DNA from: Anaerolineae bacterium | GTDB lineage: Bacteria; Chloroflexota; Anaerolineae; S140-20 | Assembly (NCBI GenBank): GCA_027021705.1 | Contig: JALUTT010000080.1 | Coordinates: 1-40,489, forward strand | Direction of reading: 5' to 3' | DNA: 40,489 nucleotides | Shown here: positions 1-40,489 of the stretch, one piece after another | Numbering within the stretch: position 1 is the first letter of the stretch | Layout of the letters: every line of letters begins with the position of its first letter | The notes under the pieces: generated by a model | Told to the model about the DNA's origin: nothing | Database searches by the model: none | The model's input: only the letters and a program-made list of their open reading frames with translations | Translations under genes and position numbers: made by a program

Positions 1-58
1 CACCGGCACCCCCTCAGGCGAACTTCGACGGACCGCCTACGGAGAGCTGCCGTTCCCT

Positions 59-214
59 ATCCGTTCAATCCGTTCTCAAATCCGCTGACAGCTATCCGTT
101 CTTAAGCGGATTGCTGTCAACGGATTCAGGGAGCGGATGGAACGGAACGGTCATCCCCCATCCGCTCAATCCGTTCTCAAATCCGCTGACAGCTATCCGT
201 TCTCAAGCGGATTG
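59..214. repeat. Two ~55-bp direct repeats with internal palindromes (REP-like)
   Basis: atccgYtcaatccgttctcaaatccgctgacagctatccgttctYaagcggattg occurs at 59-113 and 160-214 with 2 mismatches. Each copy contains an aatccgct...agcggatt inverted repeat. Confidence 0.8.
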
Positions 215-376
215 AACGGAGCGGAGTGCTCCCAGACTCTAGGCGCGGAGGTACGGAGGCGCGGAGGGCTTCTGGAGCGCCGGCCCTTCTCAGTGCCCTC
301 ACCCCCCTCAGCGGCCTCAGTGATTCTGGGGCCTCGGCGCCTTCCCACCCCCCGCACTTCAAGCCGGGGCCTTTTC

Positions 377-1264
377 CTACCACGTGCCCCGATGAAGGTA
401 CTCCGTCAACCGCCGGCCGGCCGCTACCTCCTCCGCCCTGTCCGGCAGCGGCCACTTCAGCGCCTCGTAGAGGGCGAACCGGTAGAGATCGAAGGCGGAG
501 CGGATCAGTTCCCCGTAGATCAGCGCCGCTGTGACCATCCCCCGGTAGGCGAGCAGGGCCACGACCACCCCGACAGGGATGGCCCACCACGCCCACACCG
601 CCCAGACGACGAAGAGCAACCCCCAGGCAAAGAGCCGGGTCGCTTCGTCCAGCCGCCCCCGGGCGCCGCCGATCTCCTCCCGCACCTCCTTGGGCAGCAA
701 GAACCACAGCCGGGGCCAGCAGACCCCCGCCGCCAGCCCGTACCGGACCTGGGGATACTCCTCCGCCGCCCGCAGGAGGTTGCCCACCCGCGTGGGCATC
801 AGGTGAGCGGGGTCGGCCGGGAGGCGGATCCGCTCCACGTCCAGACGGGCGTACTCGGCCTGCTCCCTCGGGGGGAGGCGGACCGGGTCGCCCTCGCACC
901 GCTCGGCCAGCGCCTGCCACCGCTCCTCCATCTGCCGCACCCGCTTCTCCCACCGCCGGGCCAGGGCGAAGCGGAGCCACCACAGGGGCGGGGGCCAGTA
1001 CCCTTCCACCATCCGCAGCACCGTCTCCTGACCTCCCTCCACCACCGAGGCGGTGAAGGCAACCAGGAGCAGCCCGCCCACCAACACCGCCGCCTGCTCC
1101 GGCGTGGAGCGGGCGGTCCACCAGCAGGCCAGGCGCGTCCAGCCGTATCGGTCGGCGTAGGCCAGCAGCCCCCCGGCCCAGAAGGCGAAGGCGGGGGCCA
1201 GGACGCGGGTGGCCCACTTCCCGGCCAACGATTCGCCGATCTCCTTCCAGAAGGCTTCAATCAC
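377..1264 (-). CDS. Multi-pass membrane protein of unknown function (third gene of the CHAT operon)
   Basis: 295-aa ORF with about 4 hydrophobic segments (VLAPAFAFWAGGLLAY; AAVLVGGLLLVAFTASVV; LFAWGLLFVVWAVWAWW; AIPVGVVVALLAY) and a central soluble region (PTRVGNLLRAAEEYPQVRYGL). GTG start with a GAGGTG RBS, overlapping the upstream stop by 8 bp. Confidence 0.8.
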   Translation of the reverse strand: MIEAFWKEIGESLAGKWATRVLAPAFAFWAGGLLAYADRYGWTRLACWWTARSTPEQAAVLVGGLLLVAFTASVVEGGQETVLRMVEGYWPPPLWWLRFALARRWEKRVRQMEERWQALAERCEGDPVRLPPREQAEYARLDVERIRLPADPAHLMPTRVGNLLRAAEEYPQVRYGLAAGVCWPRLWFLLPKEVREEIGGARGRLDEATRLFAWGLLFVVWAVWAWWAIPVGVVVALLAYRGMVTAALIYGELIRSAFDLYRFALYEALKWPLPDRAEEVAAGRRLTEYLHRGTW

Positions 1265-1688
1265 CGGACCTCACCTCCCATTCCGGCACCAGGTCCACCT
1301 GGTGCTGGGGGCAGCGGAGCCGCTGGCCCCTGTGTTGCAGCCGCCGACGGTAGTGGGAGGGGTCCACCGGGCAGACCATCAGGGTGCCTGCCGGGATGGG
1401 TTCCTCCTCGCCGGGGAGCCTCTCGTAGAGGCGGACGGCGGTCTCCGCCCCGCCCAGCTCCTCCACGATGCGGCCCAGCCGTTCTCGGAGGGTGGGGTAC
1501 TCGGCGATGCGGCCCAGGGCGCGGGTGATGGCTTGTTCCCGATGTTCCGGCGAGCGGGCCTGGCGCAGGTCCTGCTCCAGGAGCCGGGCCAGAGGTTCCC
1601 CCTCCTCCCGTCCCAGCAGATCCGGCAGCTCCGGCTTCAACACCCGGAGCGCCTCGACGTACAGTTCCGTTTCGCTCCTCTCGTGCAT
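1257..1688 (-). CDS. Small protein with C-terminal Cys/His zinc-ribbon-like motif (second gene of the CHAT operon)
   Basis: 143-aa ORF with a helical N-terminal part and C-terminal CPVDPSH...CPQH. GAGGAG RBS upstream; overlaps the next gene. Confidence 0.8.
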   Translation of the reverse strand: MHERSETELYVEALRVLKPELPDLLGREEGEPLARLLEQDLRQARSPEHREQAITRALGRIAEYPTLRERLGRIVEELGGAETAVRLYERLPGEEEPIPAGTLMVCPVDPSHYRRRLQHRGQRLRCPQHQVDLVPEWEVRSGD

Positions 1689-1735
1689 CTTCCCGCTCCT
1701 CTCTTCTCGCGGTTCACCTCTAGCCTCGCCGGGGC

Positions 1736-1777
1736 CTCCCCTCCCCTCTCCCGCGAGCAGGATAGGGGAGAGGGGAG
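1736..1777. repeat. REP-like palindrome between the CHAT gene and the small gene
   Basis: cctcccctctccc ... ggggagaggggagg inverted repeat in the 108-bp intergenic gap. Confidence 0.6.
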
Positions 1778-1796
1778 GAAAGGGGTGAAGCTCCCT

Positions 1797-4700
1797 CTAC
1801 GTTCCCGTATACCCAAACCCTGCCCAGTAGTAGGGATGGGCGAAATCCCGCCCCTCGGGGCGGCGGCGGAGCATATCCCAGAACGCTCCCCGGGCCGTCT
1901 CCTCCGCCATACGGGTGGCGATCAGTTCCGGCAGAGCGGTGCGGAAGAGGGCTTCCTTCTCCTCGTTAGTCGAATCCCGCAGCCAGACCTGGGCCTGCCG
2001 GAGCGCTTGGGGCGGGGCCAGCCCCTCCCCGCGCCAGAGGTCGTAGAAGCGGGCCATCAGGAGGGCGGTGCTGATCTCGCCGACCGCCCACAGGCTCCCC
2101 ACCACCCCGGCCACCCCGGCCTGCAGCAGGCCGGTGGGGAGGCCGATCACCTCCTCGGGGAGTCGGGTGCCCGGCACCGCCGTCTCGCAGGCGGAGAGGA
2201 CGGCCAGCCGCGCCCCCTCCAGGCGCAGGTCGAGGAAGTCGGCCAGGGTGAGGGGGTGGTCCGACTCGGCCATCCGCAGGCCGCTGCGGAGGGGATCGTC
2301 CGGGTCCGCCCAGCCGTGGGTGGAGAAGTGGAGGACGGGGTAGCGGGGGAGCTCCCGGAGGACGGCCTCCCGCGTGGCGGATTCCCCGCCCAACAGCCGC
2401 TGCCGCTCCGGGGGGAAGTGTTCGAGGACGGAGGCCACCTCTTCGTCGGAGAAGCGGAGGGTGCCGTCCGGGTTGTCCACGACGAAGACCCCGTCCGGAG
2501 CGGTGCGGGCAGCGACCCGGCGGGCGGCCCGCAGGGCGTGGGCGCCGGGGGCGTAGGTGATGCAGAGGTCGTCCAGCGCATAGCGGTGGCCGGTGGGCGC
2601 GGCAGGGTCCTCCCGCCAGGCGGCGTGGAGGGGGAGGAGGGAGAGGAGCCCCGTGGGGATGAGGGTGATGGCCCTCACCCCCTCCCCCCGTCCCCCGGTA
2701 GGGGCGACTGGCCGGTCACCCCCGGCGGCGGGGGTGGGGGTGAGGGTTTCCACCACCTCCCCCATCACCGCCTCCCACAGCCAGCGGGTGGTCACGTCCA
2801 GCGTCTGAAACCAGGCCCTGCGGAGCGCCTCTCGGGTCTTGCGGGGAATGCGGCGATCGGTGATGCCGATCCGCCACAGCCGGTACATCGAGAGGTAGCC
2901 GCCACGGGCGGCCTCGATGTCCTCCGGTGCGACCCGGCCCTGCTGCAGGTGGTCGTTGATCCGGCGGTCTTCTTCAGGGGTGGGCGACCAGAGGCGGCGG
3001 TTCAGGGCCTCCTCGGTCAGGTCCGGCAGCCGGACGGCGGTCACCCCGTCGGGGCGACCCGGCAGGTCGCCCCCGGCGTGGACGATGAGGGCCAGGCCGC
3101 CGGCGGGGGTGGCGAGGAGGTAGACGAGGGGGGCATCCCGGGCGGCGGGGAGGACCTGATCGAAGGTGGGGTCTTCCATAAAGTGGGCGAACTCGGGGTA
3201 GACGGCCCCCACCTCCTCCCGAATGGCCTGCTCCGCGGCCTGCACCTCCTCCCAGGCCGCCTTCATCTGTTGCGGCCAATCGGCAGGACGCCGGGGGGAT
3301 TCGCCCTGGGCCAGCAGGTCCCGGAAGCGCTGCCGGGCCTCTTGGTATCGCTGGTGGAGGCGGTTAAACCCCAGGGCGGGCAGCCGTTCCAGATCGCGGC
3401 GGTTCTGTTCCATCGTCTCCCGCAGCAGGCGGGTGCGGCCCGCTTCCAGCGCTTCCACCGCCCGTTCGAGGTCTCCCCGTTGGGCGTGGGCGTAGGCCAG
3501 CCGGGCGGGGATCGCCTGGACCTCCCGCAGCCAGGCGGCTTTCTGTTCGCGCCGGTATTGGACCACGAACAGCCGTCGGATGGTCTGCATCGCGTAGCCG
3601 TAGGCTTCCACTGCCTCGACCCACTCCCGACGCTCCACCGCCCAGTTGCCCCAGTTTCCTCCGGCCATCAGGGCTGCTTCGGGGGCTTTGTCGCTCCCCC
3701 GTTCACAGGCTTTCCGGTAAGCCCGGATCGCCTCCTCCAGGTCCTCCAACCGGCCGGTGCGGGCGTAGCGGTCGCTCAGGCCGGTGCCCAGGTTGGTGAG
3801 GAAGCCGGGGAGGTCGGGGGAGCCTTCCGGGGTGCGGCGGACCGCCTCCCGAGAGGCCCCGATCGCCTCCTCCAGGTCCTCCAGGTGGCCGGTGCGGGCG
3901 TAGCGGTCGCGCAGGCCGGTGCCCAGGTTGGTGAGGTACATAGGGAGGTCTGGGGAGTCGGGCGGGGTGCGGCGGACCGCTTCCCGCCAGACCCCGATCG
4001 CCTCCTCCAGGTCCTCCAAGTGGCCGGTGCGGGCGTAGCGGTCGTGCAGGCCGTTGCCCAGGTTGGTGAGGTACATAGGGAGGTCGGGAGCATCTTCCGG
4101 GGTGCGGCGGATCGCCTCCCGAAAGACCCGTATCGCCTCCTCCAGGTCCTCCATCCGGCCGGTGCGGGCGTAGCGGTCGCTCAGGCCGTTGCCCAGGCTG
4201 TTGAGGTAGCCGGGGAGGTCAGGGGAGTCGGGCGGGGTGCGGCGGACCGCTTCCCGAAAGACTCCGATCGCCTCCTCCAAGTCCTCCATCCGGCCGGTGC
4301 GGGCGTAGCGGTCGCGCAGGCCGGCGCCCAGGCCGGTGAGGATAGAAGGGCGATCGGGGGAGTCTTCTGGGGTGCGGCGGACCGCTTCCCGGTAGACGCG
4401 GATCGCTTCCTCCAGGTCCTCCATCCGGCCGGTGCGGGCGTAGCGGTCGTGCAGGCCGTTGCCCAGGTTGGTGAGGTACATAGGGAGGTCTGGGGAGTCG
4501 GGCGGGGTGCGGCGGACCGCCTCTCGATAGACGCGGACCGCCTCCTCCAGGTCCTCCAAGTGGCCGGTGCGGGCGTAGCGGTCGCGCAGGCCGATGCCCA
4601 GGTTGCTGAGGTACATAGGGAGGTCAGGAGAGTCGGGCGGGGTGCGGCGGACCGCCTCCCGCCAGACCCCGATTGTCTCCTCCAGGTCCTCCATCCGGCC

Positions 4701-7607
4701 GGTGCGGGCGTAGCGGTCGCTCAGGCCGGCGCCCAGGTTGTTGAGGTAGCCGGGGAGGTCAGAGGAGTCGGGCGGGGTGCGGCGGACCGCTTCCCGGTAG
4801 ACGCGGATCGCCTCCTGCAGGTCCTCCAAGTGGCCGGTGCGGGCGTAGCGGTCGCGCAGGCCGGCGCCCAGGTTATTGAGGCGAGAAGGGAAGTCGGGGG
4901 CGTCTTCCGGGGTGAGGCGGACCGCCTCCCGCCAGACCCGTATCGCCTCCTCCAGGTCCTCCAACCGGCCGGTGCGGGCGTAGCGGTCGCGCAGGCCGGC
5001 GCCCAGGTTGGTGAGGTACATAGGGAGGTCGGGAGCATCTTCCGGGGTGCGGCGGACCGCTTCCTGGTAGACGCGGATCGCCTCCTCCAGGTCCTCCATC
5101 CGGCCGGTGCGGGCGTAGCGGTCGCGCAGGCCGGCGCCCAGGCCGGTGAGGATAGAAGGGCGATCGGGGGAGTCTTCTGGGGTGCGGCGGACCGCTTCCT
5201 GGGAGACGCGGATCGCCTCCTCCAGGTCCTCTATCCGGCCGGTGCGGGCGTAGCGGTCGCGCAGGCCGGCGCCCAGGCCGGTGAGGATAGAAGGGCGATC
5301 GGGGGAGTCTTCTGGGGTGCGGCGGACCGCTTCCTGGGAGACGCGGATCGCCTCCTCCAGGTCCTCTATCCGGCCGGTGCGGGCGTAGCGGTCGCGCAGG
5401 CCGGTGCCCAGGTTGTTGAGGTAGCCGGGGAGGTCAGGGGAGTCGGGCGGGGTGCGGCGGACCGCCTCCCGATAGACGCGGATCGCCTCTTCCAGGTCCT
5501 CCAAGTGGCCGGTGCGGGCGTAGCGGTCGTGCAGGCCGTTGCCCAGGTTGGTGAGGTAGCCGGGGAGGTCAGAGGAGTCGGGCGGGGTGCGGCGGACCGC
5601 CTCTCGATAGACGCGGATCGCCTCCTCCAGGTCCTCCATCCGGCCGGTGCGGGCGTAGCGGTTGCTCAGGCCAGTGCCCAGGTTATTGAGGATAGCAGGG
5701 CGGTCGGGGGCGTCTTCCGGGGTGCAGCGGATCGCCTCCCGAAAGACCCGTATCGCCTCCTCCAGGTCCTCCATCCGGCCGGTGCGGGCGTAGCGGGCGC
5801 GCAGGCCGTTGCCCAGGCTGTTGAGGTAGCCGGGGAGGGCGGGGGAGTCGGGCGGGGTGCGACGGACCGCCTCTCGATAGGCCCCGATCGCCTCCTCCAG
5901 GTCCTCCATCCGGCCGGTGCGGGCGTAGCGGGCGCGCAGGCCGTTGCCCAGGCTGTTGAGGTAGCCGGGGAGGTCAGAGGAGTCGGGCGGGGTGCGGCGG
6001 ACCGCCTCCCGAAAGACTCCGATCGCCTCCTCCAAGTCCTCCATCCGGCCGGTGCGGGCGTAGCGGGCGCGCAGGCCGATGCCTAAGTTGTTGAGGTAGC
6101 CGGGGAGGGCGGGGGCGTCTTCCGGGGTGCGGCGGACCGCCTCCCGAAAGACTCCGATCGCCTCCTCCAAGTCCTCCATCCGGCCGGTGCGGGCGTAGCG
6201 GGCGCGCAGGCCGTTGCCCAGGCTGTTGAGGTAGCCGGGGAGGGCGGGGGAGTCTTCCGGGGTGCGGCGGACCGCTTCCCGAAAGACTCCGATCGCCTCC
6301 TCCAAGTCCTCCATCCGGCCGGTGCGGGCGTAGCGGGCGCGCAGGCCGTTGCCCAGGCTGTTGAGGTAGCCGGGGAGGGCGGGGGAGTCGGGCGGGGTGC
6401 GGCGGACCGCCTCCCGCCAGACCCGGATCGCCTCCTCCAGGTCCTCCATCCGGCCGGTGCGGGCGTAGCGGTCGTGCAGGCCGATGCCTAAGTTGCTGAG
6501 GTACATAGGGAGGTCAGGAGAGTCGGGCGGGGTGCGGCGGACCGCCCCCCGCCAGACCCCGATTGCCTCCTCCAGGTCCTCCATCCGGCCGGTGCGGGCG
6601 TAGCGGTCGCTCAGGCCGGTGCCCAGGTTGTTGAGGTACATAGGGAGGTTGGGGGAGTCTTCCGGGGTGCGGCGGACCGCTTCCTGGTAGACGCGGATCG
6701 CTTCCTCCAGGTCCTCCATCCGGCCGGTGCGGGCGTAGTGGGCGCTCAGGCCGATGCCCAGGTTGTTGAGGATAGAAGGGAGGTCGGGGGCATCTTCTGG
6801 GGTGCGGCGGACCGCCTCCTGCCAGAGTGAGAGCGCCCGATCCAGGTCGGCGATCTGGCCCTGCCGCCAGTATCGCCGCAGGTAGGCTCCTCCCGCACCG
6901 TTCCAGGCGGCCAGTTGGAACCGCTCGTCGGCCTGGGCGAAGGCGGGATGGTTCAAGATCCGCTCCCAGGCGGCCACCGCCTCGTTCAAGGCGGCCAGGT
7001 CGCCGGTTTGTTGGTATCGCTGCTCGCCTTCCACAGCGCGGCGGAGGTCCTCCTGAAATTCCGGAGGCACAGGAGGGCCGGTGCCGAGATCGGCGAAGAC
7101 CCGGGCCGCTTCCTCCAGTTTCTCCCGCAGGTCGGGCCGCTCCTCCAATAGCCGTTCCAGGTCTTCCGGGGAGCTGGTCTCGACCCCGGCGGCGGCCAGT
7201 TCGACCAGCAGTTCCCGCAGTTCGGGGGGCATCTGGGCCGCCGCGCGGGCTGCCTCCAGCGCCTGCTCCGGCGTCAGGCCTGCGGCCTCCGCCTGTGCCA
7301 GTGCCTCCGGCGGGAGCATTTTCTCGGCGAAGGCCCGCTCCACCCCCACCTCCCGGCAGCGGCGCAGCAGGGCGCGGTGTTCGTCAAAAACACGGCGGGC
7401 ATTCTCGTCGCCCTGGGCGCGGGCGGCGTCGGCCAGTTGGCCCAGCAGCCCGTCCGCCTCGTCGCTGAGCAGCTCGGGGTGCGCCTCCACGATGCGGCGG
7501 GATTCGGCCCAGGTCTCCGCCTGGATGAAAGCAAAGATCGTTTCCAGCAACTGTCGAGGGTCTGGCCGCCGAGGGCGACGACCGAAGAGCCTGTCCAAGA
7601 ATCCCAT
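1797..7607 (-). CDS. TPR-repeat CHAT-domain (caspase-HetF family) cysteine protease
   Basis: C-terminal CHAT motifs LIPTGLLSLLPLHAA, VLHFSTHG (catalytic His), VLSACET (catalytic Cys), GVVGSLWAV and HPYYWAGF, preceded by 23 tandem 45-aa TPR-like repeats. Start placed at ATG 7607 (MGFLDRLFG) because GGGAGG lies 6 nt upstream; the ORF track starts at 7625. Confidence 0.93.
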   Translation of the reverse strand: MGFLDRLFGRRPRRPDPRQLLETIFAFIQAETWAESRRIVEAHPELLSDEADGLLGQLADAARAQGDENARRVFDEHRALLRRCREVGVERAFAEKMLPPEALAQAEAAGLTPEQALEAARAAAQMPPELRELLVELAAAGVETSSPEDLERLLEERPDLREKLEEAARVFADLGTGPPVPPEFQEDLRRAVEGEQRYQQTGDLAALNEAVAAWERILNHPAFAQADERFQLAAWNGAGGAYLRRYWRQGQIADLDRALSLWQEAVRRTPEDAPDLPSILNNLGIGLSAHYARTGRMEDLEEAIRVYQEAVRRTPEDSPNLPMYLNNLGTGLSDRYARTGRMEDLEEAIGVWRGAVRRTPPDSPDLPMYLSNLGIGLHDRYARTGRMEDLEEAIRVWREAVRRTPPDSPALPGYLNSLGNGLRARYARTGRMEDLEEAIGVFREAVRRTPEDSPALPGYLNSLGNGLRARYARTGRMEDLEEAIGVFREAVRRTPEDAPALPGYLNNLGIGLRARYARTGRMEDLEEAIGVFREAVRRTPPDSSDLPGYLNSLGNGLRARYARTGRMEDLEEAIGAYREAVRRTPPDSPALPGYLNSLGNGLRARYARTGRMEDLEEAIRVFREAIRCTPEDAPDRPAILNNLGTGLSNRYARTGRMEDLEEAIRVYREAVRRTPPDSSDLPGYLTNLGNGLHDRYARTGHLEDLEEAIRVYREAVRRTPPDSPDLPGYLNNLGTGLRDRYARTGRIEDLEEAIRVSQEAVRRTPEDSPDRPSILTGLGAGLRDRYARTGRIEDLEEAIRVSQEAVRRTPEDSPDRPSILTGLGAGLRDRYARTGRMEDLEEAIRVYQEAVRRTPEDAPDLPMYLTNLGAGLRDRYARTGRLEDLEEAIRVWREAVRLTPEDAPDFPSRLNNLGAGLRDRYARTGHLEDLQEAIRVYREAVRRTPPDSSDLPGYLNNLGAGLSDRYARTGRMEDLEETIGVWREAVRRTPPDSPDLPMYLSNLGIGLRDRYARTGHLEDLEEAVRVYREAVRRTPPDSPDLPMYLTNLGNGLHDRYARTGRMEDLEEAIRVYREAVRRTPEDSPDRPSILTGLGAGLRDRYARTGRMEDLEEAIGVFREAVRRTPPDSPDLPGYLNSLGNGLSDRYARTGRMEDLEEAIRVFREAIRRTPEDAPDLPMYLTNLGNGLHDRYARTGHLEDLEEAIGVWREAVRRTPPDSPDLPMYLTNLGTGLRDRYARTGHLEDLEEAIGASREAVRRTPEGSPDLPGFLTNLGTGLSDRYARTGRLEDLEEAIRAYRKACERGSDKAPEAALMAGGNWGNWAVERREWVEAVEAYGYAMQTIRRLFVVQYRREQKAAWLREVQAIPARLAYAHAQRGDLERAVEALEAGRTRLLRETMEQNRRDLERLPALGFNRLHQRYQEARQRFRDLLAQGESPRRPADWPQQMKAAWEEVQAAEQAIREEVGAVYPEFAHFMEDPTFDQVLPAARDAPLVYLLATPAGGLALIVHAGGDLPGRPDGVTAVRLPDLTEEALNRRLWSPTPEEDRRINDHLQQGRVAPEDIEAARGGYLSMYRLWRIGITDRRIPRKTREALRRAWFQTLDVTTRWLWEAVMGEVVETLTPTPAAGGDRPVAPTGGRGEGVRAITLIPTGLLSLLPLHAAWREDPAAPTGHRYALDDLCITYAPGAHALRAARRVAARTAPDGVFVVDNPDGTLRFSDEEVASVLEHFPPERQRLLGGESATREAVLRELPRYPVLHFSTHGWADPDDPLRSGLRMAESDHPLTLADFLDLRLEGARLAVLSACETAVPGTRLPEEVIGLPTGLLQAGVAGVVGSLWAVGEISTALLMARFYDLWRGEGLAPPQALRQAQVWLRDSTNEEKEALFRTALPELIATRMAEETARGAFWDMLRRRPEGRDFAHPYYWAGFGYTGT
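2672..2746. repeat. 75-bp REP-like palindromic element in frame inside the CHAT domain
   Basis: Perfect 11-bp terminal inverted repeat ccctcaccccc/gggggtgaggg enclosing GTAGGGGCGACTGGCCGGTCACCCC. Encodes the Pro/Gly-rich segment LTPTPAAGGDRPVAPTGGRGEGVR. Confidence 0.6.
3678..6782 (-). repeat. Intragenic tandem array: 23 x 135 bp (45-aa TPR-like units)
   Basis: 23 YARTG motifs counted in the translation. The motif cggccggtgcgggcgtag recurs at 135-bp spacing (e.g. 6181, 6316). Confidence 0.95.
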
Positions 7608-7628
7608 CCCTTGCCTCCCATCCACATC

Positions 7629-7749
7629 TCACGTTTCACGCCTCACGCCTCACGTTTCACACTTCACGCTTCACGCTTCACGCCTCACGCCTCACGCTTC
7701 ACGTTTCACGCTTCACGAACCGCCGACCACGGACTGCGGACTGCGGACT
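7629..7749. repeat. Heptamer tandem repeats (TCACGYY x ~12.7, then GCGGACT x ~3)
   Basis: Read directly at 7629-7717 and 7730-7749, immediately upstream of the CHAT gene RBS. Confidence 0.9.
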
Positions 7750-7805
7750 CCCCCCCCAGTTTAGCCCATTTTCCGGCGGGAGGCAAGGGGAGGAACCGGG
7801 CAACG

Positions 7806-8122
7806 ACGGCAGTGCTGAACCACAAAGGGCACCAAGGACACAAAGACCACCAAGGGTGACGAAGAGAAAGCAGCCCTTGGAGCCCTTCGTGCCCGTCGTG
7901 TGCTTGGTGGTCAGACCCGGCACCGCCCGTCCACGGCAGTGCTGAACCACGAAGGGCACCAAGGACACAAAGATCACCAAGGGTGACGAGGAGAGAGCAA
8001 TCCTTTGAGCCCTTTGTGCTCGTCGTGCGCTTGGTGGTCAGACCCGGCACCGCCCGTCCACGGCAGTGCTGAACCACGAAGGGCACCAAGGACACAAAGC
8101 CCACCAAGGGCGACGGAGAGAA
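7806..8122. repeat. 127-bp tandem repeat, about 2.5 copies, each an imperfect hairpin
   Basis: acggcagtgctgaaccacRaagggcaccaaggacacaaag starts at 7806, 7933 and 8060. The second half of each unit (cttYgtg...cttggtggt) is complementary to the first half. Confidence 0.9.
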
Positions 8123-8148
8123 AACCGCGTCGAACCCCCGGCAGGTGC

Positions 8149-9282
8149 TCACGGGCGCAGGACGAGGGGCAGGTATCCGCGCCTGATCGCCGTTCGCGGC
8201 TGAGCGCGTAACGCCTCCACAAGACGGTCCACGTACTCCCGCCGCCGGGCCGGTTCGTCGTAGCTCCAGGCGGTGACGAAGTGGACGATGGCCCCGTCGA
8301 GGGTCGTCTCCGTGCCGCTCACGGTCAGGGATGCCGTCAGGGGCAGCGGCACGTAGACCCCCTCACGGGCCAAGCTGCGGGCCGACAGCTCTGCGTAGAT
8401 CGCCCGCGCAGCCTCAATCGTCCGCTGGGTATCGGTGTAGACGCTCCCGAACTCGCGCCCGTGGGCGTCGTCGTTCTGCGGGTTGGCGGGGTTGTAATCG
8501 CAGGCGTAGACACTGGTATCGCCCAGCGCCGGCACGGTGTGCGTGCCCCAGGGGGCGGGCGGTGTCTGAGCCGCCAGCGCGTCCATACAGTCGGCGTGAG
8601 AGTAAGCGTCGCCCAGGCTGTGCAGGTAGGTGGCGAAAGCCTCCAGGGAGCCGGCCGGCACGGGCATGCTGATCGTCACCGTGCGGGTGATGATGCAGCC
8701 GTTGTTCTGGACCGCCTGCATCAGGGTGAAATCGGTGAGCCGGCCCCAGGCGTAGGCTTCGTACCCCTCCAGCGTCTCGCTGTTCCCCCAGGCCCAATCG
8801 CGCAGGGCGCTCAGGTCGGAGCCCCCTAGGTGGGGAAAGTGGAAAAAGGGTGAGTACGGCCCGAAGCGGGAGGTGACGGCCGACGTATCCGGGTCGAAGC
8901 CGGCCGTGGGCCAGACCTGCCGGGCGCGGTTCTTGCCGGGGCAAGCCAGCAACGGGTTGGGCGGCGCGTAGAACCCCGCGTTGCCGTAGGTATACGAGAC
9001 CGGCGTGCTCGGCAGCACCTCCGAATCCACCAACTGGTCCCAGATCCGCAGCGTGTGGCTGTCTGTGATGGTGAACCCGGCGGCGATTGCCAGAGCCAGG
9101 GTGAGGTCATCGTGCACGGTACTGATCCGACCCTCGGGAAAATCCCCCGTCGGCGGGTAATACGTGCCGTCCCGGTCCCGGAACCCCAGCTCCTCCTCGG
9201 CGAATCCCCAAACCGACACCGCGCCCACCGCCAGGCACAGGCCCAGCGCCACCACCGCGTACAAGAGCCATCGCTGTTTCAT
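8149..9282 (-). CDS. Secreted protein, putative Zn-dependent phospholipase C/P1-nuclease-like fold, with C-terminal YLPLVLR motif
   Basis: Signal peptide MKQRWLLYAVVALGLCLAVGAVSVWG. His/Asp motifs VHDDLT, FFHFPH and YLHSLGDAYSH. Ends GYLPLVLRP. Confidence 0.65.
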   Translation of the reverse strand: MKQRWLLYAVVALGLCLAVGAVSVWGFAEEELGFRDRDGTYYPPTGDFPEGRISTVHDDLTLALAIAAGFTITDSHTLRIWDQLVDSEVLPSTPVSYTYGNAGFYAPPNPLLACPGKNRARQVWPTAGFDPDTSAVTSRFGPYSPFFHFPHLGGSDLSALRDWAWGNSETLEGYEAYAWGRLTDFTLMQAVQNNGCIITRTVTISMPVPAGSLEAFATYLHSLGDAYSHADCMDALAAQTPPAPWGTHTVPALGDTSVYACDYNPANPQNDDAHGREFGSVYTDTQRTIEAARAIYAELSARSLAREGVYVPLPLTASLTVSGTETTLDGAIVHFVTAWSYDEPARRREYVDRLVEALRAQPRTAIRRGYLPLVLRP

Positions 9283-9355
9283 CCTGATCCCCTTTCCGCC
9301 TGTCCGACCCCCTCCCGACCGGGCCGGGTAGCGATTCGTGCATTCGCTCATCCGT

Positions 9356-9649
9356 TCATCCGTTCAGCAGGACGACCGCCCCGGCCGCCTCCAGCCCCAG
9401 GGGGAGGGAGAGCAGGGCGATCACCTGGTGGACCAGGGGGGGATAGGAGGTCACGCTGAAGCCGGTGTACCAGCGGGGCTCCCAAAGCGACCACCAGCCC
9501 CGGCGGTAGTGGTCGGCGAAGAAGAGGTGGACGTAGGCGTCGAAGCTGCGGCGGTAGCGGGCGGCGGCGACCAGGGGCCAATGGAAGGCGAGGGCCAGGG
9601 CCACCGCCTGACGCAGCCGGCGGTCTGGTGAGGAAAGCGGCCTCCCCAT
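9356..9649 (-). pseudogene. Truncated N-terminal fragment of a membrane GT-C-like glycosyltransferase (6-pyruvoyl-tetrahydropterin-synthase-related membrane family)
   Basis: SFDAYVHLFFADHY...WEPRWYTGFSVTSYPPLVHQ resembles the first loop of these normally 500+ aa proteins. The ORF stops after ~97 aa at a short catccgtt repeat. Confidence 0.5.
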
Positions 9650-9723
9650 AGCGTGTCGTTCGCCGACCCGCCCCACGGCAGGCGGGTGCGGAAAACCCGC
9701 CCTACGATGGAACACGAAATGAC

Positions 9724-9818
9724 CCCTCCCGCAGGTTAGGCGCGTTTCCGACGCGAAACCGTGCTTCCAATAGCCCATCGGGGCTGAAAGCGCCTTCGAC
9801 CGGTGACCTGCGGGAGGG
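9724..9818. repeat. Stem-loop/MITE-like element with a 13-bp terminal inverted repeat
   Basis: ccctcccgcaggt (9724-9736) pairs with acctgcgggaggg (9806-9818). Internal hairpins cgcgt-ttccg-acgcg and agccc-atc-gggct. Confidence 0.55.
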
Positions 9819-9854
9819 TAGGCTGAATAGATACGTCCTCAGAAACGCCTGCCC

Positions 9855-10796
9855 TCACGCCGTCAGGGGGAGGGGCACGGACTCCAGCACCTCCCGGACC
9901 ACCTGGCCGGCCGTCCGGCCTCGCAGGCTGCTCTCCGGCTTCAGGAGCAGGCGGTGGGTCAGGGTCAGCGGGGCCATCCGCTTCACATCGTCGGGCAGCA
10001 CGTAGTCCCGGCCCCGCAGGGCGGCCAGCGCCTGAGCGGTCTTGAAGAGGGCCAGGCTGCCCCGGGGGCTGGCCCCCAGCGCCAGGTCGGGGTGCTCCCG
10101 GGTCGCCTGGACCAGCCGGACCACGTATGCCTCCACCGTCTCGTCCACGTGGACCTCCCACACCCGGCGGGCCAGGTCGGGCAGCCTCTCCCCCTCGACC
10201 ACCTGGCCCAGGGATTCGATGGGGTGCTCCCGCTGGAGGCGGCGGAGGATGCGCCGCTCCTCGTCGGCGTCCGGGTAGCCCAGGGAGAGCCGGAGGAGGA
10301 AGCGGTCCAACTGGGCCTCGGGGAGGGGGAAGGTCCCCTCGTACTCGATGGGGTTTTGGGTGGCCAGAACGATGAAGGGGCGGGGGAGGGGGTAGGTCAC
10401 GCCGTCCACCGTCACCTGCCGCTCGCCCATCGCCTCCAGGAGGGCGGACTGGGTGCGGGGGGTGGCCCGGTTGATCTCGTCGGCCAGGAGGACGTGGACG
10501 AAGGCGGGGCCGGGGCGGAACTCGAACTCCCGCGTCTTCTGGTTGAAGACGCTGACACCGGTGATGTCGTTGGGGAGCAGGTCGGGGGTGCACTGGAGCC
10601 GCTTGAAGGAGAGGCCGAGGGAGGCGGCGATGGCGCGGGCGAGCATCGTCTTGCCCACGCCGGGCACGTCCTCGATGAGGACGTGGCCCTCGCACAGGAG
10701 CGCCACGAGCACCATCTCGATGGCCTCCCGCTTCCCCACGATCACCTTCTCCACGTTGGCGATGACCCGTTGGGCGAAGGACTGTACGGGGTTCAC
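9855..10796 (-). CDS. moxR: MoxR-family AAA+ ATPase
   Basis: [13 protein letters not shown]alker [22 protein letters not shown] and [22 protein letters not shown]. Confidence 0.95.
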
Positions 10797-11239
10797 GTCC
10801 CCTCCCGTTCCAGCAGGATGGTCACCGGGCCGTCGTTGTGGATTTCGACCAGCATGTGGGCACCGAAGCGGCCCGTCTGAACGGGAACGCCGGCCTGGCG
10901 CAGCAGCTCGGCGAAGCGGTCCACCAGCGGGGCCGCGATCTCCGGCGGGGCGGCCCGGGTGAAGCTGGGCCGTCGCCCCTTGCGGGCGTCCCCGTAGAGG
11001 GTGAACTGGGAGACGACCAGGGCCTCCCCTCCCACGTCCAGGAGGGAGGCGTTCATCTTGCCCGCCTCGTCCTCGAAGATGCGCAGGCCGGCGATCTTGC
11101 GGGCCAGCCAGGCCGCCTCGGCCTCGCCGTCGTTGTGGGTCACGCCTAGCAGGACGACGACCCCCCGTCCGATGGCTCCGACGACCTGACCGTCCACCGT
11201 CACCGAAGCCCGGCTTACCCGTTGGACGACCGCACGCAT
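10793..11239 (-). CDS. dtd: D-aminoacyl-tRNA deacylase
   Basis: [31 protein letters not shown] and NDGPVT signature motifs. Confidence 0.97.
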
Positions 11240-11387
11240 AGGACCTCCAAGTGTGTTGCGTTAGAGCTTATCAACTCTTGATCCTTCGTGTCTTCGATCT
11301 GCATTCCCACCTCCTCTCCACCGCTGCAACGCTCCCCACAAAGCCTCTAACGCCAACTTCGTAGGCCCTAGTGTGTTGGGTTGGGTT

Positions 11388-12524
11388 TCAGGCATTGCCC
11401 AATACGGCGCTTACCTGGAGGATCTCATCTTCGGTGTTGTAGCCGTGGGGGGAGACGCGCAGGTAGCCCTCTCGCAGCGAGAGGACCACACCGGCCGTCC
11501 GCAACCGTTCCCAGGCTGCCTTAGGGTCCCCCGCTGGCTTAAAGGTGACGATAGCAGACCGCCGCCGAGGCTCCCGGTTGCTCAGAATTCGGTATCCCCG
11601 ACGTTCCAGGTCCTCGATCAGCATCTCCGTCAGATGGTGGGTCCAGGCTTCGATGGCCTCGACGCCCGTTTCCAGGAGAAAGCGGACCGCTGTCAGCAGC
11701 CCGACGATCCCTGCGTAGTTGTAGGTGCCCAGCTCCAGCCGTTGGGCGTGGGGCAGGAAGGTCAGGTCGTAGTTCAGCCAACTGTTCCGCTCACCCCCCA
11801 CGCTGACGGGGCCGGCGAAGGGAGGCGGCAAGCGCTCCAGGAGTTCCCGGCGGACGTAGAGGAAGCCCTGCCCCGCTGGCCCCAGCAGCCACTTCACCCC
11901 GCCGCAGGCCAGGAAGTCCACCGGCGTGGCCTGCACGTCCAGGGGGATCACGCCCAGCGACTGAATGGCGTCCACGACAAAGTAAACGCCGTGCTCCCGA
12001 CACCAGGTCCCGATGGCCTCCAGGTCGGTGCGGAAGCCGGTGAGGAATTGGACGCTGCTGGTGGTCACCGCCCGGGTGCGGGCGTCGGCATACTGCTCCA
12101 GCAGGTCCACCGTCAGCCCGCCGCCCTCGTTGGGCACGATCCGCGCCTCAACGCCTCGCCGGCCCAGGTTCTTCCAAGGAAAAACGTTGGACGGGAACTC
12201 GACATCGCACAGGATCACGTTGTCCCCCGGTTCCAGGGGCAGCATATGGGCAACCAGGTTGAGCCCTTCGGTGGTGTTCTGGACCAGGGCGATCTCCTCA
12301 GGGGAGGCGTGGATCAGGCGGGCGAGGGCAGCCCGCAGGTCGGCGATCACATCCTTATACATCTCCCAGGCTGCCGGCGTCTGGCGAGCCTCCAGGTAGG
12401 CGGTCATCGCTTCCCGGACGGGTCGGGAGAGCGTTCCTGTGGCCGCATGGTCCAGGTAGGCCACCTGCTCAGCCACGGGGAAGAGGGCACGCACGGCGTT
12501 CAAGTTGTAGCTGGGTGAGGCCAT
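11388..12524 (-). CDS. Class V PLP-dependent aminotransferase (cysteine desulfurase/selenocysteine lyase-like)
   Basis: YLDHAATG, VVDAIQSLG, GGVKWLLGPAG (PLP lysine) and LRVSPHGYN. Start set at MASPSY with a GGAGG RBS. Confidence 0.9.
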   Translation of the reverse strand: MASPSYNLNAVRALFPVAEQVAYLDHAATGTLSRPVREAMTAYLEARQTPAAWEMYKDVIADLRAALARLIHASPEEIALVQNTTEGLNLVAHMLPLEPGDNVILCDVEFPSNVFPWKNLGRRGVEARIVPNEGGGLTVDLLEQYADARTRAVTTSSVQFLTGFRTDLEAIGTWCREHGVYFVVDAIQSLGVIPLDVQATPVDFLACGGVKWLLGPAGQGFLYVRRELLERLPPPFAGPVSVGGERNSWLNYDLTFLPHAQRLELGTYNYAGIVGLLTAVRFLLETGVEAIEAWTHHLTEMLIEDLERRGYRILSNREPRRRSAIVTFKPAGDPKAAWERLRTAGVVLSLREGYLRVSPHGYNTEDEILQVSAVLGNA

Positions 12525-12561
12525 ACTTCCTCCAGGGAATTTGGGAAGATGCAGGGATCGG

Positions 12562-12570
12562 TGGTATAAT
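12562..12570 (+). promoter_or_regulatory. Extended -10 promoter element (TGGTATAAT)
   Basis: Exact TGnTATAAT about 68 bp upstream of the DUF554 start. Confidence 0.6.
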
Positions 12571-12637
12571 GATGCGGTTTCCCGGGCACCCCGGGCCTGG
12601 TCTTTGTTATGGATCCACGTCAGAAGAGAGGAGAGAG

Positions 12638-13390
12638 ATGCGCGGCGCTGGTACACTTCTGAACATCATCACCGTCTTGATCGGAGGAACCCTGGGGCTC
12701 CTGTTGGGGGGGCGGCTGCCCGAGCGGATGCGGAACACCGTGACCGACGGCCTGGGGCTGGTGACGCTGACGGTGGGCATCGCGATGACGGGAGAGACCC
12801 AGAACATCCTCATCGTGATGGGCAGCATCTTGCTCGGTGGCATCCTGGGCGAATGGTGGGGCATCGAAGACCGGCTGGAGCGGGTAGGGGGATGGCTGGA
12901 AGCCCGCTTCGGGGGCAGGGCCCCGGATACGGCGGGAGCCTCGGAGCGACGGGCGACGTTCATCCAGGGGTTCGTCACCGCCAGCCTGGTCTTCTGCGTA
13001 GGACCGATGACCTTTCTGGGCTCCCTGCAAGATGGGCTCCACGGCGACATCCGGTTGTTGGCGATCAAGTCCCTCCTCGACGGTTTCGCCGCGCTGGCCT
13101 TCTCGGCCTCGCTGGGGATTGGCGTCCTCTTCTCCACGGTGACGATCCTACTCTACCAGGGCGGGCTGACGGCACTTGCCGGTCTGGCCGAGCGAGTTCT
13201 GACGGAACCGATGATCGCCGAGATGACGGCAGCCGGCGGGGTGATGATCATCGGCATCGGCCTGATCCTGCTGGACCTGAAGCGGATCCGGGTGGCCAAC
13301 TTCACCCCCGCCCTCTTCATCGCTCCCCTCATCGTGGCGGTGTTGGACTGGTTCTCCCGGGTTGCCCCCTTCCGGCGGCTCGGCTTTTAA
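12638..13390 (+). CDS. DUF554-family membrane protein (YdfK/YqgA-like)
   Basis: [37 protein letters not shown] and [10 protein letters not shown]; hydrophobic throughout. Confidence 0.9.
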
Positions 13391-14577
13391 GCAGACTTTC
13401 GGCCGGCGGAGGGTGAGATCCGCTCTCTGGGCGCCACGCGCTCCCCTCGGCCGGTCAGCAGCCCGATGCCGTGTTGTTTGGCTGCCTCTATGGCGCTCTC
13501 ATCCACCCGGATGCCGTAGATGTAAACCAAGTATGGGCCGGGCACACCATGGGTGGCCAAGCGCATCTGCCATCCTTCCGATTTCATCTGCTGGGCCCAG
13601 TCCTGCACCTGTCGGCGGCTCAGCCGAGCTTTCGCCTCTACCAAAGCCCACACCCGATTGCCCTGCGGGTCTTCCAGGAGCATCACGACATCTACCTCGC
13701 CGTCTAGCGCCAGCGAATAGGGCTCCTGGAGCATACGGTAGCCTTTATCCTCCAGCACGATCTGGAGGACGGCCCCGGCTTCTTCCTCGATGGTCGCCCC
13801 GAAGGCGGTCTGAAGTTCACCAAAAGCCGAGGAAAGGTTCCGGTACGTGCGGGCAAGACTGTTCAGCCCGGTCTCGGTGCGCTGTTGGGCAGCGGCCAGT
13901 TCCTCCAGTCGCTCCTCGGTGCGCTGCTGGGCGGCGGCCAGTTCCTCCAGTCGCTCCTCGGTGCGCTGTTGGGCGGCGGCCAGTTCCTCCAGTCGCTCCT
14001 CGGTGCGCTGTTGGGCAGCGGCCAGTTCCTCCAGTCGCTCCTCGGTGCGCTGCTGGGCGGCGGCCAGTTCCTCCAGTCGCTCCTCGGTGCGCTGCTGGGC
14101 GGCGGCCAGTTTCTCCAGTCGCTCCTCGGTGCGCTGCTGGGCGGCGGCCAGGGCCTCGACGGCGGCCTCCAGACGGCTCAGCCGCTCCTCGGTACGCTGT
14201 TGGGCGGCGGCCAGTTCCTCCAGTCGCTCCTCGGTGCGCTGCTGGGCGGTGGCCAGGGCCTCGACGGCGGCCTCCAGACGGCTCAGCCGCTCCTCGGTGC
14301 GCTGTTGGGCGGCGGCCAGTTCTTCCATTCGCTTGTCGGCCCGCGCTTGGGCGGCGGCCAGTTCGGCGAAGCGCTCGTCGGTGCGCCGTTGGGCAGCGAG
14401 CATCTCCTTGATCTGCTCATCAGTGCGCTGCTGACTCTCCGCCAGCTGGCGCAGGAGTTCCGGGAGTGCTACGAAGTCCTCGCCCAATACCTGACGGCGG
14501 AGTTGGGCCTGCCACTCCGGGTGCTCTTCCAGAAGACGGATCAGGTCTGCCAGGTCCATCGTCGTTAGGGGCATCAC
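13387..14577 (-). CDS. Coiled-coil repeat protein with a C-terminal PD-(D/E)XK-like domain
   Basis: N-terminal [12 protein letters not shown], tandem [14 protein letters not shown] units, and C-terminal GEVDVV...LVEAKARL. Confidence 0.8.
13875..14430 (-). repeat. Intragenic 42-bp (14-aa) coiled-coil tandem repeats
   Basis: Repeated ctcggtgcgctgYtgggcRgcggccagttcctccagtcgctc units, interrupted twice by an extra-heptad variant ([12 protein letters not shown]). Confidence 0.9.
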
Positions 14578-14618
14578 ATTCCTCCCACGTCATTCCAGGG
14601 GAGTCAACCGAGACTGGC

Positions 14619-16736
14619 CTATGGGGCCAAGAGCGCGACGCTCTCCAGCATGCGCGCCAGAACCTCGCTATCGGCCTCGTAGTCGTCCGAGCGCATCTCC
14701 AGGATGACCAGGTAGAGGTTCCCGACACTGTCAGCAGCGGCGACGGTCGTGCCGGCCATCGCCTCCTCGCCGTCGAGGTACTGGTAGGTGATGACCTGAC
14801 CGGGCAATCCTGCCAAGCTGTACGGTCCCGGCTCCCCCAGGCTCACGCTCCCATATTGCTCCTGGAGGCTCTCCCGTCGGGCCTCGATAGCCTGGGCGAC
14901 CGCTTCTTCAGCTCCCAGGGCCGGATCGAAGGAAAAGCGGGTCAGGACAAAGAGGGTCTGGGAGTCGGGCTTGAGGAAGGCCAGGAACCCTTCCTCACCG
15001 GGCTCCTCGATCACCTGCCAATCCGGTGGGTAGGCGACAGCCACGTCCAGCTCAGCGCTTTCGTAGCGGACCAGGGGCACCTCGGCGCCGGAGATGACTT
15101 CAAACTCACCACTGGTCAGCAGCCGTCCGTTGATGAAGACGTCCAGCGTGTAGCGACCAGGTGGCAGCCCCCCTGGTGTGGAGAGGCTGACCCAGGTGTT
15201 CCCCGATTCCCCCCAGGGCCAGCTTGTGTAGGTGGCAACCAGGTAGCGCTCCCCATCCAGGCTCCAGCGAGTCAGCCAAGGGCTGTCGGGCGGCACGTCC
15301 TGATAATCGAAGAAGGCGAAGACCTCCTGCGTGCCTGGCGGGAACTGGGTGGCCGGGTTGATCGGCCGGTCGTCGTCGGTGACGCCGGCAGCGAAGGTGA
15401 TAGGGCCGAGCACGGCCGGCGTCTCCTGGAAGACCGGTGAGCCGAAGAGGGTCAACGAGGCCTCTACTTCTTTGAGATTGGTGATCATCGCCCTGGCCCC
15501 CGCCACTTCGCCCTCCCGGGCCAGCAGCCCCTCCAGGTCCACGATGGACACGTCCAGGAGCGCATCCCGGTCGGAGGGGTCCTTCTGCAGGGCACAAGCG
15601 ATGGCCTCCTCGTAGGCTGGCCAGGCTTCATCCATCTGGTCCAGGGCCAGTAGGATCAGCCCCTCGTTAAAGCGGCTTTCGCAGGGGAGCGGGTCGAGCT
15701 GGATGGCCCGACGGGTGGCCTCCAGCGCCTCCTCGTAGCGGCCCTGTAGGTAGTAGGCCCATCCCAAGTTGCCGTAGGCGAAACCATCATCCTGCCCCAG
15801 GGCGATAGCCCGCTCGAAGTCGGCGATGGCCTCGGGCGCCTCGATGCGGACCAACCCCCGCTGATAGTAGGCCGCCGCGTAGTCCGGGTCCAGGGCGATG
15901 GCCCGATCGAAGTGAGCGATCGCCTCGGCATAGTGGCGGGCGGCCTCGTCACCGCTGAAGCTGTCCCCGATGTTGCTCGCGATCAGCCCGTCCACATAGG
16001 CTTCCATCGCCTCGAGAGGCCGCGCAGGCACTGGGGCCAGGAAGATGTTCCCCGTCCACAGGAGGGAGAAGCCCACGATGAGCAGCCCCACCAGGACGAA
16101 GAAGTAGCGTAGCCAGTTGTGGATGGTCAAGGAGAGGCCGAAGAGGAAGAGGGCCACGGCCAATGTTGTGAGGACGGAGACGTAGTTGTCCGCCTTGCGC
16201 CCCCAGCCGTCGGCCATCTGATTGGCGGCTACCTGCTGTTCATAGCGTAGGTAGGCATCGCGGTTGACCTCTTCGTAGAAGCGGACGAAGCTGCCTTCGT
16301 AGCGAGGATCGCTCAGCAAGGGGGCCAGTTGGTCCAGACGGGCCTGTGCCTCCCTCCAACGCGCGGCCGAGGCCTCCCAACGGCTGGCCGCTTCTTCATC
16401 ACCACGCACCCGTTGCGTCCGGGCCTCGTCCTGGTCCAGGCTCGCCCGCTGGGCCAGGTCGGCGTGCAGGGTGTACAGGAAGAAGTTATGTTCAGCCTGC
16501 TGGTTGGCCCGGATCATCTCCCCGGTGGCCTCGATGGCATAGACCTGTCCCTGGCGGGCGGCCAGGTCCTCCCGATTGGAGGCATCGGACTGCAGGTAGG
16601 AGACAACGGTGCCCCACAGGGTGGTCAGGGTCATCAGCAGGATGAGAACCGCCTGAAAGCGATTCTGGGGTGGGGCTTCGACTTCAACCGGAAGTTCCAG
16701 GTCTACATCCACCGGGCTTCTCCGATGATCCCTCAA
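14619..16736 (-). CDS. Membrane protein with TPR repeats and C-terminal beta-rich domains
   Basis: Three TM segments in the N-terminal ~230 aa. TPRs (AIAHFDRAIALDPDYAAAYYQRG; AYGNLGWAYYLQGRYEEA), then LPPGRYTLDVFING and VAYPPDWQV domains. Confidence 0.8.
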   Translation of the reverse strand: MRDHRRSPVDVDLELPVEVEAPPQNRFQAVLILLMTLTTLWGTVVSYLQSDASNREDLAARQGQVYAIEATGEMIRANQQAEHNFFLYTLHADLAQRASLDQDEARTQRVRGDEEAASRWEASAARWREAQARLDQLAPLLSDPRYEGSFVRFYEEVNRDAYLRYEQQVAANQMADGWGRKADNYVSVLTTLAVALFLFGLSLTIHNWLRYFFVLVGLLIVGFSLLWTGNIFLAPVPARPLEAMEAYVDGLIASNIGDSFSGDEAARHYAEAIAHFDRAIALDPDYAAAYYQRGLVRIEAPEAIADFERAIALGQDDGFAYGNLGWAYYLQGRYEEALEATRRAIQLDPLPCESRFNEGLILLALDQMDEAWPAYEEAIACALQKDPSDRDALLDVSIVDLEGLLAREGEVAGARAMITNLKEVEASLTLFGSPVFQETPAVLGPITFAAGVTDDDRPINPATQFPPGTQEVFAFFDYQDVPPDSPWLTRWSLDGERYLVATYTSWPWGESGNTWVSLSTPGGLPPGRYTLDVFINGRLLTSGEFEVISGAEVPLVRYESAELDVAVAYPPDWQVIEEPGEEGFLAFLKPDSQTLFVLTRFSFDPALGAEEAVAQAIEARRESLQEQYGSVSLGEPGPYSLAGLPGQVITYQYLDGEEAMAGTTVAAADSVGNLYLVILEMRSDDYEADSEVLARMLESVALLAP

Positions 16737-17386
16737 CCGATGATGAGGAGGCCGCTGAGGACGACCAGGTAGAGGGTGACCCCTCCTGCCAGGAAGAGAT
16801 AGCGCAGCCCACTCCGGCTGATCTGGGCCAGCGTCAGCAAGAGCAGGGCGGAAGCGAGGAAGATGGTCCCGCCGACCAGCCGCTGTGCCTGGAGGCGCAG
16901 CGTGTCGGCCAGCGCCAGGTCATCCTGGGGCTCCAGGTCGGCTTTCCGGGCTGCCTCGGCCCAGCGCCGGGCCAGGAAGGCATCGGCGTCGTAAGTGCCT
17001 TCGGAGGTGATGTAGCCCTCGAAGAGGAAACGGCGCAGGTTGTCGGACAGCAGCCGATACCGTTCTGCCTCCCGGGCCAGCCGGTCCGCCTCGTCTTCGT
17101 CCCCTGCCTCTCGATAGGTCTGGGCGTCCTGGGCCAGACGATCCGCCAGCGCCTGGTACTCCGTGTAGAGGGCGAAGGTGCGCAGGTCGTTGTAGAGCCA
17201 GGTGCGGTTGGTGGCGTCCACCCGCTCCCGGACGATGGTACTGAGAAGACCCTCGCGCTCGGCGTCGTCAGCCTCGCTGCCGATGGTCGCGGCCCGCCAG
17301 GCCACGATGGCGCCGGTGACGGTGACCATCGCGATCAGGACGGCGATCAGCGTTTGGAAGCGCGGGCTCTTGCTTTGGGGGTCCAT
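16733..17386 (-). CDS. Three-TM membrane protein, apparent paralog of the N-terminal domain of the downstream gene
   Basis: RFQTLIAVLIAMVTVTGAIVAW parallels RFQAVLILLMTLTTLWGTVVSY, and both have LRY(L/F)F before the last TM. ATGA overlap with the next gene. Confidence 0.7.
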   Translation of the reverse strand: MDPQSKSPRFQTLIAVLIAMVTVTGAIVAWRAATIGSEADDAEREGLLSTIVRERVDATNRTWLYNDLRTFALYTEYQALADRLAQDAQTYREAGDEDEADRLAREAERYRLLSDNLRRFLFEGYITSEGTYDADAFLARRWAEAARKADLEPQDDLALADTLRLQAQRLVGGTIFLASALLLLTLAQISRSGLRYLFLAGGVTLYLVVLSGLLIIG

Positions 17387-17469
17387 AGTCCTCCGGCTCG
17401 GTCTTCTTCGGAGGGGGGAAAGGACTGAGGGGGCAGATTGGCAGGCCCCCATCTTCCCTCAACGTCCGT

Positions 17470-18117
17470 TCAGGCCAGCCCTGATTCCCACTCGTACTCG
17501 TACATCACGACCCACACCGCCTTGCGGAGGGCGTCGGCGAACCGGGCCATCTCCTTGCGCAAGTACCGGCGGGTGTCGGCGCTGGGGAAGTAGTTGTCCT
17601 CCAGGTATCCTCGTTGGGCCCGTTCGTCCACGGCGCGGGCTTCCTCACCGGTCAGGAGCCTCACCTGGTCAATGTAGCCGAGGCTTTCTTCCTCGATGAG
17701 TCGCTTCTTACGTAAGGTAATGAATGCTTTCCAAGGCTCGGGACGATCCCACCAGGGTGGTCCCTCGAAGATAAAGCAGGCCTCGCTGGCTTCTTGGGGG
17801 ACGATCCACACCCGGCCCTGGTGCACGATGACCCATCGGGCCTCTTGCAGGGCGCTGGCTACCTGATCCTGCTGGTGCTGTAGGCTTTCCTGAGCGGGGG
17901 TTGGATGGACGGCGGCCTCGTTGCTGCTCCGTGCCTGCTCGTCCCAAAAGCGGGCCTCCCACCCAGGGAGGAGGAGTGTGCTCTTGTCGCCGGGCTCCAC
18001 CTCCATCCTCCGGTGGGAATAGGCCGCCAGAAGGCGGTCCAGGTCCCACCAAGCCGGGAGGTCAAAGACCGGCGCCTGTTGGGTCACCACGTAGGTTCTC
18101 AGAGATATTGCCGGCAT
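17470..18117 (-). CDS. Hypothetical protein
   Basis: 215-aa ORF with an AAGGTGAG RBS, co-oriented directly after the methyltransferase. No recognised motif. Confidence 0.6.
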   Translation of the reverse strand: MPAISLRTYVVTQQAPVFDLPAWWDLDRLLAAYSHRRMEVEPGDKSTLLLPGWEARFWDEQARSSNEAAVHPTPAQESLQHQQDQVASALQEARWVIVHQGRVWIVPQEASEACFIFEGPPWWDRPEPWKAFITLRKKRLIEEESLGYIDQVRLLTGEEARAVDERAQRGYLEDNYFPSADTRRYLRKEMARFADALRKAVWVVMYEYEWESGLA

Positions 18118-18135
18118 CGTCTCACCTTACCGGGG

Positions 18136-19209
18136 TTAAAGGGCTCGGTCTTGGTTTCCACTTCTTTCCGGGGTCACCTCATAGCTCTCTGAGGATTCGA
18201 GGAGAGCCATCTGGGAGGCCCTCGGGAGCTTCCTCTCCTCGAGAGCCTCATCTTCTGTCCCCTGTTCAGCTTGTTCAGCGAACAAGGGGAGCTGCTGACG
18301 TAGGTCCGTAAAGCGGAACTTGGACGCCTCCAGATACTCCTCGACCAGCTCGAAAGCCAGCCACCGCCGTCCCAGCCGCTCAGCGACCTCGCCCGTCACA
18401 TTGCTTCCGGCAAAGGGATCGAGTACCAGATCACCGGGGTCAGTCAAGAATTTGATGAAGAACTCTGGGAGGCCGTGGGGGAACCGGGCGGGGTGGGGCT
18501 TTATCCCACGGCGTCGGCACTCTCGCAAGTAGGCACTATTGGAATCCGTGTTGGCCAGGATCAGGAGGTTAGGGGGGATAGAGCCTTTGTTGTCCTTGGC
18601 AAAGTGCTCGGAGATGTCGTGTCCTGACGGGCGGCGCATAGGCTTGTAGCCCCGTTCCAGCAATTTCTTCATCGAATCGCTATAGGGCTGGAGCACACGC
18701 CAGTTGCTGGCTTTTGGGAAAGGGGTCTTGGAGAGCCACCAGATTGGGTCAACGGCGTCCTTCACGCGGATGCGTCGCACCGTTACCCACTCAGCGGGTG
18801 ATGGTAGCTTGGAAGGGTTGTACCAGTAGAACTCCTGGGCCAGGTGGAATCCCACGGTCTTGCACAAGGCGATGAGCAGCTCAAAATGGTATAGCGAGCG
18901 GGTTGGCTGTCCTTTGACCCACGTCCCGCCGATGTCAATCACCAGGCTTCCGCTCTCTTTGAGCACCCGTTTGAACTCCAGGGCGAAATCCAGGAACCAG
19001 GGCACATAGTCTTCGGCCTCTACGTTGCCGTACTCCTTCTTGCGTTTCAGGGCGAAGGGAGGGGATGTGACGATCAGGTCAACGGTCTCGGGCTCCATCT
19101 GGCGCAGATAGTTCAGCGCATCCCCCAGGTAAGCCGCTCCATACGGTGTTGTGTAAAAAGGCTCCGTTTTGAAGGAAAAGTGGGCCATCGTACTCCCTTC
19201 TCTTGTCAC
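18136..19209 (-). CDS. Site-specific N4-cytosine DNA methyltransferase, beta class, M.PvuII-like
   Basis: TSPPFALKRKKEYGN (motif IV) precedes DPFAGSNVTG (motif I). NPSKLPSPAEWV, RVKDAV, RPSGHDI and HPARFP match the M.PvuII sequence as I recall it. GTGA overlap with the upstream endonuclease stop. Confidence 0.9.
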   Translation of the reverse strand: MTREGSTMAHFSFKTEPFYTTPYGAAYLGDALNYLRQMEPETVDLIVTSPPFALKRKKEYGNVEAEDYVPWFLDFALEFKRVLKESGSLVIDIGGTWVKGQPTRSLYHFELLIALCKTVGFHLAQEFYWYNPSKLPSPAEWVTVRRIRVKDAVDPIWWLSKTPFPKASNWRVLQPYSDSMKKLLERGYKPMRRPSGHDISEHFAKDNKGSIPPNLLILANTDSNSAYLRECRRRGIKPHPARFPHGLPEFFIKFLTDPGDLVLDPFAGSNVTGEVAERLGRRWLAFELVEEYLEASKFRFTDLRQQLPLFAEQAEQGTEDEALEERKLPRASQMALLESSESYEVTPERSGNQDRAL

Positions 19210-20621
19210 CGATCTGTCAAGTAGTCGGTACGCTCCTTGATCTTCATCGCTCGCTCGGCTTTGCTGTTCAAGATGGCTACGATCTCTGTCGGGTCGCGGC
19301 TGATGCGGTTCAGCTCTGAGCCGTTAAGCAGGATTACGTTGAGGTTGGAAGTCCTCATCACATGGTTGGCGTAGCCGTAGGCATCTCTGGTAAAGTCGCC
19401 TGTTGTCACGAGCATCACCACATTGGAGTAGATGAAGGTCAGGGACAGTCCTACTTCCCGGGCCACATCGTCCAACCGAACGGTCGCTGTGTTCTTCGCC
19501 TGAATCTGCCAGCGGCTGAAGATGAGCCGTGCTCCTTCAACAATCACGTCTACCTCAGCACCGCCAGTCTCCGCACTCCGAGTACGCCATCCTTTGAAGT
19601 CAAGATCGAGCAGGCGCGTCAAGTAGATGGCAAGAAGTTCTAATGCCTGCCCCTTGGTGTGCTTGTCAGGTGACTTGAGGTCCGCCAGAATTTGAGAGAG
19701 GGGACGCTCGAAGACCTCCTTGGGAACCAGGCCGGCCTTCTCGGCCGCGGCTGCGAGAATGGGATCGGAGACCTCCTCACGAAATTTAGAAGTACGGGAG
19801 ACTTCGTAAGGTTTCGCCCCCCGCCCTGCTGTGGATTTTGTCACCTGGATGTACCCCAGGTCCTGCAAGGGGAACAGAACCGCTTTTGGCAACTGCTTAT
19901 GGTTGTACTCTACGCCGTAGAGGGCGCTTGCCAAATCTGCCACTTTATTGGCTACAAGGGGATCGGGTTCGGCGATGCGGGTCAGAGCTCTCAGGAAGGC
20001 CCGTTGTGCTGCGTCGAGATGGGTTAGGCGATCAATGGCGTCCAGCCCTATCCCCAGCAGAGCTTCCAAGCGCTCCCGGTTGACCTCGTATAGCCTTGGA
20101 CCACCCTTTGCCCCTGCGTCGAAGATGCCTGCCTGGGCCAGCCATAGGCGCATACTGCTGAGGTGTACAGCACCGCGAGGAACGTGGAGCCCCCGTTGCT
20201 CCAAGCGCTTTCTCAGCGTGTGCAGAGTGATCTTCTCACCGGCTTGCTGCATCGCCTCGATGGTCTCCACAAAGATGAGGCCACGCCGATGGAGTAAGAT
20301 ATGCTTGGCAAAAGCCTCGTAGAGAGCGGTTGGATCATTCACGAGAGCCAGCAAGTCTCTCGCCAAAGGGGTGGGAGTCGCTCCGTGTTCGTCCAGCAGC
20401 CCATATGCTCGCAAGGCCAGCACGGTGTTATCGGCCAGCTTCCACCGCTGCGCTTCGGCGTGGGACGCGAAGAAAGCTTCCCGGATAGCCTCGGTGATTT
20501 TATCCCGGTCCCCTGCATAAACGTGGAGGATCTGCAAGACCTGGGGTAGGTCAACCTGATTGGGGCTGAATTGAGCGCCGAAAGGGATCTCGCTTTTCTT
20601 GCCCACCGGTGCCTCGACCAC
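19206..20621 (-). CDS. Restriction endonuclease with a C-terminal Mrr-like catalytic domain
   Basis: KGQALELLA...GGAEVDVIVE...WQIQAKN...LVTTGDFT is an Mrr-type (D/E)-D-QxK pattern. Translationally coupled to the methyltransferase; visibly lower GC than the flanks. Confidence 0.8.
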   Translation of the reverse strand: MVEAPVGKKSEIPFGAQFSPNQVDLPQVLQILHVYAGDRDKITEAIREAFFASHAEAQRWKLADNTVLALRAYGLLDEHGATPTPLARDLLALVNDPTALYEAFAKHILLHRRGLIFVETIEAMQQAGEKITLHTLRKRLEQRGLHVPRGAVHLSSMRLWLAQAGIFDAGAKGGPRLYEVNRERLEALLGIGLDAIDRLTHLDAAQRAFLRALTRIAEPDPLVANKVADLASALYGVEYNHKQLPKAVLFPLQDLGYIQVTKSTAGRGAKPYEVSRTSKFREEVSDPILAAAAEKAGLVPKEVFERPLSQILADLKSPDKHTKGQALELLAIYLTRLLDLDFKGWRTRSAETGGAEVDVIVEGARLIFSRWQIQAKNTATVRLDDVAREVGLSLTFIYSNVVMLVTTGDFTRDAYGYANHVMRTSNLNVILLNGSELNRISRDPTEIVAILNSKAERAMKIKERTDYLTDR

Positions 20622-20643
20622 GACTTGCTGCTTGACTACCTCT

Positions 20644-20979
20644 TCACGCCTGTACCCACAGGAGCAGTTTGTGCCCTTCGGGGACGATCTCGTAGCGGGC
20701 GGCGATGACGGTGACCTGGTGGCGCATCCCCATCCGGTCGGGGAAGTCGAGGAGGACCGGCCGGCCCTCCTCCCAGGCCGTGCGACAGCGCTGGAGCATC
20801 TGGGGGCCGTTGAAGGTGCGGAGCTCGCAGAAGGCGATGCCCAACGGCTTTGGCCCCTCGCTGACGGAGATGGGCCAGTAGGCCTCCACAGGCCGGAAGT
20901 CGGGCGTCGGCCCCTCCAGGATGGTGATCATCTCCGGCTCCAGGGAACCCTCCCAGGAAAAGTCCTCTGGAATCATCAC
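20644..20979 (-). CDS. Hypothetical protein
   Basis: 111-aa ORF overlapping the upstream stop by 4 bp (GTGA), with a GGAGGG RBS. Confidence 0.7.
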   Translation of the reverse strand: MMIPEDFSWEGSLEPEMITILEGPTPDFRPVEAYWPISVSEGPKPLGIAFCELRTFNGPQMLQRCRTAWEEGRPVLLDFPDRMGMRHQVTVIAARYEIVPEGHKLLLWVQA

Positions 20980-21974
20980 AAATACCCCTCCTGACGGAAC
21001 CAGGCTATGGCGTCGCGGATGGTCTCTGCGAAGGAACGGGGCCGCAGCCCCAAGGCCTGCTCCGCCTTGACGGTGCTGAGCGGCTGCCAGTGGGAGAGCC
21101 CACGCAGGTGCTCAGAGAGCGGCAAGTTGAGCAGGACGGCCAGCCGAACTGCCCCCAGCACCGGGGAACGCGGCAGGGGCAGCCAGAGCGGTCGGATCCC
21201 GACGGTCTGGACCACGATGGTCAGCGCCTCCCGCAGCGTCAGGTTGTGCCCGCCGACGATGTACCGTTCCCCCGGCCGGCCCCGTTCTGCGGCAGCCAGG
21301 TGAGCGGCTGCCACGTCCCGCACATCCACGACGTTGATCCAGGCGTGGAAGTAGGGGAAGAGGCCAACCCGTTTCCCCTGTCCAAGGGAGAGCCCGCTCC
21401 GTGCTATGGCCAGCAGGAGCCGGCCCGTCGTCGGCTTCACGTCGCCGGGGCCGAAGACCGCCGTGGGGCAGAGGACGACGGCGTCGAGCCCCTCGGCCGC
21501 CGCCTGGAGCACGGCCTGCTCCATCGCGTACTTCGTCTCGTAGTAGGCGCTGGGAACGCTGCCCGGTCGGTAGAGGTCCCGCTCGTCGGCCAGCCGACAG
21601 GGCTCCGTGGGCGGCCCGATGGTCGTCAGGGAGCTGGTGTAGACGAGGCGTGAAACCCCCGCTGCCCGCACCGCTTCCAGCACCCGCGTGATCTGGGTCA
21701 GGCCCCGCCGGACGTGGTCCTCGATCCCCCGAGAGTCCTGGGGGTAGTAGGCGGCGGCGTGGAAGACCAGGTCGCAGCTGTCCATCGCTGCCCGCAATGC
21801 TTCTTCATCCTCCAGCCGACCCTCGATCCAGGCGATCTCCTCGGCCCGGTCGCCGAGGGCACCCACGGCCCCGGGCCGCCGGCGCAGCACCCGCACCGAC
21901 CATCCCGCCTCCAGCGCCGCCCGGGCGATCTGGCCGCCGATGAACCCCGTTCCCCCTAGGACCAGCGTCTCCAT
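20976..21974 (-). CDS. NAD-dependent epimerase/dehydratase (dihydroflavonol reductase/HpnA-like)
   Basis: LVLGGTGFIGG, VFHAAA, VYTSS, YYETK (YxxxK) and VFGPGDVKPTTG. Confidence 0.92.
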   Translation of the reverse strand: METLVLGGTGFIGGQIARAALEAGWSVRVLRRRPGAVGALGDRAEEIAWIEGRLEDEEALRAAMDSCDLVFHAAAYYPQDSRGIEDHVRRGLTQITRVLEAVRAAGVSRLVYTSSLTTIGPPTEPCRLADERDLYRPGSVPSAYYETKYAMEQAVLQAAAEGLDAVVLCPTAVFGPGDVKPTTGRLLLAIARSGLSLGQGKRVGLFPYFHAWINVVDVRDVAAAHLAAAERGRPGERYIVGGHNLTLREALTIVVQTVGIRPLWLPLPRSPVLGAVRLAVLLNLPLSEHLRGLSHWQPLSTVKAEQALGLRPRSFAETIRDAIAWFRQEGYL

Positions 21975-21983
21975 CCCCTCACC

Positions 21984-23189
21984 TCAGTACTCGAAGACCA
22001 CCTTGATCGCCCCCGACCGCTTGTCCATCGCCGTGGCGATCGCCTTCTTGTACGCCTTCAGCGGGAAGCGATGGGTGATCAGCCCCTCGATGGGGAGCCG
22101 TCCCTCGCGCATCCAGCGGATCACCAGCTCCAGACCGTAGACCGACTCCCCTTGCCACCGCTCCATCCCGTGGCCCAAGCTGCCGATCAGGTCCACCTCC
22201 TGGTGCCAGATGGGGCTCAGGTCGCTCTTGAACCGCTTGGGGGAGATGCCGATCATCACGACCGTTCCGCCGGCCCGGGTCCAGCGCAGGCTGTCCTGGA
22301 GGGTGCGGGCGGTTCCCACGGCGTCGTAGATGACGTCGAAGCCGCCCAGGATCGTCCGGTTGCCCAGCGCCCCCTTGTACAGCTTGCCGCCGGTCAGCCG
22401 GGCGACCGCCTCGTAGCCGTCCCGGTCGGTGATCACCTCGTCGGCGCCCAGCCGGCGGGCCATCTCCGCCTGGTGGAGGTAGCGGGCCATCGCCACGATG
22501 AGGGCGTCGGGAGCGACGACGCGGGCCACCCGCAGGGTGAGCAGGCCGATGATGCCGCAGCCGAGGACCAGCACCCGCTCCCCCGGCCGGGGCGGCCGGC
22601 GGAGGACGGCCCGCAGCCCCACGCTGTAGGGCTCCACCAGCACTGCCTGGTCATCGCTCAGGTCGGGGGGCACGGGGTAAACCTCGCTCTCGTGGGCCGT
22701 GTAGCCGTCGCCCCAGCCCCCACCGACGCCCACCGGCCCCCGGCCAACCGACTGGTTCTCGCAGAGGAGATAGTTACCGGCGGCGCAATGGCGACAGGGC
22801 GGGTCAATCTCCTGGCTGAGGCAGGTCGGTCCCGTGAAGCGGGTGTCCATGATCACCCGGTCGCCCGGTCGGACCCGCGTCACGCCGGGGCCGACCTCCA
22901 CGACTTCGGAGACCACCTCGTGGCCCAGGTAGAAGCGGCTCAGGCCGGGGAGGGCTACCGGGCTGACATCGGGGTCGGCGTGGATGAAGAGGAGGCTCAG
23001 GTCGGTGCCGCAGATGCCGCAGAGCCGGTTGCGCACCCGGATCCAGCGGGGGCCGGGCAGCGGCGGCTCCGGCACCTCGGCCACGTGGACGGGGGAGAGG
23101 GGGCTCCAGACCACGCCGGGCCAGACCCGGCGCAGCGTCTTCGTCAGCAACGCTTTGGGGACGTTGACATCCAGGTAAATGGCACGCAT
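21984..23189 (-). CDS. Zinc-binding medium-chain dehydrogenase
   Basis: CGICGTDL, LGHEVV, structural-Zn cysteines (C..PPCRHC...LC) and VLGCGIIG. Confidence 0.92.
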   Translation of the reverse strand: MRAIYLDVNVPKALLTKTLRRVWPGVVWSPLSPVHVAEVPEPPLPGPRWIRVRNRLCGICGTDLSLLFIHADPDVSPVALPGLSRFYLGHEVVSEVVEVGPGVTRVRPGDRVIMDTRFTGPTCLSQEIDPPCRHCAAGNYLLCENQSVGRGPVGVGGGWGDGYTAHESEVYPVPPDLSDDQAVLVEPYSVGLRAVLRRPPRPGERVLVLGCGIIGLLTLRVARVVAPDALIVAMARYLHQAEMARRLGADEVITDRDGYEAVARLTGGKLYKGALGNRTILGGFDVIYDAVGTARTLQDSLRWTRAGGTVVMIGISPKRFKSDLSPIWHQEVDLIGSLGHGMERWQGESVYGLELVIRWMREGRLPIEGLITHRFPLKAYKKAIATAMDKRSGAIKVVFEY

Positions 23190-23225
23190 CGGTCCACCTG
23201 TCGAGTTCACCAGCAGTGAAAACGG

Positions 23226-24002
23226 CTATCGCCCTGTCCACCGGGCCCGGCGCTTCTCCAGGAAGGCTCGCATCCCCTCCTTCTGGTCCTCGGTGGCGAA
23301 GAGGAAGTAGAAGCTTCGCCGCTCGAAGGCCAACCCCTCGCTCAGGCTGAGCTCGTGGGCCTTGTTGACGGCCTCCTTGGCCAGTTGGACGGCCACGGGA
23401 GCCCGGGCGGCGATCTCGCGGGCCAGTTGGATCGCCTCTTCCAGGTAGCGATCGGCCGGCGCGACCCGGTTCACCAGCCCGTACTGGAGGGCCTCCTGGG
23501 CCGTCAGGCGGCGGTCGTTGAGCACGATCTCCATCGCCAGCGCCTTGCCCACGGCCCGGGTGAGCCGCTGCGTGCCGCCGGCCCCCGGGATGATGCCCAG
23601 GTTGATCTCCGGCTGTCCGAAGCGGGCCGTCTCCGAGGCCACGATCATATCGCAGGCCATCGCCAGCTCGCAGCCGCCCCCCAACGCCCAGCCGGAGACG
23701 GCGGCGATGACCGGCTTGCGCACCGTCCGCAGGCGGTCGAAGAGGTCAATGAAGCCCTCCTGGAGCATCGTCACCGGCGTCGCCTCCGCCATCTCCCGGA
23801 TGTCGGCGCCGGCGGCGAAGGCTCGCTCATCGCCCGTGATGACGATGCAGCCGACCTCCTCGTCGTCGTCGAAGCGCTCCAGGGCCTCTGCCAGCAAGGC
23901 CAGCACCTGGCGGTTCAGCGCGTTGAGCTGCTTGGGGCGGTTCAGCCGGATCAGCCCGACGCCGCCCTCCAGCTTCTCCGTGAGCACGGGGCGTTCGTCC
24001 AC
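23226..24002 (-). CDS. Enoyl-CoA hydratase (PaaF-like)
   Basis: LNRPKQLNALN, AFAAGADI, ALGGGCELAMACD and FGQPEINLGIIPGAGGTQRL. GTG start with an AGGAGG RBS. Confidence 0.93.
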   Translation of the reverse strand: MDERPVLTEKLEGGVGLIRLNRPKQLNALNRQVLALLAEALERFDDDEEVGCIVITGDERAFAAGADIREMAEATPVTMLQEGFIDLFDRLRTVRKPVIAAVSGWALGGGCELAMACDMIVASETARFGQPEINLGIIPGAGGTQRLTRAVGKALAMEIVLNDRRLTAQEALQYGLVNRVAPADRYLEEAIQLAREIAARAPVAVQLAKEAVNKAHELSLSEGLAFERRSFYFLFATEDQKEGMRAFLEKRRARWTGR

Positions 24003-24120
24003 CGATGGCCTCCTTTCTACGTCCTTATCCTGCCGTAGCGCGGGTTTCCCCACCCACGCCTGAGAAAAGCCGCCCACGTCCCCGGGACACTTCCCTCCGC
24101 AGGCCCGGACGGGGTCGGGG

Positions 24121-26328
24121 TCAGGTCGGAGCAGCCCCGCTGTTGCCGGTCGCCAGTTCCTCCCGCACGCGCCAGTAAAGGGCCTCTGCCTTCAACTCAT
24201 CGAGCCGGTAGCAGGGACCGCCCAAATGGTCGGCCAGCGCCTGGGCTAGGCCCTGATCGAAGGCGGCGTGTTCCATGTTGATGACGACGGCGCGGATGCC
24301 GGCCTCGCGGATCAGATCGGCGGCGCGGTAGGCTTCCTCCTGGGGGGGCATGTCCCCCACGGAGACGTTGCCGGCCCCGTCGGTGAGCAGGATCAGCAGG
24401 GGGGCCGTCTCCGGGTGCATCTGCATCTCCCGCTTCAGGACCTGGTAGGCGAGGAGGAGGCCGGCGGAGAGGGGGGTCTTTCCCCCCACCGGGAGGTCCA
24501 CCAATGCCTTCTGGGCCAGCTCGACGCTGTTGGTGGGGGGGAGCACCAGCCGGGCGTCGTTCTTCTGGAAGACGATTAGCCCAACCCGGTCCCGGCGCTG
24601 GTAAGCATCGGCCAGGAGGGACATGATGGCCCCCTTGGTCGCCTCCATCCGTTCGGCCACGGCCATGGACCAACTGGCGTCCACGACGAAGAGGATGAGG
24701 TTGGAGGTCCGGCGCACCCGGACCTTGCGCTGGTAGTCCTGGGGGCGCAGGATGAGGGCGGGGCCTCCGGGCCGACGGCGCTCCTTCTGATGGGGGGCAG
24801 CGGCCCGCAGCGTGGCGTCGAAGGCCAGGTCGGAGGGATCGTTAGGGGAGGGGCGGGCCTGGATGTAGCGACCGCGCTTGCGGGTCGTGCGGGTGGTGCT
24901 CCGCCGGCCGGCCCTCGAGCGGGTCATCCGGTCCAGAGGGGTGTCCAGGCGCTGGGGTTTGAAGACCTCCCCCACCGACGTGGTCTCGCCCCCTGGCTTG
25001 CCCTGCTCCGAGGCCTTTTTGGGGCTTCGGGGGATCGCCTGGGGTGTCGCTTCCCGCTGGCGAAGCCCCTGCTCCGACGAGGATTCGCCTTCCTCAGCGC
25101 CGGTCAGGTTTTTTTTTACCTGCTGGGCTTCTCCCCCCTCCTGGGAGGGCTGGGCCGAGGGCTCCCCGGGGCCTTCGGCGTAGGCCCGCTCCAGTCGGGT
25201 CGCCAGGTCGTGCAGCGTGATCTCCGTCGGCTGAAGGGGGTGCCGCTTCAGGCGGTGGGGCAGGGCCAGCTCCGCCGCCAGCAGGATGTCCTCCTCGGTG
25301 ATCCGCTCCCGGTTCTGCCAGGCCGCATGGGTGCGGGCCGTCTTCAGGATCACCAGGTCGGGCCGATGGCCGTCCACCCCCAGGCTGGCCATCAGGTGGG
25401 CGATGGCGGCCAGGTCCTGGGGGCTATAGCCCACCTGGGGCAGCCGTTCCCGCGCTTGGGCGATCTTCTGGGAGAGGACCTGTTCCCGGGGCGCCCACTC
25501 GGCCCGGAACCCCTCAGGGTCGGACTCGAAGGCCAGGTTCCGCTCTATGATCTCCATCCGCGCCCGGGGGTCGAGGACGCTGTGGATGTCCACGCAGAGG
25601 GCGAAGCGGTCCAGGAGCTGGGGGCGCAGGTCCCCTTCCTCCGGGTTCATCGTGCCCACCAGGATGAAACGGGCCGGGTGCCGGAAGGAGATCCCCTCCC
25701 GCTCGACGATGTTGACCCCCATCGCGGCGGCGTCCAGGAGCAGGTCCACGACGTGATCGTCAAGCAGGTTGACCTCGTCCACGTAGAGGAGCCCTCGGTT
25801 GGCGGCCGCCAGCACACCGGGCTCGAAGCGGCGTTCCCCTTTCTGGATGGCCCGTTCGATGTCCAGCGTGCCGACGACCTGGTCCTCCGTGGCGCTGACG
25901 GGCAGGTTGACGAAGCGGGTGCGTCGGTAGGCGACAGGGAGTTCCTCACCGCGCTCAACGCGCTCCAGACAGAGAGTGCACCAGCCGGTGGGATCAAAGG
26001 GGTCGCAGGAAAAGGGGCAGTCGGCCACGACGGCGATCTCGGGCAGCAAGGCCGCCAGCGCTCGAGCCGCCGTGGACTTGGCAGTTCCCCGCTCCCCGCG
26101 AATGAGCACACCGCCAATGTGAGGGTTGATGGCGTTGAGCACCAGGGCCTGCTTCATCCGCTCCTGGTTGACGATGGCGGTGAAGGGGAAGAGCACCCGG
26201 TGGGCTCCATCCAGAGGGTAAGCAGAGGGGGAGATCCCACCCGGCCCGGTGTCATCCTTGTAGCGCTGGAGGAGTTGGTGGACCTTCGCCGTCAGAGGGC
26301 GCAGCGGTAGGGTTTCCAAGAAGGACAT
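24121..26328 (-). CDS. Mg/Co-chelatase subunit ChlD/BchD-like (AAA+ domain, linker, vWA domain)
   Basis: FPFTAIV, GERGTAKST, LYVDEVNLL, GTMNPEEGDLRPQLLDRF, and vWA motifs FVVDASWSM and LTDG. Confidence 0.92.
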   Translation of the reverse strand: MSFLETLPLRPLTAKVHQLLQRYKDDTGPGGISPSAYPLDGAHRVLFPFTAIVNQERMKQALVLNAINPHIGGVLIRGERGTAKSTAARALAALLPEIAVVADCPFSCDPFDPTGWCTLCLERVERGEELPVAYRRTRFVNLPVSATEDQVVGTLDIERAIQKGERRFEPGVLAAANRGLLYVDEVNLLDDHVVDLLLDAAAMGVNIVEREGISFRHPARFILVGTMNPEEGDLRPQLLDRFALCVDIHSVLDPRARMEIIERNLAFESDPEGFRAEWAPREQVLSQKIAQARERLPQVGYSPQDLAAIAHLMASLGVDGHRPDLVILKTARTHAAWQNRERITEEDILLAAELALPHRLKRHPLQPTEITLHDLATRLERAYAEGPGEPSAQPSQEGGEAQQVKKNLTGAEEGESSSEQGLRQREATPQAIPRSPKKASEQGKPGGETTSVGEVFKPQRLDTPLDRMTRSRAGRRSTTRTTRKRGRYIQARPSPNDPSDLAFDATLRAAAPHQKERRRPGGPALILRPQDYQRKVRVRRTSNLILFVVDASWSMAVAERMEATKGAIMSLLADAYQRRDRVGLIVFQKNDARLVLPPTNSVELAQKALVDLPVGGKTPLSAGLLLAYQVLKREMQMHPETAPLLILLTDGAGNVSVGDMPPQEEAYRAADLIREAGIRAVVINMEHAAFDQGLAQALADHLGGPCYRLDELKAEALYWRVREELATGNSGAAPT
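25095..25119 (-). other. Putative programmed frameshift/slippage site (A9) in the chelatase linker
   Basis: Minus strand GTA AAA AAA AAC CTG ACC GGC GCT GAG (T9 at 25109-25117 on +). The -1 frame reads AAA CCT GAC CGG CGC TGA; the +1 frame reads AAA ACC TGA. Confidence 0.6.
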
Positions 26329-26365
26329 TGGCTGACTTCCCGCGCGAGAACAGATCGTGAGTTGG

Positions 26366-27004
26366 TCACGAGACCGGGGCATCCAGCAGGCCCCGGCGGA
26401 GGAGTTCCGCCTGCAAGGCCTCGGGGGTGGTGAAGGTGATGGTCTGCATCCCCAGGGCCGCGGCGGCCTGGGTGTTCCGCTCCATATCGTCAACGAAGAG
26501 GGCCTCCTCGGGGCGCACCCCCAGCTTCTCCAGGGTGAGCCGGTAGATCGCCTCCTCCGGTTTGGCCAGCCCTTCGGCTGCCGAACTGATGATGACGTCG
26601 AAGAGCCCGTGCAGACCTAGTTCCTCCGTCAGCAGGCGATCCAGGTTGGGGTCTGCCGTGTTGCTCAGCACGGCCAGCCGATAGCGCTTGTGGAGTTGCC
26701 GTAGCAAAGATCGCATCAGGGGAGGCACATGGCCTTTGAAGGCAAGCAATTGGTCCTTGAACGCCCGCACCTGATCGGGGTCGGTGACCCCCAGGGTGGC
26801 GAAGACCTCCTGCCAGAACTGTGGCTCAGAGATCTGGCCCCGCTTCGCCTTCTGCCAGGCCTCGCTGGTGAAGAGGTAGTTCCAGAAGGCCTCGGCGGTC
26901 ATCCCGAAGTGGGCTGCCACGGCTGCCCGCTGGGCCAGCATCTCCTGGGGATCTGGCGGGATCTCCAGCACGTTACCGAAATCGAAAATGATTGCCCGGA
27001 TCAC
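26366..27004 (-). CDS. HAD-superfamily phosphatase (YihX-like)
   Basis: IIFDFGNV, VLSNT, KPEEAIY and LFVDD. GTG start. Confidence 0.9.
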   Translation of the reverse strand: MIRAIIFDFGNVLEIPPDPQEMLAQRAAVAAHFGMTAEAFWNYLFTSEAWQKAKRGQISEPQFWQEVFATLGVTDPDQVRAFKDQLLAFKGHVPPLMRSLLRQLHKRYRLAVLSNTADPNLDRLLTEELGLHGLFDVIISSAAEGLAKPEEAIYRLTLEKLGVRPEEALFVDDMERNTQAAAALGMQTITFTTPEALQAELLRRGLLDAPVS

Positions 27005-27129
27005 CTTGCCCCTATGGTAAAAAAACCGGCTACCTGACACATCTCCCAGAGACCCTTCCGTAGGTTCCTCCCACGGCCTGGAACGTGTCGTGGGCAGCCT
27101 CCGAGTGACCTGCGGGAGGACGACAAGGT

Positions 27130-27158
27130 AAAAAACCGTGGGGGAACTCCCACGGTTT
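27130..27158 (-). terminator. Intrinsic terminator downstream of tatA
   Basis: Minus strand aaaccgtggg-agttc-cccacggttt followed by further T's. Confidence 0.75.
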
Positions 27159-27176
27159 CCGGGTGGGGTGGGAAGC

Positions 27177-27344
27177 TCACGTCTCCGGCTGGTGGGGTTT
27201 GCCATCGTCGTCGCCCGAGAGCCCCTTGCGGAACTCCCGGATCGCGGCGCCTAGCTCGCCACCGATGCGGGCGACCCGGCCTACGCCGAAGATGAGGATG
27301 ACGATAACCAGGATGATGATCAGTTCCGTCGTGCCCAGGTTCAT
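27177..27344 (-). CDS. tatA: Twin-arginine translocase subunit TatA
   Basis: MNLGTTELIIILVIVILIFG...GELGAAIREFRKG. AAGGAG RBS. Confidence 0.95.
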   Translation of the reverse strand: MNLGTTELIIILVIVILIFGVGRVARIGGELGAAIREFRKGLSGDDDGKPHQPET

Positions 27345-27506
27345 CGTGCACTCCTTTTGGCAGGGTCTCGTGGGCTGCAGCCCAGCGATCTCCCGGTTGC
27401 CCTTGCTTGGGCGGGCCCTGCCCGGACATTCCCGTTCGGGCTGAGCGAGCGAAGCTCTGCGGGCTGCCATTCAGCCTCTGGGAGAAGGCTTTGCTCTCAG
27501 ACCCTA

Positions 27507-27515
27507 ATTATAGCA
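27507..27515 (-). promoter_or_regulatory. Extended -10 promoter (TGCTATAAT) upstream of tatA
   Basis: Exact TGnTATAAT on the minus strand, downstream of the tRNA terminator. Confidence 0.55.
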
Positions 27516-27526
27516 CATTTACGACC

Positions 27527-27562
27527 AAAAGAAAGCCCCTGTCGGCTTCCAACAGGGGCCTC
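27527..27562 (-). terminator. Intrinsic terminator after the tRNA operon
   Basis: Minus strand gcccctgt-tggaagccg-acaggggc followed by tttctttt. Confidence 0.75.
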
Positions 27563-27570
27563 TCTGGAGG

Positions 27571-27642
27571 TGGGGGAGGCAGGATTCGAACCCGCAACCA
27601 ACCGGTTATGAGCCGGCCGCTCTGCCCTTGAGCTACTCCCCC
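27571..27642 (-). tRNA. tRNA with CAT anticodon (Ile2 or elongator Met; not initiator)
   Basis: GGGGGAGTAGCTCAAGGGCAGAGCGGCCGGCT-CAT-AACCGGTTGGTTGCGGGTTCGAATCCTGCCTCCCCCA. G1:C72 is paired and CCA is not encoded. Confidence 0.93.
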
Positions 27643-27684
27643 GTGCGGCCAGCGAAGCGGACAGCGTGCAGCAGGGGGATAAGG

Positions 27685-27755
27685 AGCGGGCGACGGGAAT
27701 CGAACCCGTACCATTGGCTTGGAAGGCCAAGGCGCTACCTTTACGCTACGCCCGC
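27685..27755 (-). tRNA. tRNA-Gly(TCC)
   Basis: GCGGGCGTAGCGTAAAGGTAGCGCCTTGGCCT-TCC-AAGCCAATGGTACGGGTTCGATTCCCGTCGCCCGCT. Confidence 0.95.
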
Positions 27756-27762
27756 TGGTCAG

Positions 27763-27835
27763 TCGGGGCGGCCGGACTTGAACCGGCGACCTCTGCGTCC
27801 CAAACGCAGCGCGCTGCCGACTGCGCCACACCCCG
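27763..27835 (-). tRNA. tRNA-Pro(TGG)
   Basis: CGGGGTGTGGCGCAGTCGGCAGCGCGCTGCGTT-TGG-GACGCAGAGGTCGCCGGTTCAAGTCCGGCCGCCCCGA. Confidence 0.95.
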
Positions 27836-27843
27836 CCAGTCTA

Positions 27844-27872
27844 AGTATACCCCGCTTAGAGCGGATCGTCAA
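27844..27872 (-). promoter_or_regulatory. Sigma70-type promoter of the tRNA operon
   Basis: TTGACG-17 bp-TATACT, ending 8 bp before tRNA-Pro. Confidence 0.8.
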
Positions 27873-29704
27873 GGAGCCCAGGAGAGCCGCTGGCTGGAGA
27901 AATCGGGGTAGGTGGTGCCCAGATCCACGATCTTGCGGGGGTTCTGACCGTCGGGCGAGACCAGGTAGATCCCCCAACTGCCGTCTCGGTCGGAGACGAA
28001 GGCGATGAGGCTGCCGTCGGGTGCCCAGGCCGGCGCGCCATCGGAGGCCGGGTCGTTGGTCACCTGATAGACGTAGCCACCGGTCGTCACCACGTAGACA
28101 TCCCAGTCTCCATCGTGGTCGGACATGTAGGCGATCTGGGAGCCGTCGGGGGACCAACTCACCGGCGTGTCGCGAGGGTCGGCGGTCAGCGGGACGGGCT
28201 GGCCGGCCGGGTCATCGGGGTTGATGACGCAGATGCCGCGCACCGTTCCTTCGACGACGCAGCCGGCGTAGGCCAGCGCCCCCTGGGGGCCCCAGACCGG
28301 TGCCCAACCCGGCGTCACCGGGCGAGGGGGGGCAGAACCATCGCCGGGAGCCACGTAGATCTGCCAGCCGGTGGCGTCCTGCACGGCGTAAGCTATCCGC
28401 TGGCCGTCGGGGGACCAGGTGGGCCAGGCCACCCCGGGGCCTGAGACCAGCGTCAGGGGCACCCCCTCCTCGGGGACGACGGCAGCGATCCCCGTGCTGT
28501 TGCGGTAGGCCAGCAGTCGTCCATCGGGGCGCCAGGTCGGCTGGGAGGCGTAGGAGGCCGCCTTGATGGGGCGGGGATCGTAGGAAGGCAGGGCGTAGAG
28601 GTCGTAGCCCCCTGCCTCGGTGTTGTAGGCCGCGTAGGCGAGTCGGCCCACGTAGAAGCCCTCGATGGGCTGAGGACCGGTCACCGGACTGGTGATCGGC
28701 TCGGTGCCGGGCAGCGGTGTCGGCGTCGCCGTCAGGCAGCGCTGGGCAGCATCGGTCCGCTTCGCCTCCACCTCGGCGTCCAGGATCAGCCGGACCGCTT
28801 CCGTGTACTGGACCTCGGCCGGGCACCACTCCTCCTGCTCGGCGAAGAGGTCCCCGTAGGCCACGTGGGCCTGGAAGAGCCGCGCCTGGACGTCCCGGTA
28901 GTAGGGGGCGATGGCGTAGAGGGCCGAGAAGGCGGCGATGGCATCCTCCCAGCTCACGCCCCAGTAGTTGATCCCCTCCAGGTAGCGAGTGGCCAGTTGC
29001 CGCTCCACCTCCAGTTCGTCGTCCAGCGGGGCGATGGCCGCGGCCTGGTCCAGACGGAAGAGGGCGGCCTCCAGGTTGTCCTCCTCCAGGAGCTGGCGGG
29101 CCAGGGCCACGAGGGCGGTGTAACGCATCTCCTGGATGCGGTCCGGCCGGTAATCGGGGGCGGTGGCCAGGACGGCGTTGAGCTTCTCCAGGGCCTTCTC
29201 CCACGCCCCGGCGTCCAGGGCTTCCTGGGCCTCTGCCAACAGGGCGGCCGCGATCTCCTCCGGTGGGGTGGTGGGGGTGGGGGCGACCGTGGGCGTCGGC
29301 GTGGGCGTCAGGAGCCGCTCCGCCTCGGCGACGCAGGCTGCCGAGCCGGGATAGCGGTTCAACCGCCAGGCTTCCTGGCAGTTAGCGCGGGCCATCTCGA
29401 ACTCCCCGGCCGCCAGGCGGGCCAGCCCCTCCTCGTAGTAGGCCTGGGCGGTGGCCTCGGCCCGGAGTTGCCGCTCCTGCAGGCCCTGGTTCCAGCCCAT
29501 CAGCACGGCGATCATCGTCAGGCTCATCGTGGCCAGGAAAGCGAGGAGCCCGACCAGGAAGGGATGCGGACGGAGGACCCACGCCTTCCACACCTGCCAT
29601 CCAGGTCTGGGTGGGGGAGGGAGGTTCAAGGCAGCTTCGGCGACGGGAATCGGGTCCGGCGCCCGAGGTTCAGCGTTGGGGAGTCGGGGTTCAGAGTTCA
29701 GCAT
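27869..29704 (-). CDS. Membrane-anchored TPR plus TolB-like (PD40/WD40-like beta-propeller) protein
   Basis: Single TM (FLVGLLAFLATMSLTMIAVLMGW), TPR-like helices, a PTPTPT linker, and repeated PxWSPDGxxIAY/F motifs. Confidence 0.85.
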   Translation of the reverse strand: MLNSEPRLPNAEPRAPDPIPVAEAALNLPPPPRPGWQVWKAWVLRPHPFLVGLLAFLATMSLTMIAVLMGWNQGLQERQLRAEATAQAYYEEGLARLAAGEFEMARANCQEAWRLNRYPGSAACVAEAERLLTPTPTPTVAPTPTTPPEEIAAALLAEAQEALDAGAWEKALEKLNAVLATAPDYRPDRIQEMRYTALVALARQLLEEDNLEAALFRLDQAAAIAPLDDELEVERQLATRYLEGINYWGVSWEDAIAAFSALYAIAPYYRDVQARLFQAHVAYGDLFAEQEEWCPAEVQYTEAVRLILDAEVEAKRTDAAQRCLTATPTPLPGTEPITSPVTGPQPIEGFYVGRLAYAAYNTEAGGYDLYALPSYDPRPIKAASYASQPTWRPDGRLLAYRNSTGIAAVVPEEGVPLTLVSGPGVAWPTWSPDGQRIAYAVQDATGWQIYVAPGDGSAPPRPVTPGWAPVWGPQGALAYAGCVVEGTVRGICVINPDDPAGQPVPLTADPRDTPVSWSPDGSQIAYMSDHDGDWDVYVVTTGGYVYQVTNDPASDGAPAWAPDGSLIAFVSDRDGSWGIYLVSPDGQNPRKIVDLGTTYPDFSSQRLSWAP

Positions 29705-29752
29705 AGGATCGCTCGTGTCCTCACCACGGCCGGGGACCAGAGACGACAGGGC

Positions 29753-29781
29753 ATTATAATCCCCTTTGCCTGGATTGTCCA
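29753..29781 (-). promoter_or_regulatory. Sigma70-type promoter
   Basis: TGGACA-17 bp-TATAAT upstream of the TPR/PD40 gene. Confidence 0.6.
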
Positions 29782-29898
29782 GCCGAGCAGCTCCGGTGAT
29801 CACCCACAAGCCTTTCTGGCTGCCGGCCAGACGCTGAACCGCCCGGATGAGGATGAGAAGGGAGAAGCCCTCTTCGAAGGCTACGAGGCGGCCTGCAC

Positions 29899-29927
29899 TT
29901 GCCGTTTTAGGAAATCCGGGGTATCAT
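29899..29927 (+). promoter_or_regulatory. Sigma70-type promoter (plus strand)
   Basis: TTGCCG-17 bp-TATCAT. Confidence 0.5.
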
Positions 29928-29929
29928 AG

Positions 29930-30063
29930 GGCCGTCCCCTGCCCTTCACCACAACCTTGGACCCTCTCCACGGGTTCCGACGGCGTGTCGTGAGGTCCTA
30001 TGCGCCCCCGTGCCGGAGGAGCCGGTCCGGCGGACCCAGAAGCCTGCGGGAGGGCCTCAGGCG
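29930..30063 (-). ncRNA. Candidate structured ncRNA (rod-like, possibly 6S-like)
   Basis: Lies just downstream of a near-consensus promoter. End-to-end pairings on the minus strand: ggcc/ggcc, ctccc/gggga, cttc/gaag, ggacc/ggtcc, cacggg/cccgtg. No convincing ORF. Confidence 0.3.
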
Positions 30064-30069
30064 ACCACC

Positions 30070-30098
30070 ATTATAGCACGAGGGCAATATCCTATCAA
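30070..30098 (-). promoter_or_regulatory. Near-consensus sigma70-type promoter (minus strand)
   Basis: TTGATA-17 bp-TATAAT with an extended TG. Confidence 0.65.
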
Positions 30099-30153
30099 TC
30101 GCGGCCATGGTACCCCCTTCCCCACAGGCCGTAACGCACAGGAGGGAAGAGCC

Positions 30154-31326
30154 GTGAAAGATCGCACCTTGCTGATGATCCCCGGCCCCATCGAGTTCGA
30201 GCCTGCCGTGCTGGCGGCGATGGGAGCCCCCACGACCAGCCACCTGGATCCCGGCTTTGTCGAAGCCTTTGGACAGGCTCTGGAGCGCCTGCGGCAGGTC
30301 TTCCTCTGCCCCGACGGACAACCCTTCATCGTCGCCGGCTCTGGCACGTTGGCGATGGACCTGGCCGGCGCAAACCTGATCGAGCCCGGCGATCGGGCCC
30401 TGGTCATCAACACTGGCTTCTTCGGCGACCGTTTCGGGGCGCTCCTGGAACGGTATGGCGCGGGGGTGACCCATCTGCGGGCGCCGGTGGGGGGGCTGCC
30501 CACCCTGGAGGAAGTCGAGCGGGCGCTGAAAGGGGCCTCCTTCAAGCTGATGACCGTGACCCACGTGGACACCTCCACCGGCGTCGTCGCCGACGTGAAG
30601 GGCCTGGCCGCCCTGGCCCGTCGGTACGACGTCCTACTCGTGGTGGATGGGGTCTGCTCGGTGGCGGGGGAGGAGCTGCGGATGACGGAGTGGGGGGTGG
30701 ACGTGGCGCTGACGGCTTCCCAGAAGGCCATCAGCGTGCCCCCCGGTCTGGCGCTCCTGGTCGCCGGCCCCCGGGCGATGGAGGCGTTCCGGCGGCGCAA
30801 GACCCCTGTCGCCAACTATTACGCCGACTGGGGCAACTGGCTGCCCATTATGGAAGCCTACGAGGCACGCCGCCCCAGCTACTTCGCCACTCCGGCCGTC
30901 AACCTGGTCTGGGCGTTGAACGTCAGCCTGGGGCAGATTCTGGAGGAAGGGATGGAGGCTCGTTTCGCCCGCCATCGGGCTTTGAGCCGGGCCTGCAAGG
31001 CGGCCATCGCCGCGCTGGGGCTGGAGCAGGTGCCCCTCAAGCCCGAGTACGCTGCCCACACGATGACCGCGCCCCGCTATCCGGCGGGCGTCACCGGGGC
31101 CGACCTGCTGCCCCGGGTCAAGGCCGCCGGAGCAGTCCTGGCCGGCGGGCTGCACCCGGAGATCAAGGCTGAGTACTTCCGCATCGGCCATATGGGACCG
31201 ACGAAGCTGGGTGACCTCCTGGCGACCATCGGGGCCCTCGAGGCGGGGCTGGCCGCGTGTGGATACACCTTCGAGAAGGGGGCTGGCGTCGCTGCAGCGA
31301 TGGCAGCCTGGGACGAGCAGGGATGA
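30154..31326 (+). CDS. Alanine-glyoxylate/serine-pyruvate aminotransferase family (class V)
   Basis: LLMIPGP, GSGTLAMD, THVDTSTGV, VVDGVCS, TASQKA (PLP lysine) and FRIGHMG. GTG start with a GGAGG RBS. Confidence 0.93.
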   Translation: MKDRTLLMIPGPIEFEPAVLAAMGAPTTSHLDPGFVEAFGQALERLRQVFLCPDGQPFIVAGSGTLAMDLAGANLIEPGDRALVINTGFFGDRFGALLERYGAGVTHLRAPVGGLPTLEEVERALKGASFKLMTVTHVDTSTGVVADVKGLAALARRYDVLLVVDGVCSVAGEELRMTEWGVDVALTASQKAISVPPGLALLVAGPRAMEAFRRRKTPVANYYADWGNWLPIMEAYEARRPSYFATPAVNLVWALNVSLGQILEEGMEARFARHRALSRACKAAIAALGLEQVPLKPEYAAHTMTAPRYPAGVTGADLLPRVKAAGAVLAGGLHPEIKAEYFRIGHMGPTKLGDLLATIGALEAGLAACGYTFEKGAGVAAAMAAWDEQG

Positions 31327-31470
31327 TGGCCCCGGCACAGCCGGCCTGGGAAGCTCCCGAAGGCGGTGAGGGCGACCCACTGGGGGATGCGGGATAAGGG
31401 CTAAGGGTCGGGGGCACCCAGATGTGCGAACCACCTCGAAATGTGGGCTCCGTCCCTCAGTAGTCCCCGT

Positions 31471-32046
31471 TTACGGCTGGAAGAAGATCATCCCCACGCC
31501 TAGCTTCTCCAATGCCTCCTCGGCGTAGTGGACGACGAGGGCACTGGGGTCCTCCAGCGCCCGGATGAGGGTGGGGATGGCCTCCGGGGCCTCCAGGGCG
31601 GCCAGGGCCCGGGCCGCGTTCACCCGCGCCCGAGGCGGTCCGGCTTCCAAAACCTCGATGAGGGCGGAGACGGCTCGCTCCCCCAGACGGATGAGGGCAT
31701 TCCCCGCCAGCCGGGCGACGTAGCCGCTGGGGTCCTGCAGGGCCGTGACCAGCGGCTCGACCGCTTCTGAACGCTGGAGTTCCCCCAAGGCCAGGACGGC
31801 GCAGGCCCGCACGTCCTCGTCGGGATCGTGCAGCAGCCCGGCCAGGAGCGGGATGGCACCGGAAGCGCCCGTCTCGGCCAGGGCGCGGGCGGCCCACCAA
31901 CGGGTATCAGCGCAAGGCGAGGTGGTCAACGGGCGGAGGAGCGGTAGGGCCGCTTCGCCCATCGCGCCTAGAGCCAAGGCGGCGGCCTGAGCGCTCTCTT
32001 CGTCCCCTCCCTCTAGGGCGGTCAACAACACGGTGGGATCGTCCAC
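31471..32046 (-). CDS. HEAT-repeat (PBS lyase-like) protein
   Basis: Repeated LxDpdxxVRxxAaxALG units. GTG start with a GGAGG RBS. Confidence 0.85.
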   Translation of the reverse strand: MDDPTVLLTALEGGDEESAQAAALALGAMGEAALPLLRPLTTSPCADTRWWAARALAETGASGAIPLLAGLLHDPDEDVRACAVLALGELQRSEAVEPLVTALQDPSGYVARLAGNALIRLGERAVSALIEVLEAGPPRARVNAARALAALEAPEAIPTLIRALEDPSALVVHYAEEALEKLGVGMIFFQP

Positions 32047-32122
32047 AGGAACCTCCAAAGGGGTCTTGACCTTCGCCGGCAGCGAGGCCGGCGCTCAACG
32101 GCGACGGGGAACCCGACCTCGG

Positions 32123-32944
32123 CTATTCCTCGTCGGAGGGCGGCTCACCCGCCCGTCCGCCCGCCAGCGGCACCACCTTGCGGGCGAAGATGAGGTAGCC
32201 GGTGTGGCCGACGATCCGGTCCTGGGGCCGGAAGCGCTCGGCCACCGCCTTGTAGGGGCGCAGCAGCAGCTCCTCGACCTCCACCATCCCCAGGGGGTAC
32301 CGCCCCGACTCCAGCGCCTGCAGCAGGCGGATGACCTGGTTGGCCGTCGGCACGAGACAGCCGAAGAACCCCCCGCCGGCCAGGGCCTCCGTCGCCTGCT
32401 CCAGGTAGTCCCACGGGGTCCGCAGGTCCAGGAAGAGGGCGTCCACATCCCGCTCGTCGAAGCCCTCGGCGATGTCGCGCAGCTTGAACTCCACGTAGGC
32501 GTCCAGCCCCAGCCGGCTCAAGTTGCGGATGGCCAGTTGCTGCATCTCCGGGCGCACCTCGTAGGAGTAGACCCGCCCCGTGGGCATCACCGCCTGGGCC
32601 AGCGTCAGCGTCAGCCCGCCGCTCCCCGTCCCCGCCTCGATCACCCGTCGGCCGGGGCGGATGGCCATCTTCAGCAGGATGTAGCTGGCATCCTTGGGGT
32701 AGATGATCTGGGTGCTGCGCCGGATGTGGCGCACCAGATCGTCCGTGGAGGGCTCCAGGAGCAGGAAGGGATAGCCGGTGTGGGAGAGCACTTGGCTGCC
32801 CCAGGGGAGCCCGATCAGATCGTCGTGGCGCAGGACGCCCCGATGGGTCTGGAGCTCCAGCCCGGGCTGGAGCCGGGTGACGAACTGCTTGCGGTCTTGG
32901 CTGAAGAGCAGAACCACGTCGCCGGCCTCTACCTGTCGCGTCAA
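32123..32944 (-). CDS. trmI: tRNA (adenine58-N1)-methyltransferase
   Basis: TQIIYPKD, VIEAGTGSGGLT, YSYEVR, LFLDLRTPW, PTANQV and HTGYL. TTG start with a GGAGGG RBS. Confidence 0.93.
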   Translation of the reverse strand: MTRQVEAGDVVLLFSQDRKQFVTRLQPGLELQTHRGVLRHDDLIGLPWGSQVLSHTGYPFLLLEPSTDDLVRHIRRSTQIIYPKDASYILLKMAIRPGRRVIEAGTGSGGLTLTLAQAVMPTGRVYSYEVRPEMQQLAIRNLSRLGLDAYVEFKLRDIAEGFDERDVDALFLDLRTPWDYLEQATEALAGGGFFGCLVPTANQVIRLLQALESGRYPLGMVEVEELLLRPYKAVAERFRPQDRIVGHTGYLIFARKVVPLAGGRAGEPPSDEE

Positions 32945-33018
32945 AGGATACCCTCCCTCCTCCTGCTTCTGCCGGATGCATCGGATCGGAGCCTTGGGGA
33001 ACAAGGCGCTGCGGGGAC

Positions 33019-33100
33019 ATTATAACCCAGAGCCCCCGGAGGAACAAGCCGGATAGAGTCCGTAGCCGCACTGGTGAACCCGGCCCAACTGCGGTATAAT
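33019..33100. promoter_or_regulatory. Divergent -10 elements between trmI and hypB
   Basis: TATAAT on the minus strand (33019-33024) and on the plus strand (33095-33100). Confidence 0.5.
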
Positions 33101-33146
33101 CCGAAGCCGACGACCAACCGGGTTGCACCAACGGGAGGCACAGCCG

Positions 33147-33824
33147 ATGTCTGTCAAGACGATCCCCGTCGTCGAGAAGATCCTGAGCGCCAACGACCAA
33201 CTGGCCGCCGCCAACCGAGCCACACTGGACCGGACCGGCACCTTCGCCATCAACCTGATGGCCTCGCCGGGCGCGGGGAAGACCAGCCTCATCCTGCGCA
33301 CCGTCGAGGCCCTGCGGGAGGAGCTCCGGCTGGGAGCCGTGGACGGCGACATCGCGACCACCATAGACGCCGACCGGATCGCCGCCCTGGGCATCCCCAC
33401 CGTCCAGATCAACACCGGCGGCTCCTGCCATCTGGACGCCGTGATGCTCCAGCAAGCCCTCCCCCGGCTCCCCCTGGAGGAACTGGACCTCCTCATCGTG
33501 GAGAACGTGGGCAACCTCATCTGCCCGGCCGAGTTCAAGCTGGGCGTCCATCGCAACATCCTCATCGCCAGCGTCCCCGAGGGGGACGACAAGCCCTACA
33601 AGTACCCGGGGATGTACCGGGGCGTGGACGCCCTCATCCTGAACAAGATGGACCTGCTGCCCCACTTCGACTTCGACCTGGACTACTTCCGGCGCGGCGT
33701 CGAGGTCCTCAACCCCGGCCTGGCCTTCTTCCCCCTCTCCTGCAAGACGGGGGAGGGGCTGGGGGCCTGGCTGGACTGGCTGCGGGAGCAGGTGCAAGGA
33801 GCGGGCCTGCGGTCGGGTGCGTGA
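33147..33824 (+). CDS. hypB: Hydrogenase nickel incorporation GTPase HypB
   Basis: NLMASPGAGKTS, INTGGSCHLDA, ENVGNLICPA, EGDDKPYKYP and NKMDL. Confidence 0.95.
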   Translation: MSVKTIPVVEKILSANDQLAAANRATLDRTGTFAINLMASPGAGKTSLILRTVEALREELRLGAVDGDIATTIDADRIAALGIPTVQINTGGSCHLDAVMLQQALPRLPLEELDLLIVENVGNLICPAEFKLGVHRNILIASVPEGDDKPYKYPGMYRGVDALILNKMDLLPHFDFDLDYFRRGVEVLNPGLAFFPLSCKTGEGLGAWLDWLREQVQGAGLRSGA

Positions 33825-35943
33825 TGGCGATGGCGGGCGAGGAAGCGCTGGCCCTGGTGGTCGCCGCCGACGAAGGCACCTTCTTCCTGGAAGGGCCGGC
33901 CGGCGTCGGCAAGACGGCCCTTGCCCGACGCCGCCTCCGCCACCTCCTGCGACGACGCCGGCCCGACGCCCGAATCCTCCTCCTCGTGCCCTACCGGGGC
34001 CTCCTTCCCCCCTACGAGGTCGCCCTGCGCGACCTGGACCTCCCTCCCGATGCCCTTCTGCGGACCACCCTGGCCGGCCTGGCCCGACGGACGATCCGCC
34101 GCTTCTGGCCCCAGGTCGCCGAGGCCGCCGGGTTCGCCCATCCCGACCGCCCGCCCCGCTTCCTCACCCTGGAGATGGCCCAGTACGTCCTCCAGCGGGT
34201 GGTCGGACCGCTGCTGGAGGGCGACTACTTCCAGGGCCTCCCCCTCCCCCGCCCCCACCTGCTCCGCCAGCTCCTGGACAACCTGAACCGGGCCGCCCTG
34301 GTCGGCTTTCCCATCACCGAGATCGCCCCCCGGCTGCAGGCGGCCTTGGGCCCCGAGAGCCCCCAATCCCGCTTCTTCGTCCAGGCCCAGGACTGCGCCC
34401 TCCGCTTCCGGCGCTACTGCCTGGACCACAACCTGCTCGACTTCTCCCTCCAGATCGAACTCTTCGCCCGCCACCTGCTCCCCCGGCCCCAGGTCCAGGC
34501 GGACCTCTTCGACCCGCCCCCCCACCTCATCGTGGACAACGTGGAGGAGACGGTGCCCGTGACCCAGGACCTGCTCCGGGCCCTCCTCCCCTCCCGCGTC
34601 GCCTCAGCGCTGCTCCTCTACGACCGGGAGGGGGGCTACCGGCGCTTCCTGGGGGCGGACCCCGAAGGGGGGTACGCGCTGAAGGAACGCTGTCAGCACC
34701 ACCTGGTGCTGGAGGAGAGCCGGGTGACGCCCGCCCCCCTGGTCGCCCTGGAGCAGGCCCTGACCCGGGCGCTGGGCGGACGTCCGACGCCCTACCGGGG
34801 ATGGACGCCCTTGGACGCCGAGGCACCGGCCGTCACCCTCCTCACCGGTCGCTTCTACCCCCAGATGCTGGACCGGGTGGCCGACGAGGTCGTCCGGCTG
34901 ATCACCGAGGAGGAGTTCCTGGCCGGCGAGATCGCCATCCTGGCCCCCTACCTCCCCGACGCCCTCCGCTTCGCCCTGGGCAGCCGCCTGGCCCAGGCCG
35001 GCGTCCCCGTGCGCGTCCACCGCCCTTCCCGCCCCTTCCAGGCGGAGCCGGTCACCCGCCACCTGCTCACCCTGGCCGCCCTGGGCCACCCCTGGTGGCA
35101 GGAGCCCCCCGCCACCGAGATGGTGGCCCACGCCCTGAGCTGGGCCGTCGTCGGCCTGGACCTCCTCCGCGCCCGCCTGCTGGCCCGCATCCTCTACCGC
35201 CTCCGGGAGGGCGAGCCCCGCCTGCTCCCCTTCGACGGGCTGGAGCCGGAGGCCCGCCGGCGCATCGGCCTCCGGCGCGGCGAGCGGTACGAACGGCTGC
35301 GCCGCTGGCTGGCCGACTACGGCCAGGAGGCGGCCCAGGACCCCACCGCCTTCCCCCTGGACCACTTCTGGGACCGGCTGGTCGAAGAGATCCTCTCCCG
35401 ACCCGGCTTCGGCCTCCACGCCCAGCCCGAAGCTCACCCCATCGTCCGGGCGCTGATCACCTCGGCCCGGCGCTTCCGCCGGCTGACCGAGCCCGACCTG
35501 CTGCCGCCGGACCGCGCCGCCGGCCACGAGTACCTCCTGCAGGTCCAGGCCGGGCTCCTGGCCCCCCGCCCCCGGCGCTCCGACCAGGGGCAACGGGGCG
35601 TCCTCTTGGCCCCCGTGCACACCTTCCTGCTCTACCACCGCCCCGTCGCCGTCCAGTTCTGGCTGGACGTGGGGAGCAGCGGCTGGTGGCAGCCGCCCCA
35701 CCAAGTGCTCACCAACCCCTACGTCCTCTCCCGCCGCTGGCCCGCCGACCGGCGCTGGACGGGGACCGACGAACAGGCCCTGGGGCTGACCGCGCTTACC
35801 CAGGTGGTCCAGGGACTCCTCCGCCGCTGTCGGCAGCGGGTCTACCTGGTCTCCAGCCTCCTGGGCGAGGAGGGGTTTGAGCAGCGGGGGCCGCTCCTGC
35901 GGGCCGTCCAGACGCTCCTCCGCCGCCGGGAGGTCTCCATCCG

Positions 35944-35947
<4 letters not shown>
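33824..35947 (+). CDS. Degenerate UvrD/SF1 helicase-like protein
   Basis: Walker A GPAGVGKT, NLLDFSLQ, altered Walker B LIVDNVEE, EIAILAP and QFWLD. Starts at a TGATG overlap with the hypB stop; the ORF-track extension to 33074 is spurious. Confidence 0.75.
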
Positions 35948-38171
<2,224 letters not shown>

Positions 38172-38175
<4 letters not shown>

Positions 38176-39071
38176 CACCCAAGGGATCGGAGGAGGCAGA
38201 AGCCCGGCTGGCCCGGGTGCGCTGCTTCCTGCTGGATATGGACGGCACCCTCTACCTGGGGCGGCGGCTGTTGCCGGGAGCCCGGCGCTTCCTCCAGGTG
38301 CTCCGGCGACAGGGCAAGAGCTTCCTGATCCTGACCAACAACTCCTCCCAGGACAGCGCCGCCTACGCCGAGAAGCTGGCCCGGCTGGGGCTCCCCGTCG
38401 CCCCCGACCGGATCCTCACCTCGGGGGAAGCGACGGCTCTCTACCTCCGGCGCCATCATCCGGGAGCCCGGCTCTTCGTCGTGGGGACGCCGGCGTTGGA
38501 GGCGACCTTCACCGCCCACGGCTTCATCCTGACCGACGAGGACCCCGACCTGGTCGTCGTCGGCTTCGACACGACGCTCACCTACGCCAAGCTGTGGAAG
38601 CTGTGCGACTTCGTGCGGGCCGGCCTGCCCTACATCGCCACCCACCCGGACCTCAACTGCCCCACGGAGACGGGGTACATGCCCGACATCGGGGCCATCA
38701 TCGCCTTCGTCCGCGCCTCCACGGGGCGGGAGCCGGACCGGATCATCGGCAAGCCCAACCCGGAGATGGTCGAGGCGGTCCTGGTGCGGACGGGGCTCTC
38801 GCCGGCCGACCTCTGTATGGTGGGCGACCGGCTCTACACCGACATCGCGCTGGGGAGCCGGGCCGGCATCCTCACCGTCCTGGTCCTGACCGGCGAGGCC
38901 CGCCTCGAAGACCTGCCCCACACCCCCCACCGGCCTGACCTCGTCCTCCCGGACCTGGGTACCCTGGCCGACCTCTTGGAGCCAGGGGAACAGAGAAAAC
39001 CGCCATCCAGTCATCAGGAGGGCCGGAAGGCGGTTTTCGGAAGGACGAATCTTCAGGACTCCGATCCCTGA
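38172..39071 (+). CDS. HAD-IIA family hydrolase (NagD-like)
   Basis: LLDMDGT, LTNNSS, IGKPN, MVGDRLYTDI and LVLTGE. GTGA overlap with the helicase stop. Confidence 0.92.
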
Positions 39072-39166
39072 TCGGAGGCCCGGCACCTGTAGAAGATCGG
39101 CGATTTGTTAAGAAAAAGAGAACAGGAGAAGAAACGCTCGATGATACCTCCGGGCCGGGAACCTCA

Positions 39167-39580
39167 TCAGCGATTGGGGCTTTCCTCGGCTCGCTCCATA
39201 CCGAGGACCTTCTCGACGCTCTGGAGGAGCTCCTGGGGGCCAAAGGGCTTGGTGACGTAATCGTCCACCTTAGCGATGTGGAGCCCCAGGACCTTGTCAA
39301 TGCTCTGGGCCTTGGCGGTGACCACGATGACCGGGATGTCCTTGAGGGCGGGGTCGGCCTTCATCTGCTGGTAGACCTCCCACCCATCAATGTCGGGCAT
39401 CATCAGGTCCAGCAGCACCAAGTCCGGCTTGACGCGGCGGACCGTTTCCAATCCCTCGCGGCCTCCCATCGCGCCGATCAACTCAAACCCCTTGCGCCCT
39501 AGGATGAGGCGGACCAGGTCAATCATTTCCGGCTCGTCTTCAATGCACACGACGGTCTTCTTGGTTTCTTGTGCGTCCAT
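39167..39580 (-). CDS. Single-domain response regulator (receiver only)
   Basis: IEDEPEM, LLDLMMPDIDG, VVTAK and YVTKPF. Confidence 0.92.
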   Translation of the reverse strand: MDAQETKKTVVCIEDEPEMIDLVRLILGRKGFELIGAMGGREGLETVRRVKPDLVLLDLMMPDIDGWEVYQQMKADPALKDIPVIVVTAKAQSIDKVLGLHIAKVDDYVTKPFGPQELLQSVEKVLGMERAEESPNR

Positions 39581-39594
39581 GTTCTGCTCCTCTC

Positions 39595-39990
39595 TCAACG
39601 GGTGCTGACGGCCCTCCGCCCCAGGACACGCTCGACGGTCTCCAGCAGTTCCTTGGGGCCAAAGTCGGCCTTGACCAGGTAGGCGTCTACTTTGGCAACG
39701 TGCAGTCCCAGCACCTGATCAATGGGCTTGTCTTTGGCCGTGACGACGATAACAGGGATTTTGCTGAGGCGCTCATCCGCCTTCATCCGGCGGTGTACCT
39801 CCCAGCCATCCATATCGGGCATCATCAGGTCCAGCAACACCAGGTCGGGGACCTCGCGTTGGATCGTCTCTAGCCCCTCTCGCCCACCGATGGCCCCGAT
39901 CACCTCAAATCCCTGGGGTTCCAGAATGAGCTTCACCAGGTCAATCATGTCGGCATGGTCTTCGACATAGACCACCTTCTTCCCTGCCAT
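39595..39990 (-). CDS. Single-domain response regulator (receiver only), paralog of the neighbour
   Basis: VEDHADM, LLDLMMPDMDG, VVTAK and YLVKADF. GGAGGGG RBS. Confidence 0.92.
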   Translation of the reverse strand: MAGKKVVYVEDHADMIDLVKLILEPQGFEVIGAIGGREGLETIQREVPDLVLLDLMMPDMDGWEVHRRMKADERLSKIPVIVVTAKDKPIDQVLGLHVAKVDAYLVKADFGPKELLETVERVLGRRAVSTR

Positions 39991-40489
39991 ATCCCCCTCC
40001 CGGCTTGCAGCGAGCGTGGTTTGCGCTCCTTTCGCGGGTATTTCAACCATAGTGTACCACAAATAGTGGGAGATGCAACCGGTGGGTCAGCTCCTGACCA
40101 TTTTACTGCCAGGATTGTACTTCAATCTGCCGCAAGAGGCAAGGAGCCAGGTAACAGACAGGCTTTCCCTCGTTGGGGTTTGGTGATTACTCCTGTCTTG
40201 GGGGTGGGGAGATTAGCCCTTTGCGGATGGGGCATGAATCACGGATCAGGAGTCGCCCCATCATGCATTCGTGGAAAGTTCGTGGATGGCCTACCGCAGC
40301 CCGTTCCCTCGCCCACTGATGGGCAATCACCAGGGGAGAGATTGTTCCGAGTTTGTTTGGAGGCGAGCGTATCAAGTTGGGGACCTGCAGGTAGCCGAAA
40401 TGGGCTCTGGGCTTCGTAAAATGGTCGAAAAAGGGGGGGGAGCTTGCCCATAATGAATTGAGCGTGACCAAAACCAGTTGGAAGGTTGT

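Follow-up and report, generated by a model that had tools for sequence, protein, structure and literature searches.

We find that a TPR-CHAT protease, a small protein of 143 residues and a membrane protein of 295 residues are encoded by three adjacent genes that recur across many phyla and match none of the named systems compared; the trio has the appearance of a protease-triggered module for cell death or defence that is as yet undescribed. By a modest balance of the evidence, we favour reading it as a three-component, protease-gated membrane module of the conflict (abortive-infection or programmed-death) type. Here the protease would act as the sensor and would cleave or engage the small protein, and a membrane-damaging effector would be released.

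The window, by which we mean the whole stretch of DNA analysed, lies at the start of a contig and takes in its first 40.5 kb. The genome, of 5.19 Mb and about 70% GC, is assembled in 183 contigs, and the proteins of the window have their closest homologs in Chloroflexi/Anaerolineae. Three minus-strand ORFs with coding-type GC3 (0.86–0.93) occupy positions 377–7625. A gap of 108 bp separates the protease gene from the small-protein gene, which in turn overlaps the membrane-protein gene by 8 bp. An ORF check thus agrees with the original prediction in the placement of the genes, their shared strand, the gap and the overlap, and the description it gave of the locus proved right in every particular that could be checked, with one qualification. 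It had the three genes bracketed by repeat clusters, and repeats do lie on both sides, but they belong to genome-wide families and are therefore not specific to the operon. Neither cluster has a strand, and both are placed outside the system. The upstream intergenic cluster (7629..8123) consists of a 7-bp unit repeated 12.7 times (7629–7717) and a 127-bp unit repeated 2.5 times (7806–8123), and the downstream dispersed repeats (1..376) run to the end of the contig. The two families have 40 and 248 matches in the genome, often at contig ends, and it is probably because of one of them that the contig stops at base 1 of the window.

The protease gene (1797..7607, minus strand) encodes 1936 residues from an ATG at 7607. 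The longest ORF, 1797..7625, opens with GTG, but the ATG is the likely start, judging from a GGGAGG placed 7–12 nt upstream of it. The C-terminal part of the product is a CHAT (caspase-fold) protease domain (1809..2789, minus strand; Pfam PF12770, 9.6e-54), which scores 183.2 bits against a cut-off of 24; a second CHAT search recovered an identical span. The catalytic histidine (FSTHG, H1764, codon 2316–2318) and cysteine (LSACET, C1807, codon 2187–2189) are both present, as had been claimed for this 1936-residue TPR-CHAT protein, and the dyad is invariant in all 43 aligned CHAT domains of the protease's clade. Most of the remaining length is a tandem array (3722..6819, minus strand) of 22.9 units of 135 bp with 87% matches. 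It encodes TPR-type repeats of 45 residues, with 22 exact RYARTG motifs at 45-residue spacing; in this short-read assembly the copy number of the 3.1-kb array is possibly an assembly estimate. Pfam TPR_10 and TPR-S (PF20308) match the protein, the latter with 110.9 bits against a cut-off of 27.6, and the array is presumed to be a sensor or scaffold. The helical N-terminal region (6825..7607, minus strand) falls in no Pfam family and is conserved in some linked CHAT proteins at other loci. A homotypic domain common to this region and the small protein was rejected at the sequence level (hhalign probability 0.9%).

The small protein (P0002; 1257..1688, minus strand) belongs to an unnamed family. 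It has no match in Pfam, NCBIfam or PADLOC at E≤0.1 except one 14-bit chance match to Pfam, and 36 members of its family have no Pfam match at all, death-fold and EAD families included. The alignment of these 36 members resolves a helical N-terminal domain, a linker with a conserved motif and a C-terminal two-cysteine module. In agreement with this, the AlphaFold2 model contains five confident helices over residues 6–87 (pLDDT about 95) and a small beta module at about 101–140. The C-terminal module (1302..1373, minus strand) carries the ending in CPxxxxH and CPxH that had been noted from the sequence, namely C106-P-x4-H112 and C126-P-x-H129. The two cysteines are invariant (36/36) and usually followed by proline, with partner ligands that vary (H112 or Asp or Cys, and H129). 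ESM Atlas neighbours of the small protein include heavy-metal-binding ribbon domains (TM 0.32–0.58), and from its residues the module is zinc-ribbon-like, a putative zinc ribbon.

Between the two domains lies the motif R86-L-Y-E-R-L-P-G93 (1410..1433, minus strand), for which the family consensus is [KR]-[GSN]-[FY]-x-x-L-[PA]-G. Its first position is Lys or Arg in 33 of the 36 aligned members; a crude regular expression applied to 77 members finds the motif in 69 and the basic residue in 50. The residue after the basic position is Leu here as against Gly or Ser in most members. Around the motif, over residues 81–100, the pLDDT of the model drops to 51–67 between the two confident domains. Conservation of a motif within a flexible linker is characteristic of sites of cleavage or docking, and the motif is a candidate for such a site.

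The five-helix N-terminal domain (residues ~4–91; 1416..1679, minus strand) is modelled as CARD-like. In VIA-align, 14 of the 50 listed entries are titled CARD, with Z of 5.3–6.8 and rmsd of 2.7–4.1 over 71–79 aligned residues, values to be read in the light of Z<8 being below the secure level for helical bundles and of common helical arrangements being able to give such Z. Four further entries cover regions that we take to be CARDs, those of Apaf-1, RIG-I, CED-4/CED-3 and cIAP1. Foldseek searches of the PDB with the small-protein model returned nothing at E≤0.001. The CARD-like character of the modelled domain is thus best regarded as a well-motivated lead rather than a finding.

The membrane protein (P0003; 377..1264, minus strand, GTG start) is likewise of an unnamed family, with no Pfam, NCBIfam or PADLOC match at E≤0.1. 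It had been described as having about four transmembrane segments, and hydrophobicity bears this out, with strongly hydrophobic 19-mers at 57–75, 217–235 and 231–249 and a weaker one at about 20–40. The AlphaFold2 model is all-helical (pLDDT 93.7, pTM 0.87). In the family alignment a conserved helical domain of about 125 residues, with many invariant residues (E87-G88, P157, G161-N162, E168, Y175, W183-x-R185, D259 and R292), is framed by two hydrophobic hairpins. Because the other proteins of the system lack a signal peptide or hydrophobic segment, both ends of the membrane protein and its central domain would lie in the cytoplasm. No fold relative emerged clearly: Foldseek against the PDB gave nothing at E≤0.001, the best hit of a wide VIA-align search had Z 6.3 among unrelated helical proteins, and the structure and PDB profile searches revealed no likeness to known pore formers. 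For the small and membrane proteins alike, profile searches of PDB sequences with the family alignments gave nothing below E 0.028, ESM Atlas returned unnamed clusters only, and searches for longer fused forms found none, which is weak evidence. Two apparent fusions of the small and membrane proteins (P0206 and P0248, 449–454 residues) have a scrambled ribbon region, are likely merged or frame-shifted gene calls and were not counted. A complex prediction for the membrane and small proteins, run without controls, gave an ipSAE of 0.01 against a mark of 0.32 and says nothing either way.

The relatives of the membrane protein, at 89% to about 40% identity, come from Chloroflexi, many cyanobacteria, a Deltaproteobacteria MAG and a Methanotrichaceae archaeon MAG, and all of these are annotated 'hypothetical protein'. 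A profile built from 79 members recovers 6762 clusters (50% identity) at a threshold of E≤0.001, falling to 4901 at E≤1e-10 and to 1014 at E≤1e-30. To score gene linkage, loci were fetched with the membrane protein as the sole query; of 226 confirmed relatives, the best 80 were retained. Six-frame translations of these loci were scanned with HMMs for small proteins, for CHAT domains and for Pfam-verified Peptidase_C14 domains. The HMMs were built from the same loci, for which the Pfam checks are a partial control, and the best 80 of the 226 are rich in related cyanobacteria, so that the counts that follow are not phylogenetically independent.

A small-protein homolog lies on the same strand and within 1.5 kb upstream of the membrane gene in 76/80 loci (best 80 of 226). 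Two of the four loci without one have less than 240 nt of upstream sequence, and in another (L026) a divergent ORF still ends in a ribbon-like motif. A caspase-fold protease, either TPR-CHAT or Peptidase_C14-STAND, is found on the same strand in 64 of the same best 80 of 226 loci. In 57 of the 80 a CHAT or C14 domain lies on that strand within 2.5 kb (CHAT upstream in 37 and downstream in 1, C14 upstream in 5 and downstream in 14), and in 7 more at 2.5–7 kb. When only loci flanked by 3 kb or more on each side are considered, the protease is present in 42/47. In the five well-flanked exceptions (L026, L028, L055, L079 and L082) the pair is present with no caspase-type gene among the neighbours scanned.

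The original prediction had proposed a search for linkage of the two smaller genes to TPR-CHAT genes, and would have counted homologs lying mostly apart from a CHAT gene as its refutation. The result goes in its favour, since linkage to a caspase-fold protease holds (64/80 and 42/47), but the partner is not always a CHAT protein. The nearest protease is a Peptidase_C14 in 26 of the 64 loci, usually fused to an nSTAND1 or NACHT NTPase and to WD40 or HEAT repeats. The C14 partners are mostly Caspase-nSTAND1-WD40 proteins, Caspase-NACHT-HEAT proteins or short stand-alone caspases, and some adjoin EAD10-STAND NTPases. Among the complete linked CHAT proteins scanned, the CHAT domain is C-terminal in 23/23 and preceded by named TPR families in 20/23. 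Gene order differs between loci. The small and membrane proteins form the constant pair, TPR-CHAT and C14-STAND proteases are interchangeable, and several caspase-fold genes stand in tandem at some loci. The window genome has 13 CHAT matches in its 5.19 Mb and a single copy of the pair, from which we conclude that chance adjacency would be a matter of a few percent at most and that the pair marks a specific subset of caspase-fold proteases.

That the three genes are chance neighbours without a functional link is hardly credible on these data. The flanking repeats, being generic, would suit such an explanation, but it is already contradicted by the linkage of 76/80 and 64/80 among the best 80 of 226 loci, by its occurrence in at least six phylum-level groups, by the conserved strand, by the several gene orders and by the gene fusions described below. 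The genes upstream of the protease in the window behave differently from the trio. Two ORFs without a Pfam match are followed there by MoxR (an AAA_3 gene at 9855–10796) and Dtd, and these recur in none of the 80 related loci (best 80 of 226). This rules out a link to the upstream MoxR operon and indicates that the system consists of the three genes.

A pointer to how the parts may work together comes from five cyanobacterial loci (L025, L027, L030, L033 and L037), in which a C14 caspase ORF of 408–459 residues is directly upstream of the membrane gene. In these proteins the caspase, with intact SGHG and DxCH motifs, is followed by a low-complexity linker rich in Gly, Ser and Glu and then by 'AKGFEPLPG' and a CPxxDC...CSIH ribbon; the helical N-terminal domain has been replaced. 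Motif and ribbon therefore travel together, always beside the membrane gene, and a caspase can take the place of the helical domain. Most simply read, motif and ribbon are the part working with the membrane protein, and the N-terminal domain would then be the part connecting to the protease when the two are on separate polypeptides, a role that agrees with the behaviour of a caspase-recruitment-type domain. In the fusions the motif, with its basic P1 residue, lies between the caspase and its tether. Cleavage by metacaspases and orthocaspases takes place after Arg or Lys.

The membrane family spans Chloroflexi, cyanobacteria, actinomycetes, Acidobacteria, Bacteroidota, sulfur-oxidising gammaproteobacteria and at least one archaeal MAG, and the linkage was seen across at least six phylum-level groups (best 80 of 226 loci). 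Within this range it is patchy, with a match in 28/201 genomes of the same class and in 0/3 other genomes of the same family. Two RefSeq records with independent gene calls place the module on plasmids: a conjugative Nostoc plasmid carries a hypothetical, a second hypothetical and a 'caspase family protein', and a Rhodococcus plasmid carries two hypotheticals and a 'CHAT domain-containing protein'. No homolog was present in 50,697 phage records, which is neutral for the reading.

This distribution bears on whether the module serves conflict at all. It might instead carry out regulated proteolysis outside defence, in development, programmed cell death or membrane-protein quality control of filamentous or multicellular bacteria; the small protein would then be a regulator. 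The concentration of the family in Chloroflexi, filamentous cyanobacteria, actinomycetes, Beggiatoa-like bacteria and Acidobacteria would fit, as would the housekeeping appearance of the surroundings of the five protease-less pairs and of most neighbours in the window, where the sole other defence-type genes are a methylase and an Mrr-type nuclease about 10.5 kb away. Against it stand the patchiness within the class, the absence from the three sampled genomes of the same family, the carriage on plasmids, one of them conjugative, and the great variation of the sensor repeats together with the tandem caspase-fold genes at some loci, which are more typical of conflict systems. We judge such a role decidedly unlikely. 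Patchy distribution, plasmid carriage and tandem caspase-fold genes favour the conflict role, short of proof.

In the protease-gated module that we prefer, the constant core would be the pair, a cytoplasmic protein made of a CARD-like domain, linker and zinc ribbon together with an integral membrane protein of about four helices. The variable partner would be a caspase-fold protease bringing its own sensor or switch, a TPR array here and a STAND NTPase with WD40 or HEAT repeats elsewhere. A trigger bound by the TPR array would activate the CHAT dyad H1764/C1807. The small protein would bridge protease and membrane protein, with motif and ribbon directed towards the membrane protein and the N-terminal domain directed towards, or standing in for, the protease. 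The protease would then cut the [KR]-x-[FY]-x-x-L-P-G linker, and the freed membrane protein would compromise the membrane and cause death or dormancy. The original prediction had assigned the same roles, with the repeats as sensor, the small protein as substrate or adaptor and the membrane protein as output, and the caspase-ribbon fusions, the CARD-like model and the motif in the low-confidence linker point that way. The genes, the intact dyad, the conserved linkage, the fusions, the family sizes and the patchy distribution are observed; signalling direction, cleavage, membrane damage and the role in defence are what we infer.

The direction could also be the reverse. The four-helix protein may lie upstream, sensing an envelope or membrane event such as phage injection or membrane stress, with the ribbon/CARD-like protein recruiting or releasing a protease whose substrates are elsewhere. 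The fusions would serve just as well to anchor a caspase on a platform in the membrane, the membrane protein has a large conserved cytoplasmic domain whose many invariant polar residues could form a signalling surface, and a sensor-type role of this kind was proposed for EACC1, a single-TM partner of caspases, by Kaur et al. 2020 (PMC7159879). Yet the proteases already bear TPR-S, STAND NTPase and WD40/HEAT sensor or switch modules, which makes a second sensor less parsimonious, and the once-proposed sensor EACC1 is reported as a cleavage-activated pore former by Evans et al. 2025 (PMC12642450). The pattern of constant and variable parts, too, fits a constant effector and a variable sensor, and we consider the reversed direction unlikely. 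For three protease-linked pore formers, EACC1, Pepco and gasdermin, proteolytic activation is established according to Evans et al. 2025 (PMC12642450). A constant pair with a variable sensor, taken with this precedent, favours signalling from protease to membrane.

More tentatively, and with doubt outweighing confidence, we suggest that the small protein could be a free-standing bacterial CARD-type adaptor, whose ribbon docks on a helical membrane executioner, which recruits the caspase-fold protease and whose linker is cut to fire the executioner. If so, prokaryotes would widely possess a caspase-CARD-membrane death axis, distinct from gasdermin, EACC1 and Pepco, whose components come from two unnamed families without a solved relative. 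The favoured reading, if true, would add a new helical membrane effector and a stand-alone CARD-like adaptor at the bacterial roots of caspase signalling, and it predicts a cut at R86 in the linker of the small protein.

Gating of effectors by proteases is becoming recognised as a central principle of bacterial immunity, and ten protease-effector modules are listed by Evans et al. 2025 (PMC12642450). The results fit the earlier view that the architecture of the trio may be uncharacterised: PADLOC, Pfam and NCBIfam give it no name and the pair falls outside these ten modules. Nor did a description of the pair turn up in full-text literature searches or in passages of Kaur 2020, Kaur 2021, Wein 2023, Dore 2024 and Evans 2025. 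Profile tests ruled out the pair as gasdermin, EACC1 or CATASP. Compared by description, it does not match Pepco, MBL, alpha/beta-hydrolase, MPE, CalpT or Csx30. Placing a latent effector next to a protease fused to its sensor is known logic, and it is the two-protein effector/adaptor unit that appears to be undescribed.

The EACC1-caspase systems resemble the present one in that a constant membrane-associated partner stands beside a caspase-fold protease with variable sensor/STAND modules (Kaur et al. 2020, PMC7159879; Evans et al. 2025, PMC12642450), and they occur in the same multicellular-type phyla. EACC1 is, however, one small single-TM protein, whereas the present system pairs a soluble CARD-like/zinc-ribbon protein with a second protein of about 300 residues and about four membrane helices; no Pfam match to the EACC1 domain was found for the membrane protein, the small protein (the 14-bit chance match aside) or the 36 small-family members. 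A further comparison is with the vWA-MoxR ternary conflict systems (Kaur et al. 2020), whose conserved operon combines a MoxR ATPase, a vWA protein and a third component. The window has a MoxR gene, but neither of the two ORFs that separate this gene from the protease matches vWA or any other Pfam family.

Pepco/Trypco-protease modules likewise have a small partner gene beside a sensor-fused protease and are activated by tail or linker cleavage, according to Evans et al. 2025 (PMC12642450). By the description there, Pepco is a beta-barrel former of 117 residues, whereas the small protein here is helical with a ribbon and always accompanied by a separate membrane protein. CATRA-CATASP is alike in associating a small protein with a caspase-type protease (Evans et al. 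2025, PMC12642450; PF20271). The small protein was rejected as a CATASP since PF20271 has no match in the whole genome or in the 36 small-family members, and none over the cut-off in 401 Chloroflexota genomes.

Craspase, of type III-E CRISPR, in which the TPR-CHAT protease Csx29 reportedly cleaves Csx30 (PMC10028731), shares the TPR-CHAT architecture and the adjacent small substrate genes. The protease here was rejected as a Csx29 (NCBIfam NF041237 scores 42.1 bits, confined to the CHAT part, where the cut-off is 300), and the small and membrane proteins have no NCBIfam or PADLOC match to Csx30/Csx31. The window ORFs scanned contain no cas families, and the tandem arrays in positions 1–12000 are not CRISPR-like. 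PADLOC BovA (Borvo, a single-gene CHAT defence) matches 93 residues of the CHAT domain only (E 0.0013, 15.8 bits), a generic CHAT similarity.

The bacterial gasdermin systems are similar in principle, in that a protease activates a membrane-damaging effector and a bacterial CARD-like domain is needed for that protease-dependent activation, as reported by Wein et al. 2023 (PMC10312443). No gasdermin-family protein was found beside the protease here (Pfam at E≤0.1, with no match for the membrane protein and the 14-bit chance match for the small one). Bacterial gasdermin systems are reportedly also the subject of a preprint by Johnson et al. 2021. In place of a gasdermin, the candidate effector of the present system is an integral helical membrane protein, its protease is a CHAT or C14 enzyme rather than a trypsin-like one, and the putative CARD-like domain sits on a separate small protein rather than at the N-terminus of the protease.

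Thirteen CHAT-domain matches were found in the genome to which the window belongs, namely the window protease and those on 12 other contigs, and several of them fall in ORFs of 1000–1500 aa. Only the window CHAT gene among the 13 is adjoined by the pair of genes encoding the zinc-ribbon small protein and the membrane protein. Its TPR array is encoded by a near-perfect 135-bp tandem repeat (window 3722–6819), scored at 22.9 copies with 87% matches, a copy number that may be mis-estimated given the short-read assembly. Since the closest homolog, the protease of locus L010, is only 1289 aa long, the number of TPR repeats differs among relatives.

We also compared the arrangement of the pair in loci retrieved via the membrane protein (best 80 of 226). 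In five of these (L066, L067, L071, L074 and L076), two or three tandem CHAT genes, sometimes together with a gene for the caspase Peptidase_C14, lie upstream of a single small/membrane pair, suggesting that several sensors may share one output. In six others (L031, L050, L054, L056, L062 and L078), an extra ORF of ~190–250 aa separates the small gene from the membrane gene. Two members of the membrane-protein family (P0232 and P0257) are longer, at ~600 aa, owing to C-terminal extensions of 300 residues; these appear to be helical and to include more hydrophobic segments.

The intergenic DNA around the trio is itself repetitive. At window 7629–7717, an array of 12.7 copies of a 7-bp unit, whose plus-strand consensus is TCACGCT, stops ~20 nt ahead of the protease start codon. 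Two dispersed intergenic families, at window 1–376 and 7806–8123, have 248 and 40 matches genome-wide, respectively; the matches frequently lie in long tandem arrays and at contig ends.

Elsewhere in the window, a low-GC island (18136–20621; 56–62% versus ~70%) carries what is probably a restriction-modification pair of acquired origin: one gene encodes an N6/N4 DNA methylase, the other a protein of 471 aa that contains a restriction endonuclease domain of the Mrr type. Further along lie a gene for a 790-aa protein with a Mg-chelatase-like AAA+ domain and a C-terminal vWA domain (24121–26493) and a cluster of three tRNA genes on the minus strand (27571–27835). At 8149–10796, a MoxR (AAA_3) ATPase gene is followed by ORFs of 140 aa and 400 aa, neither of which has a Pfam match; the shorter of the two is possibly not a genuine gene, and the N-terminus of the 400-aa ORF is hydrophobic. 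These two ORFs occupy the place of the DUF58/vWA protein that is the usual partner of MoxR.

Follow-up and report, generated by a model that had tools for sequence, protein, structure and literature searches.

The array of 45-residue TPR units encoded in the 40,489-nucleotide stretch of DNA analysed here (the window) is probably the sensor arm of a cytoplasmic TPR-CHAT protease, in which ligand-gated cleavage would result in membrane damage or growth arrest. The gene originates from an uncultured Chloroflexi bacterium in a hydrothermal-vent sample, has a GC3 of 0.88 and carries the sequence GGGAGG 6 nt 5' of its ATG at 7607. The same Met start is found in P0002, a second version of the protein from another assembly (ENA). 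The gene and the parts of its product are the following:

1800..7607, minus strand: TPR-CHAT protease gene, 1936 aa, with its ATG at 7607 and stop codon at 1797-1799, in the ORF 1797..7625
6918..7607, minus strand: N-terminal helical region, aa 7-236, with the 'ETWAESRRIVEAHPELL' module; no Pfam family
6783..6917, minus strand: N-cap half unit, aa 237-281, helical in the model, whose final residues, LWQEAVRRTPEDAPD, resemble the helix B and loop of a unit
3813..6782, minus strand: units 1-22 of the 45-residue TPR array, aa 282-1271, from the repeat register and the AlphaFold2 model
3678..3812, minus strand: unit 23, the C-cap, aa 1272-1316, with a degenerate second half
2790..3677, minus strand: linker, aa 1317-1612, with more helical hairpins and then a small beta/alpha domain (model ma12e892feaff)
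1809..2789, minus strand: CHAT caspase-like protease domain, aa 1613-1939 (Pfam PF12770)
2316-2318, minus strand: predicted catalytic His1770, from the alignment of HG with Csx29/TPR-CHAT chains
2187-2189, minus strand: predicted catalytic Cys1813, from the alignment of ACET with the same chains

The assignment of the array to a protease in a preliminary description of this DNA is borne out by the CHAT domain, which scores 183.2 bits in Pfam (cut-off 24) over aa 1613-1939. His1770 lies within HFSTHG and Cys1813 within LSACET, both of which align with the solved TPR-CHAT chains, and the CHAT His, Gly and Cys are invariant across 24 aligned family members. The His and Cys of the HG and ACET motifs are also the catalytic residues of Csx29. 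In Pfam the protein further matches TPR_10 (PF13374; 209.3 bits, cut-off 27.5) and TPR-S (PF20308; 110.9 bits, cut-off 27.6), while the N-terminal region gave sub-threshold Pfam matches only. Regions homologous to this N-terminal part are present in relatives, often after a CpXC zinc ribbon (PF14353), a domain which the window protein lacks. The secondary structure of the linker was derived from the model ma12e892feaff, with a pLDDT of 86.4. No export signal was seen in the protein, and no NTPase family (NACHT, NB-ARC) is among the 21 Pfam families matching its whole length at E <= 0.01. With no NOD domain, the TPR-CHAT protein is thus not an NLR by architecture.

The 23 repeats of 45 residues originally placed at 3678-6782 occupy exactly this span. 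The YARTG motif occurs 23 times at exact 45-residue spacing in the ORF 1797..7625 (minus strand), the LP register gives 23 units of exactly 45 residues (aa 282-1316; window 3678-6782, minus strand) and TRF identifies 22.9 copies of a 135-bp period with 87% matches at 3722-6819. Unit 1 is preceded by a half unit, and the second half of unit 23 is degenerate. The variation statistics were taken on the 22 full units, where departures from the consensus total 148. The mean pairwise amino acid identity of whole units is 0.77. A near-invariant scaffold was correctly recognised at the protein level, where 19 of the 45 columns carry one amino acid throughout; an even spread of the 148 departures would leave 1.6 such columns. 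This does not extend to the DNA level as had been claimed: nucleotide identity between units averages 85.7% (range 77.8-98.5%), 60 of the 135 nucleotide sites vary, 22 of them third positions, and only 11 codon columns carry the same codon in all 23 units. Concentration of the variation in few columns and a small residue vocabulary, also proposed at that stage, are both evident, as the eleven most variable columns account for 74% of departures (maximum of 53% in 10,000 uniform simulations) and no column holds more than four residues.

The most variable columns of helix A (3, 4, 6, 7, 10, 13 and 14) all occupy one face of the helix. Sixteen distinct seven-residue combinations are formed by these columns among the 22 units, with GYNSNRA occurring four times and SITGARD three times. 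These recurrences fit the local duplications described earlier, with the proviso that the order of units is that of the window assembly and is contradicted by P0002. Between variable columns, 7 of 105 pairs are associated at p<=0.01, and all lie within columns 1-10 or 21-22; association limited to near neighbours is the pattern that shuffling would give. Unequal crossing-over or gene conversion may have been the source of this variety. A code of the TALE type finds no support, as nothing here points to a single unit reading a single element of a ligand. Seven or more positions vary per unit, unlike the two-residue RVD of TALE repeats.

In an AlphaFold2 model of aa 237-746 (pLDDT 94.3), regular helix pairs recur every 45 residues, each unit comprising helix A (columns 1-19), a turn (20-21), helix B (22-38) and a loop (39-45). 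The unit is longer than those of TPR_10 (42 residues) and classical TPRs (34 residues). The best Foldseek matches for the TPR model are superhelices, namely that of O-GlcNAc transferase (1w3b, TM 0.75 by target) and those of consensus TPR proteins. By sequence, the closest match of the TPR part among solved structures is a Sel1 protein (E 4e-5). When the register to the canonical TPR is set by the motif L5-x-x-L8-G9-x-x-L12, helix-A columns 3, 4, 6, 7, 10, 13 and 14 coincide with TPR positions 2, 3, 5, 6, 9, 12 and 13. According to the available portion of Magliery & Regan (2005, PMC1261162), the most variable, concave-exposed TPR positions are 2, 5, 9, 12, 13, 33 and 34, and the peptide contacts of HOP are made by positions 2, 5, 6, 9, 12 and 13. 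On the basis of motif alignment, helix periodicity and this published geometry, the helix-A columns are predicted to line the concave surface. The variability moment of helix A is 0.48 at 196 degrees, a marginal value of about 0.05 as it is reached by 460 of 10,000 shuffles. The suggestion that variation is concentrated in a binding groove is accordingly upheld in part: the strongest columns coincide with TPR ligand-contact positions, but the seven helix-A columns hold 67 of the 148 departures (45%), the remainder being spread over the turn between helices A and B, helix B itself and the loop; one of these columns, 32, occupies the buried canonical F24 position.

The variable sites could also be read differently, with the array serving as a scaffold or adaptor for a fixed partner and these sites representing a weakly constrained surface in recent duplicates, without diversifying recognition. 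Part of the pattern could stem from the normal divergence of duplicated units, given that the units are not identical and scaffold pS amounts to 0.14-0.18, and the variation of the turn, helix B and loop, together with the existence of family members with diverged units, is in keeping with such a role. However, helix B has exposed, charged columns (23, 24 and 27) that show no variation, while the helix-A face varies, and exposure alone does not therefore account for the pattern. Variant codons are often two to three bases apart (e.g. GGC/ATG/TCT in column 3), and the comparison of dN/dS type envisaged in the preliminary description gives a pN/pS of 1.98 at the seven helix-A columns versus 0.18 in the scaffold, both values being pooled over 231 non-independent pairs. 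The recurrence of the same few hypervariable columns in other arrays with different consensus scaffolds further renders the scaffold or adaptor role unlikely.

This recurrence was determined in 14 further family arrays that are internally conserved, namely those whose units share a mean identity of 0.64 or more. All 14 show hypervariability at columns 3, 4 and 10, while 12 show it at column 13, 11 at column 14 and ten at column 32. Their helix-A moment has the same direction as in the window array, 201 degrees (reached by 544 of 10,000 shuffles). The columns common to all 14 arrays provide concrete positions for binding and specificity experiments. Arrays with diverged units (identity 0.27-0.5) are also present, showing that homogenisation is not constant across the family. 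Scaffold identity is 0.87 within the window protein, as against 0.54-0.75 to the units of relatives, which, as a pattern in sequences, would favour concerted evolution or recent expansion of the array.

The number and order of the units must be distinguished from their pattern of variation. When the C-terminal 611 aa were searched, P0002 alone matched at 100% identity, with the next match at 53%, and a search with the N-terminal part for shorter proteins found nothing nearer than a fragment, L072, at 83%. The N- and C-terminal flanks of P0002 are identical to those of the window protein, but it contains 12 units only, which tile as units 1-4.9, 19.9-21.2, 14.2-17.7, pieces of 8-27 residues and then 22-23. 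The backward jump in this tiling means that simple deletions cannot produce the P0002 array. The contig of L072, the closest relative, ends 111 nt beyond a three-unit array. Unit counts are thus 23 and 12 in two assemblies with identical flanks and three in L072, all from short-read assemblies, and the difference between 23 and 12 may be an assembly effect.

A further reading, to which somewhat less than an even chance is given, is that the window array is in part an assembly product. The units themselves would be real, while their number (23), order and local duplications would represent one path through a repeat graph, with the true allele differing or several alleles coexisting in the sample. 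The genome is a 183-contig draft, many recorded family members are cut off at contig ends, and both the out-of-order mosaic of P0002 and the truncated L072 contig fit this account. In the sequencing run that best holds the window DNA (X1), the flanks are covered by Logan contigs (depth about 58-64) that end at 3756 and 6756. The array itself is present only in short pieces, 75 of which fit two places, and a minor joint connects 6338 to 3788 at depth 12. Summed Logan depth in the array ranges from 36 to 276, against about 60 in the flanks, and is not readable as copy number. Ending as they do at the borders of the array, these contigs speak neither for nor against the 23-unit order. Against an assembly product, the longest exact repeat in the array is 172 nt and only four exact repeats reach 100 nt, so that the array would in principle be resolvable with paired 150-nt reads; the 40.5-kb window contig crosses the array in frame, and of the two versions the short, finely mosaic one with 12 units is more likely to be mis-joined. 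The pattern of column variation is independent of unit order and recurs in other genomes. The conflict between the two assemblies indicates that unit counts and orders from metagenome bins are unfit for evolutionary claims without long reads.

Besides retroelement mutagenesis, there are few gene-internal means by which microbes could quickly renew a receptor, and one of them is a repeat array that is uniform except where it binds. To our knowledge, the documented cases are mostly fungal NLRs. Internally conserved repeats with variable binding positions are thus of a known kind, in fungal and in some bacterial NLR-like proteins, and the window array extends the pattern to a Chloroflexi protease without an NLR-type NTPase switch. 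The available text of Dyrka et al. (2014, PMC4986451) describes such highly internally conserved (HIC) TPR, ANK and WD repeats in fungal NLRs, among them Podospora HET-E/NWD and NB-ARC-TPR genes, and sets the criterion at 85% unit identity over at least 100 residues. Similar repeats in bacterial NLR-like proteins are reported in the accessible part of a preprint (Dyrka et al. 2020, which cites Marold et al. 2015). The window units reach 77% as whole units, which is below this criterion, 0.87 in the scaffold and 85.7% at the nucleotide level. The array resembles the HIC repeats in that its units are far more alike than usual TPR units, that it varies at the predicted binding surface with signs of excess amino acid change and that its repeat number is possibly polymorphic. 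The host likewise belongs to a lineage related to filamentous bacteria and holds many such genes. The parallel with fungal NLRs drawn in the preliminary description therefore stands for the repeats but not for the architecture, as the window repeats are fused directly to a C-terminal protease instead of lying C-terminal to a NOD, and neither NACHT nor NB-ARC is present. Without the NTPase switch, the NLR mechanism is not transferable as it stands.

A second parallel is with Csx29, the TPR-CHAT protease of the type III-E CRISPR complex Craspase (PDB 8d9f, 7y9x), in which a helical TPR-like region is likewise followed by a CHAT domain and the HG and ACET motifs align. Craspase TPR-CHAT is also the top Foldseek match of the CHAT part (E 7e-14; the TM is low, 0.34-0.39), followed by separase. 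By analogy with Csx29, the window protease is predicted to be held inactive until a recognition event. The Csx29 TPR region, however, is short and docks on Cas7-11, as opposed to the long near-identical array of the window protein, which scores 42.1 bits against the Csx29 NCBIfam model NF041237, below its cut-off of 300. No Cas7-11/gRAMP or other cas gene is present among the window ORFs scanned. CHAT or caspase-like proteases fused to TPR or other repeats adjoin bacterial gasdermins and have been proposed to couple ligand recognition directly to effector cleavage, according to the accessible part of Johnson et al. (10.1101/2021.06.07.447441). The window resembles these systems in placing a repeat-fused CHAT protease beside a membrane-acting protein, here a predicted one. 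It differs from them in that the neighbours match no gasdermin and that a 143-aa gene is interposed between the protease and a 295-aa gene. These two genes are located directly downstream of the protease gene:

1257..1688, minus strand: downstream gene 1, a 143-aa soluble protein, zinc-ribbon-like, with an invariant C-terminal CPVDP-H...CP-H
377..1264, minus strand: downstream gene 2, a 295-aa protein with 3-4 hydrophobic helices; 8-nt overlap with gene 1

Homologues of gene 1 directly follow the CHAT gene in 11 of the 26 tabulated loci, and a gene 2 homologue is present downstream in 20 of the 21 table rows with at least 600 bp of downstream sequence. Kyte-Doolittle segments in the 295-aa protein span residues 57-75, 211-229 and 231-249. 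Neither protein matches a Pfam family, even at E <= 1, or an NCBIfam or PADLOC family, and ESM Atlas returned unnamed clusters only for the two, with a weak structural likeness of the 143-aa protein to HMBD zinc-binding domains (TM < 0.5). A complex prediction for the C-terminal 716 aa of the protease and the 143-aa protein (score 0.10, mark 0.32) counts neither way. The conserved, unannotated pair represents testable candidates for the substrate and effector of the protease.

In the proposed mechanism, the sensor arm is a superhelical solenoid of about 23 units, in each of which helix A accounts for 19 residues, helix B for 17 and the loop for 7. The units would be kept alike through recent duplication or exchange between units, with differences maintained mainly at the seven lumen-facing helix-A positions, the aromatic helix-B position and the loop. 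The lumen would bind a ligand, probably an extended stretch of foreign or non-kin protein, and binding would release or assemble the C-terminal CHAT domain with its predicted His1770/Cys1813 pair. The protease may then cut a target, most likely the 143-aa zinc-ribbon-like or the 295-aa multi-pass membrane protein, and membrane damage or growth arrest would follow. No description of the three-gene cassette was found in the literature covered. More tentatively, the cassette might represent an undescribed, NOD-less family for cell suicide or non-self recognition in Chloroflexi and other bacteria, with a hypervariable, recombining solenoid as its diversified receptor and a protease which directly unleashes a new membrane effector without an NTPase.

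The neighbouring genes, which encode a D-Tyr-tRNA deacylase, an aminotransferase and tRNAs, are of a housekeeping kind and no mobile-element genes are present among the window ORFs scanned. This would suit a protease with a housekeeping or developmental rather than an immune role, in regulated proteolysis of the HetF or separase type, where the TPR arm acts as a ruler or docking platform. Non-immune CHAT proteases do exist, separase is among the Foldseek matches, and the PADLOC defence models gave no match beyond a marginal one to BovA (E 0.0013). Such a role is nevertheless improbable. A search of 40 related genomes yielded no close orthologue: identity reaches 47% at most and 20 of these genomes lack any match, a patchy distribution unlike that of housekeeping genes. 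The genome also encodes several paralogues and many long, in-frame, internally conserved arrays (HEAT, WD40 and TPR), including a second TPR-CHAT, and hypervariable binding positions would be unexpected for a fixed cellular substrate. A sensor arm of a TPR-CHAT protease remains the preferred interpretation.

The upstream MoxR AAA_3 gene (9855-10796) was considered as a further component. It was left out of the system together with the two intervening ORFs, as none of the three recurs beside relatives. An architecture of this kind is not described in the available parts of Kaur et al. (2020 and 2021). A diversity-generating retroelement was similarly rejected, as no reverse transcriptase is encoded among the window ORFs scanned. 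Two tandem repeats occupy the space upstream of the protease gene:

7626..7716, minus strand: (GTGARRY)x13 heptamer tract, directly 5' of the TPR-CHAT gene (TRF)
7806..8123, no strand assigned: 127-bp repeat, 2.5 copies, in the upstream intergenic space (TRF)

The heptamer tract also precedes a TPR-CHAT paralogue on another contig (C131). As a specific regulator it was discarded, since it is likewise found before AIR-synthase-like, acyl-CoA dehydrogenase, MFS, GatB, AMP-binding and KAS III genes, and it is a general intergenic repeat that occurs genome-wide. The 127-bp repeat is a member of a dispersed family, for which the genome contains 55 matches.

The array lies within a TPR-CHAT gene in a window of high G+C content (0.58-0.74 per 2-kb block), with two unannotated genes downstream.

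Main gene, its features and downstream neighbours
7625 to 1797, minus strand: TPR-CHAT open reading frame, 1942 codons counted from GTG
3678-6782 (aa 282-1316), minus strand: 23 TPR units, register from LP
aa 1613-1939, minus strand: CHAT caspase-like protease domain (Pfam, 183 bits)
1257-1688, minus strand: gene for an unannotated 143-aa protein
377-1264, minus strand: gene for an unannotated 295-aa protein

The ATG at 7607 is the likely start of the TPR-CHAT gene, giving a protein of 1936 aa. The motif GGGAGG occurs six bases 5' of this codon, and the independently predicted public protein P0002 begins at its methionine. TPR families fill the middle of the protein (TPR_10, 209 bits; TPR-S, 111 bits; Pfam), and no NTPase domain was found by Pfam across its whole length. 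The NCBIfam model for Csx29, a CRISPR-linked TPR-CHAT protein, scores 42 bits, under its cut-off of 300, and PADLOC returned only a marginal match to the window protein. The CHAT end (aa 1227-1942), modelled with 24 aligned relatives (pLDDT 86.4), best matches the Craspase TPR-CHAT protein (E 7e-14), followed by separase and the CHAT anti-sigma factor DdvA, at low TM-scores (0.26-0.42). In alignment with solved TPR-CHAT chains, the motifs HFSTHG (His1770) and LSACET (Cys1813) pair with HG and ACET, and both residues are unchanged across 24 aligned sequences; on sequence grounds, the caspase-like catalytic pair is apparently intact.

The preliminary description placed 23 units of 45 aa at 3678-6782, which is confirmed by 23 occurrences of YARTG over the same span, always 45 residues apart; TRF reports a period of 135 bp, 22.9 copies and 87% matches. 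Its further claims, that variation is concentrated at fixed sites and draws on a small vocabulary, likewise hold. Across the 22 full units, 19 of the 45 columns are unvarying, against 1.6 expected if the 148 departures from consensus were spread evenly. The 11 columns that vary most account for 74% of departures (even-spread simulation maximum 53%, n=10,000) and no variable column uses more than four residues. Seven columns in helix A account for 67 of the 148 departures (45%) and form 16 distinct combinations in the 22 units, one occurring four times and another three times. Departures elsewhere are in columns 21-22 of the turn, 30 and 32 of helix B and 41-45 of the loop. The claim that the scaffold is almost invariant at the DNA level was not borne out: only 11 codon columns use a single codon in all 23 units, 60 of 135 nucleotide sites vary (22 of them third positions), mean nucleotide identity between units is 85.7% and scaffold codons show a synonymous difference of 0.14. 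By pooled Nei-Gojobori counting across 231 non-independent unit pairs, pN/pS is 1.98 in the seven helix-A columns, 1.15 when all 15 variable columns are taken together and 0.18 in the 30 scaffold columns.

The AlphaFold2 prediction for aa 237-746, built with no alignment, has a pLDDT of 94.3 and a strict 45-residue rhythm, with helix A at columns 1-19, a turn at 20-21, helix B at 22-38 and a loop at 39-45. Structurally it is closest to designed consensus TPR superhelices and to the TPR superhelix of O-GlcNAc transferase (TM 0.75 by target for the latter). The canonical TPR consensus is W4-x-x-L7-G8-x-x-Y11, and the unit motif L5-x-x-L8-G9-x-x-L12 matches it, so that the variable helix-A columns 3, 4, 6, 7, 10, 13 and 14 correspond to canonical positions 2, 3, 5, 6, 9, 12 and 13. 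Because the 34-residue Pfam models place helix B at column = position + 8, A28, column 32 and A35 equate to A20, F24 and A27; column 32, at the normally buried F24 position, alternates between Y, F, W and S. According to Magliery and Regan (PMC1261162), the most variable TPR positions are 2, 5, 9, 12, 13, 33 and 34, on the concave face, and peptides in HOP co-crystals contact positions 2, 5, 6, 9, 12 and 13. On a helical wheel, helix-A variability has a marginal moment of 0.48 toward 196 degrees (equalled or exceeded in 460 of 10,000 shuffles), with the unvarying L5, L8, G9, L12 and Y16 opposite the variable side; the same test gave no variability moment for helix B. The array forms a long TPR superhelix whose variable helix-A columns share one face of that helix, and motif numbering, the helical wheel and the published TPR positions together suggest that this is the concave face.

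A search with the C-terminal 611 aa yielded 742 relatives, 1068-3399 aa long. Of the 120 that were listed, 57 contain five or more units matching the window-unit profile, nearly all at 45-residue spacing. Mean unit identity inside single proteins spans 0.27 to 0.83, with homogenised as well as diverged arrays represented. Columns were compared in 14 other listed proteins with unit identity of at least 0.64, several closely related to one another and representing about six consensus scaffolds.

Columns hypervariable in the 14 other arrays
Column 3: 14/14
Column 4: 14/14
Column 10: 14/14
Column 13: 12/14
Column 14: 11/14
Column 32: 10/14

Scaffold identity is 0.87 inside the window protein and 0.54-0.75 against units of other proteins, which points to recent expansion or exchange inside each gene. 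A CpXC zinc-ribbon domain (PF14353) opens most relatives and is absent from the window's protein, and some relatives carry two copies of a helical module, 'TWxESRRILEAHPELL'; L072:6525-8111, on the contig of the closest relative, is among the regions showing this type of N-terminal build.

The window's genome is a 183-contig draft (completeness 94.9%), and the array differs in P0002, which comes from another public source and has N-terminal (275 aa) and C-terminal (626 aa) flanks identical to the window protein. P0002 has 12 units against 23, ordered in window units as 1-4.9, 19.9-21.2, 14.2-17.7, pieces of 8-27 residues, and 22-23. Deletions alone cannot produce this backward jump: either one or both versions are chimeric, or they represent separate alleles. 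The exact window protein is absent from a collection of 15 billion proteins. Parts of the region occur in four public runs labelled hydrothermal vent metagenome, the best holding 80% of sampled words; its Logan contigs cover both flanks at a depth of about 58-64, end at 3756 and 6756, and are only short pieces inside the array. The longest exact repeat in the array is 172 nt and just four reach 100 nt, short enough that a paired-read assembler could have resolved it. Of 105 pairs of variable columns, 7 are associated at p <= 0.01, and each of these lies within columns 1-10 or 21-22, a neighbour-only pattern that fits shuffling by short exchanges and that assembly chimeras would equally produce. 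In L072, flanking segments are 83-92% identical to the window protein, and three units sharing the window's vocabulary precede the end of the contig, 111 nt beyond. The individual units, and the way they vary, are genuine; their number (23), their order and the 'local duplications' of the preliminary description are putative, being one draft assembly's version and contradicted by P0002.

The window array probably works like the internally conserved repeats of fungal and bacterial NLR-type proteins. PMC4986451 describes WD, ANK and TPR arms of fungal NLRs as conserved internally and variable at binding positions, with documented repeat-number polymorphism and positive selection, and 10.1101/2020.01.06.895854, which cites Marold et al. 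2015, describes similar repeats in bacterial NLR-like proteins, Chloroflexi included. The window protein is not itself an NLR, since the defining NTPase is absent, and its whole units (0.77) fall below the 85% identity criterion for fungal NLR repeats. The earlier interpretation stands in part: the array is best read as a 'diversifying sensor for the protease', its reshuffling between strains is putative, and the analogy to TALEs is unsupported.

The 143-aa protein, which is zinc-ribbon-like, has an invariant C-terminal motif containing two CP...H elements; the 295-aa protein has 3-4 predicted hydrophobic helices (Kyte-Doolittle segments 57-75, 211-229 and 231-249). By tblastn, the 295-aa protein has homologues in 22 of 90 loci at E <= 1e-5 and no match at the more distant CHAT loci. 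Among 26 position-tabulated loci, 21 of these 22 homologues occur, all 21 just downstream of the CHAT gene; of the 21 tabulated rows whose downstream sequence reaches 600 bp, 20 have one, two pairs of rows each being one contig in two collections. The remaining match, in a related genome (locus L010 of G038), lies downstream of the CHAT match by at most 0.5 kb, on the strand of the CHAT gene. The 143-aa protein was detected at 11 of the 26 loci, every one with CHAT identity of at least 46%. Neither protein has a Pfam or PADLOC match, and their ESM Atlas neighbours are unnamed clusters, chiefly of Actinomycetota and Cyanobacteriota. The three-gene arrangement is conserved among relatives on many metagenome and MAG contigs and ends in a predicted membrane protein; no description of it was found in the literature searched, and this undescribed cassette is the most original aspect of the locus. 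The solenoid lumen may bind an extended ligand, which would free or assemble the CHAT protease to cut one of the two downstream proteins; the membrane protein could then harm the cell. One precedent for such logic is found in repeat-fused CHAT proteases beside bacterial gasdermins, for which 10.1101/2021.06.07.447441 proposes direct coupling of recognition and cleavage; the other is Craspase.

Other long in-frame arrays are numerous in the same genome (69-96% matches), including HEAT (34 aa x 32.7), WD40 (42 aa x 19.8 and x 12.5) and several TPR arrays, among them one of 46 aa x 15.9 and one accompanied by an AAA_16 STAND-like ATPase; a second TPR-CHAT gene has units of 47 aa x 12.6. Tandem arrays with 81-90% matches lie at C117:92609-95868, C52:9680-12450, C144:49489-51961, C24:13140-14710, C131:1973-3748 and C49:48077-50264, and on contigs C3, C133 and C88. 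A GTGARRY heptamer tract (13 copies, 7626-7716) abuts the TPR-CHAT gene start, and the genome has tracts of this kind at 21 sites: one immediately precedes the C131 TPR-CHAT paralogue, and others precede ordinary metabolic genes. They resemble cyanobacterial short tandem heptamer repeats. At 7806-8123, a 127-bp unit x 2.5 belongs to a dispersed intergenic family (55 matches in the genome, often at contig ends). Further copies are found just downstream of the C49 TPR paralogue and close to CHAT genes of C131 and C108.

Other features of the window
8149-10796, minus strand: MoxR-type AAA_3 ATPase, then two ORFs (140 aa, 400 aa), upstream of TPR-CHAT
24121-26493, minus strand: 790-aa protein with Mg-chelatase-like AAA domain, AAA lid and vWA domain
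27571-27835, minus strand: three consecutive tRNA genes

The 140-aa and 400-aa ORFs have no Pfam family, the usual MoxR partners DUF58 and vWA were not detected at 8149-10796, and neither the MoxR gene nor the two ORFs were found again beside relatives. The region 18001-20000 has no ORF by the GC3 filter and no Rfam match at gathering thresholds, and its G+C content is lower, at 0.575 against about 0.65-0.73 around it.
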